Shown piece by piece: positions 1-64,000 of a stretch of 64,000 nucleotides of DNA. The notes beneath the pieces were generated by a model that was not told the origin of the DNA, did no database searches, and saw nothing but the letters and a program-made list of their open reading frames with translations. The DNA lies in assembly GCA_900754965.1 (NCBI GenBank), contig CAAEEO010000004.1, forward strand, positions 9,912-73,911, read 5' to 3'. The translations under genes and the position numbers were made by a program. The stretch comes from an uncultured Oscillospiraceae bacterium (GTDB lineage: Bacteria > Bacillota > Clostridia > Oscillospirales > Oscillospiraceae). How positions within the stretch are numbered: position 1 is the stretch's first letter; each line of letters begins with the position of its first letter.

Positions 1-346
1 GATCCTGCGGAAGGTATCGGATGCGCTCAAAAATGAGATTGGCTCGCTCCAGCTCTGTGACTGGCATGGCCACATCTACCACCTTGCCCCGCCCATCTGA
101 ATCCCGGATGACAGAAAACAGGATCTTCTGTTTGACCGCTCTCTGCTTGAATGCCTGATACTGTTCCGGCGACATGGGGAACATTCGGATATCCCGTGTC
201 TCCCGGAGCATTTTTCCCATGTTGACCTTCCCGGATAGGGTCTTGTGATGCTTTGCCAAAGCCAGCGTGATGGCCAGTAGATTTTTGAGAGCAGATGCAC
301 CCAACCGAACTGTCACTTCTGTGCCGGTCAACATCATGCGAACCAT
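1..346 (-). CDS. PcfB-like conjugation protein, N-terminal part (runs off the left edge)
   Basis: My own translation of the minus strand gives an open frame from ATG 346 (or 337/334) to position 1: MVRMMLTGTEVTVRLGASALKNLLAITLALAKHHKTLSGKVNMGKMLRE...FSVIRDSDGRGKVV. It lies just downstream of the relaxase. The resemblance to PcfB-family proteins is from memory. The track ORF 76..300 is in another frame. Confidence 0.5.
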   Translation of the reverse strand, partial: MVRMMLTGTEVTVRLGASALKNLLAITLALAKHHKTLSGKVNMGKMLRETRDIRMFPMSPEQYQAFKQRAVKQKILFSVIRDSDGRGKVVDVAMPVTELERANLIFERIRYLPQD

Positions 347-359
347 CTGGTCGGCAGCC

Positions 360-1766
360 TCACCGCCTCCGATGTTCATCGTGCTCCACCTCTTTTCCTC
401 TTGTTTCAGTTTTGCGGATATCTTCTTCCATCTGCTTACTTGCCGTCTGGATTTCCCGGCACAGGGCCAGCTTTTTGCGTTCTGCGCGGATCTGCCGGTT
501 TAGCTCGGCAAGCTGGTTATACACCTCCGTTTTTTCTTGTGTCAGATGCTCAGAGGGGATGCCGCACCGTTCCAATAGGCGCACGGCTTGCATGTAGCGG
601 GCAAACTCTTCCTCCATGCCGGACAGCCCCTTCTCATAGCATACCTTGGCCGGTGCCAGCGCCTCCACATCCGCCAGGGCGTCGTACAGCGCCTGCCGCT
701 TCTTTTTGCGCACATTGAGGATGGTGCGCTGCTTCATCAGATTGGCCAGAGTTTCCTCTGTGCGGCTTTGGTAGGCGGTCATTTCGTCAGTGGTGGAAAT
801 GTTGTTCTCTCGCAGGAAAGCAAACTGTGTTCGATACTTCTCAAACTTCATGACTTCCTGCCGCAGGTGCGGCGTCATCCTGGGGGGATACTGTCGCTGT
901 TCGATTTTTCCCAGCAGGTAGAGATAATGAACGTACAGGGCCAAAAAGCCCGTGTATTTGGGGTGTCTGCGGTAGGGACGAAACATGGGTCTGTCCGCAA
1001 AAGCGGCCCGTTGACCTGTCTCGATTTCCTCCAAATTGCCCAGGATGGCGGCACGGATACCGTCCTCTGTGAATGCGGCATTTTTTCTGCCTGGATACTG
1101 AAACCGCTCCTGCCCCCGCAGACGGAATCCCAGACGGTTTCCGTGGCGGATCTCGTAGCCCTTGTGCTCCATGAGCAGGAAGAAGTGTCCCAGGTCATTG
1201 GCGTCCTCAATGGACTCCTGGAGATCCGCCTCCAGCATGGAGCGAAAGGTAGGTTGACCCTTGGATTGACGCAGCCACTCCACATAGCTCATGGATTTGG
1301 AGGTCTCGCCAGAGAGGATCACAGAGAGGCCGTGCTCCCGGCACAGCCGGTCTGAGATGGCCCGGATCTGGCAGTAATAGCTTCTGGCATTGCTATGATA
1401 TTTCTCGCCGGTGTCCGCATTCACGGAGTTGAACACAATGTGTGAGTGGATGTGCCCCCGATCCACATGGGTAGCAATTACTGCCTCGTAACCGTTCAGA
1501 TGCTCCGCAGCGAAAGTCTTGGCAATTTCCAGAGCCAGCTCGGGAGAGATTTCACCGGGCTTGAAGGACTGGACAATATGGTAATATTGGACGCCCCCCA
1601 TGTTTTCAGTGTCCCGTTTCGTCTCCAGCATCTGACGGCATTCCCGGCCTGGCTCACAGCCCTGATGGGCGGTGAGGATCTTCTGCTCCGTCTTATCGCC
1701 GTTGAGGATGTAGTCGATCCCGATATCCAGCCGACCTTTTCGGGCCAGGATCTTCGTGACAGCCAT
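360..1766 (-). CDS. Relaxase/mobilization nuclease (MobA/VirD2-type)
   Basis: 468 aa. N-terminal relaxase domain with the histidine triad HVDRGHIHSHIVFNSV and a C-terminal coiled-coil-like region. The start overlaps the mobC stop. Confidence 0.9.
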   Translation of the reverse strand: MAVTKILARKGRLDIGIDYILNGDKTEQKILTAHQGCEPGRECRQMLETKRDTENMGGVQYYHIVQSFKPGEISPELALEIAKTFAAEHLNGYEAVIATHVDRGHIHSHIVFNSVNADTGEKYHSNARSYYCQIRAISDRLCREHGLSVILSGETSKSMSYVEWLRQSKGQPTFRSMLEADLQESIEDANDLGHFFLLMEHKGYEIRHGNRLGFRLRGQERFQYPGRKNAAFTEDGIRAAILGNLEEIETGQRAAFADRPMFRPYRRHPKYTGFLALYVHYLYLLGKIEQRQYPPRMTPHLRQEVMKFEKYRTQFAFLRENNISTTDEMTAYQSRTEETLANLMKQRTILNVRKKKRQALYDALADVEALAPAKVCYEKGLSGMEEEFARYMQAVRLLERCGIPSEHLTQEKTEVYNQLAELNRQIRAERKKLALCREIQTASKQMEEDIRKTETRGKEVEHDEHRRR

Positions 1767-2113
1767 TACGGATTGGCCACCTGGTACATCAACTCATAGA
1801 CTTTATCCAGCAGGAACAGTCCACGCCTGGCATCCTCTGCCGTGGCGATACCGGCATTGACGCTGCGGGCGATCTGGTTGATGTTATTGCCGATGTGATG
1901 GATCTCCGTGCGGAGGTCCTTGATTTCCTGGGAGGGTCTGGCCCGGATCGGAGTCCCGTCGATGAGCCGGATGATATAAGCCCGTTTACACAGCCCGCAG
2001 AGTTTGGCCTGACGGCAGAGCTGCTGATACTGCTCCGCCGTCAGCTCAATGTGCAGATGGTGTTTTTCTTTTGGGAGCTCCAAGCGTGCCTCCTTTCTGC
2101 GGCTCTGCCGCAA
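1766..2113 (-). CDS. mobC: MobC-family relaxosome accessory protein
   Basis: MobC-like motif EIHHIGNNINQIARSVN. Sits directly upstream of the relaxase. A likelier start is TTG at 2083, 5 nt after AAAGGAGG. Confidence 0.85.
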   Translation of the reverse strand: MRQSRRKEARLELPKEKHHLHIELTAEQYQQLCRQAKLCGLCKRAYIIRLIDGTPIRARPSQEIKDLRTEIHHIGNNINQIARSVNAGIATAEDARRGLFLLDKVYELMYQVANP

Positions 2114-2296
2114 ACCTTCCGCCTGCAGGCGGCATTGGGGTCAGGGGTTTCCCCTGCAAGCGCGCAAAATGTACATTTGCGCTATGCTTGCCCAACGCCG
2201 CCCCTGGCGGCGTTGGCTCGGCCCCGCCGAAGCGGGGCCTTTTCTCATGCGGTAGGTGGTTTATGATCTGGGCAGGCAGAGCCTGCCAACTCATCG
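2114..2296. other. Candidate oriT / mobC promoter region with a dense array of GC-rich inverted repeats
   Basis: Inverted repeats: CCGCCTGCAGGCGG 2119-2132; CAGGGG-ttt-CCCCTG 2143-2157; GCGCAAA-n7-TTTGCGC 2162-2182; CCAACGCCGCC-cct-GGCGGCGTTGG 2192-2216; GGCCCCGC-cgaa-GCGGGGCC 2220-2239; GGCAGGC-aga-GCCTGCC near 2271-2287. Position upstream of mobC-relaxase is typical for oriT. The nic site was not identified. Confidence 0.4.
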
Positions 2297-2332
2297 AAAA
2301 AGAAAAATCACCGCTCTGGGCCAGAGCGGTGA
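2296..2332 (-). terminator. Rho-independent terminator (second of two after the MTase operon)
   Basis: TCACCGCTCTGG / CCAGAGCGGTGA perfect 12-bp arms (2308-2332), followed on the minus strand by TTTTTCTTTTT. Confidence 0.6.
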
Positions 2333-2416
2333 TGTCTGCCTTGCAGGCTGGAATGCTCAATATTCCTCTGACATGCTCATCTCCGTACAAGGGTGTCTAT
2401 GTTAGCACCCTGAAGG

Positions 2417-2457
2417 TTAAAAAATCCGGGCAGGGGGTCTAATGTGACACCCTGCCC
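2417..2457 (-). terminator. Rho-independent terminator after the methyltransferase gene
   Basis: GGGCAGGG...CCCTGCCC stem (2428-2457), followed on the minus strand by GGATTTTTT. Confidence 0.65.
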
Positions 2458-2513
2458 AAACTATAATATATTATCAGAAAACTCATCAACGACAATCGGC
2501 AGATAGTACGCCG

Positions 2514-3263
2514 TCACGCACCCTGGGCCAGTTCCCGCTCAATCCGTTCCTTGGACAGGGCGGCGTAGGCATCCGTAACCTCAATGCCGGTGGCGGAGTA
2601 ACCCTCCAGCACGGCAGCCAGCACCGTGCTGCCGGAACCGGCAAAGGGGTCCAGAATATGTCCGCCCGGCTCGGTGATCTTCACCACATCCCGCATGAGC
2701 TGCAAGGGCTTTTCCGTCAGGTGGATGCGGTTCTGGGGATTGCCATACTTGAATACGCCGGGCAGACAGGGGACAGGTCTGCTGATAGGCATATCCCCGT
2801 TGGAACCCCAGACAATGTACTCAGCCTGCTGGCGGAAACGGCCCTTCTGGGGACGGCTGTTGCCTTTGTCCCATACAGCGGTACCGCGCCAGATCCACCC
2901 CGCCCACTGGAGCGCATCAGTGGCTGCGGGGAGCTGCCGCCAGTCGATAAACATGCACACAGGGGCACCGGGTTTACAGACCTTGCGGGCGTCATAGAGC
3001 CATTCGGCGGCCCAGCGGGTCCAGGATCGCTGATCCTTGGAGTCGCCGTCAAAGGGAGGGGGTGCGCTTTCCCCCATGCTGGAATATTTCTTGTCGGTGG
3101 ACTTGTTTTTCTCCGCCTGGGTCCGACCCCCGGAGGCATAGGGGGGGTCGGTGATGACCGCATCGAAGGTATTAGGGGCAAACTCGCGCAGGACCTTCAG
3201 CGCGTCGCCGTGGATAATCTCCCAACTGGGACGGATCGCAGTGATGTTATCGCTCATAGGCAT
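2514..3263 (-). CDS. Orphan beta-class N6-adenine/N4-cytosine DNA methyltransferase
   Basis: Motif IV ITDPPYASGG precedes motif I DPFAGSGST. No restriction endonuclease partner nearby. Probable start is ATG 3263 (MPMSDNIT), preceded by GGAGAA. The longer track ORF to 3413 overlaps the upstream gene. Confidence 0.9.
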   Translation of the reverse strand: MPMSDNITAIRPSWEIIHGDALKVLREFAPNTFDAVITDPPYASGGRTQAEKNKSTDKKYSSMGESAPPPFDGDSKDQRSWTRWAAEWLYDARKVCKPGAPVCMFIDWRQLPAATDALQWAGWIWRGTAVWDKGNSRPQKGRFRQQAEYIVWGSNGDMPISRPVPCLPGVFKYGNPQNRIHLTEKPLQLMRDVVKITEPGGHILDPFAGSGSTVLAAVLEGYSATGIEVTDAYAALSKERIERELAQGA

Positions 3264-3840
3264 GTTTCTCCTTCTTTCCTTTGGATTGATCTTGGAGCGC
3301 GGGCAGTTCCGTCTCCACATATTCGCTGATGATACACAGCGCCTCATGATAACTGTGGCAATTCCCTCCGGTGATGCGGCCACACATCTCTTTGGCCTGG
3401 GCGCCCATGCCATGCTCCCGGAGCGTTCTGGACGCTGCCCCCATCAGGTTGAAGATGTTACCGTCTTGTTCAATCAGCGAACAGTACGGTTTCGATCGCT
3501 CCTGCTGGTGGGGCTGCTCCAGGAAACCACCCAGCCGATTGGGTACATAGTCGGACAGCCAAGTGCCTCCAAACTGGCTGTGTGTCTGAATCCGCCACAT
3601 CGCAAGCTTTCCCACATTCAGCTGAACCCCCTCAAAAGAGAACAGCAGGTTTGTGAGACCGTCGTGCTGGAATGTAGCCGCGTTTTCGAACTTGGAGCCG
3701 TTCAGCAGGATTCCTTCCTGAGTAAGCAGCTCGTTGATGCCGTCCACCCATTCCTGAAGGTCGCCGCCGCAGCCCTGGAGGATCAGCCCCTCCTCATCGG
3801 TCATGTGCCGCAAGTCCTCCGTGGTCTTTTCTCGGATCAT
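3247..3840 (-). CDS. Hypothetical protein (conserved MGE protein, function unknown)
   Basis: 197-aa ORF. ATGA start/stop overlap with the upstream gene and a 17-nt overlap with the MTase gene. No motif recognised. Confidence 0.6.
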   Translation of the reverse strand: MIREKTTEDLRHMTDEEGLILQGCGGDLQEWVDGINELLTQEGILLNGSKFENAATFQHDGLTNLLFSFEGVQLNVGKLAMWRIQTHSQFGGTWLSDYVPNRLGGFLEQPHQQERSKPYCSLIEQDGNIFNLMGAASRTLREHGMGAQAKEMCGRITGGNCHSYHEALCIISEYVETELPALQDQSKGKKEKHAYER

Positions 3841-4616
3841 TTGACCTCCTCGCGCTTGGCGCTTTTCTTTCTTCTGGGCGAAGTGCGTCCCTTCGTTTTC
3901 AAATCGGTTACCACTGGGATATCCAGTTTATTGGCGCGATGGATCTCCGCCCACATCCCTTCCGTGACCGGTCCATAGACATTGACCTGCTGGCACTTTT
4001 CTACCAGCCGAAGGCCCATCTCCCGTGCGGACTGATCCTGCACCGGATCGCCCGGATCTGCGATGGGCGGGAACATGAGATGGGGGCAGACTGGGATGTC
4101 GCCCGCCTGAAAGACTTCCTGGGCTTTCTGCCTGGCGAACGCAATGTTTTTCTCTACCTCGCCTCGGAGGGGCGCACAAATGTACACCAATTTGGGGCCA
4201 TGGTCCTTCGCCGGGACTTGAATACGGAAGGTCTCCACATAGTCGCTGGCCATTTGCCGGAGCTGCCGGTAGTCCTCCTGGGAGGGATGGTAGGCATACC
4301 AATCGATCCGGTTACCATCTACCCAAATATGCGGATCAACGCCATCCCGCAGGTAGGGGTTGTTGGGGATATTCTGTTTCCCCCATACATCCTTGAACCG
4401 AAGAGTCAGCTTGTCCACCACACCCTGGTCGTTGTCCAGCAGCGTCAGGCGGAGAGCCGCATAGTGATCCGCATGACCCAGTGTAACAAATTCAGCCCTC
4501 ACCTGACGGTTTCTGTCCAAGCCACCCAGGCAGGCACGGCCTACAAAGACCGGATCATGGATCACAGCTCCGTCCGCAAACAGTTTGCGGAGTTCCTGCT
4601 CAAAAAAGTTGCTCAT
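3837..4616 (-). CDS. Fusion protein: unknown N-terminal half plus DUF4406-like (nucleoside 2-deoxyribosyltransferase-like fold) C-terminal half
   Basis: The C-terminal KLVYICAPLRGEVEKNIAFARQKAQEVFQAGDIPVCPHLMFPP...VNVYGPVTEGMWAEIHRANKLDIPV matches my memory of the DUF4406 pattern. ATGA overlaps at both ends. Confidence 0.55.
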   Translation of the reverse strand: MSNFFEQELRKLFADGAVIHDPVFVGRACLGGLDRNRQVRAEFVTLGHADHYAALRLTLLDNDQGVVDKLTLRFKDVWGKQNIPNNPYLRDGVDPHIWVDGNRIDWYAYHPSQEDYRQLRQMASDYVETFRIQVPAKDHGPKLVYICAPLRGEVEKNIAFARQKAQEVFQAGDIPVCPHLMFPPIADPGDPVQDQSAREMGLRLVEKCQQVNVYGPVTEGMWAEIHRANKLDIPVVTDLKTKGRTSPRRKKSAKREEVK

Positions 4617-5248
4617 CTGCTCATCTCACAGCCTTTCTGTTTTTGGGGCGTGGGAGGGGACGGTTGTTGAGGAGCCAGTTCGTCTCGGGACGAATCCCGG
4701 ATCACAGAACGGTTTTTCCCGCTGATCACCAGGGTGTCCAGTGTATCGTTGCGGATTTCCTCACCGCTGATCACCAATGCGCTGCCTGTCAGACGCACAT
4801 CCCCGGATACTTTGCCATAGACCGCGCAGTGGCCGGACAGAATGGGAACGCCCATGGTATCTTTGTCATTGAGGATCATGGAAAAACCGGAGGCCCTGGC
4901 AGAGGCGCTGAGTACAGCGCCGCGTATATAGGCATTGTCCTCTACCCGCGCATGGCCGGAAAGGACAGCGCCCATAGAGATATAAGCGTTGTCGCAGACG
5001 ACCGCCTCTCCGCGCAGGACAGCCCCCTTGTCAACATAGGCGTCATTGCAGGCAATAGCATCGTCAAAGATCCATGCGGTATCGTCCGGCTCAAAGGAAA
5101 GGTTGCTCTCGCTCTCCACGAAGCCACCTAAATCACCGGCTCTGACCTCCGCACTCACATCTCGGAGTGCCCGGATACGATGAAGGAAGGGATACTTTTC
5201 GTGCGAGATCTCCGTGATCTCATATTTCTGATTGCTCGTTGTTCTCAT
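4613..5248 (-). CDS. YdcK-like left-handed beta-helix repeat protein
   Basis: 18-residue periodicity (AIACNDAYVDKGAVLRGE / AVVCDNAYISMGAVLSGH / ARVEDNAYIRGAVLS). N-terminal LHRIRALRDV..VRAGDLGGFVESESNLS resembles YdcK-family proteins. Confidence 0.6.
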   Translation of the reverse strand: MRTTSNQKYEITEISHEKYPFLHRIRALRDVSAEVRAGDLGGFVESESNLSFEPDDTAWIFDDAIACNDAYVDKGAVLRGEAVVCDNAYISMGAVLSGHARVEDNAYIRGAVLSASARASGFSMILNDKDTMGVPILSGHCAVYGKVSGDVRLTGSALVISGEEIRNDTLDTLVISGKNRSVIRDSSRDELAPQQPSPPTPQKQKGCEMSR

Positions 5249-5256
5249 CTCCTTTT

Positions 5257-6000
5257 TTATGCAGCATTTTGGAACAGACTCTCCTGCGCATCTTCCAGAC
5301 GGAACTCCGCGTCAATGTCGGAGAAGGTCTCACTGCGATTGAATTTCTCGCTCACCTTGTTGGGCAAGGCCTGCAGCTCCAACATCCGTTCCCACAGGTT
5401 TGGGTGGTAGTTATAGAGATGGCGCAGTTCTTTTCTTTTGGCGTTAGGGCAGAACCAACAGCCCCCGCGGGTTGTAAATGTGTAGACAGGCGAAAGCAGC
5501 CCTGCCCGCTGGCAGAGCTGCTTTGCATCTCCCTCTGTGCAGTTGTACTTGTCCAGTAAGGAGACCCGGTTCCCGGCCAATCGAAGCAGCCGTTCCTGCT
5601 CGTCCTTGGCGATCCCAATATACTGAACTGTGTCGGGCGGCAGCGATTTTTGGTATCGCAGGATCGGTTTCAGCTTGCAATCTCTCTGAACAGCACACCG
5701 TCCGCAGATGGGGAAAGAACGCAGAAGGCCCTTCTTGGGACCGCGGGTGATTTTGCCTGTGAAGAGATCCACATACGTTTTCTCACTGCGCAGGACGGTT
5801 ACCTTCACACCCCTGCGTTCTAAAGCCGGAATGGCGGTGGTGTAGATAAAATCTCGGTGTTCCGGCACCTCGCCGGAGATCTCCTTGTCGAACATGACCT
5901 CACAATATACTACCTCATCCAGAGGCTCCCCATGTTCCAGAGCCAGTAATATGGTGGCAAGACTGTCCTTACCAAAGGAACAGGAGGCGATATGTTTCAA
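5257..6000 (-). CDS. PAPS reductase-like PP-loop ATPase family protein
   Basis: PP-loop CSFGKDSLA near the N-terminus and C-terminal cysteines RGGCWFCPNA. Probable TTG start at 6000 forms TTGA with the metK stop. The track ATG at 6042 would overlap metK by 46 nt. Confidence 0.8.
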   Translation of the reverse strand: MKHIASCSFGKDSLATILLALEHGEPLDEVVYCEVMFDKEISGEVPEHRDFIYTTAIPALERRGVKVTVLRSEKTYVDLFTGKITRGPKKGLLRSFPICGRCAVQRDCKLKPILRYQKSLPPDTVQYIGIAKDEQERLLRLAGNRVSLLDKYNCTEGDAKQLCQRAGLLSPVYTFTTRGGCWFCPNAKRKELRHLYNYHPNLWERMLELQALPNKVSEKFNRSETFSDIDAEFRLEDAQESLFQNAA

Positions 6001-7148
6001 CGGTCCGACACACCTGCTTCCTTGATGCGACAGGCGTTGCACAGTACCTCCGCTTTGTCCGTCTGCTCCCAGGGAGCGTCCGGATGGGTAAAGTGGCCAT
6101 AGTTACAGAACTGAGCGAAGATGGGCTTGTCCAGTCCGAGGGTGTGACGCATCCCGGCGGGGGTCAGGTCAAAGACCGCCCGGACGGCCTGTTCCAGCAC
6201 ATCATCCCGGTATTCGCCGGTCCCATCGGTGTCCACGTTGACCGCCACGGGTTCAGCCTTGCCAATGGCATAGGCCAGGGCGACGGTACAGCGATCCGCC
6301 AGACCGGCAGATACAATGCTTTTTGCAATATAGCGGGCCATGTAGGCTCCGCTGCGGTCCACCTTGGTGGAGTCTTTACCAGACAGCGCGCCGCCGCCGT
6401 GAGGGGCCAGTCCGCCATAGGTATCCACCATCAGCTTGCGGCCCGTGAGGCCGGTATCCGCCTCAAATCCGCCGTAGACAAACCGCCCGGATGGATTGAT
6501 CAGGATCTCTGTATTCGTATCGGGCGGCAGCTCCCGCAGTGCGGGCTGGATCACATGGTCCATGAGTTCCGCCTGCAGCTGGCCCAGATCTTTCTCCGGG
6601 TCATGCTGGCAGGACAGAACCACCGATGCAAGACGTACGGGGATATCGAAGTTGTACTCCACAGACACCTGCGCCTTGCCGTCCGGACGCAGGCCCTGGA
6701 TCATCCCGGTTTTTCTGGCGTTGGTCAGCAGCCGGGTGAGCCGGTGGGCCAGGATGACCGGCAGAGGAAGATAGGATTCTGTCTCATCACAGGCAAAGCC
6801 ATACATGATCCCCTGGTCGCCAGCCCCGGTCTGGACTCCTTCCCGCACAGCGTGAGCAATATCATCGCTCTGATCGTGGGTGATGACCTCGATCTCATAG
6901 TCCAGCCCAGTGTACCCAGCTTCCCGGATGGTCCGGCAGACAATGGAGGGGATATCCGGCATGACCTTTGCCGAGATCTCTCCGGCCACCAGCACTTTGC
7001 CAGCTGTGGCCAGTACTTCGCAGGCCACATGGGCGGAGGAGTCACCCTTCAGACAGGCATCCAGAACAGAATCCGCGATGGTGTCGCAGAGTTTGTCAGG
7101 GTGACCCTCGGTAACAGACTCTGCGGTCAGAATGTATTTATCTCTCAT
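5997..7148 (-). CDS. metK: S-adenosylmethionine synthetase, element-borne copy
   Basis: 383 aa, full length. Motifs ESVTEGHPDKLCD, GAGDQGIMYGFA, GGGALSGKD. Confidence 0.95.
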   Translation of the reverse strand: MRDKYILTAESVTEGHPDKLCDTIADSVLDACLKGDSSAHVACEVLATAGKVLVAGEISAKVMPDIPSIVCRTIREAGYTGLDYEIEVITHDQSDDIAHAVREGVQTGAGDQGIMYGFACDETESYLPLPVILAHRLTRLLTNARKTGMIQGLRPDGKAQVSVEYNFDIPVRLASVVLSCQHDPEKDLGQLQAELMDHVIQPALRELPPDTNTEILINPSGRFVYGGFEADTGLTGRKLMVDTYGGLAPHGGGALSGKDSTKVDRSGAYMARYIAKSIVSAGLADRCTVALAYAIGKAEPVAVNVDTDGTGEYRDDVLEQAVRAVFDLTPAGMRHTLGLDKPIFAQFCNYGHFTHPDAPWEQTDKAEVLCNACRIKEAGVSDR

Positions 7149-7569
7149 AGTCAGTTTTCCCTTTCTTTTTTATGTGTTGGTCGCCAACGATCCGTCCCTG
7201 TTCTCCGGCTGCCGTTCGCACAGGAAGGATCTGCATGTTGTCGTACAGGGACTTGTATCGCTGAATCTGCTCATCCGTCAGGGAAATAAAGTCCTCCTGA
7301 CCAAGCCCAGCGATGAAGAAGGTCCCGCAGATGATGTCATAGGGCAGGCGATCTTCATCCAGCAATGGGCGGTTCATCGGCAGACCAAGGAGCTTTCCCT
7401 CAGAATTGCATACCAGGGCAACCGGCTCTTGGAACGGGTACACGGCTTCAATATCTCCGCCTACGATCCGCTGCATATCTGCGAGACTATTGATCTCCTG
7501 CACACGGCAGGGCTTTTGCGGTTCTACAACTAAGGCAATACCGCACAAATAGCGTATAGGGAGAGCCAT
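7138..7569 (-). pseudogene. DUF3846 domain protein, 5' end displaced by an IS5 insertion (current ORF starts inside the IS end)
   Basis: Present ORF is MALPIRYLCGIALVVEPQKPCRVQEIN. Removing 7534-8665 plus one CTAA copy restores ATG(8678) AAA GTA TTA GTT GTA GAA CCG = MKVLVVEPQKP, a typical DUF3846 N-terminus. Confidence 0.7.
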
Positions 7570-8665
7570 AGTAAGCTCGTCTGTAGGGCAGCCAGTATTA
7601 TCCCCTCAGTTCGCCTGGCAGGGCGCATCAACTCAGACTGCCAAGCAGGGCCTGTCAGCCAGGATCAGGTTCGCCAAGGCGAACAGCATATTCAATTTAG
7701 CGGTCTGCTTCCGCAGGCCCCGGTACCGTGTCTTTCGGTATCGGAACCGACCCTTGACGACCGCAAATACGTGTTCCACTTTAGCGCGAATAGATGACTT
7801 TTCGTGCTCTCTGCGCTTGAGCTGGCCCTGTGACCTGGCTGGTTTCTTCCTGATTTGAGAAGGGCGGCGGTTGATCCTGTAGCGGATGCTCCTTCCCTGG
7901 CGATTCCTTCGGATGCTATCCTCCCGTTTGTCCGCACCAAGATACCCGCTGTCTCCATAGACACTTTCTTCGTCACCGGTCAGCAGCTTGGAGGTCATAA
8001 CGACATCATGGGTATTGGCCCCAGTCACCTCAACGGTGTGGACCAGACCGGTATCCTTGTCCACTCCAACGTGCGCCTTGTAGCCGAAGTGCCATGTATT
8101 TCCCTTCTTCACCTGATGCGCGTCCGGGTCCCGCTGCTTTTCCTGATTTTTTGTAGAGGATGGCGCTGCAATGATCGTGGAGTCCACAATGGTCCCTTTT
8201 TTGAGGATAAGTCCTCTTTGCTGCAAAAGCTCCACTACCTGGCGGAACAGCTTCTCCTGCAGCCCATTGAGTATCAGCAGATTCCGAAAACGCCCCAGTG
8301 TATCGCCATCCGGCACCTGGTTGCTGGAGTCCACTCCGCAGAACTCCGAAAAGGCTCGGCTGTCTATGACCTCAGACACTGTTGCTTCGTCCGCCAGATC
8401 ATACAGGTTTTGCAGCAGATAGATCCTCAGCATCCGCTCCAGATCGTAGGGCTTATTGCCGCGTTCCCCCTTGTAGTAGCACGGCCTGATGAGTGTGAGC
8501 CACTCTCCCCACGGGACGATGCGTTCTATCTGCGATAGAAATTCTTTTTTCTTTGTCCGCACCTGCGCCAATTCATCGCTCAGGCCAGACAGACTTACTT
8601 GCTTATCCATGCCTATATTTTACCACACTTACCTTTATTCCGCATCTTTTCTGTGCGGTATTGCC
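7534..8665 (-). mobile_element. IS5-family insertion sequence (1132 bp)
   Basis: Perfect 14-bp terminal inverted repeats: GGCAATACCGCACA at 7534-7547 and its complement at 8652-8665. Flanked by a 4-bp CTAA direct duplication (7530-7533, 8666-8669). Single DDE transposase ORF. Confidence 0.9.
7633..8610 (-). CDS. IS5-family DDE transposase
   Basis: 325 aa. Close resemblance along its length to the E. coli IS5 transposase as I remember it (PWGEWLTLIRPCYYKGERGNKPYDLERMLRIYLLQ, IIAAPSSTKNQEKQRDPDAHQVKKGNTWHFGYKAHVGVD, SIRAKVEHVFAVVKGRF). Confidence 0.95.
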   Translation of the reverse strand: MDKQVSLSGLSDELAQVRTKKKEFLSQIERIVPWGEWLTLIRPCYYKGERGNKPYDLERMLRIYLLQNLYDLADEATVSEVIDSRAFSEFCGVDSSNQVPDGDTLGRFRNLLILNGLQEKLFRQVVELLQQRGLILKKGTIVDSTIIAAPSSTKNQEKQRDPDAHQVKKGNTWHFGYKAHVGVDKDTGLVHTVEVTGANTHDVVMTSKLLTGDEESVYGDSGYLGADKREDSIRRNRQGRSIRYRINRRPSQIRKKPARSQGQLKRREHEKSSIRAKVEHVFAVVKGRFRYRKTRYRGLRKQTAKLNMLFALANLILADRPCLAV

Positions 8666-8693
8666 CTAATACTTTCATGTGCGCTCATTCCCC

Positions 8694-9218
8694 CTATCGC
8701 TCTTTCCCACGTTGTTTCTTGGGCAATTTGGCCTGCCCGCCGCAGATACGGTTGAGTTTACTGCTCGCTTGATCCAATTCCTTAGCACAATACTCCCATG
8801 CCTGTTTTAATTTGGACAGTGGCAGTCCGTTCTGGCGGTAGCCATCCCGAATGCCCTGGTAATAATATTCCGAGGGCAGGGCGGGAGAGCGCCACCGATC
8901 CCCATCTGTCATCACGTAGGCCATGACAGTCAGCTGCCGCCCCGCATTATCCCGCACAGCAACAGACTCTTTTTCGTATAGGTGGGGATATCCCTCATAG
9001 AGATCGAGAGACCGCTCACAGCCTGGTGTGATCCGCCAAAGCAGGCCATGGACCTGCTTACCTTCCTTGGGCTGGATGGTGGCAACGCCATTTCCGCTTG
9101 CGTTGCCACGAAACAGCAGTTCATATCCCTCCAGCACGACCGGCCCCACCACCTGGGCCGCGGGACAGCGGTAGGCCATCTGATCCAGGTTGATGTTGCT
9201 GCCGTAGGCGAAATACAA
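8694..9218 (-). CDS. Gamma-glutamylcyclotransferase (GGCT/AIG2-like) family protein
   Basis: N-terminal MYFAYGSNINLDQMAYRCP plus LDLYEGYPHLYEK, typical of the GGCT fold. Confidence 0.85.
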   Translation of the reverse strand: MYFAYGSNINLDQMAYRCPAAQVVGPVVLEGYELLFRGNASGNGVATIQPKEGKQVHGLLWRITPGCERSLDLYEGYPHLYEKESVAVRDNAGRQLTVMAYVMTDGDRWRSPALPSEYYYQGIRDGYRQNGLPLSKLKQAWEYCAKELDQASSKLNRICGGQAKLPKKQRGKER

Positions 9219-9225
9219 TTTATCT

Positions 9226-9477
9226 TCAGTTATGGTCCAACACCTCCAGCACGCCGATCTTCGCCAGCGCCATGATCATGGTCTGCGCCTGTGCTTCTAC
9301 ACCGCAATCCGGCAGAATGCAGTCCTGATCCGTCATGCGGATGAAGTTGCTGCGAAGCTGCCAAATATAGCTTTCTGTGTCCGGAAACTCCGTGGGGTCA
9401 AAGGCAGCTTTCCGAAGCTGATCCATGATTTCTGTCCCGGTACCCTCGTACACGGTATCTTCAATGCGTATTTTCAT
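9226..9477 (-). CDS. Hypothetical small protein (83 aa)
   Basis: ORF with an ATGA overlap to the amidoligase stop, and 7 nt upstream of the GGCT start. No motif recognised. Confidence 0.5.
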   Translation of the reverse strand: MKIRIEDTVYEGTGTEIMDQLRKAAFDPTEFPDTESYIWQLRSNFIRMTDQDCILPDCGVEAQAQTMIMALAKIGVLEVLDHN

Positions 9478-10475
9478 CGTGCCACCTCACTGCTTCGGTT
9501 TTTCTTTTTCTTATTGACATCATAGCTGTCCTTGTCATAGCGCCATGCCCGATCCCCGTCCAAGTTGGCCAGAAGATGATCCCGCGTGTGCTTGAACTCC
9601 GGTCCATTCAACCCAAGGCGTACCAACCACACCCGGAAGGTAAACAGTTCGTTGTCACTTTGCGTTTTGCGCATGACGGTGCTGCGCTGGGCGATGGCTT
9701 GGGCCGATATGGCAACGCACAGATTCACATAAGCAGCAGCCCGGCCCGCATGGAGAGTGGAGTTAAAACAGCGAAATTCCACGGTCCCTCGGTAAAACAC
9801 AGAATGGAGATTGAGCGCATAGTACCGCGTCCAGTTGTAGTGCTCTGTACTGCCGTTGTCCCCCTCGTACCAGATGGCTTCCAGCTGTGTCAGGTTTTTG
9901 GTTTCTTCGGATGAAAGCTTGCGTGCCTTTTGCAGCATGGGTTCCCGTACCTTCTGACACCACCTGGAGGCCCGAGACTCATTGACCTGCAATGCTTTGA
10001 ACAAAATATCCTCTTTGGAATACATGATCCCGATGAGATTTTTTAGCGACTGCCGGTTGTGGTTTGCAGCATCCACATGGATGTGGATACCGCAGGAGGA
10101 ATTGACTTTTCCCCCTGCGGTGCGGACGCGGCGGACGCATTCCTGAAATTTGGGCAATTCCGCATAGGTCAGTTTGGGCGTGACCATTTCCACACGATAC
10201 CTCGGATCTGAGGTGGAGGTGTATCTGGCACCCACTTTTTGTTCTCCACGGATACTACTATCGCTCATAAGCCGCCATTCTTTGCCCATCTCATCCTTCA
10301 CATACCAGCTATCGTAGTAGTCATCGTCCCGGCGAGGCACTGTGCCAAAATAATCCGCTAAGGCTTGGGCCGCCTGTTCACGAGTAATTCCGGTCAGTTC
10401 CACTTCCACGCCGAAGCACTGATCTTTCAGTCCTACTTCATTCATGTCACTGCTCCCTTCTAAAAGATGTTTCAA
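9474..10475 (-). CDS. Amidoligase_2-family (glutamine synthetase-like) enzyme
   Basis: N-terminal FGVEVELTGITREQAAQALADYFG and CGIHIHVDA match my memory of the putative amidoligase family found on mobile elements. Confidence 0.75.
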   Translation of the reverse strand: MKHLLEGSSDMNEVGLKDQCFGVEVELTGITREQAAQALADYFGTVPRRDDDYYDSWYVKDEMGKEWRLMSDSSIRGEQKVGARYTSTSDPRYRVEMVTPKLTYAELPKFQECVRRVRTAGGKVNSSCGIHIHVDAANHNRQSLKNLIGIMYSKEDILFKALQVNESRASRWCQKVREPMLQKARKLSSEETKNLTQLEAIWYEGDNGSTEHYNWTRYYALNLHSVFYRGTVEFRCFNSTLHAGRAAAYVNLCVAISAQAIAQRSTVMRKTQSDNELFTFRVWLVRLGLNGPEFKHTRDHLLANLDGDRAWRYDKDSYDVNKKKKNRSSEVAR

Positions 10476-10539
10476 AACCTTGTAAACACTGTATCCGTTC
10501 GAAAACCGCTGATCCCGGCGAACATATCAAAATGGCGTA

Positions 10540-10839
10540 TTAGGTGATCTCATCTCCTTCCTGCTGCAGGGCAAGAAGAAAGCCGAGGACATTCTCATCC
10601 ATGTCCCCGGCCTGTGCCTGCTGGCTTTTTTCTGTTGTCAGATCTAAATGGCGCAGTTCTTCCCGGATCAGCCCCCGGATGGCGGACAACAGGGCGTCCT
10701 GTTCATGGGCTTTACAGACCATCCTGCACACGGTGTCTGTCCGCTGCCCCGCTGGGATGGAACTCAAGATGCGCCAGGCTTCCCGCTGCTGGGGCGATGT
10801 CAGAGAAAAAGAAAGGTTGAGCCGCCGCTTACCCGCCAT
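10540..10839 (-). CDS. ParR-like ribbon-helix-helix centromere-binding protein (putative)
   Basis: Small ORF immediately after parM. N-terminal beta-strand-like KRRLNLSFSL. Probable start is MAGKRR at 10839. Confidence 0.45.
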   Translation of the reverse strand: MAGKRRLNLSFSLTSPQQREAWRILSSIPAGQRTDTVCRMVCKAHEQDALLSAIRGLIREELRHLDLTTEKSQQAQAGDMDENVLGFLLALQQEGDEIT

Positions 10840-11761
10840 GGCCGACACCCCGCGACATCTGCCCCACAAGGCGCTCATATCCTTTGGCGTTCAGGGATAC
10901 GTCATCCAGTATAAGTGGGCGGCACAGACCGTCTGTGGCCGAAAGGTGGCGCTTTAAGAGCGCCGCTCCGCCGCCCAGGAAGATGGTGGGCATGGCTCGG
11001 ATGTCCAAGCCGCTTTCTGTGACTGCCGAGAGCAGGTTTCGGGCGTACTTACCTGCCTGGGCGTGGATAACCGCCCTGATTCGCTCATCCATCCCGCCGG
11101 AGCTACCCCGCAGGGCGCTCTCGATCTGAGCGGTAGTCATGGACAGCCCAAACAACCGGCGCACCTGTTCGCTGATTTCATCGACACAGCGGATCATGCC
11201 CAGTTCCAGACTCCGGCAGGAGGCAGCGTTGGGGATGCGGTTGTCCAGACGCATCAGATCCACCGTCCAGCCGCCTATGTCGGCCACGATGACGGACGGC
11301 TCGTCCAGCAGCTCCGTCTGGGTCAGGACGGCAGCATAGCCCTGGGGAAACAGGGACACCTCTTGGATGGTGATGGTATAGTCCTGCCCCTCATAGCGAA
11401 AAGGAATGGCGCTCCCATCCCGGTACAGATACGAACGGAAGGACTTCTTGTCCCGGCCAAAGCTGGTCAGGGGCAGACCCGCCGCCAGGTGGATGCTGGC
11501 GGTGTGCTCCGCACCCCGGTGCTCCAGCTCCTTGGCGATGGCTGCCAGGGTAAGCAGATAGTAGTCCTCCGTCTGAGTCTTATCTCTCTGAAGGGGCTGA
11601 CGACCGCTGCCCACCACATAGTATCTGCCGCCGCACTCCAGTACATCTTTCTGGGTGTACGGCTCGTATTCGTACTCTACTAACCCGGTGGGAAAGGAGA
11701 AGTGGACAGTTTTCATGGCTGCATAGCCATGATCCACGCCGATCACAATTACATCATTCAT
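10829..11761 (-). CDS. parM: ParM/StbA-family actin-like segregation ATPase
   Basis: 310 aa. Actin-fold phosphate motifs IGVDHGYAAMK and ADIGGWTVDL, and LGGGAALL. Confidence 0.85.
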   Translation of the reverse strand: MNDVIVIGVDHGYAAMKTVHFSFPTGLVEYEYEPYTQKDVLECGGRYYVVGSGRQPLQRDKTQTEDYYLLTLAAIAKELEHRGAEHTASIHLAAGLPLTSFGRDKKSFRSYLYRDGSAIPFRYEGQDYTITIQEVSLFPQGYAAVLTQTELLDEPSVIVADIGGWTVDLMRLDNRIPNAASCRSLELGMIRCVDEISEQVRRLFGLSMTTAQIESALRGSSGGMDERIRAVIHAQAGKYARNLLSAVTESGLDIRAMPTIFLGGGAALLKRHLSATDGLCRPLILDDVSLNAKGYERLVGQMSRGVGHGG

Positions 11762-12126
11762 CTGGTATCGTGCTCCTTCCGATCATGTTGTTTCTGAGGA
11801 TTTAGATGGTAGTTTTGCAGTATCGCTGTGTACAGCTTTTGCTCAAATGCCCGATATGCCGGTGTGGTGCGGTCGATAGGGAGAAGGACGGCCCGTTCGT
11901 AGCAGGTTCCAGGTACGATCTCCCAGCGGATGGCATGGAACTGATCCGCCAGCAGATAGCGCATGAGCTGATGACCGTTCATCAGTTCAAACATCCCGCG
12001 GGAGTCCTCATAAGGGAACTGCTTATATAGCTCAAAGCCTGTCAGCCTTTGGGCTGTGAAGTACAGCTTGAAGCCACCTGGGTCCAGTTCTGGGGCGAGC
12101 TGCTCATAGAATGTCTTTGCGTCCAT
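11758..12126 (-). CDS. Hypothetical protein
   Basis: 122-aa ORF with a 4-nt overlap to the parM start. No motif recognised. Confidence 0.5.
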   Translation of the reverse strand: MDAKTFYEQLAPELDPGGFKLYFTAQRLTGFELYKQFPYEDSRGMFELMNGHQLMRYLLADQFHAIRWEIVPGTCYERAVLLPIDRTTPAYRAFEQKLYTAILQNYHLNPQKQHDRKEHDTR

Positions 12127-12127
12127 C

Positions 12128-12547
12128 TCAACCAGCCCTTCTCCACTTTTGGGTCAGCCGTTCCAGAACAGTCAGCCTGCCGTACACTTTCCGCGCCGAG
12201 AGATCCAGCCCTTTCATCTGGTTTTGGATACGGCGGTGGATCTGCTTGAGCTGCCGCCTGTCGCCGCAGCCCTCCAGCACTACATAGCTGCCTTTTCCGT
12301 TGGCCAGCACCTCACGCCGCCCGGTATCATCCCGGAGACTGGCCATGAGCCGCTGGCCCAGGCGCTTGCGGTAGCTGTCCTGGAGGGCCTCCGCATCTCC
12401 GCACACCCCATGCTTTTTCAGGATCGCGGCGATTTGGCTGGAGTGGATATCCATTCCCTCGAACAACGCCTCCAGGATCTCCTGCTCCGCCTCTGGCGGC
12501 AGTCTGGGCGGAGCAGTCGGCTTGGCACCCTCATTTTCCCGGTTCAT
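12128..12547 (-). CDS. Hypothetical protein
   Basis: 139-aa ORF, coupled to its neighbours. No motif recognised. Confidence 0.5.
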   Translation of the reverse strand: MNRENEGAKPTAPPRLPPEAEQEILEALFEGMDIHSSQIAAILKKHGVCGDAEALQDSYRKRLGQRLMASLRDDTGRREVLANGKGSYVVLEGCGDRRQLKQIHRRIQNQMKGLDLSARKVYGRLTVLERLTQKWRRAG

Positions 12548-13041
12548 CGTTCTGCCTCCTTTCGCTTTTTTTGAGGGGAACGCGGTGTTTTTGCAGGCTG
12601 CGGATCACCGCGCCAGGTTTCCGGGGCCATGGTGTTGATATGGCGGAGCATATCCCGCACATTTGCACAGGTGAATTCCGGCTGTTCAAATCCATGGCGC
12701 TCCGTGTAGATGGTCCACTTATGGGTCTCATGGGGACTGTCCCGGATGACCACAAAATATCTCCCGTTGCGGTCACCATGCAGCGGTTCAAACCGCACAT
12801 CATCATAGAGCGGGCCGGACAGCGGGCAGTTGTTCTTGAACCAGACATAGTAATGGTCCAGGATATATGGGTCGGTGATCCCCATGACCACCTTGCTCAA
12901 CTTCTGGAGCCGTCCGGCCAGCGCGTCATCCTGACAGAACCAGTCATACCACCCGGCCTCACACTGAACGGCACGATCTTTCGAGGAAAAATCCCCGGCA
13001 CGGAACCGCTCCTGCCACTGGCGGACACTCATTTCCGTCAT
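12544..13041 (-). CDS. Hypothetical protein
   Basis: 165-aa ORF with 4-nt overlaps at both ends. Trp/Cys-rich with a basic C-terminal tail. Confidence 0.55.
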   Translation of the reverse strand: MTEMSVRQWQERFRAGDFSSKDRAVQCEAGWYDWFCQDDALAGRLQKLSKVVMGITDPYILDHYYVWFKNNCPLSGPLYDDVRFEPLHGDRNGRYFVVIRDSPHETHKWTIYTERHGFEQPEFTCANVRDMLRHINTMAPETWRGDPQPAKTPRSPQKKRKEAER

Positions 13042-13952
13042 AGCGTCCCCCTCTCCGGCAGGAGGCGCTCCATGAGGTCGGCAATGGTCCGAAACACCTC
13101 CGCCAATTCACGAGACTCTTTCACCGTATCTTCCATCTCGTCCCTGGTCATGCGGGTGCATTTAGCCCAGATCCGGACATTTTCCTCTGTGGGGTCCAGC
13201 AGGACCGCCTTTTCATACGCCTTGCAGAAGACTCCGGCGATCTTCCCCTCACGGTCGATCTCCGCGTCCTTTTCCTGGATTTCCTTTTTTGCTTTCAGGA
13301 TGTCCAGCGCCTCCTGGGCGGCCTGCTCCCGCTGCTCCTCCGGCAGATCCTCCACCTGCTTGGTGATCTGGTAGCCCTGATTGATGGACAGTTCCTTCTT
13401 GTCCAGCGCCTCCTTGACCGCTGCGGGGGCGTGCTCGTCGATCTGCATCACTTTGCCCATGGTCCGCTCACCCAGACCAACGGAGTCTGCCAGTTCTTTG
13501 CGGGTATCAACAGGAGGAAGGTTTGGCAATGTTGCCGAACCTTCCTCAGATGGGCGGTATGCCTGCCCTCCGGCAGACATATTGGCCTTGGCCCTGGCTT
13601 CGATCTCCGGCTTAAGCTTCAGGGCGATCTTGCCCAGTTCCCACTTGTCCAGGTTACGGCGGCCTTTCTGGGTGTCCAGCGCCCACTGCTTGGCCTCCAG
13701 CAGATCGTCAAAGGCGAACACCAGCATCTGATAGGGCAGGCCGTGCTTGTCGCATAAGGATTTTCGGTTATGTCCGTCAATAACGACCAGATCCTCATTG
13801 ACGATGATGGAGGTATAGCACCCATTTTTCAGGAGATCTGTCTCCAGTGCGCCGAGCTGCTCCTCGCTCAAAGGCGGGAGCAGCTCGGCCATCTCAGGCA
13901 GCACAACAGGGGTGTGCTCTGTGCTGCTGTAAATGATCCCGGTGTTCTTCAT
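13038..13952 (-). CDS. ParB/Srx N-terminal domain protein
   Basis: ParB-like core LVVIDGHNRKSLC and a predicted HTH segment (RKELADSVGLGERTMGKV). Confidence 0.8.
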   Translation of the reverse strand: MKNTGIIYSSTEHTPVVLPEMAELLPPLSEEQLGALETDLLKNGCYTSIIVNEDLVVIDGHNRKSLCDKHGLPYQMLVFAFDDLLEAKQWALDTQKGRRNLDKWELGKIALKLKPEIEARAKANMSAGGQAYRPSEEGSATLPNLPPVDTRKELADSVGLGERTMGKVMQIDEHAPAAVKEALDKKELSINQGYQITKQVEDLPEEQREQAAQEALDILKAKKEIQEKDAEIDREGKIAGVFCKAYEKAVLLDPTEENVRIWAKCTRMTRDEMEDTVKESRELAEVFRTIADLMERLLPERGTL

Positions 13953-14323
13953 CAGGCGGCCTCACACTCGCCCTGGTTCTGCTCGGCAGCGGTCGCATCC
14001 TCTGCCCGACGGGGGGAGAGGAGCTCCACCTCCGCAGCCTTGATCAGGAAGCCGGGCTGGCGGGTGGGATCGTCAGAAAAAGTGATGGTCTCGAAGTCGC
14101 CGGAGGCGGCCAGCTTGCAGCCCTTCCAGGCATAGGCAGCACAGAACTCGGCCAGGGGGCCGCGCACCTTGATGGAGATGAAGTCGGTGAGCCGGTTGCC
14201 CTCCTGATCCCGATAGCGGCGGTCCGAGGCGATGCGCAGGATGGCATAGGGCTTGCCCGTGGTTTCGTTCATCTTCAGCTCCACATCATTGGTCAGATTT
14301 CCAGTGGCAGTGATCTTCAACAT
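13952..14323 (-). CDS. ssb: Single-stranded DNA-binding protein (element-encoded)
   Basis: OB-fold N-terminus MLKITATGNLTNDVELKMNETTGKPYAILRIASDRRYRD. RBS AAAGGAGAA. Confidence 0.9.
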   Translation of the reverse strand: MLKITATGNLTNDVELKMNETTGKPYAILRIASDRRYRDQEGNRLTDFISIKVRGPLAEFCAAYAWKGCKLAASGDFETITFSDDPTRQPGFLIKAAEVELLSPRRAEDATAAEQNQGECEAA

Positions 14324-14360
14324 CGTTCATTTCTCCTTTTTCAGTTAGAATAGTTGGTTG

Positions 14361-14398
14361 TAAGAAAGAGGGGGACTCACAGCTTTTGTGAGTCCCCC
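14361..14398 (-). terminator. Rho-independent terminator directly after the adhesin stop codon
   Basis: GGGGGACTCACA / TGTGAGTCCCCC 12-bp stem (14370-14398), followed on the minus strand by TCTTTCTT. Confidence 0.7.
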
Positions 14399-14404
14399 AA
14401 GGGC

Positions 14405-17400
14405 TTAATACCCCGTCCGGGGCAGGGTGGGAATGACGGGCTTGCCGTACACCGTGGTCACCCAGCGGCTGATGGCCTGCACCCACTGGCCGTTATAGAC
14501 ACCACCCACGTCGGCCACATTGACAAACGAGGTGGAGGCCAGGTTGGCCACGGCGGTGCAGTGGAGGTACGGCTTTTCTACCTGGGCAAAGCCAGCAGGG
14601 GCCTGTCCAAAGACGAACATGACCTCTGTGACCCGTTCATTGCTGGCAAGGCCCAGTGCGGTGGCCGAGGCAGCCAGGGTGTAGTTCTTGCTGGTGGACA
14701 GGTTGTCTGCCAGGGTCCGATACTCGCCGCCGTTCACACGATAGGTGATCTTATAGGTGCCGGGGAAGTTATAGGTTCCGGTGACTACCGTATCCAACCG
14801 AACCTCTGCGGGAAGGGTATCGCGCCAATAAAAGTTGTCCAGCCGGATGTTGGAATTGTTGGCAATGCCGGAGAACGTATAGCGCACCGGCTGGCCCGCC
14901 ATGATCTCCTTGGGGCCGGTTTTGGTAATGGACACGCCGGTAGTCAGGCTCTTGTTGGTCACCTCAAATTTGACGATCTGTCCCTCATGTTCCAGATAGG
15001 CGGTGAGTTCCGTTTCATTTACGCCGTAATTGGCCGGAGCCTTGACCTCCCGGATGGTATAGCGGGAGAGAGGCAAAGGTTTGGACACGGCCAGCCCTCG
15101 GCTGTCGGAGCGGATGGTGTCCACTAGATTACCCGCCTTATCATAAATCTCAAATACGGCCCCCTCCAGCAGCGTTCCGGCAGGCAGGCCGTTGGTGGGG
15201 TTGTAGTCGGCAGACTTCTTGACAATCTGGATCTGGCCTGTGATGGCCCGGTTTTCCCAGGTGATTTCCGTGGTCTCGCCAGGCTTTATATAGACGGTTT
15301 TCAGCTGTTCGTCTACGATGTAGCCCTCGTTCTCCAGCTCCCGCAGATACACCTTGCCAGACAGCTCCAGGGTGTCAATGTAGGCGTATCCGTTCTGGTC
15401 GGTGGTGAACTGATCCACCGGATTCATGTTGCTGTCATAGAGCAGGAAGGTCACGCCGTAAATGCCCTTTCGGGTGTCTGCGTCGATCTTGTGCAGCAGG
15501 ATGCCGGAGAATGCCTTGTTGGTCACAGTCTTTCTGGTGATCTCCCCATCCTTTACGGTGAAGTAGATGGGTGTGGGGTCCAATTTGAAGGTATCCGGGC
15601 AATCGGTTTCCACGGCATAGTAGTTGTCAGCCTCCAAGGGCAAGAACACTTTTCCATCCTTCCCGGTGGTCACAGTGTCCACCAGAGCGTCGTCGCTGAC
15701 GCGGCGGATTTCAAAGGTGACGCCGGAGATGGTTTCCGTTTTATCTGCCTCATTGACTTTGGTAAACTCCACACCGCCTACCGGTGAATTGTAGAACCAG
15801 AGTTCCTGTGTATCGTCCGGGTTGACCACCACCGTCTGGCTCTGGGTGTTGGGGTCGATGGTGTACCCAGGGATGCTTTCCACTTCAGTTACTACCACTG
15901 TGCCGGTGATGCCGGAAAGGACGATCTGCCCCTCCGCATTGGTCCAGTACAACCCGTTGGAGGACAGCTTGCCGCCCTCGTCCGGCAGGTAGGAGCCGTC
16001 CGCATAGGTGATCTTGAATTGCACCCCCTCCAGCGGGGTCTTGTCCTTACTGGACAGCTTATGGATGATAAGATTTCCCAGGGGTTGATTGCGGAACTCC
16101 ACCGTGACGGTCTGGCCTTCCTTGACTTGGACGGTTTGGGGGGTATCGTCCAGCAGATAACCCGGCTTGGCACGGGTTTCCTTGATGACCAGCGTGGTCC
16201 CAGGTTCTACCCCTTCCACCAGGAAAGTGCCGGTGCTGTCTGTCACGAACTTGCCGTTGGCATCACCCACCACGGAGCCGTCCGATTTTGTCACTAGGAA
16301 CTCTACATTACTCAAGGGGCTGTTGTCTGCGCTGGACACCTTCTTCACCAAAATGGCCCCCTTGGGGGCATTGGAGAAGTAGAGGGTTACGATGTCCTGG
16401 TCCTCGCCGGAGATATAGAAGGACTGGGGCGCGGCGTCGATCACGTGGCCGCTGTCGCTCTCCATCTCCTCGCAGATGTAATAGCCCTTTTTAAGTCCGG
16501 TGACGGTGAAAGAGCCGTTGGCCGAAGTCGTGTAAGTGCCGATCACAGTGCCGCCGCTGCCGCTGACCTCGCCACCCAGGTATTTCAGCTGGAAGCGGCA
16601 GCCGGAGATCCCAGCTCCAGTCACGCTATCCTGCTTGTAAACCACCAATGCAGACAGGGGCGTGTTTGGAATGGTTACAGTCTTATTTTCGCCGCCCTTG
16701 ACGTAGACCTCTGTAACAGGGTCATCCGGAAACTGGTAGCCGGGGGCTGGCTTGGTCTCTTTGATGGTCAGCCAGCCGTCCTCGATGCCCTCCAGGATGA
16801 TCTGACCCGCCTCGTCTGTCTGGAAGGTCCCCAGGTCCCGCTGTTCCCCAGTTTCCGTCTTATTGCTGGACCATGTGATGTGAAACTCGGCGTACTGGAT
16901 GGGGTCATGGGTGACGGAGCTTTCTTTCTGGATGGTGACGGTGGGCCGCTTGTGGTTTTCAAAATACACATCCCGGTCCCGATTGGGATAGAGGGTGACT
17001 AACTGGGGGTCTGCATCCGGGAGGTAGGGAGACGGGACGGACTTTTCAATCACCTCGTACACCTCGGGCATGAGGTTGGAGACAGTGGCAGAACCATCCG
17101 GCCCAGTGGTTACTTCGGCCACAGAATGTCCGTCCGCGCCCTTCACCAAGAACACGGTGCCGGGGACCGGCGCGCCGGTATCGGCGTCGTGCTTCCAGAT
17201 GGTCAGGTTGGGCCGCTTGTCATTTTGCAGACAAATCGTGGCATCTTTACCGGGGAACAGCTGCACATGATACTCTGTGGGGTCCAGGATATGGTCCGAT
17301 ACTGTGGTAACCTCTTGCAGGGAATAGACGCCAGGTTCCAGACCCTCCCAGGTGATCTCTCCTGTGCTGGAGGTGATGCGATCCAAATATCGAGAGCCGT

Positions 17401-19582
17401 CCTCGATCTTGGACAGCCGGTAGGTGACGCCGCCCAGGGGTGTCCCATCCGCACTCTCTTTGTATAGATGCAGAGAGGGCAGCTTGGAATTGGTGAACAC
17501 AAATTGGGCCTGGTCACCGCCGTCCAGGTGGATGATCCGCTGGGCATCGTCTACCACATAGCCGGGGCACTCCAGTTCCGTTACTACATAAGTGCCCACG
17601 GGGAGCTTGGAGAGGTCGATGGTCCCGTCCTCGGAAGTGGTGTACTCCTCCGGCCCGAAGCTGCCATCCACTGCCTCAAAACGGAATCGGGCGTTGGCGA
17701 TAGGCTGGGAGAGGTCGGAACTGTCTACCTTGATAAGATGGATGCCGGGCAGGCGGTCATTGAAGAACACCAGGTCTTTGATGCCATCTCCGGCCTCCAA
17801 CTCCACCTCCTGGGGAGTGGTATCCAGCACATGGCTGTCTCCGCCCGTATTCCGTTCCTCCACCCGGTAGGTGCCGGGCTGACAGTTGGTGAGGAGGATC
17901 TGGCCAAACTCGTCCGTCTGAAAGATGCCCAGGCTTTCGGCGTCCCGGAAAATCTCGAAGGAGACATTGGGCATGAGCTCCATGCTGCCTCGCTCATATT
18001 TGGTAATCCGCAGGCCGGGCAATTCTTGGTTGATAATTGTGACGGTGGATTCCTCCCCGGTCACGACCGCCACGGTCTGTACCGTGTCCGTGTCCGCGAT
18101 CCAACCCTCAATGCCAGCCAGTTCCCGGACCTCCCAGCCGCCGGGGGCCAACTCATCGAAGACGATTACGCCATTATTGGTCTGGCCTGTCCGGGTCTCG
18201 CCAGTCTCGATGTGCTTAATCTGGATGGTGACGCCGGAGAGAGCGTCACCGGTGTCACTCCGCTTCTCCACCCGCAGGGAACCATAGGGGGCATTCCAGA
18301 ACGTCAGAGTGGCGGTCTTGTCATACTCCACATCCGCGTGCTGGGTGCGCTCCTCCGGGAGCAAGTGATACCGGGGCGGAATCTCCTCGGTTACGGTATA
18401 GTGGCCCTCAAGGGTCAGGGGGATTACCACGGTTCCGTCCGGGCCGGTGGAGAAGGAGCCTACCTTGCGTCCCTCCGGGTCATAGATGGAGAATACAGCC
18501 CCTTCCAAAGGGAGCTCGGTCCCTTCCTCCAGCTTTACAATCTTTAGGGCCGTCTCGTCCGGGCCGGGTTCCCCGCCGTTCGCATAACTGCTGATGGCGG
18601 CCACATCCAGCCGCACATTATTGTCCAGGTCGCAGATGTAGTTTTGCAGTTCGCCGTACTTGTCCTTCTCCTGGCACACAGCGTACATGGCAGCATACTG
18701 GGCTACCGGTGCGGAAAGGGAGAGCTGCACATTACCGGACTGTCCCTCCACACTGCTGGCGGAATAGAGCACCTTGAATGTGCCCGCGTAGCCATCCGAG
18801 GTGGGCTGGGTGGTAACGGCGGTGATCTCGTTGTTGTTGGCATCCACGATCTTTGTGCCATCCGGAACACTGCCGGGATCAGAGAACGATACGGTCACAT
18901 CATAGTCGTACACCCAGGTCTCGCTCCAGACAGTAAATACCTGTTGCAAGTATGCCTGGCCGTCGATGGTCACGGGGTAGGCCGTAGACTTGTCCGCTGT
19001 GACGGTCATCCGGGGAGAGAGCATATAGTTGTAGGTCGTACCCCGCTTATAAATGTCCTTGGCAGCGGCTAGGATGCGATTGCCAATGTCCAGTTCAGAG
19101 CCGGTCAGGCCGGGGGCTACCTTCAGATTGGCGATATTCCAGTTGGGGAGCAGGTAGCACCAAAGGGCCATTTTGGTGGCGTAATATGCCTGATATTTGT
19201 TGTCCAGGTTTAGCTCCCCCAGGCTGCGGTGAGGGTAGCCGTTGGAGATGATGCCTACCACCTTGGGGTCGCTGGCCTTTTCCTCGGCCAGGTACTTGAT
19301 GCTCTCACCAGGGCCTACACTCTGCGGGACGCCGGGGGTGGTGGGGTTGACGCAGTAGGCTGGGGACTCCTTTGTTGTTCCATCATTGGATTCGTACAAA
19401 AAGTAGGTGTATGTCTGTTTTTTGACTGCTCCATTGATAGAGAGATAGCCCAGTTCATAGTCTCCATTGTAGATGTTGACCTCGCCCAGGGCTTCTTCCA
19501 CACTGTCTGCGGCAAAGACCGATGTAGGCAGGATGCCAAGCAGCAGGATACAGGCCAAAAACAGGGATAATAGTTTTTTCAT
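14405..19582 (-). CDS. Giant surface adhesin (1725 aa): signal peptide, thioester-like N-terminal domain, about 13 Cna-B/SpaA-type repeats, C-terminal LPRTGY
   Basis: Signal peptide MKKLLSLFLACILLLGILPTSVFA. YCVNP near the N-terminus. Repeated motif of the type G.xF.I....G..V....T...G.....L..G.Y.V.E...P.GY. Ends in IPTLPRTGY-stop. Confidence 0.9.
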   Translation of the reverse strand: MKKLLSLFLACILLLGILPTSVFAADSVEEALGEVNIYNGDYELGYLSINGAVKKQTYTYFLYESNDGTTKESPAYCVNPTTPGVPQSVGPGESIKYLAEEKASDPKVVGIISNGYPHRSLGELNLDNKYQAYYATKMALWCYLLPNWNIANLKVAPGLTGSELDIGNRILAAAKDIYKRGTTYNYMLSPRMTVTADKSTAYPVTIDGQAYLQQVFTVWSETWVYDYDVTVSFSDPGSVPDGTKIVDANNNEITAVTTQPTSDGYAGTFKVLYSASSVEGQSGNVQLSLSAPVAQYAAMYAVCQEKDKYGELQNYICDLDNNVRLDVAAISSYANGGEPGPDETALKIVKLEEGTELPLEGAVFSIYDPEGRKVGSFSTGPDGTVVIPLTLEGHYTVTEEIPPRYHLLPEERTQHADVEYDKTATLTFWNAPYGSLRVEKRSDTGDALSGVTIQIKHIETGETRTGQTNNGVIVFDELAPGGWEVRELAGIEGWIADTDTVQTVAVVTGEESTVTIINQELPGLRITKYERGSMELMPNVSFEIFRDAESLGIFQTDEFGQILLTNCQPGTYRVEERNTGGDSHVLDTTPQEVELEAGDGIKDLVFFNDRLPGIHLIKVDSSDLSQPIANARFRFEAVDGSFGPEEYTTSEDGTIDLSKLPVGTYVVTELECPGYVVDDAQRIIHLDGGDQAQFVFTNSKLPSLHLYKESADGTPLGGVTYRLSKIEDGSRYLDRITSSTGEITWEGLEPGVYSLQEVTTVSDHILDPTEYHVQLFPGKDATICLQNDKRPNLTIWKHDADTGAPVPGTVFLVKGADGHSVAEVTTGPDGSATVSNLMPEVYEVIEKSVPSPYLPDADPQLVTLYPNRDRDVYFENHKRPTVTIQKESSVTHDPIQYAEFHITWSSNKTETGEQRDLGTFQTDEAGQIILEGIEDGWLTIKETKPAPGYQFPDDPVTEVYVKGGENKTVTIPNTPLSALVVYKQDSVTGAGISGCRFQLKYLGGEVSGSGGTVIGTYTTSANGSFTVTGLKKGYYICEEMESDSGHVIDAAPQSFYISGEDQDIVTLYFSNAPKGAILVKKVSSADNSPLSNVEFLVTKSDGSVVGDANGKFVTDSTGTFLVEGVEPGTTLVIKETRAKPGYLLDDTPQTVQVKEGQTVTVEFRNQPLGNLIIHKLSSKDKTPLEGVQFKITYADGSYLPDEGGKLSSNGLYWTNAEGQIVLSGITGTVVVTEVESIPGYTIDPNTQSQTVVVNPDDTQELWFYNSPVGGVEFTKVNEADKTETISGVTFEIRRVSDDALVDTVTTGKDGKVFLPLEADNYYAVETDCPDTFKLDPTPIYFTVKDGEITRKTVTNKAFSGILLHKIDADTRKGIYGVTFLLYDSNMNPVDQFTTDQNGYAYIDTLELSGKVYLRELENEGYIVDEQLKTVYIKPGETTEITWENRAITGQIQIVKKSADYNPTNGLPAGTLLEGAVFEIYDKAGNLVDTIRSDSRGLAVSKPLPLSRYTIREVKAPANYGVNETELTAYLEHEGQIVKFEVTNKSLTTGVSITKTGPKEIMAGQPVRYTFSGIANNSNIRLDNFYWRDTLPAEVRLDTVVTGTYNFPGTYKITYRVNGGEYRTLADNLSTSKNYTLAASATALGLASNERVTEVMFVFGQAPAGFAQVEKPYLHCTAVANLASTSFVNVADVGGVYNGQWVQAISRWVTTVYGKPVIPTLPRTGY
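15115..18550 (-). repeat. Tandem array of about 13 divergent Cna-B/SpaA-like domains (protein-level repeats)
   Basis: Recurrent units of about 90 aa, e.g. GAVFSIYDPEGRKVG, GVTYRLSKIEDGS, GVTFEIRRVSDDA, GAVFEIYDKAGNLV, each followed by ..G.Y.V.E...P.GY. The boundaries are approximate. Confidence 0.6.
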
Positions 19583-19675
19583 AGCGCCTCCTTTAATAAT
19601 GGGCGGAAAGAGGTGTTGAACAATACGTTGCTCACCACCTCTTTCTGAACATGATTTAGTTGAGATTCAGAAGAA

Positions 19676-19730
19676 GCAAAGAGAAAAGCGCAGTGCGTTT
19701 CCTTGTGTTGAGAGAAAACGCACTGCGCTT
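19676..19730 (-). terminator. Stem-loop/terminator between the sortase and adhesin genes
   Basis: AAGCGCAGTGCGTTT / AAACGCACTGCGCTT 15-bp arms (19686-19730), followed on the minus strand by TTCTCTTTGC. Confidence 0.5.
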
Positions 19731-20463
19731 AAAGTTCTACGGCCCGGACGCACCAGCGGTATTCCTGCTGATCACGGACACAGGTAAATAGGGTAATACG
19801 GTTGTCGGTGGTAGAGGCTGTGTCGCTGGTGTCTGTCTCCAGTACCTTTTCCACGCTGACTACCTGATAGGTCCGTGTGCCCAGCTTGGTGGTCCAGGTG
19901 ATCGAGTCCCCTGGCTCCAAGGTATGCAGGTCTCCAAAATCATCTCGGACCCCGCGGTTGTGACCCGCAATACAGCAGTTGCCGTCCCAGACACTAGTGC
20001 CAGGGAAATGACCGGCCCCTTTAGCCAGAGTGTTGCTGTCTGTCCCTTCGTAGACCTTGGTAGACAGGCCGATGGCCGGGATCTTGAGTGTCCCCAGGTG
20101 TCCGCCGGAGTAGTAGAGATCGCTGGTGACGGCTGTATAGCCGACGTCCTGGCCAGAACTGCCCCCATTTCCTGTGTCGATCACAGGATAGTTGACGCTC
20201 CCGGCCTGGGACACCAGCCCGCCACCATCCAGAGCACCGGGGATGAGATTGGGCGTCAGAGGGTCGCCGCTGCCGGGGAGGTAACTGGTAGGTGTGCCAA
20301 ATCCAGGCGGGATCAGGGCGGTGTTCTTACTCCGGTCTACATTGGGATCTTCCCATTCGTAGATGGTGTCATCGCTGGTAGGTCTGCCGAATAGGTAATC
20401 GTCCGGGGCCTCCATGGTATATTCCAGGGCGCTGGCCTGTCCCACGCACAGGGTGCATAGCAT
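19729..20463 (-). CDS. Sortase-family transpeptidase
   Basis: Catalytic His in CIAGHNRG, TLxTC motif ITLFTCV, and a downstream Arg. The in-frame upstream codons encode LIQLKLRALLLAT, which would complete a signal anchor, so a non-ATG start near 20502 is possible. Confidence 0.85.
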   Translation of the reverse strand: MLCTLCVGQASALEYTMEAPDDYLFGRPTSDDTIYEWEDPNVDRSKNTALIPPGFGTPTSYLPGSGDPLTPNLIPGALDGGGLVSQAGSVNYPVIDTGNGGSSGQDVGYTAVTSDLYYSGGHLGTLKIPAIGLSTKVYEGTDSNTLAKGAGHFPGTSVWDGNCCIAGHNRGVRDDFGDLHTLEPGDSITWTTKLGTRTYQVVSVEKVLETDTSDTASTTDNRITLFTCVRDQQEYRWCVRAVEL

Positions 20464-20498
20464 TGTGGCCAGCAGAAGTGCTCTCAGCTTCAGTTGAA

Positions 20499-21407
20499 TC
20501 AGCTCCTTCCTTTATACCGCTTGAACAGGAAAACCCCACCTGCAGTCAACAAGAGAATCGCGCCGCCAATCAGGAGGGGCTGTTTGATGTCGATATCTGC
20601 CATGGCCCCGTTTGAGTTTTCGCTGGAAGGGGTATCTGTGGGGGCCGGGTCAGTCTGCTCCGCGGGGATCTCCATGCTGCCAAAAATGGCGGTATAGGTC
20701 AACACAGAGCAGTTGGTTTTGGAAACTTGGCCGGTATAGTCTGCCGTAACAGTGTAGCCAGTAGCATAGGTGCTGCTGGTAGTGCCGGTATATTTGGCAG
20801 TGGCGGTATAACGGGTGACGGCCCCATCCGCCCCAGCTTCACTGGTCTCGGCCCACTGGACGTCTGCCAGAGTCAGGCTTTTCCCATTATCCTCAATGCT
20901 CTTTGGAATCAAAGATACATCCGCTTCCGAGAGATTGGGATAGATGCGGGTGGCGGAGAGATCCTTTGTCCGGGTAGCATAACCGTCTGCCGCTACCTTG
21001 ACAGTGGTATGATCCAGTGTCAGAGTGCCGGTATAACCGTCCTCTGTGGTTACCTCCATCTGCGGTTCCAGACTCTGGAGGATCTTCTCCATATTGTTGG
21101 TCTCGCTGGCCAGAGTTTTGGTCTGGGTGATGGTCTGGATGTCCACCCCAACCTCGTCCTTCCGCGTCATATCCAGCAGATAATAGAGGCGGCCATCCCG
21201 CTCAAAATCCTCGGTGGGAATCTGGGATGGGTCATCTGCCAGGGACAGCTGGTACACTTTCTTGATCCTGGGGCTGTCTCCCTCCATATACTCCTCCACC
21301 GATGTGGGGTAGTAACTGGCACTCTGCTCCGGTTCAACGGCCAGAGCAGAGACAGATGCCGCCAGGAGCAGGGTCAGGGCGCACATCGTGGTCAAAATGC
21401 GTTTCAT
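20499..21407 (-). CDS. Secreted/membrane-anchored surface protein of unknown function
   Basis: Signal peptide MKRILTTMCALTLLLAASVSALA. C-terminal hydrophobic helix plus basic tail LLIGGAILLLTAGGVFLFKRYKGRS, with no LPXTG before it. Confidence 0.6.
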   Translation of the reverse strand: MKRILTTMCALTLLLAASVSALAVEPEQSASYYPTSVEEYMEGDSPRIKKVYQLSLADDPSQIPTEDFERDGRLYYLLDMTRKDEVGVDIQTITQTKTLASETNNMEKILQSLEPQMEVTTEDGYTGTLTLDHTTVKVAADGYATRTKDLSATRIYPNLSEADVSLIPKSIEDNGKSLTLADVQWAETSEAGADGAVTRYTATAKYTGTTSSTYATGYTVTADYTGQVSKTNCSVLTYTAIFGSMEIPAEQTDPAPTDTPSSENSNGAMADIDIKQPLLIGGAILLLTAGGVFLFKRYKGRS

Positions 21408-21481
21408 ACTGGATTCCTCCTACAACAATTTTTCTTTTGATTTGCCGGAAATCATATTGTTATTTCTTCTTTTGGAAATTG

Positions 21482-22414
21482 TCACCCCCTTTCCCGGAGC
21501 ACATTTCGTTGCAGCAGATACTCATTCCAATCCTTTCCCTGTGGAGGAAGTTGTTGAGACACCTCATAGTCCTCTGCGGAGAACATTTCTCGGAGCTTTT
21601 GGGTTGCCTGCCGACCATGTTCATCGTTATCCAGGCACAGAATAATCCTGCGTATGTGTGGGTTGTCTCGCAGATAGGTCCGCAGTCCTCCTTCGTACAG
21701 CCCACACAGTGCCACCGCGTTGGATGTTACTTTCCGGTGCAGGGTGCAGAAGCTCATCAGGTCGATTGGGGCCTCAAAGACAAGAACTGCATCATGCTTC
21801 TTGCTGCAGTGAAGTCGAAATGCGATATCCTTATTGCTGCCTGGGACATCCCCCTTGAAGCTGCTGCTGTTCCAATCATAGGTTCCTCGTTGATTGGCAA
21901 ATACCGGCGCTCCTGATTGGTCCCGGCCAACAAAGACACAGTTGTGATGTTGGGCGTCCTCGTACAGCAATCCAGCCTCCACAAAGCCCCGGATCACTTG
22001 GGGTGCGATCCCACGCTTGCGGAGATAGGCAAACACCCTGCGGTGATCCACGTTGGCAGGGGGGAGGGTAAAGGGGACCTTTTCCTCCTTTTCCTTGGTC
22101 TGCCGCGGAGTGCTCACCGGGGGAGGGGCACGGGCGCGGCCATGCCAGGTCAGCAGGTACTCCACGGCCTCCGGGAAACTTTTGTTATAGAACCGCTGGA
22201 GGAATGTGATGGCATCTCCGCCGATGCCCTCTGAGTAGCGGAACCAGGTACGTCTGTCCTTGATCCGGATGCTATCCATCTCCTGCGTGGTGTAGTACCT
22301 GCCGATCCGCTTCACCTGGTAGCCCAGGGAGATCAACAGATCCGGAAGGTCCGTGTCTCGGACAGTGGCCATTTCAGCCTCTGTAAAGCGCGTCCTTTCT
22401 GCTGTTTGCATCAT
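21482..22414 (-). CDS. DUF3991/Toprim domain protein (primase-like conjugation protein)
   Basis: N-terminal LPDLLISLGYQVKRIGRYYTT...GGDAITFLQ. Toprim acidic motifs VFEAPIDL and CLDNDEHG. The start ATGATG at 22414 is preceded by GAGAAGGTG. Confidence 0.8.
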   Translation of the reverse strand: MMQTAERTRFTEAEMATVRDTDLPDLLISLGYQVKRIGRYYTTQEMDSIRIKDRRTWFRYSEGIGGDAITFLQRFYNKSFPEAVEYLLTWHGRARAPPPVSTPRQTKEKEEKVPFTLPPANVDHRRVFAYLRKRGIAPQVIRGFVEAGLLYEDAQHHNCVFVGRDQSGAPVFANQRGTYDWNSSSFKGDVPGSNKDIAFRLHCSKKHDAVLVFEAPIDLMSFCTLHRKVTSNAVALCGLYEGGLRTYLRDNPHIRRIILCLDNDEHGRQATQKLREMFSAEDYEVSQQLPPQGKDWNEYLLQRNVLRERG

Positions 22415-22426
22415 GTCACCTTCTCG

Positions 22427-22482
22427 AAAAAACAAAAAAGGGGCCGGAGGACACATCCGCTTGAGATGTGTTCTCCGGCCCC
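22427..22482 (-). terminator. Strong rho-independent terminator between the RHH gene and the Toprim gene
   Basis: 18-bp stem GGGGCCGGAGAACACATC / GATGTGTCCTCCGGCCCC (22440-22482, one G-U pair), followed on the minus strand by TTTTTTGTTTTTT. Confidence 0.75.
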
Positions 22483-22500
22483 TTACTTTGACTCCTTGTG

Positions 22501-22947
22501 TTATTGTTCGATGTCCGCTGTGTCTCTCTCCGCCTCCGCACTGGCCTCGCTGGCGTCTGGGGTGGTACCGGCGGCTCCACTGTCCTCCGGGGCTTCCTCG
22601 GTGCTCTCAGGGGCCACCTGTGGGGCCAGGCTGGCTTCAGCTTCCGCCAGCGCCTGCTCGATCAGGCCCAGGACGAAGTCCCGCTGGGTGAGCTTTACGC
22701 CGGTCCGAGCCGTTTCTCTGGCCAGGTGGGTCTTGATGCGCTGGAAGAGTTCCTCGGGAATCTGGAATGCCATCGTTCTGCTGCCTGTCATGTTGATTCC
22801 TCCATTCTCATCTTTCATCTTGTAGTATTCAGTGAGCAGTGCTGCGATGTACTGGCTGGTGGTCATCTCCAGGCGGTCTTTTTCTTCTATTACCCGGTTG
22901 TGCAGGGCGATGTCGATTTGAGCGCATAGGTTTTTCTTGTCTGCCAT
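22501..22947 (-). CDS. Putative double ribbon-helix-helix (CopG/Arc-like) regulator with an acidic low-complexity tail
   Basis: Two RHH-like segments (NLCAQIDIALHNRVIEEKDRLEMTTSQYIAALL and MAFQIPEELFQRIKTHLARETARTGVKLTQRDFVLGLI). Tail is rich in E/D/S/A/T. Start is MADKKN at 22947. Confidence 0.5.
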   Translation of the reverse strand: MADKKNLCAQIDIALHNRVIEEKDRLEMTTSQYIAALLTEYYKMKDENGGINMTGSRTMAFQIPEELFQRIKTHLARETARTGVKLTQRDFVLGLIEQALAEAEASLAPQVAPESTEEAPEDSGAAGTTPDASEASAEAERDTADIEQ

Positions 22948-23010
22948 GGTCTGCTCTCCTTTCCTCGTTTTGCAACGCAAGTATATCCAAAACTATGGCA
23001 GAAAGCTATT

Positions 23011-23034
23011 ACCAAGACCACCAAGGAACCAAGG
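23011..23034. repeat. Three direct ACCAAG(G) repeats upstream of the RHH gene
   Basis: ACCAAG at 23011, 23020 and 23028 (spacing 9 and 8 bp), 60-90 bp upstream of the RHH start. Possible operator or recombinase arm site. Confidence 0.3.
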
Positions 23035-23079
23035 ACAAAGCAAGCAATACCACCAACTGAAACAGCTATGTAATAAAAA

Positions 23080-23132
23080 GAGAGAAGCCCCCGTTGGCAG
23101 TTCGATTTGAACTACCAGCGGGGGCTTCTCTC
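23080..23132. terminator. Long near-perfect hairpin (about 24 bp stem), possible bidirectional terminator at the element/chromosome junction
   Basis: GAGAGAAGCCCCCG (23080-23093) pairs with CGGGGGCTTCTCTC (23119-23132). The inner part also pairs (GGCAGTTC/GAACTACC). A-run before it, T-rich after it. Confidence 0.5.
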
Positions 23133-23235
23133 GCTGTTTTCTGTTTGCTCAGAGGTTCGAATCACACCACATCACGAAAATGGCCTTTTGCATCTCCATC
23201 TCGGCTGGTGCTCAATTTTTCTCTCTGAAACGGCT

Positions 23236-23261
23236 GAAACCCTTGCCGCAGCAAGGGTTTC
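23236..23261 (-). terminator. Hairpin downstream of tRNA-Pro
   Basis: GAAACCCTTGC-cgca-GCAAGGGTTTC perfect 11-bp stem, about 30 nt past the tRNA 3' end. No clean U-tract. Confidence 0.4.
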
Positions 23262-23291
23262 AGGGGTTGCATCTTTTTCAGCAACCTTAGT

Positions 23292-23367
23292 TGGTCGGAG
23301 TAGGCAGATTCGAACTGCCGGCCTCTTGGACCCGAACCAAGCGCGCTACCAACTGCGCTATACCCCG
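23292..23367 (-). tRNA. tRNA-Pro (anticodon CGG), CCA encoded
   Basis: Cloverleaf folded by hand: acceptor CGGGGTA/TACTCCG, D arm GCGC-AGTTGGTA-GCGC, anticodon arm CTTGG-TTCGGGT-CCAAG, T arm GGCAG-TTCGAAT-CTGCC, then ACCA. 76 nt. Confidence 0.95.
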
Positions 23368-23379
23368 ATAAGCTTATTT

Positions 23380-23408
23380 ATTATAAGCATTTCCTTTCAG
23401 TTTGTCAA
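23380..23408 (-). promoter_or_regulatory. Consensus sigma-70-type promoter for tRNA-Pro
   Basis: Minus strand TTGACA, 17 nt, TATAAT, ending about 12 nt before the tRNA 5' end. Confidence 0.7.
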
Positions 23409-23480
23409 GACCTGATTTCCCTGGATTCGAAAAAGGGTCTATGCCCGTCCAAAGGTACATATACTCTTTCCGGGAGGCGA

Positions 23481-24353
23481 ATGCCTGTGAAAGAAATGCG
23501 ACTTTATATTGCGGCGGGGATATTCGTGTGTATGACTGTGATAAAACTATTGCTGCCGGAGGTGACGGCAACGGCACGGGAGAAAGTGGTGGCAGTGATC
23601 AATACAGATATGGACTATCAGGCGGTACTGACACAGATGGGCAGTGTGCTCACCCGGGAACCGGTGCAGCAGGTGATCGCGGCGCTCCGAGGCGAAGAGC
23701 CGGTGCCAGTGTTCCGGGAAACGGAGACCGTGGCGCAGATGCTGGCGGAAACGGTGTCCATTTTGCCGGAGAATTGGGTCAGTTCCCAGGGCGCGCCGGC
23801 GGTTCCGACCTCCACGCCGCTGCCCGATCCCACGCCAACACCGGAGCCTGCCCCGGACCCCGTTCCGGAGCGGGTGCGTCAGGCAGTCAGTGCCTTTTTG
23901 GAGACCCAGGCGCCTTATGCCGCGTACGATTTGCCGGAAACTGTCAGCTATGACTATTTGGAGATCCCGTTTGACTATACCTCGCCGGTGTCTGGGATGA
24001 CCTCTTCCGGGTTTGGTTACCGTCTGCATCCGGTGGAAGATGTTGTGAAGTTTCACTATGGTACGGATTATGCGGTCAATACAGGAACGGATATTTCTGT
24101 TTTTGCCGACGGCACCGTGACAGAGGTGAACTGGGATGATGGCTATGGAAACTATATCCGGGTCAGCCATGCCGATGGATGGTCCACCTTGTACGCGCAC
24201 TGTTCTGAGACCTTTGTGCAGCCGGGGCAGCAGGTGACGAAAGGGGAGCGAATCGCACTGGCAGGGGCCACAGGTGAAGTGACTGGTCCGCACCTCCATT
24301 TCGAATTACTTCACAACGGCATTTATACCAATCCGGAGTTTTTCTGCGGATGA
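23481..24353 (+). CDS. M23 family (LytM-domain) metallopeptidase, SpoIVFA-like position
   Basis: N-terminal TM helix, Pro-rich linker, LytM motifs HYGTDYA and GPHLHFEL. Confidence 0.9.
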   Translation: MPVKEMRLYIAAGIFVCMTVIKLLLPEVTATAREKVVAVINTDMDYQAVLTQMGSVLTREPVQQVIAALRGEEPVPVFRETETVAQMLAETVSILPENWVSSQGAPAVPTSTPLPDPTPTPEPAPDPVPERVRQAVSAFLETQAPYAAYDLPETVSYDYLEIPFDYTSPVSGMTSSGFGYRLHPVEDVVKFHYGTDYAVNTGTDISVFADGTVTEVNWDDGYGNYIRVSHADGWSTLYAHCSETFVQPGQQVTKGERIALAGATGEVTGPHLHFELLHNGIYTNPEFFCG

Positions 24354-24931
24354 GGAAATTGCATCTGGATGTGCGTCCCAGTGGCCTTCTGCTGCTGTCG
24401 CTGCTCTATTTTTTCAGCGATGGGCAGACGCTGGCGGCGCTGTTGGGAAGCATTCTGCTCCATGAATGGGGGCACATGGCAGTGCTGCGGGTATGTGGTG
24501 CCCGTGTGCGGGAAATCCGGGTGGATATTACAGGCCTTTGTATGGATTACAGCGGCGTGTATCTGACCCGCTGGCAGGAATTTTGCGCGGCGGCAGCCGG
24601 GCCGCTGTTTGGCGCACTGGGAGCCTGGGCGGCCTCTTTTTGGGGAAACTTCTTTGGAAACCGATTCCTGCTGCTGTTTGCGGGGGCCAGTCTGGTGCTG
24701 ACGGTGTTCAATCTGCTGCCCATTCAGCCGTTGGATGGGTGGCGGATGCTCCGGTCGGTTTGCGGCCCTGTGGCAGATGGGGTGAGCTTGGCCGGCGGTG
24801 TCTTTCTGCTTTGGATGGGGCTGTGGTGTCTCCGGGCTGGGTATGGCGCAGGCCTTGGTGTGATGGCAGTGATCCTGCTGATGCAAGATGCACCATCGCT
24901 GCCGCGGCGGAGACGGGCGGGATATTCCTGA
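24350..24931 (+). CDS. M50 family site-2 protease (SpoIVFB-like, short form without a CBS domain)
   Basis: HEWGHM (HExxH) in a TM segment and NLLPIQPLDGWRM. 193 aa, polytopic. Confidence 0.85.
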   Translation: MRKLHLDVRPSGLLLLSLLYFFSDGQTLAALLGSILLHEWGHMAVLRVCGARVREIRVDITGLCMDYSGVYLTRWQEFCAAAAGPLFGALGAWAASFWGNFFGNRFLLLFAGASLVLTVFNLLPIQPLDGWRMLRSVCGPVADGVSLAGGVFLLWMGLWCLRAGYGAGLGVMAVILLMQDAPSLPRRRRAGYS

Positions 24932-24974
24932 TGACCGGAAAATACAGAATTTCTATTTCAGGCACAGGCCGCAC

Positions 24975-25003
24975 TTGCCAAAATCCACTGCTCGTTGTAA
25001 AAT
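24975..25003 (+). promoter_or_regulatory. Putative promoter of the radical SAM operon
   Basis: TTGCCA, 17 nt, TAAAAT. Confidence 0.5.
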
Positions 25004-25048
25004 AGTTGCATCCACCCGGCCAAGCCGGGTAAATTTATGGAGTGAACT

Positions 25049-26884
25049 ATGGATAAACGACTGGAGCGTATCCTCCCACGGGTACAGAAACCTGCCCGGT
25101 ATACCGGCGGGGAATTCAATCAGATCATCAAAGATAAAGGGGAAGTGGATCTGCGGATGGCATTCTGCTTTCCGGATATTTATGAGATTGGCATGTCCAA
25201 CATCGGAATGCGGATTCTTTATGGCGTAATCAACCAGATGCCCGGCGTGTGGTGCGAGCGGGTATTCGCCCCCTGGGGGGATATGCGGGAAGAAATGCGG
25301 AAGGAAGGCATTCCGCTGTATGCCCTGGAGAGCGGCGATCCGGTGAAGGATTTCGATGTTCTGGGCTTTTCCATCGGCTATGAAATGGCATATACCACCG
25401 TTTTGGATATGTTGGATCTGGCCGGACTGCCGGTGCGCAGTGCGGAGCGGCCGGATCTGGTGCCTTTGGTATTTGCCGGCGGCACCAGCTGCGTCAACCC
25501 GGAACCCATGGCAGAGTTTATGGACTTGATGGTCATCGGTGAAGGGGAAGAGGTGGACTGTGAAGTTCTGGAACTGTTCCGAAAGGCACGGCAGGAAGGC
25601 TGGAGCAAGGGAAAGTTCCTGGCAGCTGCCGCGCAGATCGAGGGTGTCTATGTGCCCAGCCTGTATCAGCCTTCTTATCACGAAGACGGTACCATGGCCG
25701 GGGTGACGGTGCTGGAGGGCGCTCCGGAACGGGTGCGGAAACGGATCATTGAGGATATGGACAGTGTCTATTTCCCCACAAATCCCATCGTACCCTCTAC
25801 GGAGATCGTCCACGACCGGGTGAATGTGGAGCTGTTCCGCGGATGTATTCGTGGCTGCCGGTTCTGCCAGGCGGGATATGTGTACCGTCCGGTGCGTGCC
25901 AAGCGGCCGGAGACTGTGGCCCGGCAGGGCATCGAACTGCTGCAGAACACGGGATACCAGGAGGCGACGCTGATGAGCCTGTCTTCCAGTGATTACCGGG
26001 GACTGTCTGAAACTTGCGATGCCATGCTGGAATGGTGTGAGCCGCGTTCCTGCTCGCTGTCCCTGCCCTCCCTTCGGGCAGACAACTTCTCGATGGACAT
26101 TATGCAGCGATTGCAGAAGGTGCGCAAAGGTGGATTGACCTTTGCCCCGGAGGCGGGGAGCCAGCGGCTGCGGGACGCCATCAATAAAAATGTCAAAGAG
26201 GAAGACCTGCTCAATTCCTGCCGCATTGCCTTTGAAGGGGGCTGGAACGGCGTGAAACTCTATTTCATGCTGGGCCTGCCCACGGAAACGGATGAGGATG
26301 TGGTGGGAATCTCTGAAATCGCCAACCAGGTGCTGCACACTTGGCGGGAATATTCCACGAAGAAAAACCGGGGGGTGCGGATTACCGTGAGTACCTCCAT
26401 GTTCATCCCCAAACCGCATTCTCCTTTCCAGTGGGAGGCACAGGTGCCAATCCAGGAGTATATGCGGAAAGTGGATCTGCTGCGGGACTCCATCAAAGCC
26501 CGGAATGTGACCTATAACTGGCACGATGCCAAAACCAGTTTGGTGGAGGCAGTACTGTCCCGGGGCGACCGGAGAGTGGGCGATGCCATTGAAAAGGCCT
26601 GGCGCATGGGCAGCGGTCTGGATGCCTGGGGCGAATACTTCGATTTTGACCGTTGGATGCAGGCCTTTGCAGACTGCGGTCTGGACCCGGACTTCTATGC
26701 CTGCCGGGAGCGGAGCAAAGATGAAGTGCTGCCCTGGGATGTGATCGATGTGGGCGTGCGGAAAGAGCATTTGTGGCATGAGCGGGAAATGGCCTATCAG
26801 TCAGCCCTCTCTCCTGATTGCCGGAAACAGTGCACCGGCTGCGGCGCCTCCAAACTGCTGAAGGAGGGCGTGTGTGATGCTTAA
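25049..26884 (+). CDS. B12-binding-domain radical SAM protein (TIGR03960-like)
   Basis: Radical SAM cysteine motif CIRGCRFCQAG. 611 aa. Followed by its usual DUF2344 partner. Confidence 0.85.
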   Translation: MDKRLERILPRVQKPARYTGGEFNQIIKDKGEVDLRMAFCFPDIYEIGMSNIGMRILYGVINQMPGVWCERVFAPWGDMREEMRKEGIPLYALESGDPVKDFDVLGFSIGYEMAYTTVLDMLDLAGLPVRSAERPDLVPLVFAGGTSCVNPEPMAEFMDLMVIGEGEEVDCEVLELFRKARQEGWSKGKFLAAAAQIEGVYVPSLYQPSYHEDGTMAGVTVLEGAPERVRKRIIEDMDSVYFPTNPIVPSTEIVHDRVNVELFRGCIRGCRFCQAGYVYRPVRAKRPETVARQGIELLQNTGYQEATLMSLSSSDYRGLSETCDAMLEWCEPRSCSLSLPSLRADNFSMDIMQRLQKVRKGGLTFAPEAGSQRLRDAINKNVKEEDLLNSCRIAFEGGWNGVKLYFMLGLPTETDEDVVGISEIANQVLHTWREYSTKKNRGVRITVSTSMFIPKPHSPFQWEAQVPIQEYMRKVDLLRDSIKARNVTYNWHDAKTSLVEAVLSRGDRRVGDAIEKAWRMGSGLDAWGEYFDFDRWMQAFADCGLDPDFYACRERSKDEVLPWDVIDVGVRKEHLWHEREMAYQSALSPDCRKQCTGCGASKLLKEGVCDA

Positions 26885-27539
26885 ACTGCGGATGCGATTT
26901 GAAAAAACCGGGCGGGCAGTGTATATCTCTCACCTGGATTTGATGCACACCTTGCAGCGGGGATTTCTCCGCGCCGGATACCGGCTGAAATATTCCGAGG
27001 GGTTCAATCCCCATCCTCAAATCTCCATTGCCCTGCCTTTGTCTGTGGGCTGCTCCAGTGTGTGCGAGCTGTTGGACTTTGCGCTGCTGGAGGAAAGCCT
27101 TGATTTGACAAAACTTCGGGAAGACCTGAACCGGTCCTTGCCGGAAGGGGTACGGGCGCTTGAAATTTACGAACCGGGCCGCAAGGCCAGCGGCATCAAA
27201 TGGCTGCGGGTGCGGGGCGTCTATGAGTACGATGATGGCCATGGGGCACAGCGGCTGCCTGCTCTGCGGGAATTTTATGGAGCCGAGCAGATCCCGGTTT
27301 TGCGCCGCACCAAGCGGGGAGAAGGAATCCTGGATATTGCGCCTCATGTGCGGGAACTGACTCTGGCGGAGGAAACAGGCGATGTGACATTGGAGGCCGT
27401 GATCAGCGTCAATGAGCCGACCATCAACCCGGATTTGTTGGCTGCGGCGCTGCGCCAGTTGGCACCGGAACTGGTTCCGGATTTTGTGAAGTTCACCCGG
27501 CTGGAAATCTATGATGAAAAAATGGAAATTTTCCGGTAA
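26874..27539 (+). CDS. Radical SAM-associated DUF2344 (TIGR03936-like) protein
   Basis: N-terminal RMRFEKTGRAVYISHLDLMHTLQRGFLRAGY...SEGFNPHP. Overlaps the upstream radical SAM gene. Confidence 0.8.
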   Translation: MMLKLRMRFEKTGRAVYISHLDLMHTLQRGFLRAGYRLKYSEGFNPHPQISIALPLSVGCSSVCELLDFALLEESLDLTKLREDLNRSLPEGVRALEIYEPGRKASGIKWLRVRGVYEYDDGHGAQRLPALREFYGAEQIPVLRRTKRGEGILDIAPHVRELTLAEETGDVTLEAVISVNEPTINPDLLAAALRQLAPELVPDFVKFTRLEIYDEKMEIFR

Positions 27540-27554
27540 AATCAGAAAATTCTC

Positions 27555-27583
27555 TTGCAATTCATAGGACGGTATGATAGAAT
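27555..27583 (+). promoter_or_regulatory. rplS promoter
   Basis: TTGCAA, 17 nt, TAGAAT, with a TGn extended -10 (TGATAGAAT). Confidence 0.6.
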
Positions 27584-27589
27584 ACTCTG

Positions 27590-27675
27590 GCTTATGCGGG
27601 GAAAACCCGTAATCACGCACGGTCCTCTGCCGGGAATCTTTCGGCACGAACGCGCCAGAAAAGGAAGGTATCAAA
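27590..27675 (+). promoter_or_regulatory. Possible ribosomal protein L19 leader
   Basis: About 85-nt GC-rich 5' UTR between the promoter and rplS. L19 leaders are known in Firmicutes, but I could not verify the fold by eye. Confidence 0.3.
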
Positions 27676-28017
27676 ATGGATCTGATCCAGACACTCAACG
27701 AAAAGTACATGAAGCCTGAACTGCCTGAGATGAATGTGGGCGACACCGTTCGCGTCACTCTGCGCGTCAAGGAAGGCAACCGCGAGCGTAATCAGGCGTT
27801 CGACGGCACCATCATCGCCAAAAAGCATGGCGGTATCCAGGAGACCATCACTGTCCGCCGCATTTCTTACGGCGTTGGCTGTGAGAAGGTGTTCCCCGTG
27901 CATTCTCCCTCCATCGTTTCTGTGGAGACCACTCGCCGCGGCAAAGTCCGCAGAGCAAAGCTGTACTACCTGCGCGACCGCGTGGGCAAGGCTGCCAAGG
28001 TCAAAGAGAGACTGTAA
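27676..28017 (+). CDS. rplS: 50S ribosomal protein L19
   Basis: 113 aa. [48 protein letters not shown]. Confidence 0.97.
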
Positions 28018-28150
28018 TTCAACGAAAAGATCAGGTGTACGCTCCGTTTCGGGGTGTACGCCTGATTTTTTTCGTTGCCATTCCAGTATGGGTTGGTGTA
28101 TAATAACAAAATATGTATTGTTTACAGAATGAAATGTGAGGTGTTCGCTC

Positions 28151-28705
28151 ATGAATGAGCAGACCAAAAAAGAAAAAACAGATTTGAGAACAGATGCCTA
28201 CGACTGGATTCAAAGCATTGTGTATGTGATTGTTTTGTGCGTCCTGGTATTTGTGTTTGTGGGCCGGATTGTTACAGTGGATGGCCGTTCCATGTTCCCC
28301 ACGTTGGAACACGGGGAGAAACTGATTGTCAGCAATCTGTCCAAACATTATGAAGTTGGGGATATCGTGGTGTTTGATGCGCCGAATTTCGACTATGCCT
28401 CCGGTCCCCTGGTAAAACGGGTGATTGCCACGGAAAATCAGGTGGTGGAGATTGACTTTTCCACCGGCACAGTGATGGTGGACGGCGTGGTGATCGACGA
28501 GCCGTATATTGCAGAGCCGACCCTGGACCCCCAGGATTATGACGGCCCCATTACCGTTCCGGAAGGGTATGTGTTCTGCATGGGAGATAACCGCAATCAT
28601 TCCACGGACAGCCGGACGGACGATATCGGCTGCGTGGACACCCGGGAGATTTTGGGCAAGGCTTATTTTGTCCTGTTCCCGCTGAAATCATTTGGAGCAT
28701 TGTGA
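28151..28705 (+). CDS. lepB: Signal peptidase I
   Basis: Ser box DGRSMFPTL, Lys box KRVIA, GDNRNHSTDSR. ATG 28151 lies 7 nt after GTGAGGTG. The track start at 28136 is a GTG inside that RBS. Confidence 0.92.
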   Translation: MNEQTKKEKTDLRTDAYDWIQSIVYVIVLCVLVFVFVGRIVTVDGRSMFPTLEHGEKLIVSNLSKHYEVGDIVVFDAPNFDYASGPLVKRVIATENQVVEIDFSTGTVMVDGVVIDEPYIAEPTLDPQDYDGPITVPEGYVFCMGDNRNHSTDSRTDDIGCVDTREILGKAYFVLFPLKSFGAL

Positions 28706-28713
28706 GGAACGGT

Positions 28714-29586
28714 ATGAGCGGATACGAAAAAATCAACATCCAGTGGTTCCCCGGTCACATGACCAAGGCGGAACGGATGATGGAAGAGAATATGAAACTG
28801 GTGGACGGTGTGTGTGAGATCATTGATGCTCGCATCCCCGTTGCCAGTCGGAACCCGGATATTGACCGGCTTGCCGCCGGAAAGCCCCGGCTTGTGGTGC
28901 TGAACCGGGCAGACCAGGCCGATCCGGAGGCAACCAAGCGTTGGCGTGCATATTTCAAAGCCCAGGGCCTGACTGTTCTGGAAACGGACAGCAAGACCGG
29001 AAAAGGCGTCAATCAATTTGCCGGTGCTGTGCGTTCGGCACTGCAGGAAAAGCGGGCGGAATACGCTGCAAAGGGGCAGGCTGGCAGGCCGCTGCGGCTG
29101 ATGGTGGTAGGCATCCCCAATGTGGGCAAGAGTACCTTCATCAATAAAGTTGCCCGTCGGAAAGCGGCGGTGGCTGGGGATAAACCGGGGGTGACCCGGG
29201 GCAAGCAGTGGATTCACATTGACGATACCCTGGAACTGCTGGATACGCCGGGAATTCTGTGGCCCAAGTTTGAGGATGAAACCGTGGGACAGCTGTTGGC
29301 CATTACCGGGGCTGTGAAAGATGACATTCTGGATCGGGAAACACTGGCGGCCAATTTCCTGGTGCGCCTGCGGGACCACTACCCCATGGTCATTGAAAAT
29401 CGGTATAAATTTGTGCCGGACCCGGAGGCCATCGGCTATGAGCTGTTGGAAACCGCGGCCAGAAAACGTGGATTTCTGATTTCCGGCGGTGAACTGGATA
29501 CGGAGCGGATGGCTGCTATTTTGCTGGACGAATACCGCGGCGGAAAACTGGGGCGGCTGACCCTGGAACTGCCTCCGGAGGACTGA
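28714..29586 (+). CDS. rbgA: Ribosome biogenesis GTPase YlqF/RbgA
   Basis: IQWFPGHMTKA, circularly permuted GTPase motifs NRAD and GIPNVGKST. Confidence 0.92.
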   Translation: MSGYEKINIQWFPGHMTKAERMMEENMKLVDGVCEIIDARIPVASRNPDIDRLAAGKPRLVVLNRADQADPEATKRWRAYFKAQGLTVLETDSKTGKGVNQFAGAVRSALQEKRAEYAAKGQAGRPLRLMVVGIPNVGKSTFINKVARRKAAVAGDKPGVTRGKQWIHIDDTLELLDTPGILWPKFEDETVGQLLAITGAVKDDILDRETLAANFLVRLRDHYPMVIENRYKFVPDPEAIGYELLETAARKRGFLISGGELDTERMAAILLDEYRGGKLGRLTLELPPED

Positions 29587-29587
29587 G

Positions 29588-30184
29588 ATGGATCTTTGGG
29601 AATTGGAAGGACAGCTCTATGACTCCGGCTTGACCTGCCTGTGCGGCGTGGACGAGGCGGGGAGAGGTTCGCTGGCCGGGCCGGTATGTGCTGCGGCCTG
29701 TATCCTGCCCCGCGGCCTGGAACTGGAAGGGCTGAATGATTCCAAAAAACTGACGGAAAAGCGGCGGGAGAAACTGTTCGAACAAATCACGGCTCAGGCA
29801 GTCAGCTACGGTATCGCCTTTGCCGAGGTAGAGGAGATCGAGGAACTGAATATTCTGGGCGCCACTTATCTGGCCATGAATCGCGCCATTGAAAAACTGT
29901 CGGTCAAACCGGAATTGGCGCTGATTGATGGGAATCGGAACACGGGCATCACTGTGCCAAGCCGCACGGTGATCCATGGTGACGGCTTGTGTGCGGACAT
30001 TGCGGCAGCGTCCATTTTGGCGAAAGTGACCCGAGACCGGTACATGGTAGAGTTGGCAGCGCAGTACCCGCAGTATGGATTTGACCGCCATAAGGGATAT
30101 GGCACACAGGCACATTACGCAGCCATTCGGGAATTTGGGCCGACTCCCGTTCACCGTCCCTCCTTTCTGCGGAAAATGCACTGA
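29588..30184 (+). CDS. rnhB: Ribonuclease HII
   Basis: GVDEAGRGSLAGPV, DSKKL, and the C-terminal HKGYGT motif. Confidence 0.95.
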   Translation: MDLWELEGQLYDSGLTCLCGVDEAGRGSLAGPVCAAACILPRGLELEGLNDSKKLTEKRREKLFEQITAQAVSYGIAFAEVEEIEELNILGATYLAMNRAIEKLSVKPELALIDGNRNTGITVPSRTVIHGDGLCADIAAASILAKVTRDRYMVELAAQYPQYGFDRHKGYGTQAHYAAIREFGPTPVHRPSFLRKMH

Positions 30185-30185
30185 T

Positions 30186-30536
30186 ATGGATTTTAGAAAA
30201 CTCATCGGCAGCGAGGGGGAGAGCCTGGCTGCCCGTTATTTGAAACGGCAGGGGTACACGATCGTGGGCCAAAATTTTTCCTGCCGATACGGGGAAATTG
30301 ATGTAATCGCCCGCCGGGGTGCCTATATCGTTTTCGTTGAGGTCAAAACGCGGAAAAATGATGCTTTTGCCCAGCCGCGGGAGTTCGTGACCCCGGCAAA
30401 ACAGGAGCGGATTCGTAAAACGGCGCTGCTCTGGCTGCAGCAAAATGACCTGGATCTGCAGCCCCGGTTCGATGTGATCGAAATTCTGGGCGAAGGGAAA
30501 CACCCGGAAATCCGGCATTTGGAAAATGCGTTTTAA
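30186..30536 (+). CDS. yraN: YraN-family (UPF0102) endonuclease
   Basis: GESLAARYLKRQGYTIVGQNFSCRYGEIDVIA...VFVEVKTR. ATG at 30186 comes right after the rnhB stop. Confidence 0.9.
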   Translation: MDFRKLIGSEGESLAARYLKRQGYTIVGQNFSCRYGEIDVIARRGAYIVFVEVKTRKNDAFAQPREFVTPAKQERIRKTALLWLQQNDLDLQPRFDVIEILGEGKHPEIRHLENAF

Positions 30537-30565
30537 ATTTGGAATATAAAAAAGGGGAATGTGCC

Positions 30566-32047
30566 ATGATGTATACAAGCACCAGAGACAGCAGTAAACA
30601 TGTCAGTGCGGCCCGGGCCATTGCATCCGGTTTGGCGCCGGACGGCGGCCTGTTTGTGCCCGAACAGATTCCCGGCGTGGATCGTGTCGCGCTGGAACAG
30701 CTGTGCGGCCTGGACTACCAGGGACGAGCCGTGGCCATTATGGAGCGGTTTCTGGAAGATTTTTCCCGGGAAGAGCTGACCCGTTTCGTGTCGGCAGCCT
30801 ATGGGGACAATTTTGATGACCGGGCCATTGCTCCGGTTCGATTCCTGGGGGAAGATACCGGGGTCCTGGAGCTGTATCACGGTCCCACCTGTGCGTTCAA
30901 GGATATGGCGCTGCAGATGCTGCCCCATTTGCTGACGGCCTCCCTGCAAAAATGCGGGGAAGAGCGGAAAGTCTGCATTCTGGTGGCTACCTCCGGAGAT
31001 ACCGGCAAAGCGGCGCTGGAGGGTTTTGCAGATGTGGACCGGACGAAGATCCTGGTATTTTACCCCCGGGATGGCGTTTCTGATGTGCAGAAACTTCAGA
31101 TGACTTCTCAGCGGGGAGAAAATGTGGGCGTTTGCGCCGTGGCGGGTAATTTTGACGATGCCCAGACCGGCGTCAAGCAGATTTTCGGCAATGAAACGCT
31201 GGCGGCCGCGCTGTCTGAACGGGGTTGGTTCCTGTCCTCTGCAAACTCCATCAACTGGGGGCGCCTGCTGCCTCAGGTGGTGTATTATTTCTCTGCCTAC
31301 TGCGACTGTGTGAATGCAGGAAAAATTCAGTTGGGTGATCCGCTGCACTTTGTAGTGCCTACCGGAAACTTCGGAGATATCCTTGCCGGATGGTATGCCG
31401 GGCAAATGGGTCTGCCGGTGGGGAAACTGATCTGCGCTTCCAATGCCAACAATGTGCTGACTGATTTTATCCGTACCGGAACCTATGACCGGAACAGAGC
31501 CTTCCATACCACCACGTCCCCCTCCATGGATATTCTGGTTTCCAGCAACCTGGAACGGCTGCTGTACTGCCTGTCCGGCGACGCGTCCCTGGTGGCAGGG
31601 TATATGCAGCAGCTCAAGGAGCAGGGGAACTATACGGTGACTCCGGAGATCCGGAAAGCAGTTGCAGAGCAGTTCTGGGCCGGATGCTGCGATGATGCGG
31701 GAACGGCGCGGACGATCCGGGAGGTCTATGAGCAGGATGGCTACCTGATGGATACCCATACCGCTGTGGCCTGGGATGTACTGCGGCAGTACCGCAGTGA
31801 AACGGGGGATCTGGCCCCCGCCGTGGTGCTGTCCACGGCCAGTCCGTTCAAATTCAGCGACAGTGTGCTGGCGGCTCTGGGCGAACCCAGTGATGCGCCG
31901 GGCACGGTGCTGTTGGAGCGGCTTGCAGAAAAGACCGGTGTGCCGGCACCGGCGCCTTTGGCGGCACTGGACCGCCGGACCGTGCGTTTCACCGAGTGTG
32001 TGGAAAAAGAAGAGATGCTGCGTCAGGTGGATGCTTTTTTGAAGTGA
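30566..32047 (+). CDS. thrC: Threonine synthase
   Basis: MYTSTRD N-terminus and PLP-lysine context HGPTCAFKDMALQ. About 493 aa. Start ATGATG follows AAAAGGGGAA. Confidence 0.92.
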   Translation: MMYTSTRDSSKHVSAARAIASGLAPDGGLFVPEQIPGVDRVALEQLCGLDYQGRAVAIMERFLEDFSREELTRFVSAAYGDNFDDRAIAPVRFLGEDTGVLELYHGPTCAFKDMALQMLPHLLTASLQKCGEERKVCILVATSGDTGKAALEGFADVDRTKILVFYPRDGVSDVQKLQMTSQRGENVGVCAVAGNFDDAQTGVKQIFGNETLAAALSERGWFLSSANSINWGRLLPQVVYYFSAYCDCVNAGKIQLGDPLHFVVPTGNFGDILAGWYAGQMGLPVGKLICASNANNVLTDFIRTGTYDRNRAFHTTTSPSMDILVSSNLERLLYCLSGDASLVAGYMQQLKEQGNYTVTPEIRKAVAEQFWAGCCDDAGTARTIREVYEQDGYLMDTHTAVAWDVLRQYRSETGDLAPAVVLSTASPFKFSDSVLAALGEPSDAPGTVLLERLAEKTGVPAPAPLAALDRRTVRFTECVEKEEMLRQVDAFLK

Positions 32048-32099
32048 CACCTGCATCATGACAGGATATGTAGGGGCGGGGAACCGCCCCTGCCCAGGG

Positions 32100-32282
32100 T
32101 CAGTCGCAGATGCAGTTGCCCTTGCTCCGGAAGGTGGAGCAGTAGGTCTCGGTCTGTGTGGTGGCCCGCTTGTTTTCTACGGAGATGGATTTTGCGGTGC
32201 ATTTGCAGCCGTCCTGGTTGTAGGTGCAGTTGGTCACATCGCAGCCGATGACCTGATTGCAATTCTGTTTGGAAGTAGACAT
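32100..32282 (-). CDS. DUF1540 cysteine-rich small protein
   Basis: 60 aa. Two C-x-V-x-x-C-x-Y/H-like repeats (GCDVTNCTYNQDGCKCTA, TYCSTF). Confidence 0.75.
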   Translation of the reverse strand: MSTSKQNCNQVIGCDVTNCTYNQDGCKCTAKSISVENKRATTQTETYCSTFRSKGNCICD

Positions 32283-32382
32283 GATTGAACACTCCTGTCA
32301 TTTTTTTGAAGGTCTCATGGAAAACAGAAGAGACCTGTGAGAATAATTTACCCGGGATGACCGGAAATATGCGAGGGATGGA

Positions 32383-33075
32383 ATGGCGTTGTATGCAATC
32401 GGCGACCTGCACTTGTCCATTGGAACGGGAAAGTCCATGGAAGTATTCGGCGGGCGCTGGAATAACTATATGGAAAAACTGAAAGCGGGATTTGCCTGCG
32501 TGCAGCCGGAAGATACCGTGGTGCTGTGCGGTGATCTGGCCTGGGGAATGACCCTGGAACAGGCCCGGGAGGAATTTGCCTGGATCAACGACCTTCCGGG
32601 AAAAAAGATCCTTTTGAAAGGAAACCATGACTATTGGTGGACGACGGTGTCCAAGGCGAAAGCGGCCTTTCAGGAGTACGGATTTCATGACATGGAGATC
32701 CTGCACAACAACTGCCATTTTTATGGAGAGGATATTGCCATCTGCGGCACCAGAGGATGGTTTTTTGAAGAGGAAAAGGGCGATGCCCATGATAAAAAGG
32801 TGATGCACCGGGAGATCATGCGTCTGGAAACGTCCCTGAAAGCGGCGGGAGACCGAAAAAAATATGTGTTCCTGCACTATCCGCCCAAATACCAGAATTA
32901 TGAATGTCCGGAGATCCTGGAGTTGTTTCGGCAGTATGAGGTCCCTCTTTGCGTGTATGGACATATCCACGACAAAGGCTGTGCCTATGCCTTTACCGGG
33001 ACCCACGAAAACACCCGGTATCAGCTGGTTTCTGCGGACCATGTCTGGTTTATCCCACAGAAAATTGTGGACTGA
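32383..33075 (+). CDS. Metallophosphoesterase family protein
   Basis: Motifs IGDLHLS, GDLAWG, GNHDYWW and HYPP. Confidence 0.85.
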   Translation: MALYAIGDLHLSIGTGKSMEVFGGRWNNYMEKLKAGFACVQPEDTVVLCGDLAWGMTLEQAREEFAWINDLPGKKILLKGNHDYWWTTVSKAKAAFQEYGFHDMEILHNNCHFYGEDIAICGTRGWFFEEEKGDAHDKKVMHREIMRLETSLKAAGDRKKYVFLHYPPKYQNYECPEILELFRQYEVPLCVYGHIHDKGCAYAFTGTHENTRYQLVSADHVWFIPQKIVD

Positions 33076-33098
33076 TTGTAAAAACATCGAAATTTTCA

Positions 33099-33126
33099 TT
33101 GATTTTACCAAATGGTGTGATATAAT
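33099..33126 (+). promoter_or_regulatory. tig promoter
   Basis: TTGATT, 16 nt, TATAAT, with a TGn extension. Confidence 0.6.
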
Positions 33127-33208
33127 ATCATGGCTGTAAACTTGTTTACGGCTGATTACGTGTGTGATTTTGCCCAAGGCAAACAGATACATAGGAGGAG
33201 TCAACCCC

Positions 33209-34552
33209 ATGAATTTTAAAAATTTTGAGAAACAGACCGAAAAAAGCACCGTGACCTTTCAGGTAGAAGTGGATGGCGAAGCATTCGAGAAAGCCGTCGC
33301 CGCAGCCTATCAGAAAAACAAAAAAGATATCTTCATTCAGGGATTCAGAAAGGGTAAGGCTCCCCGTGCCATCGTGGAAGGCATGTACGGCAAGGACGTT
33401 TTCTATGAAGACGCTGTCAATGAGATTGCTTACGATGCATTTGAGTATGGTGTGAAAGAGAGCGGCGCCGAGACCATCGGTATCCCCACCATCACCGATT
33501 ACGATGTGGCAGACGATAAGACCTGCACTATTTCCTTTGTTGTGGATGTGTACCCCGAAGTCGCCCTGGGTGAGTACAAGGGCCTGAGCGCTCCCCACCA
33601 GTTCGTGGAGATCACCGACGAGGATGTGGAGAAGGAAATCAACAATGTCCGCGAGCGCAATGCCCGCATCAACACCGTTGAGCGCGAGGCACAGATGGGC
33701 GATACCGCTGTGATCGACTTTGAAGGCTTTGTCAATGGCGAGGCTTTTGAAGGCGGCTCCGGCAAGGAATACGGCCTGAAACTGGGCTCCGGCACTTTCA
33801 TCCCCGGCTTTGAAGAGCAGCTGGTGGGTCTGAAGGCTGGCGAGGATAAGGATGTTGTCGTGACCTTCCCCGAGGACTATGCAGAAGAGCTGGCTGGCAA
33901 AGAGGCCACTTTCCGCTGCCATGTCTGCGAAGTGAAAGAGACCGAGCTGCCTGCACTGGACGATGAGTTCGTGAAGGACGTTTCCGAGTTCGACACCGTG
34001 GAAGAGTACAAGAACGATATCCGCGAGAAGATGAAGAACAGCCGTCAGGCACAGGCTGACGACGAGTTCCACGGCCGTCTGCTGACCGCTGCTATCGACA
34101 ATATGCAGGTGGTGGTTCCCGAGGCACTGGTTCAGGAGAAACTGGACGAGATTGCCAATAACTACGCTCAGAACTTCGGCCTGGGCAACATCTCCAAGGC
34201 ACAGTTCGTGCAGATGATGGGCATGACCGAGGAGATGTTCGATCAGTTCACCCGTCCCAACGCTGAGCACAACGCAAAAGTTGACCTGCTGCTGCGCGCG
34301 GTGGCAGAGAAAGAGGCTCTGGAGGCTACCGACGAGGATCTGGACGAACTGTTCGGTGAGATCGCCGAGGCTTACCACATGGATGTGGAAGAAGTGAAGA
34401 AGAATGTGGACATGGACGCCGCAAAGAAAGACGTCAAGTTCCGCAAAGCTGCTGAGCTGATCTACGAGACTGGCACCGATCTGCCCTGGTCTGAGGACAA
34501 CGCAGTGGAAGAGATCGTCAAAGCTGCAGCAGCCGAGGCCGACGCAGAATAA
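33209..34552 (+). CDS. tig: Trigger factor
   Basis: FRKGKAPR ribosome-binding signature and an FKBP-like middle domain (IDFEGFVNGEAFEGG). ATG 33209 follows AGGAGGAG. Confidence 0.95.
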   Translation: MNFKNFEKQTEKSTVTFQVEVDGEAFEKAVAAAYQKNKKDIFIQGFRKGKAPRAIVEGMYGKDVFYEDAVNEIAYDAFEYGVKESGAETIGIPTITDYDVADDKTCTISFVVDVYPEVALGEYKGLSAPHQFVEITDEDVEKEINNVRERNARINTVEREAQMGDTAVIDFEGFVNGEAFEGGSGKEYGLKLGSGTFIPGFEEQLVGLKAGEDKDVVVTFPEDYAEELAGKEATFRCHVCEVKETELPALDDEFVKDVSEFDTVEEYKNDIREKMKNSRQAQADDEFHGRLLTAAIDNMQVVVPEALVQEKLDEIANNYAQNFGLGNISKAQFVQMMGMTEEMFDQFTRPNAEHNAKVDLLLRAVAEKEALEATDEDLDELFGEIAEAYHMDVEEVKKNVDMDAAKKDVKFRKAAELIYETGTDLPWSEDNAVEEIVKAAAAEADAE

Positions 34553-34612
34553 AAAACAGCGCACCCGGCTATGCTCTCTTGGATAAGTTAGTACGATAAA
34601 AGGAGAGTTATC

Positions 34613-35194
34613 ATGAGTTTAGTTCCTTATGTTGTTGAGCAGACCTCCCGCGGGGAGCGTTCTTACGACATTTTTTCCCGGCTGCTGAATGACCGGATCA
34701 TTTTCCTGGGGGAGGAAGTCAATGACACCACCGCAGGACTGATTGTGGCCCAGCTGCTGTACCTGGAGAGCCAGGACCCGGACAAAGACATTCAGTTTTA
34801 CATCAATTCCCCTGGCGGGAGCGTGACGGCTGGCATGGCGATTTATGACACCATGCAGTATGTCAAGTGTGATGTGTCCACCATCTGCGTGGGAATGGCT
34901 GCATCCATGGGCGCTTTCCTGCTGTCCAGCGGTGCAAAGGGAAAACGGATGGCACTGCCGAATTCCTGCATCATGATCCATCAGCCTTCCGGCGGATTCC
35001 AGGGGCAGGCAACGGATATCCAGATCCACACGGAGTATATCCTGAAGACTAAGCAGCGCCTGAATGAGATCATGGCTGCCAATACCGGCCGGACTCTTGA
35101 GGAAGTGCGGAACGCCACGGAGCGTGACAACTTCCTGACCTCGGAGGAGGCCCTTGCGTTTGGCCTGGTAGATAAGGTCATTACGAAACGATAA
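34613..35194 (+). CDS. clpP: ATP-dependent Clp protease proteolytic subunit
   Basis: [11 protein letters not shown], catalytic Ser in [14 protein letters not shown]. Confidence 0.97.
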
Positions 35195-35200
35195 ACCAGT

Positions 35201-35242
35201 TTTCGGGGGATTGGGAATAATCCCCCGAAATTTGTATTTTTT
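35201..35242 (+). terminator. Terminator/attenuator between clpP and clpX
   Basis: TTTCGGGGGATT / AATCCCCCGAAA 12-bp stem, followed by TTTGTATTTTTT. Confidence 0.7.
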
Positions 35243-35297
35243 CAAATCCGCTCCCGTAAGACAGAGTTGTCTCGGGAAAGAATGGAGTGATTCCCAA

Positions 35298-36560
35298 ATG
35301 GCAAGTAGTGAAGATAAAACCATCAGATGTTCGTTTTGCGGAAAGCCCCAGGCGGTGGTGGACCGCTTGATCGCCGGCAACGGCGTGTATATCTGCAACG
35401 AGTGCGTGCATCTGTGCATGGAACTGATGCAGGAAGACCTGTATGAGGACGGCGAGCGGGAGCGTGGCAGCATCGATCTGGATGCAGAAAAACTGCCCAC
35501 GCCCATGGAAATGAAGGCCCGTATGGATGAGTATATCATCGGTCAGGATGAGGCAAAAGTCGCGCTGGCGGTGGCTGTGTATAACCATTATAAGCGGATC
35601 TTGTATGGAGAGAGCAGCGATGTGGAACTGCAGAAGAGCAATATTCTGCTCATCGGTCCCACCGGCTCCGGCAAGACTCTGTTTGCACAGACACTGGCGA
35701 AAATGCTGGATGTGCCCTTTGCCATTGCCGATGCCACCACTTTGACTGAGGCGGGCTATGTGGGCGAAGATGTGGAGAACATTCTCCTGAAACTGCTCCA
35801 GGCCGCGGATTTCGATGTAGACCGGGCAGAGCAGGGCATCATTTATATCGATGAGCTGGATAAAATTGCACGAAAGAGTGAAAATACTTCTATCACCCGG
35901 GATGTATCCGGTGAGGGCGTGCAGCAGGCATTGCTGAAACTGTTGGAGGGAACCGTGGCAAATGTGCCTCCCCAGGGCGGGAGAAAACACCCCCAGCAGG
36001 AATTTATCCAGGTGGATACTACCAATATCCTGTTCATCTGCGGCGGCGCATTCGATGGTTTGGAGAAGATCATCGAGCAGCGCATGGATCAGAAGACCAT
36101 GGGATTCGGCGCAGAGATCCGCAGTAAAAAAGAGCAGAACACGGGAGAGATTTTCCAGCATGTGCAGCAGCACGACCTGCTGAAGTTCGGCATCATTCCG
36201 GAGCTGATTGGTCGGATGCCGGTGCTTACCAGTCTGCGCAGCCTTTCCCGGGAGGATCTGATCCGGGTGCTGACGGAGCCCAAAAATGCGCTGACCAAAC
36301 AGTATCAGGCCATGCTCGGCTATGACGATGTGGAATTGGAGTTTGAGCGGGAGGCATTGGGTGCCATCGCGGATAAGGCCATTGCCATGAACATCGGCGC
36401 CAGAGGATTGCGCAGCGTGATGGAAAAGCTGATGATGCACATCATGTTCACTGTGCCCTCGGACAAAACGATCCGGAAAGTGATCGTGACCCGGGCCTGC
36501 GTGGAGGATGGAACGGAACCGACCATCCTGCGCAGAGAGCAGGGGGAAACAGAGGACTAA
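35298..36560 (+). CDS. clpX: ATP-dependent Clp protease ATP-binding subunit ClpX
   Basis: Zinc-binding CSFCGK...CNEC and Walker A GPTGSGKT. Start is MASSEDK at 35298. Confidence 0.97.
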
Positions 36561-36592
36561 GAGCCAAAAGGCATAAGCCCTTGTAAAATGGG

Positions 36593-36625
36593 ATGGGACG
36601 GGGCACGGCTCCGTCCCATTTTTTC
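36593..36625 (+). terminator. clpX terminator
   Basis: ATGGGACGG / CCGTCCCAT stem, followed by TTTTTCAT. Confidence 0.6.
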
Positions 36626-36675
36626 ATAGCCTGCCGGAATGGCAGAGAAGAGATCGTCCCAAGGAGGGAAACAAA

Positions 36676-39083
36676 ATGGAAGAGATCCAGTTTACAGAAA
36701 CCAAACGGATGCCGCTGCTGCCAATCCGGGGCATTTCCGTATTTCCGGGCACCATGCTCACGTTTGATGTGGAGCGTCCGGCGTCCAAAGCGGCCCTGCA
36801 GGCGGCCATGGCGGGGGATCAGATCATTTTCCTCACAGCCCAGAAAGATGCCACGGTAGAGGAACCGGGAGAAGAAGATATTTACACCATCGGCACCATT
36901 TGCCGGGTCAAGCAGATTCTGCGTACCCCGGGGATCAAAACCGTGCGGGTGTTGGTAGACGGTTTGGCGCGGGGAAAAATGGAGGGTATGCTCCACAGCC
37001 TGGCCTGCAGCTATGCGGATGTAATCGGCCTGCCGGATGAAGGAGAAGAAGATCCCATTCTGGCAGAGGCGCTGCTGCGTCGATGCAGTGCGCAGTTTAC
37101 GGAATACGCAGAGGCTACCGGTACCATTGCCCAGGAGAGTTTCATGTTTGTGGTCACCTGCCAGGAACCTGCCCTGGTGGCGGATGTGATTGCCCAGAGC
37201 ATTTATCTCAAGCCGGAAGAAAAACAGGCGCTTTTGGAAGAAACGATGCCGTCCCGGCGTTTGGGACTGCTTTCGGACCTGTTGGAGCGGGAGATTCAGG
37301 TGGCCCGTATCGAGCAGACCATTGAAAGCGCCACCCAGGAACGGATGAGCCAGTCTCAGCGGGAATTTTATCTCCGGGAACAGATGCGGGCAATCCAGAG
37401 TGAACTGGGAGAGGGCGAGTTCGGAGATGACGAGGAGATCGCCGCCTACCGAAAAAAATCCTGGCGCTGCAGCTGAAACCGGAAATCGAGGAAAAGCTGC
37501 TCAAAGAAGTCACCCGCTTGTCCAAGCAGCCCATGGGGTCCTCGGAGGCATCTGTTCTGCGCAGCTATCTGGATGTTTGCCTGGAACTGCCCTGGAATCA
37601 GTATAGCGAGGAAGAATTGGACATTGAGAAGGCCAGAAAGATTCTGGATGAGGATCACTTTGGTCTGGACCAGGTGAAGGAGCGGGTCATTGAATTCTTG
37701 GCGGTGCGCCAGCTGGCACCGGAATTGAAAGGCAGCGTCCTGTGCCTGGTGGGGCCTCCGGGTACCGGCAAAACCAGCGTTGCGATGAGCATTGCCCGGG
37801 CGATGAACCGGAAATTGTGCCGGGTTTCTCTGGGTGGTGTGCATGACGAGGCAGAAATCCGCGGCCATCGGAAGACGTATATCGGCTCCATGCCCGGCCG
37901 CATCATTACCGGGATGCAGCAGGCCGGTACCATGAATCCGGTCATGGTTTTGGACGAGATCGACAAAATGGGTTCGGACTATAAGGGCGATCCCTCTTCG
38001 GCGATGTTGGAAGTGTTTGACTATGAGCAGAACGATCAGTTCCGGGATAATTTCCTGGAGATCCCCTTTGATTTGTCCTCTGTCATGTTCATTACCACGG
38101 CAAACTCCCTGGACAATGTTCCCCGGCCTTTGCTGGACCGGATGGAAGTCATCGAATTGAGCAGCTATACCGATGAGGAAAAGCTGCATATCGCAAAAGA
38201 GCATCTGCTTGCCAAGCAGCGGAAGAAACACGGCCTGAAGGCCTCTCAGCTGAAAATCAGCGATGATGCCATTCGGGAGATCATTGCCCTGTACACCCGG
38301 GAATCCGGTGTGCGTGTTTTGGAGCGGCAGATTGCTGCCATCTGTCGGAAAACGGCAGCAAAGATTGCATCAGGCGCATGCAAATCCGTTTCTGTCCGGG
38401 CCGGCGGCTTGGAAAAATTCCTGGGTGCGCCCAAATACAGCAAGGACCTGCTCTATCCCAGGGATGAGGTGGGCCTGGTGCGTGGTCTGGCCTGGACCAG
38501 TGTGGGCGGTGAAGTGCTGGATGTGGAAGTGAGTGTGGTGGACGGCACCGGAAAGTTGGAACTGACCGGCAATCTGGGCGATGTGATGAAAGAATCTGCC
38601 AAAGCCGCCCTGACTTATATCCGCAGCCGGGCAGAGCTTTTGGGATTGGAAAAGGATTTCTACCAGAAAAAAGATATCCATATCCACTTCCCGGAGGGCG
38701 CCGTGCCCAAGGATGGCCCTTCTGCGGGCATTACCATCTGCATCGGCCTCATTTCCGCACTGACAGGCATCCCTGTGCGCAGGGATGTGGCCATGACCGG
38801 AGAAATCACCCTGCGCGGGCGGATCTTGCCAATCGGCGGTCTGAAAGAAAAGACCATGGCGGCGCTCCGCTCCGGCGTGAGCACGGTGATTATCCCGGAG
38901 GAAAACCGGAAAGACCTGGAGGAAATCGACCAGGATGTGCGCCGGGCACTGAAATTTGTGACCACGGATCATGTGGATCACATTCTGGATGTGGCACTGA
39001 CGGCTATGCCTATGGCTGTTCCGGCCAAAAAGAGTGCCTCGGGCAGAAAACAGAAACAGAAACCCGTAGAAGTGCGTCAGTGA
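36676..39083 (+). pseudogene. lon: Lon protease (LonA) split into two frames at an A7 homopolymer (37452-37458)
   Basis: ORF1 36676-37476 is the Lon N-terminal domain. ORF2 (track 37518-39083, open upstream in that frame) holds AAA+ GPPGTGKTS and the protease motif DGPSAGIT. Reading YRKK then shifting -1 gives ILALQLKPEIEEKLLKEVTRLSKQPMGSSEA, a colinear Lon sequence. Confidence 0.85.
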
Positions 39084-39095
39084 GGGGAGAAAGAT

Positions 39096-39683
39096 ATGAC
39101 AGATGTAAACCTGCATAATGTTCAGTTTTTGAAAAGTGTGGTTTCGCCCCGGAATTTTCTGACGGATCGAGTGAGCATCGTCTTTGCCGGGAAATCCAAT
39201 GTGGGAAAATCTTCGGTGATCAATCGCCTGCTGAACCGGAAAAACTTTGCCCGGGTGGGGAATACCCCTGGTAAAACCGTGCATATCAACTATTTTGATA
39301 TTGACGGGAAACTCTACTTCGTGGACCTTCCGGGCTATGGATATGCCAATGTGGCCAAGTCCGAGCGGGATCGGTGGGGAAAACTGATGGAACAGTTTTT
39401 TGCGACGGAAGGGACTATCACACTGGGAATCCAGATCGTGGATTCCCGCCATGCGCCCACGGCGGACGATGTGACCATGGCCCGTTGGTTTATGGATGCA
39501 GGCTGTCCCATGATCGTGGTGGCCAACAAAAGTGATAAGCTGAAGAAAAGCGAATATGAACCCAATGTCCAGCGCATTCGGGAGAAACTGGAATTGCCGG
39601 AGGAAACACCGGTATTCCTGTTTTCCGCGGAGAAAGGCACCGGACGGGAGGAACTGCTGGAGTATATGTTCCGGCAGGTGTGA
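39096..39683 (+). CDS. engB: Ribosome biogenesis GTP-binding protein YihA/YsxC (EngB)
   Basis: G1 GKSNVGKSS, DLPGYGYA, NKSDK. Confidence 0.93.
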   Translation: MTDVNLHNVQFLKSVVSPRNFLTDRVSIVFAGKSNVGKSSVINRLLNRKNFARVGNTPGKTVHINYFDIDGKLYFVDLPGYGYANVAKSERDRWGKLMEQFFATEGTITLGIQIVDSRHAPTADDVTMARWFMDAGCPMIVVANKSDKLKKSEYEPNVQRIREKLELPEETPVFLFSAEKGTGREELLEYMFRQV

Positions 39684-39686
39684 ACA

Positions 39687-39730
39687 GCATCAGGAGGGAC
39701 CGCAGATTGCGGTTCCTCCTGATGCTTTTG
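39687..39730 (+). terminator. lon-engB operon terminator
   Basis: 17-bp stem GCATCAGGAGGGACCGC / GCGGTTCCTCCTGATGC (one G-U pair), followed by TTTTG. Confidence 0.65.
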
Positions 39731-39777
39731 GGGGATGGACAGGCAGGCGCGGGAGGATGTGAGGAAGAAAGGTGCGC

Positions 39778-39806
39778 TTGTAATTCCAGGGAAAAGTTGG
39801 TATAAT
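39778..39806 (+). promoter_or_regulatory. Promoter upstream of the M50 protease gene
   Basis: TTGTAA, 17 nt, TATAAT. Confidence 0.6.
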
Positions 39807-39880
39807 AAGACATTCATAAAATGACGAGGTGACACGATACGGGAACTTTTCATACCATCTGGCAGGGACTGGACTGGTCC

Positions 39881-40522
39881 GTGCTGACGGACTTGCTGAT
39901 TTATGCCATTCCGGCACTGATCTGCATCACCGTTCATGAAGTCAGCCACGGACTGACGGCGTATTATCTGGGCGATCCCACGGCGAAACGGGCCGGTCGC
40001 CTGAGCCTGAACCCCATCCGCCACATCGACTGGATCGGCCTGGCTATGTTGGTGGTGTTTCACTTTGGTTGGGCCAAACCGGTGCCGGTGGATATGCGGA
40101 ATTTCCGGCATCCGAAACGGGACATGGCCATCACAGCCCTGGCTGGGCCGGTCTCCAATTTTTTGCTGACGCTGGTATTTTTGATTTTGTATGGTGTGCT
40201 CTATGTGCCGCTGATGCGGTCGGGGAGCGCGGTGGGCTATTTCTTTTTGCGGATCTTGCTGACCACGGCGTTTTTGAGCACCTCTCTTGGGATTTTCAAT
40301 CTTCTGCCGGTCTCCCCTCTGGATGGCTCCAAGGTGCTGTTTGCCTTTTTGTCCGACCGGGGGTACTTCACGCTTATGCGCTATGAGCGGTTTGGGATGA
40401 TCCTCATGGTGGTTCTGGTGGCCACCGGCGTGTTGGGCGTACCCTTGTCCAGATTGACTTCCGCAGTGTTTGACGGAATGATGCATGTGGCGGTCTGGAT
40501 CAGCGGTCTGCTGTGGGGGTGA
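39881..40522 (+). CDS. Site-2 protease (M50) family membrane metalloprotease
   Basis: HEVSHGL (HExxH), NPIRHID, NLLPVSPLDGSK. The frame is open back to 39833, so the start is uncertain. Confidence 0.85.
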   Translation: MLTDLLIYAIPALICITVHEVSHGLTAYYLGDPTAKRAGRLSLNPIRHIDWIGLAMLVVFHFGWAKPVPVDMRNFRHPKRDMAITALAGPVSNFLLTLVFLILYGVLYVPLMRSGSAVGYFFLRILLTTAFLSTSLGIFNLLPVSPLDGSKVLFAFLSDRGYFTLMRYERFGMILMVVLVATGVLGVPLSRLTSAVFDGMMHVAVWISGLLWG

Positions 40523-40539
40523 GGGTTCTGGAAAATCCA

Positions 40540-41334
40540 ATGTACCATCTGCCGGGAGTGGTGAAAAGCTCGTCCGGGGAGACGGATTTTGACGGTCCGC
40601 TGAGTTTGATTTTAATGCTCCTGTCCAAAAATAAGATTGAGATTCGGGATATCAACATTTCCCAGATTCTGGAGCAGTATATGGCCTATCTGGAGCAGAT
40701 GCAGGCCATGGATCTGGAAGTGGCCAGTGAATTTATCCAAATGGCCTCCCATTTGTTGTATATCAAGACAAAAATGCTGCTGAATCTGGAGGACGAGGAA
40801 GTTTCCGAATTGGAGCAGCTGATCGCCTCTCTGGAACAGTTGCAGTGCAAGTCTGTTCTCAGCCAGATCCAGGCAGTGGTCCCGGCTATGGGGGCAATGG
40901 CAGAACGGGGCGGGAAATCCTTTGTTCGCTTTCCTGAACCGCTGCCGCAGCTGCCGAAACCGGTGTATGCCTACCACCACGATCCTGAGGAATTGACGGC
41001 AAGTCTGCTGCTGATGCTCACGCGGGAGCGGGATTCTGCACAGCCGGACATTCTGCGAACCATCGCACCCAAACGGATTATCCGCAGTGTCAAACAGAAA
41101 AGCCGTACAATCCTGGAATGGTTAAAGGAGCGGGGGGATACGGCGATGACAGAGATTTTTCGCCAGTGCGAAGATCGTTCGGATTTGATTACCGCATTTT
41201 TGTCGGTTTTGGAACTGTGCAGTTTGGGAAGTATCACAGTGAGCCGGGAGGCAGAGGATTATCGTCTGCGTTTTGTGGGCGGAGATCTGGAAGAGATCCT
41301 GGCATCTATCCCCGCTCAGGAGGACGGGGCGTGA
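40540..41334 (+). CDS. scpA: Segregation and condensation protein A
   Basis: FDGPLSLILMLLSKNKIEIRDINISQILEQYMAYL is a typical ScpA N-terminus. Confidence 0.9.
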   Translation: MYHLPGVVKSSSGETDFDGPLSLILMLLSKNKIEIRDINISQILEQYMAYLEQMQAMDLEVASEFIQMASHLLYIKTKMLLNLEDEEVSELEQLIASLEQLQCKSVLSQIQAVVPAMGAMAERGGKSFVRFPEPLPQLPKPVYAYHHDPEELTASLLLMLTRERDSAQPDILRTIAPKRIIRSVKQKSRTILEWLKERGDTAMTEIFRQCEDRSDLITAFLSVLELCSLGSITVSREAEDYRLRFVGGDLEEILASIPAQEDGA

Positions 41335-41358
41335 ACCGTGGGAAAGGAAGAAGAAAAA

Positions 41359-41964
41359 ATGGACGAAATACATGCCCTGGAGGCACTGCTGTTTGCCTCG
41401 GGTGACCCGGTTTCCACGGACCGCCTTGCTCAGGTGCTGGAAATTTCCCGGGAAAATGTGATTCGATGTGCTGATGCCCTGGAATCGGAATACGAGAAAC
41501 GGGGTGCTGGAATCCGGGTCATACGGTTGGAGGATGGCTATCAGCTGGCCTCCCGGCCGGAATATGCAGATACGGTGGTCAAGCTGATGCGCCATCGGAA
41601 ACCGCCGAAATTGAGTCAGGCGGCGTTGGAGGTACTGGCCATTGTGGCATATTTTCAGCCAGTGACCCGTGCCTATATTGAAGATGTTCGCGGCGTGGAC
41701 AGTTCCTACTCGGTGAGTATGCTGGCAGAGCGGGGACTGATTGAGGCCTGCGGCCGATTGGAAGTCCCGGGCCGTCCGGTCCTGTTCCGAACCACCGACA
41801 CTTTCCTGCGGGTCATGGACCTGGAGCGGTTGGAGGATCTTCCGCCGTTGCCGGAGATTGCACCGGAAGAGGGAACCCAGGTGCTGCAGGAGGCAATCGC
41901 CCGGAAACAGGGCGAAACGGATGGAGCTGACCCCGCAGAATCGGGGACAATGGTAGAGGAGTGA
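41359..41964 (+). CDS. scpB: Segregation and condensation protein B
   Basis: ALEALLFASGDPVS, SQAALEVLAIVAYFQPVTRAYIEDVRGV. Confidence 0.9.
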   Translation: MDEIHALEALLFASGDPVSTDRLAQVLEISRENVIRCADALESEYEKRGAGIRVIRLEDGYQLASRPEYADTVVKLMRHRKPPKLSQAALEVLAIVAYFQPVTRAYIEDVRGVDSSYSVSMLAERGLIEACGRLEVPGRPVLFRTTDTFLRVMDLERLEDLPPLPEIAPEEGTQVLQEAIARKQGETDGADPAESGTMVEE

Positions 41965-42587
41965 TGCCGTTGAAAGTTCTGGGCGTGATTGCAGTGGTGG
42001 TGATTCTGCTGCTGTGCCTGCCGGTAGGCGTGGATGCGGGATACTGTGATGGACAGCTGACCATTCGCCTGCGTTTGGGCGCTGTTACCATAGGGCTGTA
42101 TCCTGCAAAACCGAAAAAACGGCGACAGAAAAAACAGGAGCCGCAGCCGGAGGCAGTGTCCGGGGAGGAGCCGCCGGCAAAAAAAAGGACGATGCCGGAT
42201 GTGACCAAAGAAGAGATTCTCGCCGCAGGGCGGCTGCTGCTCCGGAGTATACAGAAACTGAAATTCCGGATACGGCGGCTGAAACTGCATTTTGTCTCCG
42301 CTTTTGAAGATCCCTATACCACGGCCATGGTCTACGGCTATGCCAATGCCGGGGTCAGTGCGCTGCAGCTGCAGCGGATCAAGGGGGCAGATATTCAGCT
42401 CGGGGTGGACTTCAGTGCCACACAATGCTGGGTAGACGGGGAAATTTCGGTTACGATACGGATTTGGTATTTGATGAAATTTGCGTTACTGCTGTTGGTG
42501 GGAGGCGGAAAACTCTTCCTGCAGCGGAAAAAACGCATAAAAGCAACGAATATGGGAAACGCGCAAGTCGCGGGAAAGGAAACATGA
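41964..42587 (+). CDS. DUF2953 (YtfI-like) membrane protein
   Basis: N-terminal TM helix, basic KKRRQKK linker, and a position directly upstream of ytfJ. Confidence 0.6.
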   Translation: MPLKVLGVIAVVVILLLCLPVGVDAGYCDGQLTIRLRLGAVTIGLYPAKPKKRRQKKQEPQPEAVSGEEPPAKKRTMPDVTKEEILAAGRLLLRSIQKLKFRIRRLKLHFVSAFEDPYTTAMVYGYANAGVSALQLQRIKGADIQLGVDFSATQCWVDGEISVTIRIWYLMKFALLLLVGGGKLFLQRKKRIKATNMGNAQVAGKET

Positions 42588-42590
42588 TCC

Positions 42591-42986
42591 ATGGAAAAAA
42601 GTAAATTGGGCGAAGTGATGGATATCTCCATGACGAAAATCAAAGAAATGGTGGATGTGAATACCGTGGTCGGCGATCCCATCTATACCCCCGACGGTAT
42701 CACGCTGATTCCGGTTTCTCAGGTCAGCCTGGGACTTGCTACCGGCGGAGCAGATGTGCCGTCCAAAAACAGCGGCACGGGCATGGGCGCAGCCACCGGA
42801 AGCGGTGTGCGGATGCAGCCCTTGGGATTTTTGATTATCAAAGACGGCATGATCCGCTTTGTGAGTACGAAAGCCCCGGGAGACAGCACCATGGATCGGC
42901 TGCTGGATATGATCCCGGATCTGTTTGACCGGGTGGAGCACATGATCCAGAATGTGAAAGAAAAACCGGCTGAGCCTGTGATTTGA
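42591..42986 (+). CDS. ytfJ: GerW/YtfJ-family sporulation protein
   Basis: VVGDPIYTPDGITLIPVSQVSLGLATGG....GSGVRMQPLGFLIIKDG is the characteristic YtfJ pattern. Confidence 0.85.
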   Translation: MEKSKLGEVMDISMTKIKEMVDVNTVVGDPIYTPDGITLIPVSQVSLGLATGGADVPSKNSGTGMGAATGSGVRMQPLGFLIIKDGMIRFVSTKAPGDSTMDRLLDMIPDLFDRVEHMIQNVKEKPAEPVI

Positions 42987-43048
42987 GCATAATTTGACGG
43001 GATACCGTCCATAATAAGCACTGCCTGATGAATAAAGGTGGTGCTTTT

Positions 43049-44116
43049 TTGAAGAAATTATGGATGATTTTAAGTTCTGCTGCGCTGTGCCTGGCGCTGA
43101 TACAGCCAGCCTTTGCAGCCGGGGCGCCCGAGACATCGACTCAGACGGGCATCCTTTTGCACGCAGATACCGGAGCGGTGTTGTGGGAAAAAGATGCGGA
43201 CAGAAAAATGGGAATTGCCTCCACGACAAAGATCATGACAGCTCTGGTGGCACTGGAAGAGGGGACGCTGACGGACACAGTGACCATTCGACCGGAATGG
43301 ACGGCAGTGGAAGGCTCTTCCATGTATCTGAAACCGGGGCAGACCTATACGCTGGAGGAATTACTCTACGGAATGATGCTCTCTTCCGGCAATGACGCCG
43401 CCACAGCGGTGGCGTGTCACATTGCCGGGGATGAGGCAGCGTTTGCCGGGAAAATGAATGAAAAGGCCAAAGCGTTGGGGCTGACCGGCACTTCTTTTGA
43501 AAATCCCCACGGACTGGACGGAGAGGCGCAATATTCTACGGCCCGGGATCTGGCTGCGCTGACGGTATGCGCCATGGAAAATCCGGACTTTGCCCGAATC
43601 GTAGGCACCCGTTCCACTCAGATTCGGAATGAGACATTTGTCAATCATAATAAGCTCCTTTGGAGATGCGAAGGGGTGTTGGGGGTAAAAACCGGTTATA
43701 CAAAGGCCTCCGGACGAACTCTGGTGTCCTGCTGTGAGCGAGGGGGAACCCGGTACGTGTGCGTCACGCTCAATGACCCGGAGGATTGGAAAGATCACCA
43801 GGCGCTGTATGATTGGGCATACGATGCGTGCAGCTATCGTGTTGTCATGGCGAAAGCGGAGTCTGTCTGTCTGCCGGTGGTGTCTGCATCGGGGGAAAAG
43901 ACGCAGGTCTACCCGGTGCAGGATGTGCAGGTGCTGACCATGCCGGGGGACAATATCGAACGGGAATATTATCTGCCCCGTTTCGTTTTCCCGGGGATCA
44001 AGGCGGGAGAAAAGGCCGGTTATCTGATTGTCCGGGTGAACGGAGAAGAGCGGGCAAGGGTGGACATGGTCTATGGACAGGATCTGCCGCTGCCCGGCAA
44101 GATGAAATCGAGATGA
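43049..44116 (+). CDS. D-alanyl-D-alanine carboxypeptidase (S11, DacB/DacF-like)
   Basis: SxxK ASTTKIM, SGN (LSSGND), KTGYT. Signal peptide (M)KKLWMILSSAALCLALIQPAFA from TTG 43049, 7 nt after AAAGGTGG. The track ATG is at 43028. Confidence 0.88.
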   Translation: MKKLWMILSSAALCLALIQPAFAAGAPETSTQTGILLHADTGAVLWEKDADRKMGIASTTKIMTALVALEEGTLTDTVTIRPEWTAVEGSSMYLKPGQTYTLEELLYGMMLSSGNDAATAVACHIAGDEAAFAGKMNEKAKALGLTGTSFENPHGLDGEAQYSTARDLAALTVCAMENPDFARIVGTRSTQIRNETFVNHNKLLWRCEGVLGVKTGYTKASGRTLVSCCERGGTRYVCVTLNDPEDWKDHQALYDWAYDACSYRVVMAKAESVCLPVVSASGEKTQVYPVQDVQVLTMPGDNIEREYYLPRFVFPGIKAGEKAGYLIVRVNGEERARVDMVYGQDLPLPGKMKSR

Positions 44117-44137
44117 AAGAATATCAGGGAGGATCTT

Positions 44138-44848
44138 ATGCAGGAGAGAATACAGAAACTCATTGCGTCCGCGGGACTGGCGTCCCGCCGGGCGGCAGAG
44201 CGACTGATCACAGAAGGACGAGTGACGGTAAACGGTGAGAAAGCCGTTCTGGGACAGACGGCAGACCCGGCAGTGGATGAAGTTCGGGTGGACGGAGAAC
44301 GGCTGCCCCGGAAAAAGGGAAATGCCTATGTGATGCTCAATAAGCCGAAAGGATATGTGACGACCATGCGGGACGAGGAAGGGCGTCCCACCGTTGCGGA
44401 ATTGGTCCAGATCCCCGGTCGGCGGCTGTACCCGGTGGGACGGCTGGATATGTATTCGGAAGGACTTTTGATCATGACCGATGACGGAGAAACGGCCAAT
44501 CGCCTGATGCACCCCTCTCACCGAATCGAAAAGACGTACATAGTGGATGTTGTGGGAGAGAATATCCGCGCCGCAGTTCGTCGGATGCGGGAACCTCTGG
44601 ACATTGACGGATGCATGGTGCAGGCCATTGATGTGCAGATGATTCGCCAGGGCGGCGGCCGGGGACAACTGGAAGTGGTCATTGGCGAAGGCCGGAATCG
44701 GCAGGTGCGGAAGATGTGCGCTCTGTGTGACCTGAAAGTGCAGCGTTTGGTTCGGATTTCGGAGGGCAGTTTGGAATTGGGAGATCTGCCTGTTGGAAAA
44801 TGGCGGTATCTGACGCCGGAGGAGATCCGGAGAATCACGGAAGAGTAA
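44138..44848 (+). CDS. rluB: Pseudouridine synthase (RluB/RsuA family)
   Basis: S4 domain RIQKLIASAGLASRRAAERLI and the catalytic GRLD motif. Confidence 0.9.
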   Translation: MQERIQKLIASAGLASRRAAERLITEGRVTVNGEKAVLGQTADPAVDEVRVDGERLPRKKGNAYVMLNKPKGYVTTMRDEEGRPTVAELVQIPGRRLYPVGRLDMYSEGLLIMTDDGETANRLMHPSHRIEKTYIVDVVGENIRAAVRRMREPLDIDGCMVQAIDVQMIRQGGGRGQLEVVIGEGRNRQVRKMCALCDLKVQRLVRISEGSLELGDLPVGKWRYLTPEEIRRITEE

Positions 44849-44895
44849 GGCGAAAAATCGACGAAGATTCGATGAAAATGCAGGAGAAATGACGG

Positions 44896-44940
44896 GAAAT
44901 TGCAATTTCACTTGCAAAAATAGGGGAAATCTCGTATGAT
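44896..44940 (+). promoter_or_regulatory. Promoter with an adjacent perfect palindrome upstream of the RpiR-family regulator
   Basis: GAAATTGCAATTTC (44896-44909), then TTGCAA (44912-44917), 17 nt, TATGAT (44935-44940). Confidence 0.5.
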
Positions 44941-44993
44941 AGTTCCTATAAATTCCTGCCCGGCGGCGGGCAGAGGTGAAGTTGAGGGAAATA

Positions 44994-45857
44994 ATGGAAA
45001 ATGATATCCTATCCATCATTGAGCGGGAGGCGGCGAGCTTTTCCAAAGGGCAGCGGCTGATCGCCAAGTATATATTGGAAAATTATGATAAGGCGGCATT
45101 TATGACTGCCGGAAAGTTGGGAAAAACCGTCGGCGTCAGTGAGTCCACTGTGGTGCGGTTTGCCGCGGAACTGGGATATGAAGGATACCCGGAAATGCGG
45201 AAAGTGCTGCAGGAAGTGGTGCGCAATAAGCTCACCTCTGTGCAGCGTCTGGAAGTGGCCAATGAACAGATCAACGGGGAGAACATCATCGACTCCGTGA
45301 TGAATGCGGATGCCGAGCGAATCCACAGCACCCTGGAGAGCATCGACCGCACGGCCTTTGATCAGGCGGTGAATACCATCGTCAATGCCAAGCGGGTGTA
45401 TATTATCGGTACCCGGTCTTCCTCCAGTTTGGCCACATTTTTCGGATACTATATGAGTCTGATTATGGAAAATGTGTCCGTGGTGCAGGATACTGCAGTC
45501 AGCGAAGTGTATGAGCAGCTGTTCCGTGTCGGAGAGGGAGATGTGGTGATCGGGATTTCTTTCCCGCGTTACTCCAGTAAAACTGTGGCGGCAATGAAAT
45601 ACGCCAAGGCCCGTGGGGCTGTGACCATCGGAATCACCGACTGCGAGGCCTCGCCGCTGTATGGAATCTCCACGATCAACCTGTATGCCAAGAGCGACAT
45701 GGTTTCTTTTATTGACTCCCTGGTGGCGCCCATGAGCCTGCTCAATGCGCTGTTGGCAGAGATCGGATTCCGGTCCCGGGAAAATATTTCCGACACTTTC
45801 CGTCGTTTGGAAGATGTCTGGAGCGAATATGCGGTGTTTTTGACAGATGATCAGTGA
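44994..45857 (+). CDS. MurR/RpiR family transcriptional regulator
   Basis: N-terminal HTH_6-like segment (AAFMTAGKLGKTVGVSESTVVRFAAELGYEGY) plus a SIS domain (VYIIGTRSS). Confidence 0.88.
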   Translation: MENDILSIIEREAASFSKGQRLIAKYILENYDKAAFMTAGKLGKTVGVSESTVVRFAAELGYEGYPEMRKVLQEVVRNKLTSVQRLEVANEQINGENIIDSVMNADAERIHSTLESIDRTAFDQAVNTIVNAKRVYIIGTRSSSSLATFFGYYMSLIMENVSVVQDTAVSEVYEQLFRVGEGDVVIGISFPRYSSKTVAAMKYAKARGAVTIGITDCEASPLYGISTINLYAKSDMVSFIDSLVAPMSLLNALLAEIGFRSRENISDTFRRLEDVWSEYAVFLTDDQ

Positions 45858-47070
45858 TGTTGTTGTAATCGGCGGCGGCGCCGCCGGAATGATTTGTGCG
45901 GCCACAGCGGCGGAGCGGGGACTGGATGTAATCCTTCTGGAGCCCAACCGGCAGTTGGGACGCAAGGTGCGGATTACCGGAAAAGGCCGGTGTAATGTCA
46001 CCAATAACTGTGAGATCAAAACGGTGCTGGAAAACATTCCGGGAAGCGGAAAGTTTTTGTACAGCGCTTTGAATCGCCTGTCTCCGGCGGACACCATGCA
46101 GCTGTTTGAAAGTCTGGGCGTCCCGTTGAAAACTGAGCGCGGGAACCGGGTGTTCCCGGTTTCGGATTCAGCGCACGACATTGTGGAGGCCCTGGCGCGG
46201 TATATGCGGGATACCGGTGTGCGTGTCCTGCACGAGCCTGCCTTGGAAGTGCAGATGGAAGATGGTGTTGTGACCGGAGTGGTGACGCGGTCGGAGACGA
46301 TCGTGTGCCGCAATGCGGTGGTCTGCACCGGAGGGCTGTCCTATCCGGCCACCGGATCTACCGGTGCGGGGCATCGGTTTGCCCAGGCAGCGGGCCACAC
46401 GGTGCGGCCCTGCCGTCCGTCTCTGGTGCCATTGGAATCCCCCGATGAGTATTGCGCCCAGATGCAGGGCTTTTCTCTGCGGAATGTGACCCTGTCTGCG
46501 TTTGAAGATGAGAAACTGATCTACCAGGAACTGGGGGAAATGATGTTTACCCATTTCGGGGTGACAGGGCCTCTGGTGCTGTCGGCCAGCGCGCACTTCC
46601 GTCACATGGGAGAACGGACCTATCGATTGGAGATCGATTTGAAACCTGCCCTGGACGAGGAGAAACTGGATGCCCGGATTCTGCGGGATTTTGAAGGACA
46701 GAAAAATAAGGAATTCAAAAACGCACTGGGAGGCCTGGCAGGGCGGACGATGATCCCTGTTCTGGTCGCCCTTTCCGGCGTTGACTCGGAAACAAAAGTC
46801 CACTCCATCACCCGGGAACAGCGGCATCGGTTGGTGCATCTGTTCAAGCATTTTCCGGTGCGGGTCTCCGGTACGCGCCCCTTTGCCGAGGCAATCGTCA
46901 CGGCTGGCGGTGTGGCGCTGGAGGAAGTGAATCCCCGGACAATGGAGTCCAAATTGGTACAGGGCCTGTACTTTGCAGGAGAGGTGCTGGACCTGGATGC
47001 ATACACCGGGGGATTTAATTTGCAGATTGCCTGGTCCACGGGCTATGTGGCGGGTTGCAGTGTAGAATAA
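45847..47070 (+). CDS. HI0933/BaiN-like NAD(FAD)-utilizing flavoprotein
   Basis: VVVIGGGAAGM dinucleotide motif, GKGRCNVTN, and C-terminal FAGEVLDLDAYTGGFNLQ. Confidence 0.88.
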   Translation: MISDVVVIGGGAAGMICAATAAERGLDVILLEPNRQLGRKVRITGKGRCNVTNNCEIKTVLENIPGSGKFLYSALNRLSPADTMQLFESLGVPLKTERGNRVFPVSDSAHDIVEALARYMRDTGVRVLHEPALEVQMEDGVVTGVVTRSETIVCRNAVVCTGGLSYPATGSTGAGHRFAQAAGHTVRPCRPSLVPLESPDEYCAQMQGFSLRNVTLSAFEDEKLIYQELGEMMFTHFGVTGPLVLSASAHFRHMGERTYRLEIDLKPALDEEKLDARILRDFEGQKNKEFKNALGGLAGRTMIPVLVALSGVDSETKVHSITREQRHRLVHLFKHFPVRVSGTRPFAEAIVTAGGVALEEVNPRTMESKLVQGLYFAGEVLDLDAYTGGFNLQIAWSTGYVAGCSVE

Positions 47071-47079
47071 GGAGAGAGT

Positions 47080-47769
47080 ATGAACCGATTTTCAGTGGCT
47101 ATTGATGGGCCTGCCGGCGCAGGGAAATCCACCCTGGCCAAACAGGCAGCGGCCCGTCTCGGCTTTGTATATGTGGATACGGGCGCCATCTACCGTACAG
47201 TGGGATTGGCGGCAAAAAATGCCGGTGTGGCAAAAGAAGATGCAGATGGGGTCAAGGCGCTGCTGCCGACCCTGCAGGTGACGATTCGTTATGCGCAGGG
47301 CGTGCAGCGGATGTTCCTGAACGGACAGGATGTTTCGGAGGAGATCCGCACGCCTGAGATCTCTGCCTATGCCTCCCATGTCTCTGCGATTCCGGAAGTC
47401 CGGGCGTTTTTGATGGATATGCAGCGGCAGCTGGCGCGGGAGCATGATGTGATCATGGACGGCCGGGATATTGGCACGGTGGTCCTGCCGGATGCGGGAC
47501 TGAAGGTGTTCCTGACCGCCAGTGCAGAGAAACGGGCGGCCCGGCGCTGCCTGGAATTGCAGCAAAAGGGATTGCAGGTGACATTTGAGGAAGTGCTTGC
47601 GGAAATGCAGGCGCGGGATGCCAAGGATACCGGTCGGGAAACGGCGCCCCTGCGCCCGGCAGAGGATGCGGTGCATCTGGATACCAGTGAGATGACGCTG
47701 GAGGAAAGCGTGGAACGGTTGGAAGAACTGATTCGGCAGGCAAGGGCAGAAAGGCAGGCGGAACAATGA
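47080..47769 (+). CDS. cmk: Cytidylate kinase
   Basis: IAIDGPAGAGKST, DTGAIYR, GRDIGTVV. Confidence 0.95.
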   Translation: MNRFSVAIDGPAGAGKSTLAKQAAARLGFVYVDTGAIYRTVGLAAKNAGVAKEDADGVKALLPTLQVTIRYAQGVQRMFLNGQDVSEEIRTPEISAYASHVSAIPEVRAFLMDMQRQLAREHDVIMDGRDIGTVVLPDAGLKVFLTASAEKRAARRCLELQQKGLQVTFEEVLAEMQARDAKDTGRETAPLRPAEDAVHLDTSEMTLEESVERLEELIRQARAERQAEQ

Positions 47770-48371
47770 GCGATATTTTGGGCAAAGGGGATGCGTATTA
47801 CCGCACCTGGCTGAAACGGCTGAAACCCCTGATATCTTTTTGCTACCCCACAGAAATTTCCGGGTTGGAAAACATTCCGGACGGGCCGATGATCGTCTGT
47901 GCCAATCACTCCAATTTTATTGACCCCGTGCTCATTGGCGAGGCTTTTGGCCCGGAGCATCACATTCATTTCATGGCCAAGCAGGAACTGCTGACCAAAC
48001 CTGTTTTGGGGAAGTTTATTGAGAACTTGGGATCTTTTGGCGTGGAGCGGGACAGCAGCACGGACATTACGGCGATCCGCACCGCGATGAAGTGTATCAA
48101 AGCCGGGGACAAAGTGATGATCTTTCCTGAGGGAACGCGGGTGGAGGAGGATGGAATGGCCTCGGCCAAAAGCGGCGCTGTGCGTTTGGCGGCAAAATTG
48201 AAGGTGCCGATTCTGCCGGTATACATATCCAGAAATAAAAAAATCTTCCGGAAGGCCCGCCTGATTGTAGGGGAGCCCATTCCGGTTCCCACAGGCAGCC
48301 ACGAATTTTATGAGGAATTTGCGGAACAGCTGATGCAGCGTATTGCGGAGCTGGGGAAGGAAAGTGCATGA
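47766..48371 (+). CDS. plsC: 1-acyl-sn-glycerol-3-phosphate acyltransferase
   Basis: HxxxxD box CANHSNFIDP and FPEGTR. Confidence 0.9.
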   Translation: MSDILGKGDAYYRTWLKRLKPLISFCYPTEISGLENIPDGPMIVCANHSNFIDPVLIGEAFGPEHHIHFMAKQELLTKPVLGKFIENLGSFGVERDSSTDITAIRTAMKCIKAGDKVMIFPEGTRVEEDGMASAKSGAVRLAAKLKVPILPVYISRNKKIFRKARLIVGEPIPVPTGSHEFYEEFAEQLMQRIAELGKESA

Positions 48372-50341
48372 AAGAAATTCGATTGGCAGAGTCAGCAGGT
48401 TTCTGTTTCGGCGTCAGCCGGAGCGTGACGCTGGCAGAGCAGATGCTCCGGGAAGGGGGCACGTGCTGCAGCCTGGGAGAGCTGATCCACAATGACGATG
48501 TGGTGCGGCATTTCCGGGAGCAGGGACTTTGCGTGGTCCAGAATCCTGAAGAGGTTCCGGAAAATGCCAATGTGATCATCCGGGCCCATGGCGTGCCGCG
48601 CCAGGTGGTACAGGCGCTGCGGGAGCGGACAGACCATGTGGTGGATTCCACCTGTCCGAAAGTCCTGCGAATCCATCGCCTGGTGGAGCAGGCATGGCAG
48701 GAAGGGCGGCAGGTCGTCGTCATCGGAAACCGTTCACACCCGGAAGTAATTGCAATCTGCGGTTGGTGCGAAGGCGCTGAGGTCTTCGAAAATGGCGAAG
48801 AATTGGAAGAATTTCTGGAAAACCACCCCGATTTTGTTGAAAAACCGGTGACGATGGTGGTGCAGACCACCCAGACACGGGCCAATTTTGAAGATTGTGA
48901 GAAAAAGTTAAAAAAAGAGTGTACAAACCTAAAAATATTTGATACAATATGCGAGGCGACATCCACGAGACAGTCTGAGGCAATCAAACTTGCCGCAGAT
49001 TGTGATGCCATGGTAGTGATCGGAGGAAGGCACAGCGCTAACAGTGTGCACCTCTATGATTTGTGCCGGCAGCAGTGCGAGAATGTTCAGTTCATTGAAA
49101 ATGTACAGGAACTGGATCTTCAGCGGCTCCGCACGGCAGAGATCGTCGGCATTACCGCTGGTGCTTCGGCGCCATCGTGGATCATTAAGGAGGTAAAACA
49201 AACGATGACAGACGAAATCAAAAACGAAGAAACCACAGCAGGCGAAGTGACCGCTGAGAAGAGTTTCGAAGAACTGCTGGAGGAATCTTTGAAGACCATT
49301 TACAATGGTGATAAAGTTACCGGCGAAGTCGTGGCAATCACACCCACTGAAGTGAATGTGGATCTGGGCATGAAGTATTCCGGTTTTATTCCCACCACGG
49401 AGTTTACGGAGGAGACCGGCGCTAAGATCGAGGATTGCGTGAAAGTCGGCGACAAGATCGAGGCTGTCGTTGTCCGTGTCAACGATGTGGAAGGCACTGT
49501 CCAGCTGTCCAAAAAGCGCCTGGATGCAGCCAAGAACTGGGAGCTGATCGTGGCTGCTGCTGAAAGCGGTGACGTGCTGGAAGGCGTTGTGACGGAAGAC
49601 AATAAGGGCGGCGTTGTGGTTTCCGTGAAGGGCAACCGCGTGTTCGTGCCCGCATCCCAGACCGGTCTGCCCCGTGAGGCTGAGATGAGCTCTATGCTCA
49701 AGCAGACTGTCCGTCTGAAGATCACCGAGGTCAAGGGCCGCCGTGTGGTTGGCTCCATCCGTGCTGTGCAGCGCGAAGAGCGCCGCATCGCTGCCGAGAA
49801 AGTCTGGGCGGAGATCGAGGAAGGCAAACACTATGAAGGCGTTGTCAAGTCCATCTCTTCCTACGGTGTCTTTGTGGACATCGGCGGCGTGGACGGCATG
49901 GTTCATGTTTCCGAGCTGGCTTGGGGCCGTGTGCGCAACCCGGCTGATGTGGTGTCCGTGGGCGACAAGATGGATGTTTACGTCATCAGCTTTGATAAAG
50001 AGGCTAAGAAGATCTCTCTGGGCCACAAGGATCCCAACGGCAACCCCTGGACCAAGTTCACCGAGACTTACCAGGTCGGCGATGTTGCCACCGTCAAAAT
50101 CGTCAAGCTCATGGACTTCGGCGCATTTGCAGAAGTTCTGCCCGGCGTGGACGGCCTGATCCATATTTCTCAGATCGCAAACCGCCGCATTGGCAAGCCC
50201 GGCGATGTTCTGACTGTGGGCGAAGAAGTGGATGCAAAGATCACTGCTATCGACGATGAGAAACAGAAGATTTCCCTGTCTATCCGCGCTCTGCTGAACA
50301 ACGATCGCGACGATTACGACGACGAGGAAGACGAGGACTGA
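48368..50341 (+). CDS. ispH: Bifunctional IspH (HMBPP reductase) / ribosomal protein S1 fusion
   Basis: N-terminal GFCFGVSR with conserved Cys positions. The C-terminal half has four S1 domains (GDKVTGEV, GDVLEGVV, GKHYEGVV, GDVATVKI). Confidence 0.9.
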   Translation: MKEIRLAESAGFCFGVSRSVTLAEQMLREGGTCCSLGELIHNDDVVRHFREQGLCVVQNPEEVPENANVIIRAHGVPRQVVQALRERTDHVVDSTCPKVLRIHRLVEQAWQEGRQVVVIGNRSHPEVIAICGWCEGAEVFENGEELEEFLENHPDFVEKPVTMVVQTTQTRANFEDCEKKLKKECTNLKIFDTICEATSTRQSEAIKLAADCDAMVVIGGRHSANSVHLYDLCRQQCENVQFIENVQELDLQRLRTAEIVGITAGASAPSWIIKEVKQTMTDEIKNEETTAGEVTAEKSFEELLEESLKTIYNGDKVTGEVVAITPTEVNVDLGMKYSGFIPTTEFTEETGAKIEDCVKVGDKIEAVVVRVNDVEGTVQLSKKRLDAAKNWELIVAAAESGDVLEGVVTEDNKGGVVVSVKGNRVFVPASQTGLPREAEMSSMLKQTVRLKITEVKGRRVVGSIRAVQREERRIAAEKVWAEIEEGKHYEGVVKSISSYGVFVDIGGVDGMVHVSELAWGRVRNPADVVSVGDKMDVYVISFDKEAKKISLGHKDPNGNPWTKFTETYQVGDVATVKIVKLMDFGAFAEVLPGVDGLIHISQIANRRIGKPGDVLTVGEEVDAKITAIDDEKQKISLSIRALLNNDRDDYDDEEDED

Positions 50342-50370
50342 TTTCCTCACAGCTTTCTGAATTGCAACAT

Positions 50371-50410
50371 AAAAGAGGTTCGCTTTTTTGGCGAACCTCT
50401 TTTTCTTATC
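50371..50410. terminator. Terminator between convergent ispH/rpsA and the SSB-like gene
   Basis: AAAAGAGGTTCGC / GCGAACCTCTTTT stem, followed by TTCTTAT. Confidence 0.7.
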
Positions 50411-50427
50411 TGCAGAGTAAACGGCAC

Positions 50428-51042
50428 TCAGACGGAGAAATGTTCGGTGATATCAATCACGGACACTTCAAAGGCAGTTTTTTCCATGAGTTCCCCGTCA
50501 ATGAGTTTCAGATACTGCCGACTCTGGAGCCGACCGGTCAGCTCCGCCGTAGTCCCCACCGGCCACCAGGAGACTTCTTTGGCTTTGGCGCCCCAGGCGA
50601 TGCAGGGCAGATAGTCACTGCGCCCATACCGACGGTTGACGGCCAGCATGAAGTCGCAAATATCCCGACCCATAGGGGTGGTACGGAGATTGGGCGGTTT
50701 ACAGATCGTGCCGCAAAGGGAGACCTGGTTGCTGTCCTTGCCATCTTCCAGGGAGATCTCCCTGGCAAAGACGGTGATGACCAGGCGGGAGCCCGGGCCA
50801 CGCTTGTTGTTGAAGGAACGCAGTTCCCCCAAAATGTGGAGCTTTGCAGATTCCGTCACATCCAGGTGCTCCAACAGGTTTTCCCGGGCAATGATATTCA
50901 GACAGTCCACTGTGCCGGACAGGCGTCGGGTCTCCAGCGGAAAGGTGAAAAAACGCTCACCTCTGCTTTCATGAGAAAAAGCGGGACTCCCGGCCAGTAC
51001 GCCGTAAAGTTCCACGCGATTGTGATTCTTGTGTTCGTCCAT
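50428..51042 (-). CDS. Tandem OB-fold SSB-like protein
   Basis: Two similar halves (NRVELYGVLAGSP..FTF and NQVSLCGTICKPP..FML). No acidic C-terminal tip. Confidence 0.6.
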   Translation of the reverse strand: MDEHKNHNRVELYGVLAGSPAFSHESRGERFFTFPLETRRLSGTVDCLNIIARENLLEHLDVTESAKLHILGELRSFNNKRGPGSRLVITVFAREISLEDGKDSNQVSLCGTICKPPNLRTTPMGRDICDFMLAVNRRYGRSDYLPCIAWGAKAKEVSWWPVGTTAELTGRLQSRQYLKLIDGELMEKTAFEVSVIDITEHFSV

Positions 51043-51202
51043 AAAAAACGCACCTCCGGCTTGTTAACGCGCCAGAGTTTCGCCCCTTTCCCGCGGGGGA
51101 AGGTCTCTGCCGGTCGTTCTGAATCATCCTATTCTTCAGCGGTGCGTAATATGCCTTTTTCAAAGTAGAGGGACTGTTTGGGGAAATTTCAAGAAATCAA
51201 TC

Positions 51203-51231
51203 TTGCAAGGGCAGACGAAAGTGGGTATAAT
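51203..51231 (+). promoter_or_regulatory. deoC promoter
   Basis: TTGCAA, 17 nt, TATAAT. Confidence 0.6.
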
Positions 51232-51260
51232 GAAAGTATAATGGACTGGAAAAGGATGAT

Positions 51261-51926
51261 GTGGACATGGAATTAAAAGAGATTTTGAAAAGATGCGACC
51301 ACACCTTGCTGCGGGTGGATGCGACTCAGGAAGAAATTCAAAAGCTGTGCGATGATGGAATGAAGTATGAATGCGCCAGTGTGTGCATTCCTCCCTGTCA
51401 TGTGGCCGGTGCCAAGCGGTATGTGGGGGATCGTCTGCCCATCTGTACGGTGATCGGATTCCCCAATGGATATATGACCACTGCGGCAAAAGCCTTTGAG
51501 GCGGAAGATGCCGTGAAAAACGGCGCAGATGAGATCGACATGGTGGTCAATCTCGCTATGGTCAAGGACGGTTGCTGGGAAGAAGTGGCGAAGGACATTG
51601 CAGCAGTGCGGGAGAGTACCCAGGGGAAGATCCTGAAGGTCATTATTGAAACTTGCCTGCTCACGCAGGACGAGAAGATCCGCCTGTGCCAGATCGTTTC
51701 TGACTCCGGTGCGGATTATATTAAAACATCCACCGGATTTTCCACAGGAGGAGCAACCCGGGAAGATGTGGAGCTGTTGCGGAAACACAGCGCAGAGCAT
51801 CTGAAAGTGAAAGCTGCCGGCGGCATCCAGTCTCTGGTGGACGCGGAAGACATGATTCGCTTGGGCGCAGATCGGTTGGGCACCAGCCGGATCGTAAAAA
51901 TCGCCGCAGCTATGGAAGAAGCCTGA
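51261..51926 (+). CDS. deoC: Deoxyribose-phosphate aldolase
   Basis: [16 protein letters not shown], Schiff-base lysine context DYIKTSTGF. Confidence 0.93.
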
Positions 51927-51991
51927 AACCTCTCCAAATTCCGGGCAGTTTTTGCTGTAAACTGCCCGGAATAAAAAAGAGAAAAAAGTAC

Positions 51992-52020
51992 TTGACTTTT
52001 TATCGGAAAGACTATATACT
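51992..52020 (+). promoter_or_regulatory. infC-rpmI-rplT operon promoter
   Basis: TTGACT, 17 nt, TATACT. Confidence 0.7.
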
Positions 52021-52026
52021 ATTGGA

Positions 52027-52166
52027 GCAAAACAAAGCAGGAACCATCCTCACCCCGCGGCAAAAGGCCAGTGTGGGTCAATACATTTCGATGATCGAGG
52101 GATCATTGTATGTTTGTGCGTGGATGGGTTCTGTCCGCGCTTTTTATTTTATGGAGGTGTTGAGTC
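52027..52166 (+). promoter_or_regulatory. Probable L20-responsive leader/attenuator of the infC operon
   Basis: About 140-nt leader ending in the hairpin GCGTGGA..TCCGCGC plus TTTTTATTTT just before the RBS. Firmicutes regulate this operon by L20-dependent attenuation. The fold was not verified. Confidence 0.45.
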
Positions 52167-52769
52167 ATCGCAAATACTGTGAATCTGATCAATGAAGAGA
52201 TCCAGGAGAAGGAGATTCGTCTCATCGGTGAGTCCGGCGAGCAGCTGGGGCTCATGTCTTCTGAGGCTGCACTGCAGATCGCGGAGGAGAAAGACCTGGA
52301 CCTGGTGATGATTTCTCCGGCGGCCAAGCCCCCCGTCTGCAAGATCATGGACTACGGAAAGTTCCGGTTTGAGCAGAGCAAGCGGGAAAAAGAGGCCAAA
52401 AAGAACCAGCGGGTCATGGATGTGAAGGAGATTCGGATGTCTCCCGGCATCGGTGAAAATGACTTTAATACCAAACTGAAAAACGGACAGAAATTCCTGG
52501 CAGACGGCGATCGGCTGAAAGTCACCATTCGGTTCCGCGGCAGAGAGATGGCCCATACCAGTATCGGCGAAACACTGCTCCGGGATTACGCCCGCAAGTG
52601 TGCGGATATTGCGAACATGGACAAGGAGCCGAAATTGGAAGGCAGAAACATGTCTCTGTTCCTGTCCCCGAAATCTCAGAGTCAACTCAAAAAAGAGCAG
52701 AAGGCAAAAAAGCAGACTGAGGAGAAATCCGCTGAATCTGCTGAGCCGGCAACCAAAACGGTTGAGTAA
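52167..52769 (+). CDS. infC: Translation initiation factor IF-3, probable AUC start
   Basis: INEEIQEKEIRLIGESGEQLG, KPPVCKIMDYGKFRFEQ. ATC 52167 is 7 nt after GGAGGTG, with an in-frame TGA at 52161. The track GTG 52179 is 19 nt from the RBS. Confidence 0.9.
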   Translation: MANTVNLINEEIQEKEIRLIGESGEQLGLMSSEAALQIAEEKDLDLVMISPAAKPPVCKIMDYGKFRFEQSKREKEAKKNQRVMDVKEIRMSPGIGENDFNTKLKNGQKFLADGDRLKVTIRFRGREMAHTSIGETLLRDYARKCADIANMDKEPKLEGRNMSLFLSPKSQSQLKKEQKAKKQTEEKSAESAEPATKTVE

Positions 52770-52791
52770 CCACGGAAGGAGATAAATCATT

Positions 52792-52989
52792 ATGCCCAAG
52801 CTGAAAACACATTCCGGCGCGAAGAAAAGATTTAACACCACCAAGAGCGGTAAGATCAAACGCGCCCATGCCAACAAGCGCCACATCCTGAACAAGAAGG
52901 ATACCAAACGCTGCCGCAGACTTCGTTCCGGCACCTACGCTGATGCTACCAACGAATCCGCGATCAAGAAAATGATCCCGTACAAATAA
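52792..52989 (+). CDS. rpmI: 50S ribosomal protein L35
   Basis: [14 protein letters not shown], 65 aa. Confidence 0.97.
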
Positions 52990-53007
52990 TAGGAGGACTT
53001 TTTAGAT

Positions 53008-53364
53008 ATGGCAAGAGTTAAAGGCGCAATGATGACGCGCAAGAGAAGAAATAAAGTCCTGGGTCTGGCTAAGGGATACTGGGGCAACAAATCCCGCCAC
53101 TTCAAGATGGCAAAAGAACAGGTGATGAAGTCCGGTCGTTATGCTTACGTTGGCCGCAAGCAGAAGAAGAGAGACTATCGTCAGCTGTGGATCACTCGTA
53201 TCAGCGCTGGCTGCAAAGCCAATGGTATGAACTACTCCACTTTCATGCACGGGCTGAAACTGGCTGGCATCGATATGAACCGCAAGATGCTCTCTGAGAC
53301 TGCGATTCACGATCCCGCTGCGTTCACCGCCCTGTGCAACGCTGCAAAGGCAGCTCTGAACTAA
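53008..53364 (+). CDS. rplT: 50S ribosomal protein L20
   Basis: [24 protein letters not shown], 118 aa. Confidence 0.97.
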
Positions 53365-53376
53365 TCAGAAGATGCA

Positions 53377-53420
53377 ATACCGGATATTAACCTCAGGGTA
53401 ATGTCCGGTATTTTTTATTT
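53377..53420 (+). terminator. rplT terminator
   Basis: ATACCGGATATTA / TAATGTCCGGTAT stem, followed by TTTTTATTT. Confidence 0.7.
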
Positions 53421-53451
53421 CAGAAAAACCAGTAGAAAGGATTTTGCAGGT

Positions 53452-54210
53452 ATGGTTACCATTGATTTTACCGGGAAGAATTACATTGTGACCGGCGGTG
53501 CGGGCAGCATCGGCCGTGCCATTGCGGAGACCATCGTGTCCTGCGGCGGACGGGTCTGCGCCATGGATATTGACAGCAAAACGCTGGAGGAAATGGCCAG
53601 CCAGCTGCCGGCGGATCTGTTTTATCCGCTGCCGGTGGATCTTTCCTCTCCGGAAGAGATCCGGCGCAATTTTGCGGAGGTGATCGCCCGTTTTGGCCAG
53701 CTCCACGGCTTGGTCAACTGTGTGGGTGTGCTGAGCACCCGCCGATTCGAGGAGATCAGCCAGGAGGAGTGGGATCGGGTCATCCGCATCAACCTCACCG
53801 GTGTTTTTGCGGCAATTCAGTCGGTTTATAGCCACATGAAGGAGCACAGATACGGCCGGATTGTGAATGTATCCTCCGTGGCCGGTAAAGTTGGCGGCGG
53901 CATTATGGGACGCGGCGCGTACGCCACCAGTAAGGCGGGGCTGAATGGCCTGACAAAGGTGGTCGCCAAAGAGGGAGGCCCCTTCAATGTCTGCTGCAAC
54001 ACGGTATGCCCCGGTTGGACGGACAGCCGGATGATCAATGATCTGATGGACGATGCCAATTACAGCCGCATCCAGAATATGGTTTCCATGGCTCGCCCTG
54101 CCACAGCCCAGGAGGCTGCCTGGCCGGTGGTGTTTTACCTGAGCGATCTGGCGGCCTATGTCAACGGTGAGATCAGCGATGTGGACGGCGGTCTGACTTA
54201 CGACGGCTGA
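53452..54210 (+). CDS. SDR-family oxidoreductase
   Basis: TGGAGSIGRAIA, NVSS, YATSKAG (YxxxK). ATG 53452 lies downstream of the rplT terminator, so the track start at 53401 is unlikely. Confidence 0.88.
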   Translation: MVTIDFTGKNYIVTGGAGSIGRAIAETIVSCGGRVCAMDIDSKTLEEMASQLPADLFYPLPVDLSSPEEIRRNFAEVIARFGQLHGLVNCVGVLSTRRFEEISQEEWDRVIRINLTGVFAAIQSVYSHMKEHRYGRIVNVSSVAGKVGGGIMGRGAYATSKAGLNGLTKVVAKEGGPFNVCCNTVCPGWTDSRMINDLMDDANYSRIQNMVSMARPATAQEAAWPVVFYLSDLAAYVNGEISDVDGGLTYDG

Positions 54211-54259
54211 GGCCGATTCTCTTGAATAAGAAAAAGGACGGTGAAAACCGTCCTTTTTC

Positions 54260-56935
54260 TTATTCAGTGGCGCGCAGCCGTTCCACAACAGTGGATTTGG
54301 CCACACTGCGGTATACCAGAAGAGGTACTATAATGCCAATCAAAAGGAAGACCGGGGCAATCATCAGGATGGGCAGGAAGGTGAAGTGGTAAGTAAAGAA
54401 CCAGAACATTCCTTCCAACGCCGGTTTCATGATGGGGGTCAGAGCCAGATTGAGGATCAGACAGAGACCAATGGAAATGGCTGCATAGAGGATACCCTCG
54501 GTCATCAGCATCTGTTTGAGTTGTTGGCCGGTCATTCCGATGGCCTGGAGCATAGCCAGTTCCCGTTTGCGGGCAATGATACCGGTGAGAATGGCATTGA
54601 TGAAGTTCAGTACGCCGACCAGTCCCACGATGAAACTGAGCACACCGCCCATCATCAGGAACATGGAACGGGTTCCCTCAAATTCTTTGGCATACAGGGC
54701 TTTGCTCTCGTAGTCCAGTTCTGGGGCGATATTCTGGGTGTAATCGGTCAAAAAAGCCTCCATGGATGCATTGCTTTCCTCAGTGGTGTTGAACGCATAG
54801 TACATAACACTGTCTGTTCCCGTGTCCCGGATAAAGGTTTCGGAGGATAAAACGAATTCATCTGCGCCGTAGTATCGGTAACTGATTGGATGTGGAACGC
54901 TCACCAATGCGGCAACTGTGTAGTCCACATCTCTGTATTTCACAGCACGCTCGACCCATTTGGAACCGTTCGGAATATCCTCAAAGGTGTCATATGTTTC
55001 TCCGGTATCTGGGTCAAAGTATTCGTATTCCTCCACATATCGCAGGGATACGGTGTCTCCCAGTCTGGCCCAGTGGCTGTCCATGTAAGGTTCTCCGTAG
55101 TCATTTTCCGTATAGACCGCAGCAATGTAATTGCCGTTGGGGTCACTGAGCTTGCTCAGATCGCCATCTAGCAGGGTCAGATGTTCCAGAGCAAAGGGGT
55201 CCATGCCGTAAAGCTGTGCAGGGGCGGCCAGCAGGCCGTTTTCACGCCGTTCCATGAAACGAACTTTTGCGTCCAATTCCTCTGAAGAACTCCAGGTACC
55301 CTGAATAGAACGGTAGAATTCTTCAGTGACGGATTCTTCCACGGCGGAGGTTTTTCCATAGATCCTGCCACCTTCCGTGACACCGTCCTGGGCATTGATG
55401 TTGTCAATGGCGGATTGAGGGAGTCCCATCTCCTGATTGAAAAGCTCTCCGCCGGTTTGGAACTGCCCGGCATCGGCCAGGATGAAGTCACTGGCGGTGA
55501 AATTAGAGATGTATTTTTCCATGTCAAATCCGTTGGTCAGCGTGAAAGTGAGATTCAGCAGTACCACAGCCAGGGACAGGGAGAGGATGGTGATGACCGT
55601 CTTTTTCCGACTGCGTCCCAAATTGGCCAACGCCATGGAGAATAGGGAAACACTGCCCCGGGAGCGCTTGGTCTGTTTGTGGATTTGATCGGCCTCGGTA
55701 TAGCGTACGGCCTCCACCGGGGAGACTTTGGCGGCCATGCGGCCGGGTTTCCAACAGGACAGGAGAACTGTGACCAGAGAGAACAGTGCCGCCCCCAGAA
55801 AGATCAGGGGATTGGTGGAGGTGACGCTGACCACACCGTTCAACCTGGCCACAATGACGGGGGTCAATGCGCCGCCGACGAGCCATCCAAGCAGCAAACC
55901 CAGGGGGATTCCCGCCAGGGAAAGGAGCAGCGCCTGCAGCCGAATGATCCGTCGGAGCTGCCGGGGAGTGGTGCCGATGGTTTTCAGCAGACCATAAAAC
56001 CGAATGTCTCCGCTGACGGAGATTTGGAATACATTATAGATGATCAGATAGCCGGTAAAGAGGATGAGCAGAAGCATAGCTGCGAGGGCAAGAGCGGTGC
56101 TGAGATCCATATTTTCAGACAGCTGCGCTCCGGTATAACCCCAGTTCACGCCGGTGTCGATAAAGTTGCCTTCTACCTTGCTCTGGCTTTGATAGCCGTA
56201 GTTGGCGAGAATTTGATTGAGGTCCTGGTCAATGTGTCGGGCGCCGCTTTTGAGCATCACATCCAGATTGTAGGAGGCGGTCATGCCGTCCTCTGCCTCA
56301 CCGGGAATAACGCCGCAGGCATCCCAGATGGCCTGCGCCCGGCTCTCCGGAATCAGAATGTGGTTGGCAACAACGGCCGGGTCATATTCCCACCAGCCGC
56401 AGAGCGTAAAAGTCTGGGTGGTCTGGTGACCGTCCACATAGAAAGTCACGGTAAAGGAGGCGCCAAGCTCCGGCTCCACCCCCAGCAGTGCCAGGATGCG
56501 GGTATCCGTTGCAGCCTCGTCAGTCCCTTCCTGGGGCAGACGGCCTTCCACCGGATCACAGAACATCCAGTGCGCCTGATTTGCGTCAGAATATCCAATC
56601 TCCACATGGGATTTGTTGAACGGCACATCCGTGGGCATCCCCACAAAGCGCCGCAGACCCCATTCTTCGATCAGCGGATCGTCCCGCAATTCCAAAAACT
56701 GTTCCTCAGTGAGGTATTTGAAACCGCCGTGGCTGAAACCGCCCACCTGTCGGAAGTTGGACTGCTGAAACCCCTCATTGATGGATAAGGCGATGGTGAA
56801 CAGAGAAGTGAACAGCAGTGTGGTCAACGCAATGGCCAGAATGGCGATCAGATTGCGGGTTTTGGCGCCTTTGAGACTGCGCAGTCCCAGACGGCGGATA
56901 CATCCCCGATTTTTGACATTTTTCATGGCGTTCAC
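54260..56935 (-). CDS. ABC transporter permease with two FtsX domains (MacB/Bce-like)
   Basis: 891 aa. Two 4-TM FtsX-type blocks separated by a large extracytoplasmic region. ATGA overlap with the ATPase gene. Confidence 0.88.
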   Translation of the reverse strand: MNAMKNVKNRGCIRRLGLRSLKGAKTRNLIAILAIALTTLLFTSLFTIALSINEGFQQSNFRQVGGFSHGGFKYLTEEQFLELRDDPLIEEWGLRRFVGMPTDVPFNKSHVEIGYSDANQAHWMFCDPVEGRLPQEGTDEAATDTRILALLGVEPELGASFTVTFYVDGHQTTQTFTLCGWWEYDPAVVANHILIPESRAQAIWDACGVIPGEAEDGMTASYNLDVMLKSGARHIDQDLNQILANYGYQSQSKVEGNFIDTGVNWGYTGAQLSENMDLSTALALAAMLLLILFTGYLIIYNVFQISVSGDIRFYGLLKTIGTTPRQLRRIIRLQALLLSLAGIPLGLLLGWLVGGALTPVIVARLNGVVSVTSTNPLIFLGAALFSLVTVLLSCWKPGRMAAKVSPVEAVRYTEADQIHKQTKRSRGSVSLFSMALANLGRSRKKTVITILSLSLAVVLLNLTFTLTNGFDMEKYISNFTASDFILADAGQFQTGGELFNQEMGLPQSAIDNINAQDGVTEGGRIYGKTSAVEESVTEEFYRSIQGTWSSSEELDAKVRFMERRENGLLAAPAQLYGMDPFALEHLTLLDGDLSKLSDPNGNYIAAVYTENDYGEPYMDSHWARLGDTVSLRYVEEYEYFDPDTGETYDTFEDIPNGSKWVERAVKYRDVDYTVAALVSVPHPISYRYYGADEFVLSSETFIRDTGTDSVMYYAFNTTEESNASMEAFLTDYTQNIAPELDYESKALYAKEFEGTRSMFLMMGGVLSFIVGLVGVLNFINAILTGIIARKRELAMLQAIGMTGQQLKQMLMTEGILYAAISIGLCLILNLALTPIMKPALEGMFWFFTYHFTFLPILMIAPVFLLIGIIVPLLVYRSVAKSTVVERLRATE

Positions 56936-57609
56936 CGCCCCTCATCGCTGCGGATTCGTCCGTCTTCGATACGGATGATCCGATCTGCCAGCTGTGCGAT
57001 TTCTTCGTTGTGGGTGATCATCACGATGGTCTGGCCAAACCGCTGACTGGTAATCTTCATCAGACTCAGCACATCCTGGCTGGTGCGGCTGTCCAGATTT
57101 CCGGTTGGCTCATCCGCCAGGATGATGGCCGGTTTTGTGGCAAGTGCTCTGGCAATGGCCACCCGCTGCTGCTGACCGCCGGAGAGCTGATTGGGCAGGC
57201 TCTCCAATTTCTTTTCCAGACCCAATGCATCGGTGATTTGATAGACATAATCCAGATCTACAGGGTTTCCGTCCAGTTCAATGGGAAGAACGATGTTTTC
57301 ATACACATTCAGCACCGGCACCAGATTGTAGGCCTGAAAGACAAAACCGATTTGCCGACGGCGGAAAATGGTCAGCTCGTCATCTTTCAGAGAGAAAATG
57401 TCCTTACCATCCACCAGTACCTTACCGGAGGTGGGGCGGTCCAATCCGCCGAGCATGTGCAGCAGCGTGGATTTTCCGGAGCCGGAAGTACCCACGATGG
57501 ACAGAAACTCGCCCTTTTCCACGCTCAGATCCACGCCATCCAGGGCGTGGACAGTGGTATCACCGGTCCCATAATATTTTTTCAAGTCATGTGTTTCCAG
57601 TATTTTCAT
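56932..57609 (-). CDS. ABC transporter ATP-binding protein
   Basis: Walker A GTSGSGKST, signature LSGGQQQR, Walker B ILADEPT. Start is MKILETH after GGAGGG. Confidence 0.93.
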   Translation of the reverse strand: MKILETHDLKKYYGTGDTTVHALDGVDLSVEKGEFLSIVGTSGSGKSTLLHMLGGLDRPTSGKVLVDGKDIFSLKDDELTIFRRRQIGFVFQAYNLVPVLNVYENIVLPIELDGNPVDLDYVYQITDALGLEKKLESLPNQLSGGQQQRVAIARALATKPAIILADEPTGNLDSRTSQDVLSLMKITSQRFGQTIVMITHNEEIAQLADRIIRIEDGRIRSDEGR

Positions 57610-57667
57610 AATGCCCTCCATAAAAATCATCTGTGCTGAAATGGGGCAATGCCCTTTCTCAACACAG

Positions 57668-57697
57668 ATGATACCAGATCAATCTTACCAGAATCTT
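57668..57697 (-). promoter_or_regulatory. Putative response-regulator-dependent promoter of the ABC operon
   Basis: Minus strand: direct repeats AAGATT (57697-57692) and AAGATT (57686-57681), 11 bp apart, followed by the extended -10 TGGTATCAT. No -35 hexamer. Confidence 0.4.
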
Positions 57698-57743
57698 TCC
57701 GGGAAGAAAAAGATTCTAACAGCTTTGACACAATTCCCGCCGA

Positions 57744-58652
57744 TTATGACAGACGGGGGAGAAAAGCGGAAAAGACGGAACCTTTTCCGGGGGTACTGGA
57801 GAGTTTGATGTATCCCTGTTCACTGGAGAGAATCTGTCGGGCAAGATACAGCCCAATCCCCACGCCATCATCCTGCTGCACTTGCGGGCCGCGGTAAAAG
57901 CGCTGAAAAACCTGGGCCTGTTCTGATTCCGGGATTCCGATACCGGTATCTGCCACATCGATGCGGCAGAACAGTTCATAAACCTGGACGGAAATGGATA
58001 CCGCCCCGCCGGACGGTGTATATTTGATGGCGTTGTCTACGAAATTTCCAAGGGCCTCGGCAGTCCATTTGGGATCGAAACAGGCTGTGGTTTCGGCGGG
58101 GCAGGACTGGCTCAAAGTGAGACCATGGGCCTGGGCTTTGGAGAGAAATGTCTGATAAAGGGATTGGGTCAGTTGTTCCACGCTGTTTATTTCGGGGCGC
58201 AGCTGCACAACGCCGGTCTCCAATCGGGAAGTTTTCACCAGAGCCTGAATCAGAAAGTCCAGTTTGTCTGTCTGGGTGCTGATCTGCTCCGCCAGGTTTT
58301 TGGTTGCGGGGGTCAGTTCCTGTTCCTGCAGCAGTTCGGAATAGAGCCGGATATTGGCGATGGGCGTTTTGGTCTGGTGGGAAATATCTCCGATGGTCTG
58401 GGTAATGTGTGTCCGGTCTGCCTCAATATTGGCGCGTGAGAGGGCGCTGACTGCCAGAAAACGGTCCAGCTTGTTTTCCAGGCGGGATAAACGGCTCTCG
58501 TTATAGTGGGATGGGGTGAACGCGCCCCGAATCACATCGTCCAGCATGCGCTCCAACGTACGCAAGGTATTTCCGACATACAGAGCGTAAATCAGGGCAC
58601 CGATCCAGGGAATCAGGAAGATCAAGAGGAGCAGTAAATTGCGTAAGGACAT
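57744..58652 (-). CDS. Sensor histidine kinase (short, intramembrane-sensing type)
   Basis: H-box SHQTKTPIANI, N box NAIKYT, G box DTGIGI. Only a short N-terminal hydrophobic segment. Confidence 0.9.
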   Translation of the reverse strand: MSLRNLLLLLIFLIPWIGALIYALYVGNTLRTLERMLDDVIRGAFTPSHYNESRLSRLENKLDRFLAVSALSRANIEADRTHITQTIGDISHQTKTPIANIRLYSELLQEQELTPATKNLAEQISTQTDKLDFLIQALVKTSRLETGVVQLRPEINSVEQLTQSLYQTFLSKAQAHGLTLSQSCPAETTACFDPKWTAEALGNFVDNAIKYTPSGGAVSISVQVYELFCRIDVADTGIGIPESEQAQVFQRFYRGPQVQQDDGVGIGLYLARQILSSEQGYIKLSSTPGKGSVFSAFLPRLS

Positions 58653-58653
58653 A

Positions 58654-59331
58654 TCATTTCACCGCCCATGTATAGCCAATCCCGTACACCGTTTGGATGA
58701 ATTGGGGATTTTTCGGATCATCTTCCAATTTTCCGCGCAGCCGCCGAATGGCCACGGACAGGGCATTTTCATCCACGAACTCCCCGCCGTCCCAAACTTG
58801 ATCCAGCAGCCGTTCCCGGGTGAGGGTGCGTCCACGGTTTTCAATCAAAAGCTGCAGCAGGCGCTGTTCTGTGCGGCTCAGAGAGAGTTCTCGGCCGCCC
58901 TTGTGAAACTGTAAGTTCTGAAAATCCAGTTCCAGATCACGGATGCAGATAGGCGCTCGCGTTGCTGATGCTGCGCTGCGCCGCAGTGCGGCGTCCACTC
59001 TGGCGCGGAGAACGGCCAAAGAAAAGGGTTTGGTAATATAGTCATCCCCACCGGCCTCCAGTCCCATCACTTCGTCCAGTTCGGTATCGTTGGCGGTGAG
59101 AAAAATGACGGGGGTGCCGGAGTGCGCCCGGATCTCCCGGCAAAACGCCAGTCCGTTTCCATCCGGAAGATTGATGTCCAGAAGGATCAGATCCGGGGAC
59201 AGGGCAGAGAGGGCTTGTCGGGCGTGAGCCAGATCCGGACAGGTGGTCACCTGCCGATCGCTGCTTTCCAACGCCAACGCAATGCCGCTGCGCAGAGCGG
59301 AGTCATCTTCAATAATCAGAATCTTTGCCAT
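58654..59331 (-). CDS. OmpR-family response regulator
   Basis: MAKILIIEDD, receiver Asp in LILLDINLPDG, winged-helix C-terminus (IQTVYGIGY). Confidence 0.93.
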   Translation of the reverse strand: MAKILIIEDDSALRSGIALALESSDRQVTTCPDLAHARQALSALSPDLILLDINLPDGNGLAFCREIRAHSGTPVIFLTANDTELDEVMGLEAGGDDYITKPFSLAVLRARVDAALRRSAASATRAPICIRDLELDFQNLQFHKGGRELSLSRTEQRLLQLLIENRGRTLTRERLLDQVWDGGEFVDENALSVAIRRLRGKLEDDPKNPQFIQTVYGIGYTWAVK

Positions 59332-59507
59332 GGTAGATCGAAACTCCTTTGTTTGCTGTGGCTCATTATACAGGATTTGCTGCCGGATTTCCAGAGCAGC
59401 GTAGGGAAAGAGAAGGGGACTGCAAAAAAATTGACTTGTACTGGGGAACATGATAAAATGATTTCATTCAAAGGTTCCTTTGAAAATGAACAATAGGAGG
59501 CGTTTTT

Positions 59508-60086
59508 ATGAGCAAAAAGGTATTGCTGTTGTGCGGTGATTTCACAGAGGATTACGAGACCATGGTTCCGTTCCAGGCGCTTTCCATGCTTGGGTATCAG
59601 GTGGACGCAGTCTGCCCGGATAAAAAGGCGGGAGATACTGTGGCCACGGCGGTTCACGATTTTCTGGGTGAGCAGACCTATACCGAACTGCGGGGACATA
59701 ACTTTGCGCTGACTGCGGATTTTGATGCGGTGAAGACGGAAGAGTATGTGGGCCTGTTTATCACAGGCGGCCGCGCTCCGGAGTATATCCGCCTCAATGC
59801 CCGTGTGTTGGAGATTGTCCGGGAGTTCTTTGCAGCGGGAAAACCGGTGGCGGCAATCTGTCATGGTCCTCAGGTCCTGGCGGCGGCTGGTGTGCTCCAG
59901 GGATACCGTGCCACGGCCTACCCTGCGGTGGGACCGGATATCACATTGGCAGGGGGAACTTATGTAGAAGTTCCTGCCGATCAGGCTGTGGTGGACCGCA
60001 ATCTGGTCACGGCGCCGGCATGGCCCGGAGATACGGCCATTGTCCGAGAGTTTGCAAAACTCATGGGCGCCAAGTTTGAAATCTAA
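59508..60086 (+). CDS. DJ-1/PfpI family protein
   Basis: Nucleophile elbow [14 protein letters not shown]. 192 aa. Confidence 0.88.
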
Positions 60087-60161
60087 CTGAAACCAATGGG
60101 AATTCCCGGCAGGGCCAGGCTTTGCCGGGAATTTTTGAGGCATCGAAAGAGGAGACAGAAG

Positions 60162-60962
60162 ATGCGAGACAAACGGACGGTCATCGGACAGATTGCCTAT
60201 GGCCTGGCGATCACCGGATTGACGGCCGGGGCGTTTTTCACGCCCATTACCCTGACCGGTGGACTGGAAATCCCGCTGTCGGCGGTGGAATCGCGGTCTT
60301 ATACCATGCAGAGTCCATCGGCGTCGGAAAGAAAATCAACAGCGGTGAAACTTTCGCAAGGAACGCTGCCGGAGCGCTTTCCACGAACGGATGCGTGGAA
60401 TTTGATTCTGGTCAATCCCTGGCATCCAATCCCAGAGGACTACACAGTGACCCTTTGGGATTTGGAGAATGGACAGGCAGTGGACGAACGGTGTTATGAA
60501 GATTTGGAGGCCATGCTGACGGATTGTCGGACGGCGGGACTGCAGCCTCGGATCTGTTCTTCCTACCGGACGCAGGAAACCCAGCAGGCGCTTTATCAAA
60601 ACAAGATCAAACGCTTGATTCGTCAGGGATACAGTCAGCAGCAGGCGGAGACAGAGGCGGCAAAAGTGGTGGCGTTTCCTGGCACCAGTGAGCATCAGTT
60701 GGGACTGGCACTGGATATTGTGGATCAGCAGTATCAAATTCTGGATACCAAACAGGAAGAGACTGCGGTGCAGCAGTGGTTGATGGAGAATAGCTGGAAG
60801 TATGGTTTCGTTCTGCGCTATCCCAACGGAAAAAGCGACATCACTGGAATCATTTACGAACCGTGGCACTATCGTTATGTGGGGCGGCAGGCTGCGGAAC
60901 AGATGCAGGAACTGGAACTTTGCCTGGAGGAATACCTTGAGCTGCTGTCCGGAGAAGACTAA
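60162..60962 (+). CDS. M15 (VanY-type) D-alanyl-D-alanine carboxypeptidase
   Basis: SYRTQETQQALY, GTSEHQLGLALDI, EPWHYRYVG. N-terminal TM helix. Start is MRDKRT at 60162. Confidence 0.88.
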   Translation: MRDKRTVIGQIAYGLAITGLTAGAFFTPITLTGGLEIPLSAVESRSYTMQSPSASERKSTAVKLSQGTLPERFPRTDAWNLILVNPWHPIPEDYTVTLWDLENGQAVDERCYEDLEAMLTDCRTAGLQPRICSSYRTQETQQALYQNKIKRLIRQGYSQQQAETEAAKVVAFPGTSEHQLGLALDIVDQQYQILDTKQEETAVQQWLMENSWKYGFVLRYPNGKSDITGIIYEPWHYRYVGRQAAEQMQELELCLEEYLELLSGED

Positions 60963-61018
60963 ACGGCGTCGAACCTGTGCATCGCGCAGGCCCGGTGCCG
61001 TATTTTCGTAGGGAGTTC

Positions 61019-61174
61019 TCAAAGCCCCAGCAGGGTGAGCAGACCGCTGAGGACACTGCCGCCCACCAGTAATGTCAACCAGAATGTGAGGAAAGCCCGT
61101 TCTGTTTTGACAAGCTCGGCAGATTTTGGGGATACAGAGAATGGGATCAGGTCTTGTTGTTTCGTCTCTCTCAT
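61019..61174 (-). CDS. Possible small membrane protein (51 aa, not in the ORF track)
   Basis: My translation: MRETKQQDLIPFSVSPKSAELVKTERAFLTFWLTLLVGGSVLSGLLTLLGL. Preceded by AAAGGAGAA. One C-terminal TM helix. Confidence 0.3.
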   Translation of the reverse strand: MRETKQQDLIPFSVSPKSAELVKTERAFLTFWLTLLVGGSVLSGLLTLLGL

Positions 61175-61253
61175 GGGGATTCTCCTTTACAAGCGTTCTT
61201 GGTAATGACAGAATACCAGTTCAGCTGTACCAAAAAGAGGAGAACCGCAGGAA

Positions 61254-61325
61254 CTAAAAAAGGCCATACCGTTTTTGGTATGGCTTGCCATGAGAAAACA
61301 CGCTCCGCGCTTAGCGCGGAGCGTG
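61254..61325 (-). terminator. Two tandem hairpins after the SnoaL-like gene
   Basis: CACGCTCCGCGC-tta-GCGCGGAGCGTG (61299-61325), followed on the minus strand by TTTTCTC. Then GCCATACC/GGTATGGC (61263-61284), followed by TTTTTT. Confidence 0.65.
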
Positions 61326-61338
61326 CTGCTTATAGAAC

Positions 61339-61887
61339 TTACTTCTTCAGCTGAGTGTCGCCCTGCAGGGTAACAGCGCCCTTGTGAGGACCAGCCTTGA
61401 ACATATTCTCGGTCACAAAGTACTTTGCGTCCTTGATACGGCTCCAGTTCTCCTCGTAGATACGCTTGTAGCCGATCTTGGTGATCTTCCACTCGCCATC
61501 GATCTTTGCGTAGTCGATGTCATAGATAGCGGTGCCGCGGACGTTCCAGTTGGTAGCCAGGATGATCAGGTAGTCATGCAGATACCACTTGCCGTGAGCG
61601 GTGACGCCATCCTCGTTGATGGTGATCTCGGGAGTATGGCCGTTGTGCTGAGAGATCATGGCGCTGTCGTTCATCTGAGCCTCGTAGTACTGACGCAGGC
61701 CGCCTTCGCCCTCGTAGTGGTCGAACACCAGACGACCATCAGAGAATGCGGTGTGGAAAGTGGGGGCAAACACTTCGCCCAGCTCGTCCCACAGTTTGCT
61801 GTCCAGGCAGCGATAGTACTTGCCCTGCAGTTTCTGAATTTCAGCGATGGCTTCCAGCCGTTCGACTCTCTTCAACAAATCTTCCAT
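61339..61887 (-). CDS. SnoaL-like/NTF2-fold protein resembling BaiE-type dehydratases
   Basis: LEAIAEIQKLQGKYYRCLDSKLWDEL, SQHNGHTPEITI, GKWYLHD, KIDGEWKITKIGYKRIYEE. These match my recollection of the bile-acid 7-alpha-dehydratase (BaiE) family pattern. Confidence 0.7.
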   Translation of the reverse strand: MEDLLKRVERLEAIAEIQKLQGKYYRCLDSKLWDELGEVFAPTFHTAFSDGRLVFDHYEGEGGLRQYYEAQMNDSAMISQHNGHTPEITINEDGVTAHGKWYLHDYLIILATNWNVRGTAIYDIDYAKIDGEWKITKIGYKRIYEENWSRIKDAKYFVTENMFKAGPHKGAVTLQGDTQLKK

Positions 61888-61952
61888 GAGTAATAACCTC
61901 CTTAAATTCGTCCCCCATCTGCGGGGGAGCAGTCACATTGGACGTTGAACTT

Positions 61953-61981
61953 AATATACCATATTGACGGAAACATCACAA
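61953..61981 (-). promoter_or_regulatory. Promoter of the SnoaL-like gene
   Basis: Minus strand TTGTGA, 17 nt, TATATT, with a TGn extension, inside a 247-bp AT-rich spacer. Confidence 0.5.
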
Positions 61982-62077
61982 GCACATTATCCAAAATTTT
62001 AATAACAAAAATGAAAAAAACAGTTTTTTGTATAAAGTGCATAATTTTAAGGCAAATTTCTCTCTGCTAAAAAATAG

Positions 62078-62114
62078 GCAAGAAAATTCCCCGAACACAA
62101 AGTGTCCGGGGAAT
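62078..62114 (-). terminator. Terminator after the ketopantoate reductase paralog
   Basis: ATTCCCCGGACAC / GTGTTCGGGGAAT stem (one mismatch), followed on the minus strand by TTTTCTTGC. Confidence 0.6.
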
Positions 62115-62134
62115 AGAAATGCTCAAGGCAGAAA

Positions 62135-63133
62135 TCAGCCTTCGGGATACTGATTGTCGTAGTTCTCCTGGATGCAGGAAATGACCAGGGTCAGAATGTC
62201 GTTGGTGGGAGTGGGGATGCCCAGCTCTTTGCCGTACTCTGCGATCTTGCCGTTCAGCACGGAGATCTCGGTCTGACGCTTGTGCATCAGAGCGTCCTGG
62301 CACATGGAGGGGTAGTAGTCGCCAATGTTGGTGATGATGTCAGCCAGGTCGTTAGCCAGGAAGTCATCAGCGTTGATGGCAGTGCCGCGAGCGGTAGCAA
62401 CAGCAGCAGCCTCACGGACAACGCCTTCGAACAGCTTGTAGCCGGGTTCGCAGGCAGCAACATACTTGATCTTCAGGCGGGTAGCAGCGCAGACAGTGTT
62501 CACAGTAGCGTTGACCAGAACCTTCTTCCAGATGTAGTAGTAGATGTCGTCCTTTCTCCAGTAAGCGTCGCAGCCGCCGTCGCGGTAGCACTTCAGCATG
62601 TGCTCGCAAGCCTTGTCGGTCAGCTCGGAACGCTCAGCGCCGCCGAAGTTCATCTGCACATCGCCGGAGGGAGTGGAAACACACTCGCCGGGAGCGGGCA
62701 GAGCGGTGCCCAGAACGCCGGAACCAATGACGCAGCGGTTCTTGGGGAAGACCTTGAACAGCTTGTCGTCGTTGCCCAGACCGTTGATCAGGGAAACAGC
62801 GACGGTGTTCTCACCAACGATGGGCATAGCGTCCTGGATAGCCTGATCCAGCTGCGTAGCTTTGGTCATGAAGATGACGATATCGATGGGGCCTTCAGCA
62901 GCAGCAGCTTCAGCAGCGGTGGTGTAGGTACGGAAACCGGTCAGCTGGGTGACGATGTCCTTGTACTCGCCGTTGCCTTCCTGATGATGGATGGTGAACT
63001 TCATGCCGTCCTTTGCGACTTTGTCCATATGATCTTTGTAGCGGTCGATCAGGATCATCTCCGCGCCGCCCTTGCGCAGGTAGGATGCAAACACGCTGCC
63101 GGCAGCGCCGGAACCATACATTGCGATTTTCAT
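62135..63133 (-). CDS. Ketopantoate reductase (PanE/ApbA) family oxidoreductase
   Basis: Rossmann MKIAMYGSGAAGSVFASYL. C-terminal YYPSMCQDALMHKRQTEISVLNG. Confidence 0.85.
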   Translation of the reverse strand: MKIAMYGSGAAGSVFASYLRKGGAEMILIDRYKDHMDKVAKDGMKFTIHHQEGNGEYKDIVTQLTGFRTYTTAAEAAAAEGPIDIVIFMTKATQLDQAIQDAMPIVGENTVAVSLINGLGNDDKLFKVFPKNRCVIGSGVLGTALPAPGECVSTPSGDVQMNFGGAERSELTDKACEHMLKCYRDGGCDAYWRKDDIYYYIWKKVLVNATVNTVCAATRLKIKYVAACEPGYKLFEGVVREAAAVATARGTAINADDFLANDLADIITNIGDYYPSMCQDALMHKRQTEISVLNGKIAEYGKELGIPTPTNDILTLVISCIQENYDNQYPEG

Positions 63134-63157
63134 TTGTTTTTTCCTCCTAAGAATTGT

Positions 63158-64000
63158 TTATGTATTGGCTTTGTACTGGCTGTCATAATTATTCTGCATA
63201 CAGGAGATGACAGAAACCAGTACAGAGTTGACGGGAGTGGGAATGCCGTACTTCTTGCCATACTTGACGATGGCGCCGTTGAGTACGGAAATTTCAGTTT
63301 GGCGCTGATGGATGAGCACATCCTGGGCCATAGAGGGGTAATAAGTGGAGAACCCTGCGGCAAGGCGGGGCATTTCTGCCTGCATCTGCGGCCAAAGATC
63401 ACCGGCGCCGTCGGCCTGGGCCACGGCACAGCCTTCTTTCCAGACCTGCCAGACCAAATCCTGGCCAAATTCGTCAGCCAGCAGGGGGCCGACTTTTATA
63501 CGGGTCACAGCGGAAAGCGTGTTGTAACCGGAATTGGAGATGGCTTTCTTCCAGATAAAAGGTTTGATATTTTCTTCGTAGCGGGCCTCACATCCACCGC
63601 GGATGAAAGTTTCCTGGAGATACTGGCCGACCCGGTCGTTCAGCACACTTTTCCGAGAGGCACCAAAGTGCATGATGATTCCGGATTCCGGTTTGGAAAC
63701 GCATTTGCCCGGACAGGGCAGTTCCGTGCCGATGGTACCGAATCCGCAAATGATTCGATCCTCCGGCAGGTATTTTGCAAGAATATCGTCGTTGCCCAAG
63801 CCGTTCTGCAAGGAGACTACCACGGTTTCCGGGCCGATACAGGGCATCACGGAGGGCATTACACTGTCGGTTTGGGTGGCTTTCACCATCAGGATTACCA
63901 CGTCCATCACGCCGATGTGTTCAGCGGTCGGTGCGGTATGAAATCCGGTGAGTACTTCCTCGCCGGCGGGGGACACAAAGGTCAGTCCCTGTTGGGCGAT
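63158..64000 (-). CDS. Second PanE/ApbA-family paralog, N-terminus beyond the right edge
   Basis: YYPSMAQDVLIHQRQTEISVLNG and a C-terminus parallel to its neighbour (GIPTPVNSVLVSVISCMQNNYDSQY versus GIPTPTNDILTLVISCIQENYDNQY). The frame stays open to position 64000. Confidence 0.8.
   Translation of the reverse strand: MAQQGLTFVSPAGEEVLTGFHTAPTAEHIGVMDVVILMVKATQTDSVMPSVMPCIGPETVVVSLQNGLGNDDILAKYLPEDRIICGFGTIGTELPCPGKCVSKPESGIIMHFGASRKSVLNDRVGQYLQETFIRGGCEARYEENIKPFIWKKAISNSGYNTLSAVTRIKVGPLLADEFGQDLVWQVWKEGCAVAQADGAGDLWPQMQAEMPRLAAGFSTYYPSMAQDVLIHQRQTEISVLNGAIVKYGKKYGIPTPVNSVLVSVISCMQNNYDSQYKANT

Follow-up and report, generated by a model that had tools for sequence, protein, structure and literature searches.

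Seven tightly packed minus-strand genes in DNA from an uncultured Oscillospiraceae bacterium raise the question of whether they act together. The window, by which is meant the whole 64,000-nt stretch that was analysed (GCA_900754965.1, contig CAAEEO010000004.1, positions 9,912 to 73,911 of the forward strand), had received a first-pass annotation in which the seven were a single unit suited to DNA base hypermodification or SAM-dependent counter-defence. Whether that reading holds depends on where the unit begins and ends, how its members behave in relatives, and what the encoded proteins resemble.

Seven genes within a longer operon

All seven ORFs are present where they had first been placed (Table 1), and the junctions match the first description: overlaps of 11 nt (7138-7148) and 17 nt (3247-3263), TTGA at 5997-6000, and ATGA both at 4613-4616 and at 3837-3840. 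The PP-loop and beta-helix ORFs are separated by an 8-nt gap (5249-5256) that contains GGAG. The TTG start of the PP-loop ORF at 6000 is backed by 247-aa homologues, and the methylase ATG at 3263 by full-length alignment, the genes of relatives being called at ~240 aa. Because homologues run to thousands (4106 for the PP-loop protein and 6394 for the 197-aa protein), the seven ORFs are true genes and not chance reading frames. For four of the seven proteins, no experimentally characterised homologue was found.

Table 1. Features of the window from the relaxase gene to SSB (all on the minus strand)
Feature	Coordinates	Evidence
MobA/VirD2-type relaxase	360-1766	Pfam; relaxosome pair matches PF21983, PF05713, PF03432
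NikA/MobC-like relaxosome gene (mobC)	1766-2113	Pfam; relaxosome pair matches PF21983, PF05713, PF03432
oriT-like block, immediately upstream of mobC	2114-2290	inverted repeats; 14-sequence alignment
Two terminator-like hairpins with T-runs, closing the operon	2307-2457 (2428-2457; 2307-2333)	
Orphan beta-class N6/N4 DNA methyltransferase (DPPY), final gene of operon	2514-3263	PF01555 E 3e-27; PADLOC MTase_II E 7e-61
197-aa protein, two domains (~1-106, ~118-177), Lys-rich tail	3247-3840	C-domain phrog_1933 E 8e-12
Two-domain protein: uncharacterised N-terminal half (~1-135), DUF7768/nucleoside-2-deoxyribosyltransferase-like C-terminal half	3837-4616	PF24963 E 2e-29 (residues 142-236); phrog_355 E 2e-20
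Left-handed beta-helix (hexapeptide-repeat) protein, YdcK-like N-terminal region	4613-5248	Hexapep E 4e-7; YdcK PDB 2f9c E 2e-8; phrog_5070, phrog_7964
PP-loop ATP pyrophosphatase, 247 aa, TTG start	5257-6000	phrog_424 'PAPS reductase' E 3e-34; PADLOC SspD HMM E 6e-9
MetK, full-length S-adenosylmethionine synthetase	5997-7148	TIGR01034 461 bits (cut-off 309); three S-AdoMet_synt domains; phrog_1569 E 4e-130
DUF3846 ORF, chimeric	7138-7569	PF12957 E 2e-37; IS junction read directly
IS5-family element	7534-8665	DDE_Tnp_1 + DUF772; transposase ORF 7633-8610
Orphaned native 5' end of DUF3846 gene	8666-8678	ATG 8676-8678, then AAA GTA TTA G
Upstream part of same tightly packed operon	8694-14323	Pfam; synteny in large majority of related ICE loci
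GGACT/AIG2	8694-9218	Pfam; upstream operon
Amidoligase_2	9474-10475	Pfam; upstream operon
ParM-like	10829-11761	Pfam; upstream operon
SSB	13952-14323	Pfam; upstream operon

The chaining by start/stop overlaps is real, but it is not special to these genes, as the same packing runs through the array from SSB downward. The upstream genes follow in the order SSB, four unknowns, ParM-like, a 112-aa ORF, Amidoligase_2, an 83-aa ORF and GGACT/AIG2, and no strong terminator was found between 14370 and 2457. In IS-free relatives, the seven genes prolong an equally tight operon of ~20 genes that includes SSB, ParM-like, amidoligase and GGACT, so the boundary of a seven-gene cassette is arbitrary.

In this window an IS5-family element, bounded by 17-nt imperfect terminal inverted repeats and a 4-bp TTAG target duplication (8666-8669 and 7530-7533), severs the seven genes from the upstream operon and alters the first of them. 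Comparison with IS-free relatives by blastn, together with direct reading of the junctions, places the insertion after codon 4 of the native DUF3846 gene. Residues 1-12 of the present ORF (7534-7569) are IS-encoded and the native coding part is 7138-7533, whereas the native ATG sits 15 nt past the GGACT stop (8694-8696); the native N-terminus is MKVLVVEPQK, as in relatives. Collinearity is seen in the IS-free relatives L013, L015 and L017; where no IS is present, DUF3846 directly follows GGACT, with 25 nt separating the tblastn hits and ~15 nt the stop from the start. The assignment of this protein to DUF3846 is correct, but the gene is disrupted, and the start of the present ORF (7569) falls within the IS. 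Expression of the seven genes in this window may rely on read-through from the IS.

Distribution in one ICE family and beyond

The entire SSB-to-relaxase array recurs across the related loci surveyed (80 genome loci, 9 'viral' contigs, and eight contigs traced from two homologues of the PP-loop protein). This ICE family, to which the seven-gene set is confined, is widespread in gut Oscillospiraceae (Flavonifractor, Intestinimonas, Pseudoflavonifractor, Lawsonibacter, Oscillibacter and others). Of the 35 distinct bounded architectures that were compared, the PP-loop gene and the methylase are each present in 35, MetK in 34, DUF3846 in 33, DUF7768 in 32, the 197-aa gene in 31 and the beta-helix gene in 27. 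Gene order within the set is constant in 24 of these, and in 11 a member is lost, duplicated, moved or split off by unrelated genes; the 197-aa gene is shifted upstream in some architectures, and the beta-helix and DUF7768 genes are doubled in others. The interval is between 3.8 and 14.1 kb long, and the cargo between GGACT and mobC comprises 165 clusters of other ORFs (YodL, DUF1281_C, DUF6329, HipA, AbiE and many unknowns). Most relatives carry in addition a C5 methylase that is absent from the window.

These distributions bear on the proposal that the seven genes, coupled in translation, make up a single pathway to either a hypermodified base in DNA or a counter-defence product derived from SAM. 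The close coupling throughout, the order constant in 24 of the 35 architectures, and the chemically suggestive parts (cofactor supply, an adenylating enzyme, a glycosyl-transfer-like fold and a methylase) are what such a pathway would lead one to expect. However, about 12 upstream genes of unrelated function are coupled equally well, foreign genes are intercalated between members, and relatives without the beta-helix, DUF7768, 197-aa or MetK gene have the remainder intact. Nor did Pfam, NCBIfam and PHROG profiles detect in the block any transglycosylase, hydroxymethylase, DNA kinase or glycosyltransferase, the base-installing classes of known hypermodification pathways; and were the base made via the nucleotide pool, the chromosome of the host that replicates the ICE would presumably be modified too. 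The first-pass annotation would itself have counted a lack of co-occurrence beyond this element against its reading, and co-occurrence of the seven ends at the one ICE lineage: outside it, the PP-loop gene (52-70% identity) occurs without the other six, and the other proteins are each distributed widely and separately among phages. A single seven-enzyme pathway is unlikely, indeed hard to credit. Since the order is constant in 24 architectures, some functional interdependence could still exist within the subsets DUF3846-MetK, MetK-PP-loop, 197-aa-methylase and beta-helix-DUF7768. As the annotation had supposed, no characterised system of this composition was found.

The encoded proteins and the PP-loop enzyme

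Most of the original domain calls held (DUF3846, MetK, PP-loop, YdcK-like beta-helix and DPPY methylase). MetK belongs to a phage/MGE-associated clade. The methylase was rightly called an orphan, as Pfam and PADLOC profiles found no restriction enzyme among its neighbours; its nearest solved structures are 8urk, CcrM 6pbd and DpnA 5hek. The beta-helix protein scores 49 bits with YdcK_fam, far under the 350 cut-off. The C-terminal half called DUF4406-like is deoxyribosyltransferase-like (phrog_355 is annotated 'nucleoside 2-deoxyribosyltransferase') but scores as DUF7768, the DUF4406 profile giving no score at E <= 0.01; this C-domain alone is found in 78 GenBank phage records. The 197-aa protein is, as described, without assignable function: it has no match in Pfam or NCBIfam, and its AF2 model (pLDDT 70) has no significant fold match. 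Its domains occur apart in Bacillus phages G and SP-15.

For the PP-loop protein, earlier called PAPS-reductase/DndC-like, the PP-loop itself (SFGKDS; family consensus SGGKDS) and the GGCWFCP motif are present; phrog_424 matches, and the profile of SspD, a DNA phosphorothioation protein, aligns over the full length. The CysH-type identity is not borne out, in that the protein has no Pfam match and PAPS_reduct does not score at E <= 0.01. Its family alignment contains conserved C102, K109 and R178-G-G-C181-W-F-C184-P, with three (nearly) invariant cysteines arranged C...CxxC. Foldseek best matches to the AF2 model (pLDDT 96.7) are NcsA, TtuA, MnmA and GMP synthase ATPPase. No PAPS or APS reductase figures among the top 50 structural matches, and the family profile found no solved structure by sequence. 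CysH was rejected as an identity: the C-terminal ECG[LI]H redox motif is missing, the protein ending instead in GGCWFCP plus helices. In fold the model comes closest to the [4Fe-4S] thiolases TtuA and NcsA, which, like DndC/SspD more loosely, share the SGGKDS-type PP-loop and C...CxxC cysteines. Unlike in TtuA/NcsA, the Fe-S site here is putative. TM-scores to the best PDB structures are only 0.41-0.47 at 12-19% identity, and there are no sulfur-donor or partner genes near the PP-loop gene.

These results weigh on a metabolic reading, in which the 'PAPS reductase' and MetK would enhance the sulfur assimilation and methyl cycle of the host instead of acting on DNA. The database name of the protein is indeed 'phosphoadenosine phosphosulfate reductase', and a preprint by Kieft et al. 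(10.1101/2021.01.05.425418) reports that cysH, metK and dcm are common among the viral 'organosulfur AMGs' of human-associated samples. Yet sequence and modelled fold both point away from such a reductase, the gene has ArdC, ArdA, TopoIII, methylases and terminases as neighbours but in no case genes of sulfate assimilation, and its place in a leading-region operon favours a role at entry. A metabolic role is barely conceivable.

A smaller module within the island is a different matter. MetK would supply SAM, the PP-loop enzyme would add a second post-replicative mark (for example thio or phosphorothioate) beside that of the methylase or methylases, and the other four genes would be passengers. 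The SspD match and the TtuA/NcsA-like fold with its three cysteines are consistent with this, as is the near-universal presence of methylase and MetK in the bounded architectures. In many ICE loci MetK abuts the PP-loop gene (0-nt gap between tblastn hits; TTGA in the window). Elsewhere, the PP-loop gene adjoins methylases in 9 loci (L116-L121 among the methylase-adjacent loci) and lies amid three methylases and SSB in phage phiCD119. In a bona fide phage (L154-L156), the order is TerS, PP-loop (53% identity), C5 MTase, MetK (41% identity), ParB_N+N6_N4 MTase and TerL; PP-loop, MetK and DNA methylases thus come together again, independently, and this narrower link survives. Co-occurrence of metK and dcm is also on record for Streptococcus suis phages (Kieft et al. 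preprint). On the other hand, the largest group outside the ICE family, another conjugative element (37-40 loci) with the PP-loop gene between TopoIII and an ArdC-type protein, has no MetK or nearby recognisable methylase, and ~20 phage-like loci likewise lack both. MetK is missing from L041, L061 and L073-L075, which retain the PP-loop gene and, where the locus reaches that far, the methylase; often 0.45-1.3 kb of foreign genes, such as a YodL-like one, separate MetK from the PP-loop gene. Pfam and PADLOC profiles found no sulfur-mobilising partner (cysteine desulfurase, DndD/E or SspB/C). The smaller module seems possible, though rather unlikely.

Reports of phage-borne metK offer a partial parallel, with MetK beside C5 and N6/N4 methylases in phage L156. 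In S. suis and S. agalactiae, where a prophage metK has been studied (PMC8223999), the gene was read as metabolic or affecting host phenotype, and no link to a leading region or PP-loop enzyme was described.

A probable establishment island beside an oriT-like block

Relative to a conserved oriT-like region, the seven genes sit on the side away from the relaxase and are transcribed in the direction of that region, which supports the leading-region placement first proposed. The oriT-like block contains GCGCAAGCATAGCGCAAA...TTTTGCGCGCTTGC and two GC hairpins with compensatory changes across relatives in the 14-sequence alignment upstream of mobC. Only in the window and its closest relatives does the cassette directly adjoin oriT; elsewhere in the family, methylase and mobC are 0.3-6.3 kb apart, with AbiE/HipA and other cargo filling part of the space.

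Leading regions of conjugative plasmids are rich in MTases, SSBs and TA genes in one orientation, and 'PAPS reductase' and 'nucleoside 2-deoxyribosyltransferase' are already among their unknown families (Samuel et al., Nature 2024, PMC11541004); in Gram-positive plasmids, with establishment regulons in the pLS20 family, the establishment genes are likewise mosaic (PMC8708921). The present locus bears the same signature: position opposite the relaxase, all genes oriented towards oriT, SSB and orphan methylase(s), TA modules (AbiE, HipA) in ICE relatives, and mosaic content that varies greatly between close relatives. It differs in belonging to a chromosomal ICE of anaerobic gut Clostridia, in encoding no ArdA, ArdB, ArdC, KlcA, anti-CRISPR or PsiB in the window's own block, and in carrying a full MetK, which was not found in the tables of PMC11541004. 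Polyvalent anti-restriction proteins of conjugative elements and phages (Iyer, Burroughs, Anand, de Souza & Aravind 2017, PMC5512222) offer a further comparison. In the other conjugative element, DUF3846 is fused to ArdA, LPD18 and DUF4316 in such a protein, downstream of and 4 kb from the PP-loop homologue. YodL, DUF3848/3849-type and similar domains are intercalated in the present island as stand-alone genes; here, by contrast, the domains are separate, small, translationally coupled genes rather than one fused polypeptide.

The seven genes are probably the oriT-proximal end of a long leading-region ICE operon (SSB, ParM-like, amidoligase/GGACT, DUF3846, MetK, PP-loop, beta-helix, DUF7768, 197-aa protein, methylase), an establishment/anti-defence island of largely independent modules rather than one biosynthetic pathway. 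Judging from the usual relaxase-last arrangement, transfer from the oriT beside mobC would bring the island side into the recipient first, and with all genes pointing towards oriT, the transferred strand would be their template and could permit early expression. SSB would coat the incoming strand, and the orphan N6/N4 methylase, joined in most relatives by the C5 methylase, would methylate element DNA ahead of host restriction enzymes, with the element's own MetK raising SAM supply for the burst. A MetK-fed orphan methylase, both partners being identified at the family level, would be the island's clearest function. By analogy with the ArdA fusions, DUF3846 probably counters restriction, and the beta-helix, DUF7768 and 197-aa proteins may be accessory counter-defence or establishment factors. 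The PP-loop enzyme is the island's most interesting unknown: most likely it adenylates, then thiolates or aminates, a nucleic-acid substrate via its putative three-cysteine Fe-S site, and would thereby supply a further modification, protective or for counter-defence, that needs none of the other six genes.

Composition and packing of the gene block

The seven-gene block is real, but it is of an ordinary kind and is not a new seven-component system. As the first-pass annotation had described, seven minus-strand open reading frames are chained between 7569 and 2514, and every junction that it listed is exact (see table), including an 8-nt gap, where a GGAG precedes the ATG start at 5248. The TTG start of the PP-loop ORF at 6000 and the ATG start of the methylase at 3263 both fit the lengths of their homologues.

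Profile searches bear out most of the domain assignments that had been read from the sequence. The head protein matches DUF3846 (PF12957, E 2e-37), and the SAM synthetase MetK is full length, scoring 461.5 bits against TIGR01034 (NCBIfam cut-off 309.4) and containing three S-AdoMet_synt domains in Pfam. The methylase, with its DPPY motif in place, scores 96.5 bits against PF01555 (cut-off 26.7) and is a beta-class N6/N4 DNA methyltransferase; it is also an orphan, flanked by the 197-aa gene and by the terminators and oriT-like block, with no restriction endonuclease profile matched among its neighbors (Pfam, PADLOC). The 197-aa protein, previously described as unknown, has a 70-aa C-terminal PHROG as its sole profile match. 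Its AF2 model (pLDDT 70) predicts a small ferredoxin-like alpha/beta unit as the N-domain, and a fold search with this model gave no match below E 0.09.

Two assignments stand only in part. The protein that had been called a YdcK-like beta-helix does have hexapeptide repeats and an N-terminus resembling YdcK (PDB 2f9c, E 2e-8), but it scores 49 bits against the YdcK equivalog NF040481 (NCBIfam cut-off 350) over an alignment confined to the N-terminal 120 residues; it resembles YdcK but does not belong to the family. The C-terminal half that had been likened to DUF4406 scores with neither the DUF4406 nor the PF05014 profile, but it matches DUF7768 (PF24963, E 2e-29) and phrog_355, “nucleoside 2-deoxyribosyltransferase” (E 2e-20), and a Glu within TEGMWAEIHRA is, by eye only, a candidate catalytic residue of the NDT fold. 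Neither the DUF7768 nor the 197-aa protein rose above noise in searches of PDB sequences, the literature on DUF3846 and DUF7768 yielded nothing useful, and megablast of window positions 2100-7700 found no match among PLSDB plasmids or GenBank phages.

A near-identical sequence, C-TAT-GAG-(A/C)GA-TAA with the downstream ATG embedded, occurs at the DUF3846/MetK and 197-aa/methylase junctions, and the DUF3846 and 197-aa proteins both terminate in a Lys-rich tail plus YER. If the second methylase ATG is used, the overlap there is also 11 nt. Recombination may have left the shared sequence as a scar, or it may be conserved as a signal for coupling.

Positions in the window of the gene block and surrounding features
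Feature	Position	Strand	Remark
Relaxase gene	360-1766	minus	
mobC	1766-2113	minus	
oriT-like block	2114-2290		about 170 nt upstream of mobC
Terminator-like hairpin	2307-2333		after methylase
Terminator-like hairpin	2428-2457		after methylase
Seven-gene block	2514-7569	minus	DUF3846, MetK, PP-loop, beta-helix, DUF7768, 197-aa, methylase
197-aa/methylase overlap	3247-3263	minus	17 nt; shared junction sequence
Second methylase ATG	3255-3257	minus	
DUF7768/197-aa junction	3837-3840	minus	ATGA
Beta-helix/DUF7768 junction	4613-4616	minus	ATGA
PP-loop ORF	5257-6000	minus	247 aa
MetK/PP-loop junction	5997-6000	minus	TTGA
DUF3846/MetK overlap	7138-7148	minus	11 nt
Shared junction sequence	7138-7152	minus	DUF3846/MetK
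IS5-family element	7534-8665	minus	1,132 bp
Native DUF3846 start	8676-8678	minus	ATG
Amidoligase_2, 83-aa ORF, GGACT	8694-10475	minus	
C5 methylase site	10476-10539		64-nt gap
SSB to GGACT	14323-8694	minus	upstream operon
Terminator-like hairpin	14370-14398		after upstream adhesin gene
ICE end	14405-22456	minus	adhesin, sortase, primase

The upstream operon, the insertion and the oriT-like region

Comparison with three 96%-identical, insertion-free relatives (L013, from Flavonifractor plautii ATCC 29863; L015; and L017, from Pseudoflavonifractor capillosus ATCC 29799) reveals an IS5-family element bounded by 17-nt terminal inverted repeats, with TTAG duplicated at the target. It follows codon 4 of the DUF3846 gene, is oriented like the operon and encodes a 325-aa transposase (DDE_Tnp_1 and DUF772). 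The head ORF, which had been started at 7569, takes its first 12 codons from the IS; the gene is broken, and its native start (MKVLVVEPQK...) is now 1.1 kb away. The element also parts the seven genes from the promoter upstream. A different, 1.7-kb insertion lies between DUF3846 and MetK in the relative L009.

Nor do the seven genes form a unit of their own, as had been supposed. In IS-free relatives, DUF3846 directly follows the GGACT/AIG2 gene (25 nt between tblastn hits, ~15 nt from stop to start), and the same tight packing, with 4-nt overlaps and few-nt gaps, continues upstream. The genes before GGACT are the 83-aa ORF, Amidoligase_2, usually a C5 methylase, a ParM-like actin, several unknowns and SSB. 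Terminator-like hairpins bound this whole array; a scan of its interior found one weak hairpin near 10.6 kb and none matching the end hairpins in strength.

Directly upstream of the cassette, the triad of Amidoligase_2 (333 aa), the 83-aa ORF and a GGACT/AIG2-like gamma-glutamyl cyclotransferase is kept in nearly every relative whose locus spans the region, and it may be a peptide-ligation or tagging module of the establishment operon. Most relatives encode a C5 cytosine DNA methylase (~385 aa) between a 112-aa ORF and the amidoligase (e.g., 4660-5817 in locus L001). In the window, as in some of its closest relatives, only a short gap is found at this site, and the window's element thus carries one methylase rather than two.

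The minus-strand order is operon, terminators, oriT-like block, mobC and relaxase. The oriT-like block is conserved across the ICE family, and comparison of the window with the homologous regions of 13 loci shows that two GC-rich hairpins are kept by compensatory changes (e.g., CAACGCCGCC/GGCGGCGTTG versus CCCTGCCGCC/GGCGGCAGGG), which is consistent with an oriT. The same comparison identifies an invariant GCGCAAGCATAGCG core as a candidate nic region. The placement of the cassette beside oriT holds for the window but not for the family generally: in other relatives, 0.3-6.3 kb of DNA, partly made up of AbiEii/AbiEi, HipA and other genes, separates the methylase from the oriT-like block. Beyond ~23 kb are ordinary chromosomal housekeeping genes (radical SAM, threonine synthase, Lon, IspH-S1), so the window holds one end of the ICE, which on the relaxase side extends past position 1.

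The ICE end encodes a 1725-aa TED/SpaA adhesin, a sortase and a DUF3991-Toprim primase, all on the strand of the operon. Several relatives have a divergent second PP-loop paralog, 31-35% identical to the window protein, immediately upstream of oriT/mobC. It lies 83-459 nt upstream of mobC in L021, L030, L038, L044, L048, L070 and L087, and is present as well in L084 and L085, whose loci stop short of mobC. Each of these elements thus has two members of the family.

Distribution within and beyond the ICE family

When 185,579 species genomes were scanned with an alignment of 10 PP-loop sequences, 357 relatives were recovered, and nearly all of the best 80 (69-98% identity) belong to gut Oscillospiraceae-type Clostridia. 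By tblastn with 20 window proteins, the whole SSB-to-relaxase backbone is present in the large majority of these 80 loci. Within this ICE family the cassette is modular. Among 35 distinct bounded architectures, the PP-loop and methylase genes occur in all 35, MetK in 34, DUF3846 in 33, DUF7768 in 32, the 197-aa gene in 31 and the beta-helix gene in 27, and MetK is also missing from several unbounded loci (L041, L061, L073-75). Some relatives have the 197-aa gene relocated upstream of DUF3846, and some have duplicates of the beta-helix and DUF7768 genes. The GGACT-to-mobC interval accommodates 165 clusters of other ORFs, including YodL, DUF1281_C, DUF6329, DUF3848-like proteins and many unknowns.

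Contigs from “viral” databases also contain the cassette: GenBank MT838297.1 (8,057 bp, “Bacteriophage sp.” from human feces) and the IMG/VR loci L089-L095, L108 and L158. These contigs are fragments of the ICE family rather than phages: the SSB-to-relaxase backbone is present, and the stretches inspected contain no virion genes.

The seven genes were not found together outside this one ICE lineage. IMG/VR contigs with a PP-loop identity of ~76% or more represent the same ICE, and at 52-70% identity the other six genes are absent. In phages of other phyla, the DUF7768 domain, the beta-helix protein and both halves of the 197-aa protein are each widespread, with distributions that do not overlap. 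That the seven genes constitute a hypermodification pathway, as first proposed, is thus very unlikely: the set is modular, its members are individually dispensable, it is confined to a single lineage, and it has no installing enzyme, since Pfam, NCBIfam and PHROGs detected no TGT/DpdA, dNMP hydroxymethylase, 5-hmdU kinase or glycosyl-/aminoacyl-transferase.

The PP-loop gene has other companions elsewhere. A different conjugative element, represented by 37-40 loci, has it between topoisomerase III and an ArdC-N/metallopeptidase/DUF3849 protein, followed by a MutS_I protein and an ArdA-DUF3846-LPD18-DUF4316 polyvalent protein. In true phages it is located in early regions or beside terminase; in phiCD119 it is found amid SSB, three DNA methylases and RusA. 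One phage group has the order TerS, PP-loop, C5 MTase, MetK, ParB-N6/N4 MTase, TerL. The corresponding block of IMGVR_UViG_3300024270_004878 (L156, 6107-13535), a PP-loop/C5 methylase/MetK/ParB_N-N6/N4 methylase array with the small terminase subunit on one side and the large one on the other, combines three cassette functions independently. This phage instance favors a PP-loop, MetK and methylase sub-module, but such a grouping seems rather unlikely given the many PP-loop contexts that are without MetK or methylase.

Identity of the PP-loop enzyme and the role of the region

The protein that had been called PAPS-reductase-like has the motif SFGKDS at residues 8-13 (SGGKDS in the consensus of 38 diverse aligned sequences), and this motif and its AF2 model (pLDDT 96.7) indicate a member of the PP-loop ATP pyrophosphatase superfamily. 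The alignment also reveals an invariant lysine and three (nearly) invariant cysteines, C102, C181 and C184, the latter two within R-G-G-C-W-F-C-P. The top PDB matches of the model are all PP-loop enzymes, the best being the [4Fe-4S] tRNA thiolases NcsA and TtuA, followed by MnmA and the ATPPase domain of GMP synthase (TM only 0.41-0.47). TM-scores in the TtuA/NcsA-type comparison are 0.41-0.43. The three conserved cysteines are candidate ligands of a [4Fe-4S] cluster near the PP-loop, and the enzyme is putatively Fe-S dependent.

Enzymes of the CysH type are distinguished by a C-terminal ECG[LI]H motif with the catalytic cysteine. This motif is absent from the window protein, whose C-terminal part reads RGGCWFCPNAKRKEL and then continues in helices. 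No Pfam family is matched at E <= 0.01, PAPS_reduct (PF01507) included; NCBIfam gives weak local matches to PRK13795 around the CxxC region only; the protein and its 38-sequence profile return noise against PDB sequences; and no PAPS/APS reductase is among the top 50 PDB fold matches. Proteins named “PAPS reductase” do appear among fold matches to viral models (TM 0.56-0.65). A CysH identity is rejected on motif, profile, fold and context, and the corresponding interpretation of the gene as a sulfur AMG is hardly credible. The motif, cysteines, fold matches and missing redox motif instead argue, in our reading, for a divergent PP-loop adenylating enzyme that would act on a nucleic-acid or nucleotide substrate, and not for sulfate assimilation.

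The protein matches phrog_424 (E 3e-34) and the PADLOC SspD profile (E 6e-9). The latter recalls Dnd/Ssp phosphorothioation, but the window operon has no cysteine desulfurase or DndD-like ATPase. Among the cassette neighbors PADLOC reports only the methylase and this weak SspD-like match, and a defense system was rejected because no system is found. Longer PP-loop “fusions” were discarded as Rosetta-stone evidence: PTS, integrase, SpaA, TraG and decarboxylase sequences are joined to partial PP-loop segments, and these representatives look like assembly or gene-calling chimeras. The sole fusion that echoes the ArdC neighbor is PP-loop+DUF3849.

The PP-loop family comprises 1696 clusters at 50% identity; ICEs, phage-plasmids and phages carry it, in Clostridia and as far afield as Helicobacter. 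Tentatively, it is possible that the window protein founds an uncharacterized, widespread family of mobile-element proteins and acts as a stand-alone Fe-S nucleic-acid thiolase or amidotransferase against restriction-like defenses. Such an enzyme might mark incoming DNA or disable a host tRNA or second messenger, and on some elements it might partner with MetK-boosted methylation.

Most likely, the block belongs to a mosaic establishment/anti-defense operon carried by a common gut ICE, and in the window the IS has cut off its head. As in the leading-region islands of plasmids, the genes are found across oriT from the relaxase and all point towards oriT, and the region shares with them SSB, orphan methylases, TA modules and mosaic content (PMC11541004, PMC8708921). 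“PAPS reductase” and “nucleoside 2-deoxyribosyltransferase” families are listed among the unknown leading-region families in a supplementary table (PMC11541004). The establishment operon would consist of mostly independent modules. The orphan methylase would provide protective methylation with SAM from the element's own MetK, DUF3846 would be an anti-restriction-type domain, the PP-loop enzyme would contribute a second, independent modification or counter-defense activity, and the beta-helix, DUF7768 and 197-aa proteins would be accessory. Here we infer the direction of transfer (leading side), early expression and all biochemical roles beyond those of MetK and the methylase.

Human-gut Oscillospiraceae very commonly carry ICEs of this family, homologs of which number in the thousands in metagenomes, and the leading regions of its members are a largely unexplored reservoir of counter-defense genes for Gram-positive anaerobes. 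Interest attaches to the parts that are uncharacterized, especially the PP-loop family and the pairing of MetK with the methylase. That an orphan methylase comes with a SAM synthetase of its own suggests a simple way in which an element might speed up protective methylation. On unrelated elements the PP-loop enzyme recurs next to ArdA, ArdC and methylases, and it is routinely mislabeled as the sulfur-metabolism gene cysH; if that annotation were shown to be wrong, the reading of “viral sulfur AMGs” in gut viromes would change.

Follow-up and report, generated by a model that had tools for sequence, protein, structure and literature searches.

A three-gene Amidoligase_2–GGCT cassette with an orphan 83-residue protein in the putative leading region of an Oscillospiraceae mobile element

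The window, a 64,000-nucleotide stretch of DNA from an uncultured Oscillospiraceae bacterium, carries a three-part version of an enzyme pair that had already been predicted on mobile DNA. An Amidoligase_2 gene, an ORF of 83 amino acids and a gamma-glutamylcyclotransferase (GGCT)/AIG2-fold gene follow one another in this order on the minus strand (Table 1), at positions that agree with the first-pass annotation save for one start codon. Comparative genomics by Iyer, Abhiman, Burroughs and Aravind (Mol Biosyst, 2009) reportedly predicted Amidoligase_2–AIG2/GGCT neighbourhoods in phages and mobile elements of Firmicutes, and this pairing, which the annotation had named, could be traced to that work as far as it is summarized in papers that cite it. 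The cassette described here shares with the predicted pair the same two enzyme families, adjacent and co-directional on Firmicutes mobile DNA, but it differs in the orphan 83-residue protein encoded between the enzymes, in missing the degenerate amidoligase paralogue typical of pair-type loci, and in its setting, which is probably the leading region of an ICE. No description of the 83-residue third component or of the ICE leading-region setting was found in the searchable literature, nor was any experimental characterization of the system.

Three coupled genes and their products

The junctions, read directly from the sequence, confirm both the ATGA coupling and the 7-nt spacing that had been annotated. 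The TGA of the amidoligase gene overlaps the ATG of the small ORF, with GAGGTGG upstream, and the TGA of the small ORF is separated by 7 nt from a TTG that starts the GGCT gene, a start also chosen by an independent gene caller in the related locus L186. Tightly packed junctions are found in almost all of the ~85 triad loci measured. The amidoligase frame is open up to a TTG at 10475, to which the gene had originally been extended, but the start is most likely the ATG at 10445, as this codon is preceded by a GGGAG ribosome-binding site, homologues are 320-323 aa in length and gene callers give a protein of 323 aa. All three genes are under purifying selection, with dN/dS values of 0.14 for the amidoligase, 0.31 (median) for the small protein and 0.26 for the GGCT. 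A scan of positions 7400-11000 for promoters and terminators gave nothing above shuffled expectation, the three proteins had no match at E<=0.01 among the defence-system models of PADLOC-DB 2.0, and a nucleotide search with positions 8600-10600 returned no match from plasmid and phage collections.

Table 1. Positions of the cassette genes and of surrounding features in the window
Feature	Position	Strand	Evidence
Relaxase	360-1766	minus-strand block	Pfam
NikA/MobC	1766-2113	minus-strand block	Pfam
Candidate oriT region, hairpin-rich intergenic	2114..2513	.	Between N6/N4 methylase gene and mobC-relaxase
IS (DDE_Tnp_1/DUF772 transposase, 7633-8610); not part of the system	7534..8665	-	Pfam; breakpoint comparison
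GGCT/AIG2-like (gamma-glutamylcyclotransferase-fold) enzyme, 174 aa	8694..9218	-	PF06094, PF13772, PHROG 2520
Orphan acidic 83-aa protein, between ligase and GGCT	9226..9477	-	Homologous clusters, dN/dS, AF2 model
Amidoligase_2 (glutamine-synthetase-like carboxylate-amine ligase), 323 aa	9474..10445	-	PF12224, PHROG 2443, GGGAG RBS
SSB gene, far end of co-oriented leading-region block	13952..14323	-	PF00436, E=7e-13

HMM searches support the family assignments of both enzymes. The amidoligase matches PF12224 (Amidoligase_2; E=2.8e-66, 224.3 bits against a cutoff of 22) over model positions 2-244 of 245, as well as PHROG 2443 (E=1.8e-86), and displays the motifs FGVEVELTG and CGIHIHVDA. Residues E14-x-E16, E86, H121-x-H123, R207, N212, H214 and E223-x-R225 are invariant from ICE to phage versions, in a comparison that extended to phage amidoligases at 39% identity; these residues, which make up the E-x-E (first strand), H-x-H and E-x-R (last strand) motifs and further positions of a GS/GCS2-type active site, are presumably catalytic, an assignment drawn from knowledge of the family rather than from a structure. 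No relative was retrieved from the PDB by sequence, and a Foldseek search of the PDB with the AlphaFold2 model (pLDDT 74.8) placed glutamine synthetases and gamma-glutamylcysteine ligases at the top, with weak scores (E=2e-3, probability 0.98, TM ~0.36). The substrate class of the enzyme is extrapolated from this predicted fold, since no biochemical assay of any Amidoligase_2 enzyme was found in the searchable literature.

The GGCT matches PF06094 (GGACT; E=3.1e-15, 57.2 bits against a cutoff of 22.8), PF13772 (AIG2_2; E=3.6e-10, 40.6 bits against a cutoff of 27) and PHROG 2520 (E=2.2e-37), and its best relative of solved structure is the human gamma-glutamylcyclotransferase (E=2e-12). The YFAYGSN segment of the cassette enzyme, which contains the substrate-binding YGS[NL] motif, aligns with LYFAYGSN of the human protein, and the presumed catalytic Glu, that of the LYEGYP motif, is aligned with the human Glu that is present as Gln in entry 3cry. 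Judged by these alignments and by the invariant residues of the amidoligase, both enzymes retain their predicted catalytic motifs.

The 83-residue ORF represents a real orphan family, far beyond chance, as its 312 homologous clusters (almost all of 82-83 aa), its dN/dS value and the pLDDT of 89.9 of its AlphaFold2 model attest. The family is narrow, with 164 representatives among 1.84 billion proteins. The predicted fold consists of a β-hairpin, three helices and a short acidic C-terminal end, in which the last residues fall to a pLDDT of 55, and the protein has a pI of 4.3. The window protein has no match in Pfam, NCBIfam, PHROG or PADLOC; 33 divergent members have none in Pfam, PP-binding included; and the PDB gave no match by sequence profile or, among 350,542 chains, by fold. 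No consistent homology to the amidoligase or to its paralogue was detected with hhalign. Fold matches in BFVD (TM about 0.7) were confined to small phage proteins, 79-103 aa long and unnamed, while tblastn returned a single match, in a faecal 'bacteriophage' fragment (4.6 kb, unannotated), and nothing from the plasmid collection; searches of IMG/VR with single divergent members found no relatives. Longer proteins that appeared to be fusions of the small domain were rejected as assembly chimeras or frameshifts with neighbouring genes, the one exception being a tandem duplicate (P0241).

Distribution of triads and pairs

The amidoligase clade is large: about 7,000 clusters (90% identity) match at E<=1e-5, the largest single cluster holds 3,252 sequences, and relatives are encoded in >584 stretches of GTDB species-representative genomes. 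Synteny of the three genes in other elements was borne out in a sample of 80 genome loci with close amidoligases, 71 of which contain full triads and 3 more of which are truncated after the small ORF. The 83-residue ORF does not, however, always accompany the pair, as among 80 IMG/VR viral loci the triad occurs in 5 and an amidoligase–GGCT pair without the small-protein gene in 61. From these gene neighbourhoods, the amidoligase–GGCT pair is a widespread core and the small protein a clade-specific third component. Most pairs, those of phages especially, are without the small ORF, as typified by Blautia phage NatCom_2932, in which no gene intervenes, and Terrisporobacter phage TPDSL_ph1, in which only a 30-aa ORF separates the two. 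The nested loci L079, L092 and L093 contain the pair only, so the small protein is dispensable there, and in L103 a RES-domain protein stands in place of the GGCT; the three parts are thus not strictly obligate.

Where the small protein is present, its position is persistent. Divergent members with 23-33% alignment identity to the window protein still follow an amidoligase in L098, L102, L103, L104, L189 and L190, which are independent phage and prophage contexts, and the place directly after the amidoligase is kept in diverged temperate-phage versions. The settings of the small protein include the ICE leading region, the interval between lysis genes and integrase in prophages, and a RES-containing locus, with an amidoligase or a GGCT in every context examined. 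A single clade of the amidoligase tree holds all of the small-associated amidoligases. The Lys/Arg-rich C-terminal tail of ICE-type amidoligases was also considered as the place where the acidic small protein docks, but this idea was rejected because each occurs without the other: the tail is present without the small protein in L079, and the small protein without the tail in L098 and L102-L104.

Pair-type loci have a component of their own. An upstream pseudo-amidoligase is found in 54 of 60 pair-only loci and in 0 of 74 triads; it aligns with the amidoligase over its full length (hhalign probability 99.8, E=1.8e-29) and has lost the E-x-E and H-x-H motifs. Although this exclusivity is essentially a two-clade pattern and not the outcome of many independent events, it points toward a role of the small protein as a non-catalytic partner of the ligase.

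It could instead be supposed that the small ORF is an unrelated, independent gene, for example one for an acidic anti-restriction or DNA-mimic protein, that was inserted once between coupled genes and has been co-inherited since. The acidity of the protein, in which it resembles many leading-region anti-restriction proteins, the existence of the pair without it in most phages and in the three nested loci, and a tree compatible with a single acquisition are all in keeping with such an origin, as is the nature of leading regions as mosaics of small genes (PMC11541004). The supposition is made distinctly improbable by a position after the amidoligase that is retained at such low identity and in unrelated genomic backgrounds, by the constant company of an amidoligase or GGCT, by the mutual exclusivity with the pseudo-amidoligase and by the very narrow family to which the protein belongs.

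Genomic setting of the cassette

On one strand, the element presents the SSB gene, the triad and a methylase gene, followed by the hairpin-rich intergenic region, mobC, the relaxase, DUF3801 and a TraG/VirD4 coupling protein beyond the relaxase. The SSB, ParB-like, orphan methylase and MetK genes share an orientation that faces mobC-relaxase, and the intergenic region contains six inverted repeats, among them perfect GC-rich palindromes of 13, 11 and 8 nt. The order of the block, from the methylase through the triad to the ParM-like, ParB-like and SSB genes, is kept in five relatives (L001, L003, L007, L015 and L099). MetK and an SspD/DndC-like PAPS-reductase-fold gene lie within the same block as the cassette, and among the other products of the element are a sortase and a large surface adhesin. 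An IS sits directly downstream of the GGCT gene, just within the 5' end of a DUF3846 gene; its breakpoints and 4-bp overlap were placed by comparison with a Flavonifractor plautii locus (L014) that is without it, and the same insertion is carried by L187. The host element locus is 95-98% identical across Flavonifractor, Intestinimonas, Lawsonibacter and Pseudoflavonifractor, which suggests that the element is in active transfer among genera of the gut.

A leading region adjoins oriT on the side away from the relaxase and T4SS genes, and the orientation of its genes makes the transferred strand their template. The leading regions of conjugative plasmids carry SSB, orphan methyltransferase and small unknown genes in one orientation next to oriT, and their gene content and orientation bias resemble those of the cassette block (Samuel et al., Nature 2024; PMC11541004). 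The co-oriented SSB, ParB-like and methylase genes, together with the hairpin-rich region upstream of mobC-relaxase, suggest that the cassette occupies a leading-region-like position relative to a candidate oriT. The leading-region location given in the first-pass annotation fits this layout, but it does not describe the cassette as a whole, which occurs in temperate-phage accessory regions as well. The published anti-defence islands also differ in belonging to conjugative plasmids rather than to a Gram-positive ICE, and no amidoligase family appears in the portion of the supplementary family tables of that study considered here (PMC11541004).

DNA methylases recur around the cassette. A C5 DNA methylase gene lies directly upstream of the amidoligase, overlapping it, in most relatives, and phage versions have DNA methyltransferase genes two to three genes upstream; other conflict-type neighbours of the phage versions are ADP-ribosylglycohydrolase, RES and MoxR/VWA genes. 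Such company, along with MetK (a SAM synthetase), the PAPS-reductase-like protein and the co-occurrence of amidoligase genes with thymidine-hypermodification clusters in viral metagenomes (PMC8989533), might place the cassette in a DNA base-hypermodification pathway that shields the incoming element from restriction. A function of this kind is very unlikely, given that no 5-hmU kinase, aGPT-pyrophosphorylase, dUMP hydroxymethylase or TET/JBP gene was detected by Pfam among those genes of the element that were scanned, that the C5 methylase is missing from both the window and L014 despite an intact triad, and that the prophage versions L189 and L190 have no methylase nearby.

A putative write-and-erase cassette and its alternatives

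The reading favoured here, plausible but tentative and held with less than even confidence, is that of a coupled write-erase cassette in which the small protein is a partner of the ligase and which acts early on a host molecule; within it, the gamma-glutamyl chemistry, physical contact of the ligase with the small protein, the early timing of expression, the target and the biological role are all inferred. By analogy with every characterized member of its fold, the amidoligase of this translationally coupled cassette, set in the probable leading region of an Oscillospiraceae ICE of the Flavonifractor/Intestinimonas type, would use ATP to activate a glutamate-type carboxylate as an acyl-phosphate and join it to an amine, forming a gamma-glutamyl amide. 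The GGCT, going by its sequence relatives, would cleave such a bond through cyclization of the glutamyl group to 5-oxoproline, releasing the amine. As the one enzyme would form and the other break gamma-glutamyl amide bonds, the two may constitute a write-and-erase (or build-and-trim) pair that acts on an amine-bearing target. The 83-residue protein would serve as a dedicated non-catalytic partner of the ligase, either as a specificity or regulatory subunit or possibly as a protein substrate, and would fill the niche held in phage-type versions by the degenerate pseudo-amidoligase. Expressed with the long co-directional leading-region operon soon after DNA entry into a new cell, the cassette would then act on a host molecule in favour of establishment, by counter-defence or host takeover. 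A ligase and a cyclotransferase that work on the same bond would cycle futilely if time, target or purpose did not keep them apart.

A more specific form of this proposal, which is unlikely in all its parts together, envisages a counter-defence or host-takeover module in which the 83-residue protein directs the ligase, as soon as the DNA has entered, to gamma-glutamylate (or otherwise amidate) a specific host protein or an immune signal that bears an amine. Resetting or editing of the mark would fall to the GGCT, and targeting to one of two interchangeable subunits, the small protein or, in phages, the pseudo-amidoligase.

The small protein had been proposed at the outset to be a tagged substrate or a carrier. 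In the diverged family, Lys, Ser and Cys are not conserved and a loosely acidic C-terminal end alone persists, while the invariance of Ser35 is limited to the close ICE clade, with G, E, A, D or N in its place elsewhere; this pattern speaks against a phosphopantetheine carrier and against an acceptor that uses a fixed side chain. It could still be that the ligase modifies the acidic C-terminal end, or uses it as an activated carboxylate in the manner of PafA–Pup or LysX–LysW, so as to produce a protein tag or a tethered intermediate that the GGCT trims later. A small, acidic, folded protein with a flexible C-terminus is in keeping with this idea, as are the acidic character of that terminus in all but a few members (..LEDG, ..LEE, ..IEED) and the constant place of the gene directly after that of the ligase. 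The C-terminal residue and the length of the tail vary among members, however, no Lys, Ser or Cys is conserved family-wide, and most amidoligase–GGCT pairs do without the protein. Moreover, a GGCT is unable to cyclize a glutamate whose alpha-amine is peptide-bonded, and could thus not release a Pup- or LysW-type linkage. On balance, a substrate or carrier of this type is rather unlikely.

Pup is intrinsically disordered and has a fixed GGQ/GGE end, whereas the 83-residue protein is folded and variable at its C-terminus, and for these reasons its identity as a Pup-like modifier was rejected; a LysW-type carrier model was likewise rejected on defining features. There is a general likeness between the Pup–PafA–Dop system and the cassette, as both combine a small acidic protein with a ligase from the carboxylate-amine ligase lineage and with an enzyme, in the cassette a predicted one, for undoing the linkage; the Pup ligase PafA is linked in evolution to bacterial carboxylate-amine ligases (PMC3511204). 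The predicted eraser of the cassette is nevertheless of the GGCT fold and not a paralogue of the ligase, and no proteasome genes are linked to it.

In butirosin biosynthesis, BtrI is the carrier, BtrJ an ATP-dependent gamma-glutamyl ligase and BtrG the GGCT-fold enzyme by which the gamma-glutamyl protecting group is taken off. This trio parallels the logic proposed for the cassette, with one enzyme to attach a gamma-glutamyl group, an acidic protein of only ~85 aa, and a second enzyme, of the GGCT fold, to remove the group as 5-oxoproline. It differs in that BtrJ is an ATP-grasp enzyme while the cassette ligase is glutamine-synthetase-like, and in that BtrI is a phosphopantetheinylated four-helix ACP, a type of protein with an invariant Ser at the start of helix 2, while Ser35 of the cassette protein lacks family-wide conservation; an ACP or BtrI-like identity for the small protein was rejected, with no ACP fold match among the PDB chains searched. 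A paper on fimbrial modification in Klebsiella was also set aside as a precedent, its enzyme being an ATP-grasp and not an Amidoligase_2. Phages of the phiEco32/LUZ24/PaP3 type bear a cluster of COOH-NH2_lig, Amidoligase_2, class II glutamine amidotransferase, ATP-grasp and AIG2 genes, and share with the cassette an Amidoligase_2 and an AIG2-like protein, located there in the early genome region (PMC3890496).

The cassette might also make or remodel a small metabolite or envelope precursor, such as gamma-glutamyl amines or polyamines, a peptidoglycan stem-peptide derivative or a peptide-like secondary metabolite, in which case it would serve to exclude competing elements or to take over host metabolism and not in counter-defence. 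Characterized enzymes of the glutamine synthetase fold mostly join glutamate to small amines, and among solved structures the GGCT is closest to the human enzyme, whose substrates are free gamma-glutamyl amino acids. The sortase and surface adhesin of the element could be viewed in the same light, and the 2009 prediction for phage systems is summed up, in passages of later papers, as a cell-wall modification that prevents superinfection or as the production of secondary metabolites. At none of the loci examined, though, is the cassette linked to a transporter, a signal peptide or an envelope-biosynthesis gene, and the genes that constantly adjoin it are DNA methylases and others of conflict type, so that a metabolic role is possible but not probable.

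The amidoligase clade is among the commoner uncharacterized gene families of the human and animal gut, and the 2009 prediction of the enzyme pair gains from the present cassette a testable form, namely a defined three-gene unit with a candidate non-catalytic partner. The pseudo-amidoligase of phages offers a natural counterpart to this candidate partner, and the natural variants in which components have been lost or replaced may be used as controls, while the leading-region and prophage accessory settings hint at when and where a phenotype may appear. Should the cassette prove to be an establishment factor that modifies proteins or metabolites, it would bring an enzymatic mechanism to the leading regions of Gram-positive ICEs, whose repertoire is mostly of the inhibitor type.

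Gene structure and the two enzymes

Three open reading frames (ORFs), arranged head to tail on the window's minus strand, make up the cassette and encode an amidoligase, a small protein and a GGCT-fold enzyme (table). Both couplings claimed in the first-pass annotation can be read directly at the junctions: the stop codon of the amidoligase overlaps the start codon of the small ORF in ATGA, a GAGGTGG Shine-Dalgarno sequence lies upstream, and the TGA of the small ORF is separated by 7 nt from the TTG start of GGCT, a start placed identically by an independent gene caller in a near-identical metagenomic contig. The three ORFs themselves stand, as do the positions of the small ORF and GGCT, but the amidoligase start is moved from 10475 and is almost certainly the ATG at 10445, since this codon is preceded by a GGGAG ribosome-binding site, homologues are 320-323 aa long and gene callers give 323 aa. 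A promoter and terminator scan around the triad returned no signal above chance, which is consistent with the triad forming part of one long operon.

Features of the window and of compared loci (L numbers denote loci on other genome, viral or metagenomic contigs)
Feature	Locus	Coordinates	Strand	Remarks
Amidoligase open frame	window	9474-10475	minus	333 aa
Small-protein ORF	window	9226-9477	minus	83 aa
GGCT ORF	window	8694-9218	minus	174 aa
Insertion sequence (IS)	window	7534-8665		between GGCT and DUF3846; DDE_Tnp_1/DUF772 transposase 7633-8610; apparent 4-bp target duplication
DUF3846 ORF	window	7138-7569	minus	
SAM synthetase MetK	window	5997-7148	minus	putative leading-region block, together with the PAPS-reductase-fold gene
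PAPS-reductase-fold protein	window	5257-6042	minus	PHROG 424; weak PADLOC SspD match (E=7e-9)
112-aa ORF	window	10540-10878	minus	overlaps end of ParM-like gene
Surface protein and its own sortase	window	14405-20463	minus	1725 aa; 13 SpaA repeats and thioester domain; between SSB and primase
tRNA-Pro (CGG)	window	23292-23367		junction with chromosomal genes
C5 DNA methylase	L015; L001; L003; L099	4880-5999; 8366-9031; 7848-9014; 3773-5038		
Degenerate amidoligase paralogue	L011; L013; most of L112-L180	4110-4874; 3896-4624;		
RES-domain protein	L103	1790-2479		replaces GGCT
ADP-ribosylglycohydrolase	L189; L190	6935-7933; 3377-4339		after GGCT
MoxR AAA / VWA pair	L104	7541-10185		after GGCT

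HMM searches support both family assignments made earlier. The amidoligase is a full-length Amidoligase_2 (PF12224, E=2.8e-66, 224 bits against a cutoff of 22; PHROG 2443, E=1.8e-86), and versions from integrative conjugative elements (ICEs) and phages, down to 39% identity, keep E14-x-E16, E86, H121-x-H123, R207, N212, H214 and E223-x-R225, judged from sequence the pattern expected of a carboxylate-amine ligase of the glutamine synthetase or gamma-glutamylcysteine ligase type. Solved structures include no sequence relative of this enzyme, and its AlphaFold2 model (pLDDT 74.8) finds its best PDB matches, weak ones (E=2e-3, TM ~0.36), among glutamine synthetases and gamma-glutamylcysteine ligases. 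GGCT matches PF06094 (E=3.1e-15), PF13772 (E=3.6e-10) and PHROG 2520 (E=2.2e-37); its best alignment partner is human gamma-glutamylcyclotransferase (E=2e-12), with the YGSN motif kept and the Glu of LYEGYP opposite the human Glu that is Gln in entry 3cry. Values of dN/dS, approximate because dS is near saturation, are 0.14 for the amidoligase, 0.26 for GGCT and a median of 0.31 for the small protein. Both enzymes look active, and the searchable literature yielded no reported activity for any Amidoligase_2 enzyme.

The small protein as candidate partner of the ligase

The 83-aa ORF encodes a genuine orphan protein, whose 312 homologous clusters at 90% identity are almost all 82-83 aa in length. 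The family is narrow: among 1.84 billion representatives, a profile search retrieved no more than 164 proteins, of which many are fragmentary. The window protein has an acidic pI of 4.3 and a confidently predicted fold (pLDDT 89.9) of a β-hairpin, three helices and a short C-terminal strand. It has no match in Pfam, NCBIfam, PHROGs or PADLOC, and 33 divergent members scanned singly gave no family match either; the PDB holds no match by sequence profile or by fold, the latter being seen only in unnamed BFVD phage proteins of 79-103 aa (TM ~0.7). One metagenomic protein of 198 aa, P0241, bears two tandem copies of the domain in one ORF; separated by a linker about 30 aa long, they share 41% and 56% identity with the window protein. 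Many residues are invariant within the close ICE clade, and the family as a whole keeps only the core positions G11, I16, Y36, A63 and L70, together with a C-terminal end that is loosely acidic (GALE[IV]LE[DE]...). No Lys, Ser or Cys is conserved across the whole family, and it seems unlikely that the small protein is the substrate or a carrier.

An amidoligase profile scan of one genome per GTDB species found more than 584 stretches with a relative, of which the best 80 (60-98% identity) were classified. Complete triads make up 71 of these; in three the contig stops right after the small ORF, in three the amidoligase is followed directly by GGCT (L079, L092, L093), and three are rearranged or truncated. 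Hosts belong to the Oscillospiraceae and relatives, among them Flavonifractor, Intestinimonas, Lawsonibacter, Pseudoflavonifractor, Oscillibacter, Butyricicoccus and Christensenellales; two further matches, in MAGs assigned to Sutterella (L052) and Hydrogenedentota (L087), probably reflect faulty binning. Among the best 80 amidoligase matches in IMG/VR, by contrast, only five are triads (all ICE-like and at least 81% identical), with 61 pairs lacking the small-protein gene, 10 solitary amidoligases and four truncated loci. The constant company of the 83-aa ORF, put as a question in the first-pass annotation, thus holds for most of the classified GTDB loci but for few of the viral ones, and the amidoligase-GGCT pair is the widespread core to which the small protein is an addition in particular lineages. 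Blautia phage NatCom_2932 and Terrisporobacter phage TPDSL_ph1 carry amidoligase then GGCT with DUF4314 close by, and Arthrobacter cluster AL phages likewise have an AIG2-amidoligase pair.

Even the most divergent small-protein members each adjoin amidoligase and/or GGCT, in differing genomic backgrounds. The triad lies within a more distant ICE in L099-L101, and L102 keeps the order amidoligase, small protein, GGCT; L098 has a phage-like amidoligase, the small protein, a 122-aa unknown and then GGCT. In the 61-kb phage contig L104, a lysis cassette is followed by amidoligase, small protein, a 55-aa ORF, GGCT and MoxR/VWA; the L189 prophage runs from a diversity-generating retroelement through endolysin, holin, amidoligase, small protein, GGCT, a 69-aa ORF and an ADP-ribosylglycohydrolase to a terminal serine recombinase, and L190 shares its core order. 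In L103 amidoligase and small protein are followed by a RES-domain protein where GGCT is expected, and the short contig L105 has GGCT then small protein. These divergent phage cassettes are linked with other conflict-type genes (RES, ADP-ribosylglycohydrolase, MoxR AAA / VWA).

In a neighbour-joining tree without bootstrap, the amidoligases associated with the small protein fall into a single clade whose members share at least 53% identity with the window enzyme, and the pair-only phage clades are separate; L092, nested in the former, is an apparent secondary loss of the small protein. Just upstream of the active amidoligase, pair-type loci carry a gene of about 250-290 aa encoding a full-length amidoligase homologue (hhalign probability 99.8, E=1.8e-29), a likely pseudoenzyme because the E-x-E and H-x-H motifs are lost. 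Of 60 pair-only loci, 54 carry this pseudo-amidoligase, and none of 74 triads does, an exclusivity that represents essentially two clades and not many independent events; the candidate enzyme-pseudoenzyme pair seems to be undescribed so far. Together with a position kept through deep divergence, this argues for the small protein being a functional partner of the ligase, plausibly filling the role of a non-catalytic subunit. It is homologous to neither the amidoligase nor the degenerate paralogue. That the small ORF is instead a passenger gene appears quite improbable.

Placement within the element

Between 360 and 22980 of the window, every gene is encoded on the minus strand. Read in transcriptional order, a Toprim primase, a 302-aa ORF, a sortase and a SpaA/thioester adhesin (presumably a mating adhesin) are followed by SSB, a ParB-like protein, three small ORFs, a ParM-like actin, a 112-aa ORF and the triad. 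Next come the IS, DUF3846, SAM synthetase, a PAPS-reductase-fold (SspD/DndC-like) protein, a hexapeptide acyltransferase, DUF7768, a 197-aa ORF and an N6/N4 DNA methylase, and then a 400-bp intergenic region full of GC-rich hairpins, NikA/MobC and the relaxase, past which contigs that reach further encode DUF3801, a YpsA/DprA-like protein and a TraG/VirD4 coupling protein. The tRNA-Pro, between the last element gene (22501-22980) and a chromosomal-looking M23 peptidase (23481) and radical SAM protein (25049), is probably the integration site; no integrase lies within the window.

This arrangement would be a classical leading-region layout with a presumed direction of transfer: SSB, the methylases and many unknown genes all face the putative oriT, and the relaxase/T4SS operon leads away. 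It agrees with the orientation and content biases described for leading regions (Samuel et al. 2024; PMC11541004), in whose supplementary tables, as far as accessible, no amidoligase family appears. If oriT lies within 2114-2513, the triad would be roughly the eighth to tenth gene to enter. The leading-region location proposed earlier thus fits in gene content and orientation, but it is not the only setting of the cassette, which in temperate phages sits between lysis genes and integrase.

Comparison with the Flavonifractor plautii locus L014 places the IS insertion roughly 10 nt into the coding sequence of DUF3846, and the window ORF consequently begins with IS-derived codons; the metagenomic contig L187 has the identical insertion. 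The conserved 112-aa ORF has no family match and, from its position, may be the ParR-type adaptor of an actin-like segregation pair. It directly precedes the amidoligase in the window and L014, which are without the C5 DNA methylase gene found at that place in most relatives, with overlapping stop and start codons in several loci. MetK accompanies the triad in 60 of the first 97 loci and the PAPS-reductase-like gene does so in 48; these two may be linked to orphan methylases or DNA modification. That the cassette itself is part of a DNA hypermodification pathway is very improbable.

Over the triad region, nucleotide identity of the window with Flavonifractor plautii ATCC 29863 and with Intestinimonas massiliensis is 96-97%. 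Against window 2343-14500, isolates of Flavonifractor, Intestinimonas, Lawsonibacter and Pseudoflavonifractor (L014-L019) have amidoligase proteins 95-98% identical, and the surrounding block reaches 96-97% nucleotide identity for the first two genera, which indicates very recent transfer between genera.

Proposed action and relation to the known pair

Ligases of the glutamine synthetase fold use ATP to activate a glutamate-type carboxylate, which is then joined to an amine, and GGCT-fold enzymes cleave gamma-glutamyl amides by cyclization to 5-oxoproline. The simplest reading, held tentatively and at somewhat less than even chances, is that the ligase would write or build, and GGCT would erase or trim, on an amine-bearing target, the small protein being the partner of the amidoligase. 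A cassette that modifies a metabolite or the envelope, which is how later papers sum up the 2009 prediction, is rather unlikely.

That prediction, an amidoligase-AIG2 pairing on Firmicutes mobile DNA, reportedly came from comparative genomics by Iyer et al. in 2009. The first-pass annotation was right to regard the pair as a known prediction, and it is traced to that work; the same two enzyme families are found in the window, which adds the orphan small protein. What appears to be new is the three-component form of the cassette; the orphan protein with its clade distribution and its mutual exclusivity with the pseudo-amidoligase; a third partner that varies (GGCT, but RES in one locus) and the ADP-ribosylglycohydrolase adjoining the triad in two prophage loci; and the probable leading-region placement in a very widespread gut ICE family. 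The triad is thus a three-part form of a known, experimentally uncharacterized amidoligase-GGCT pair.
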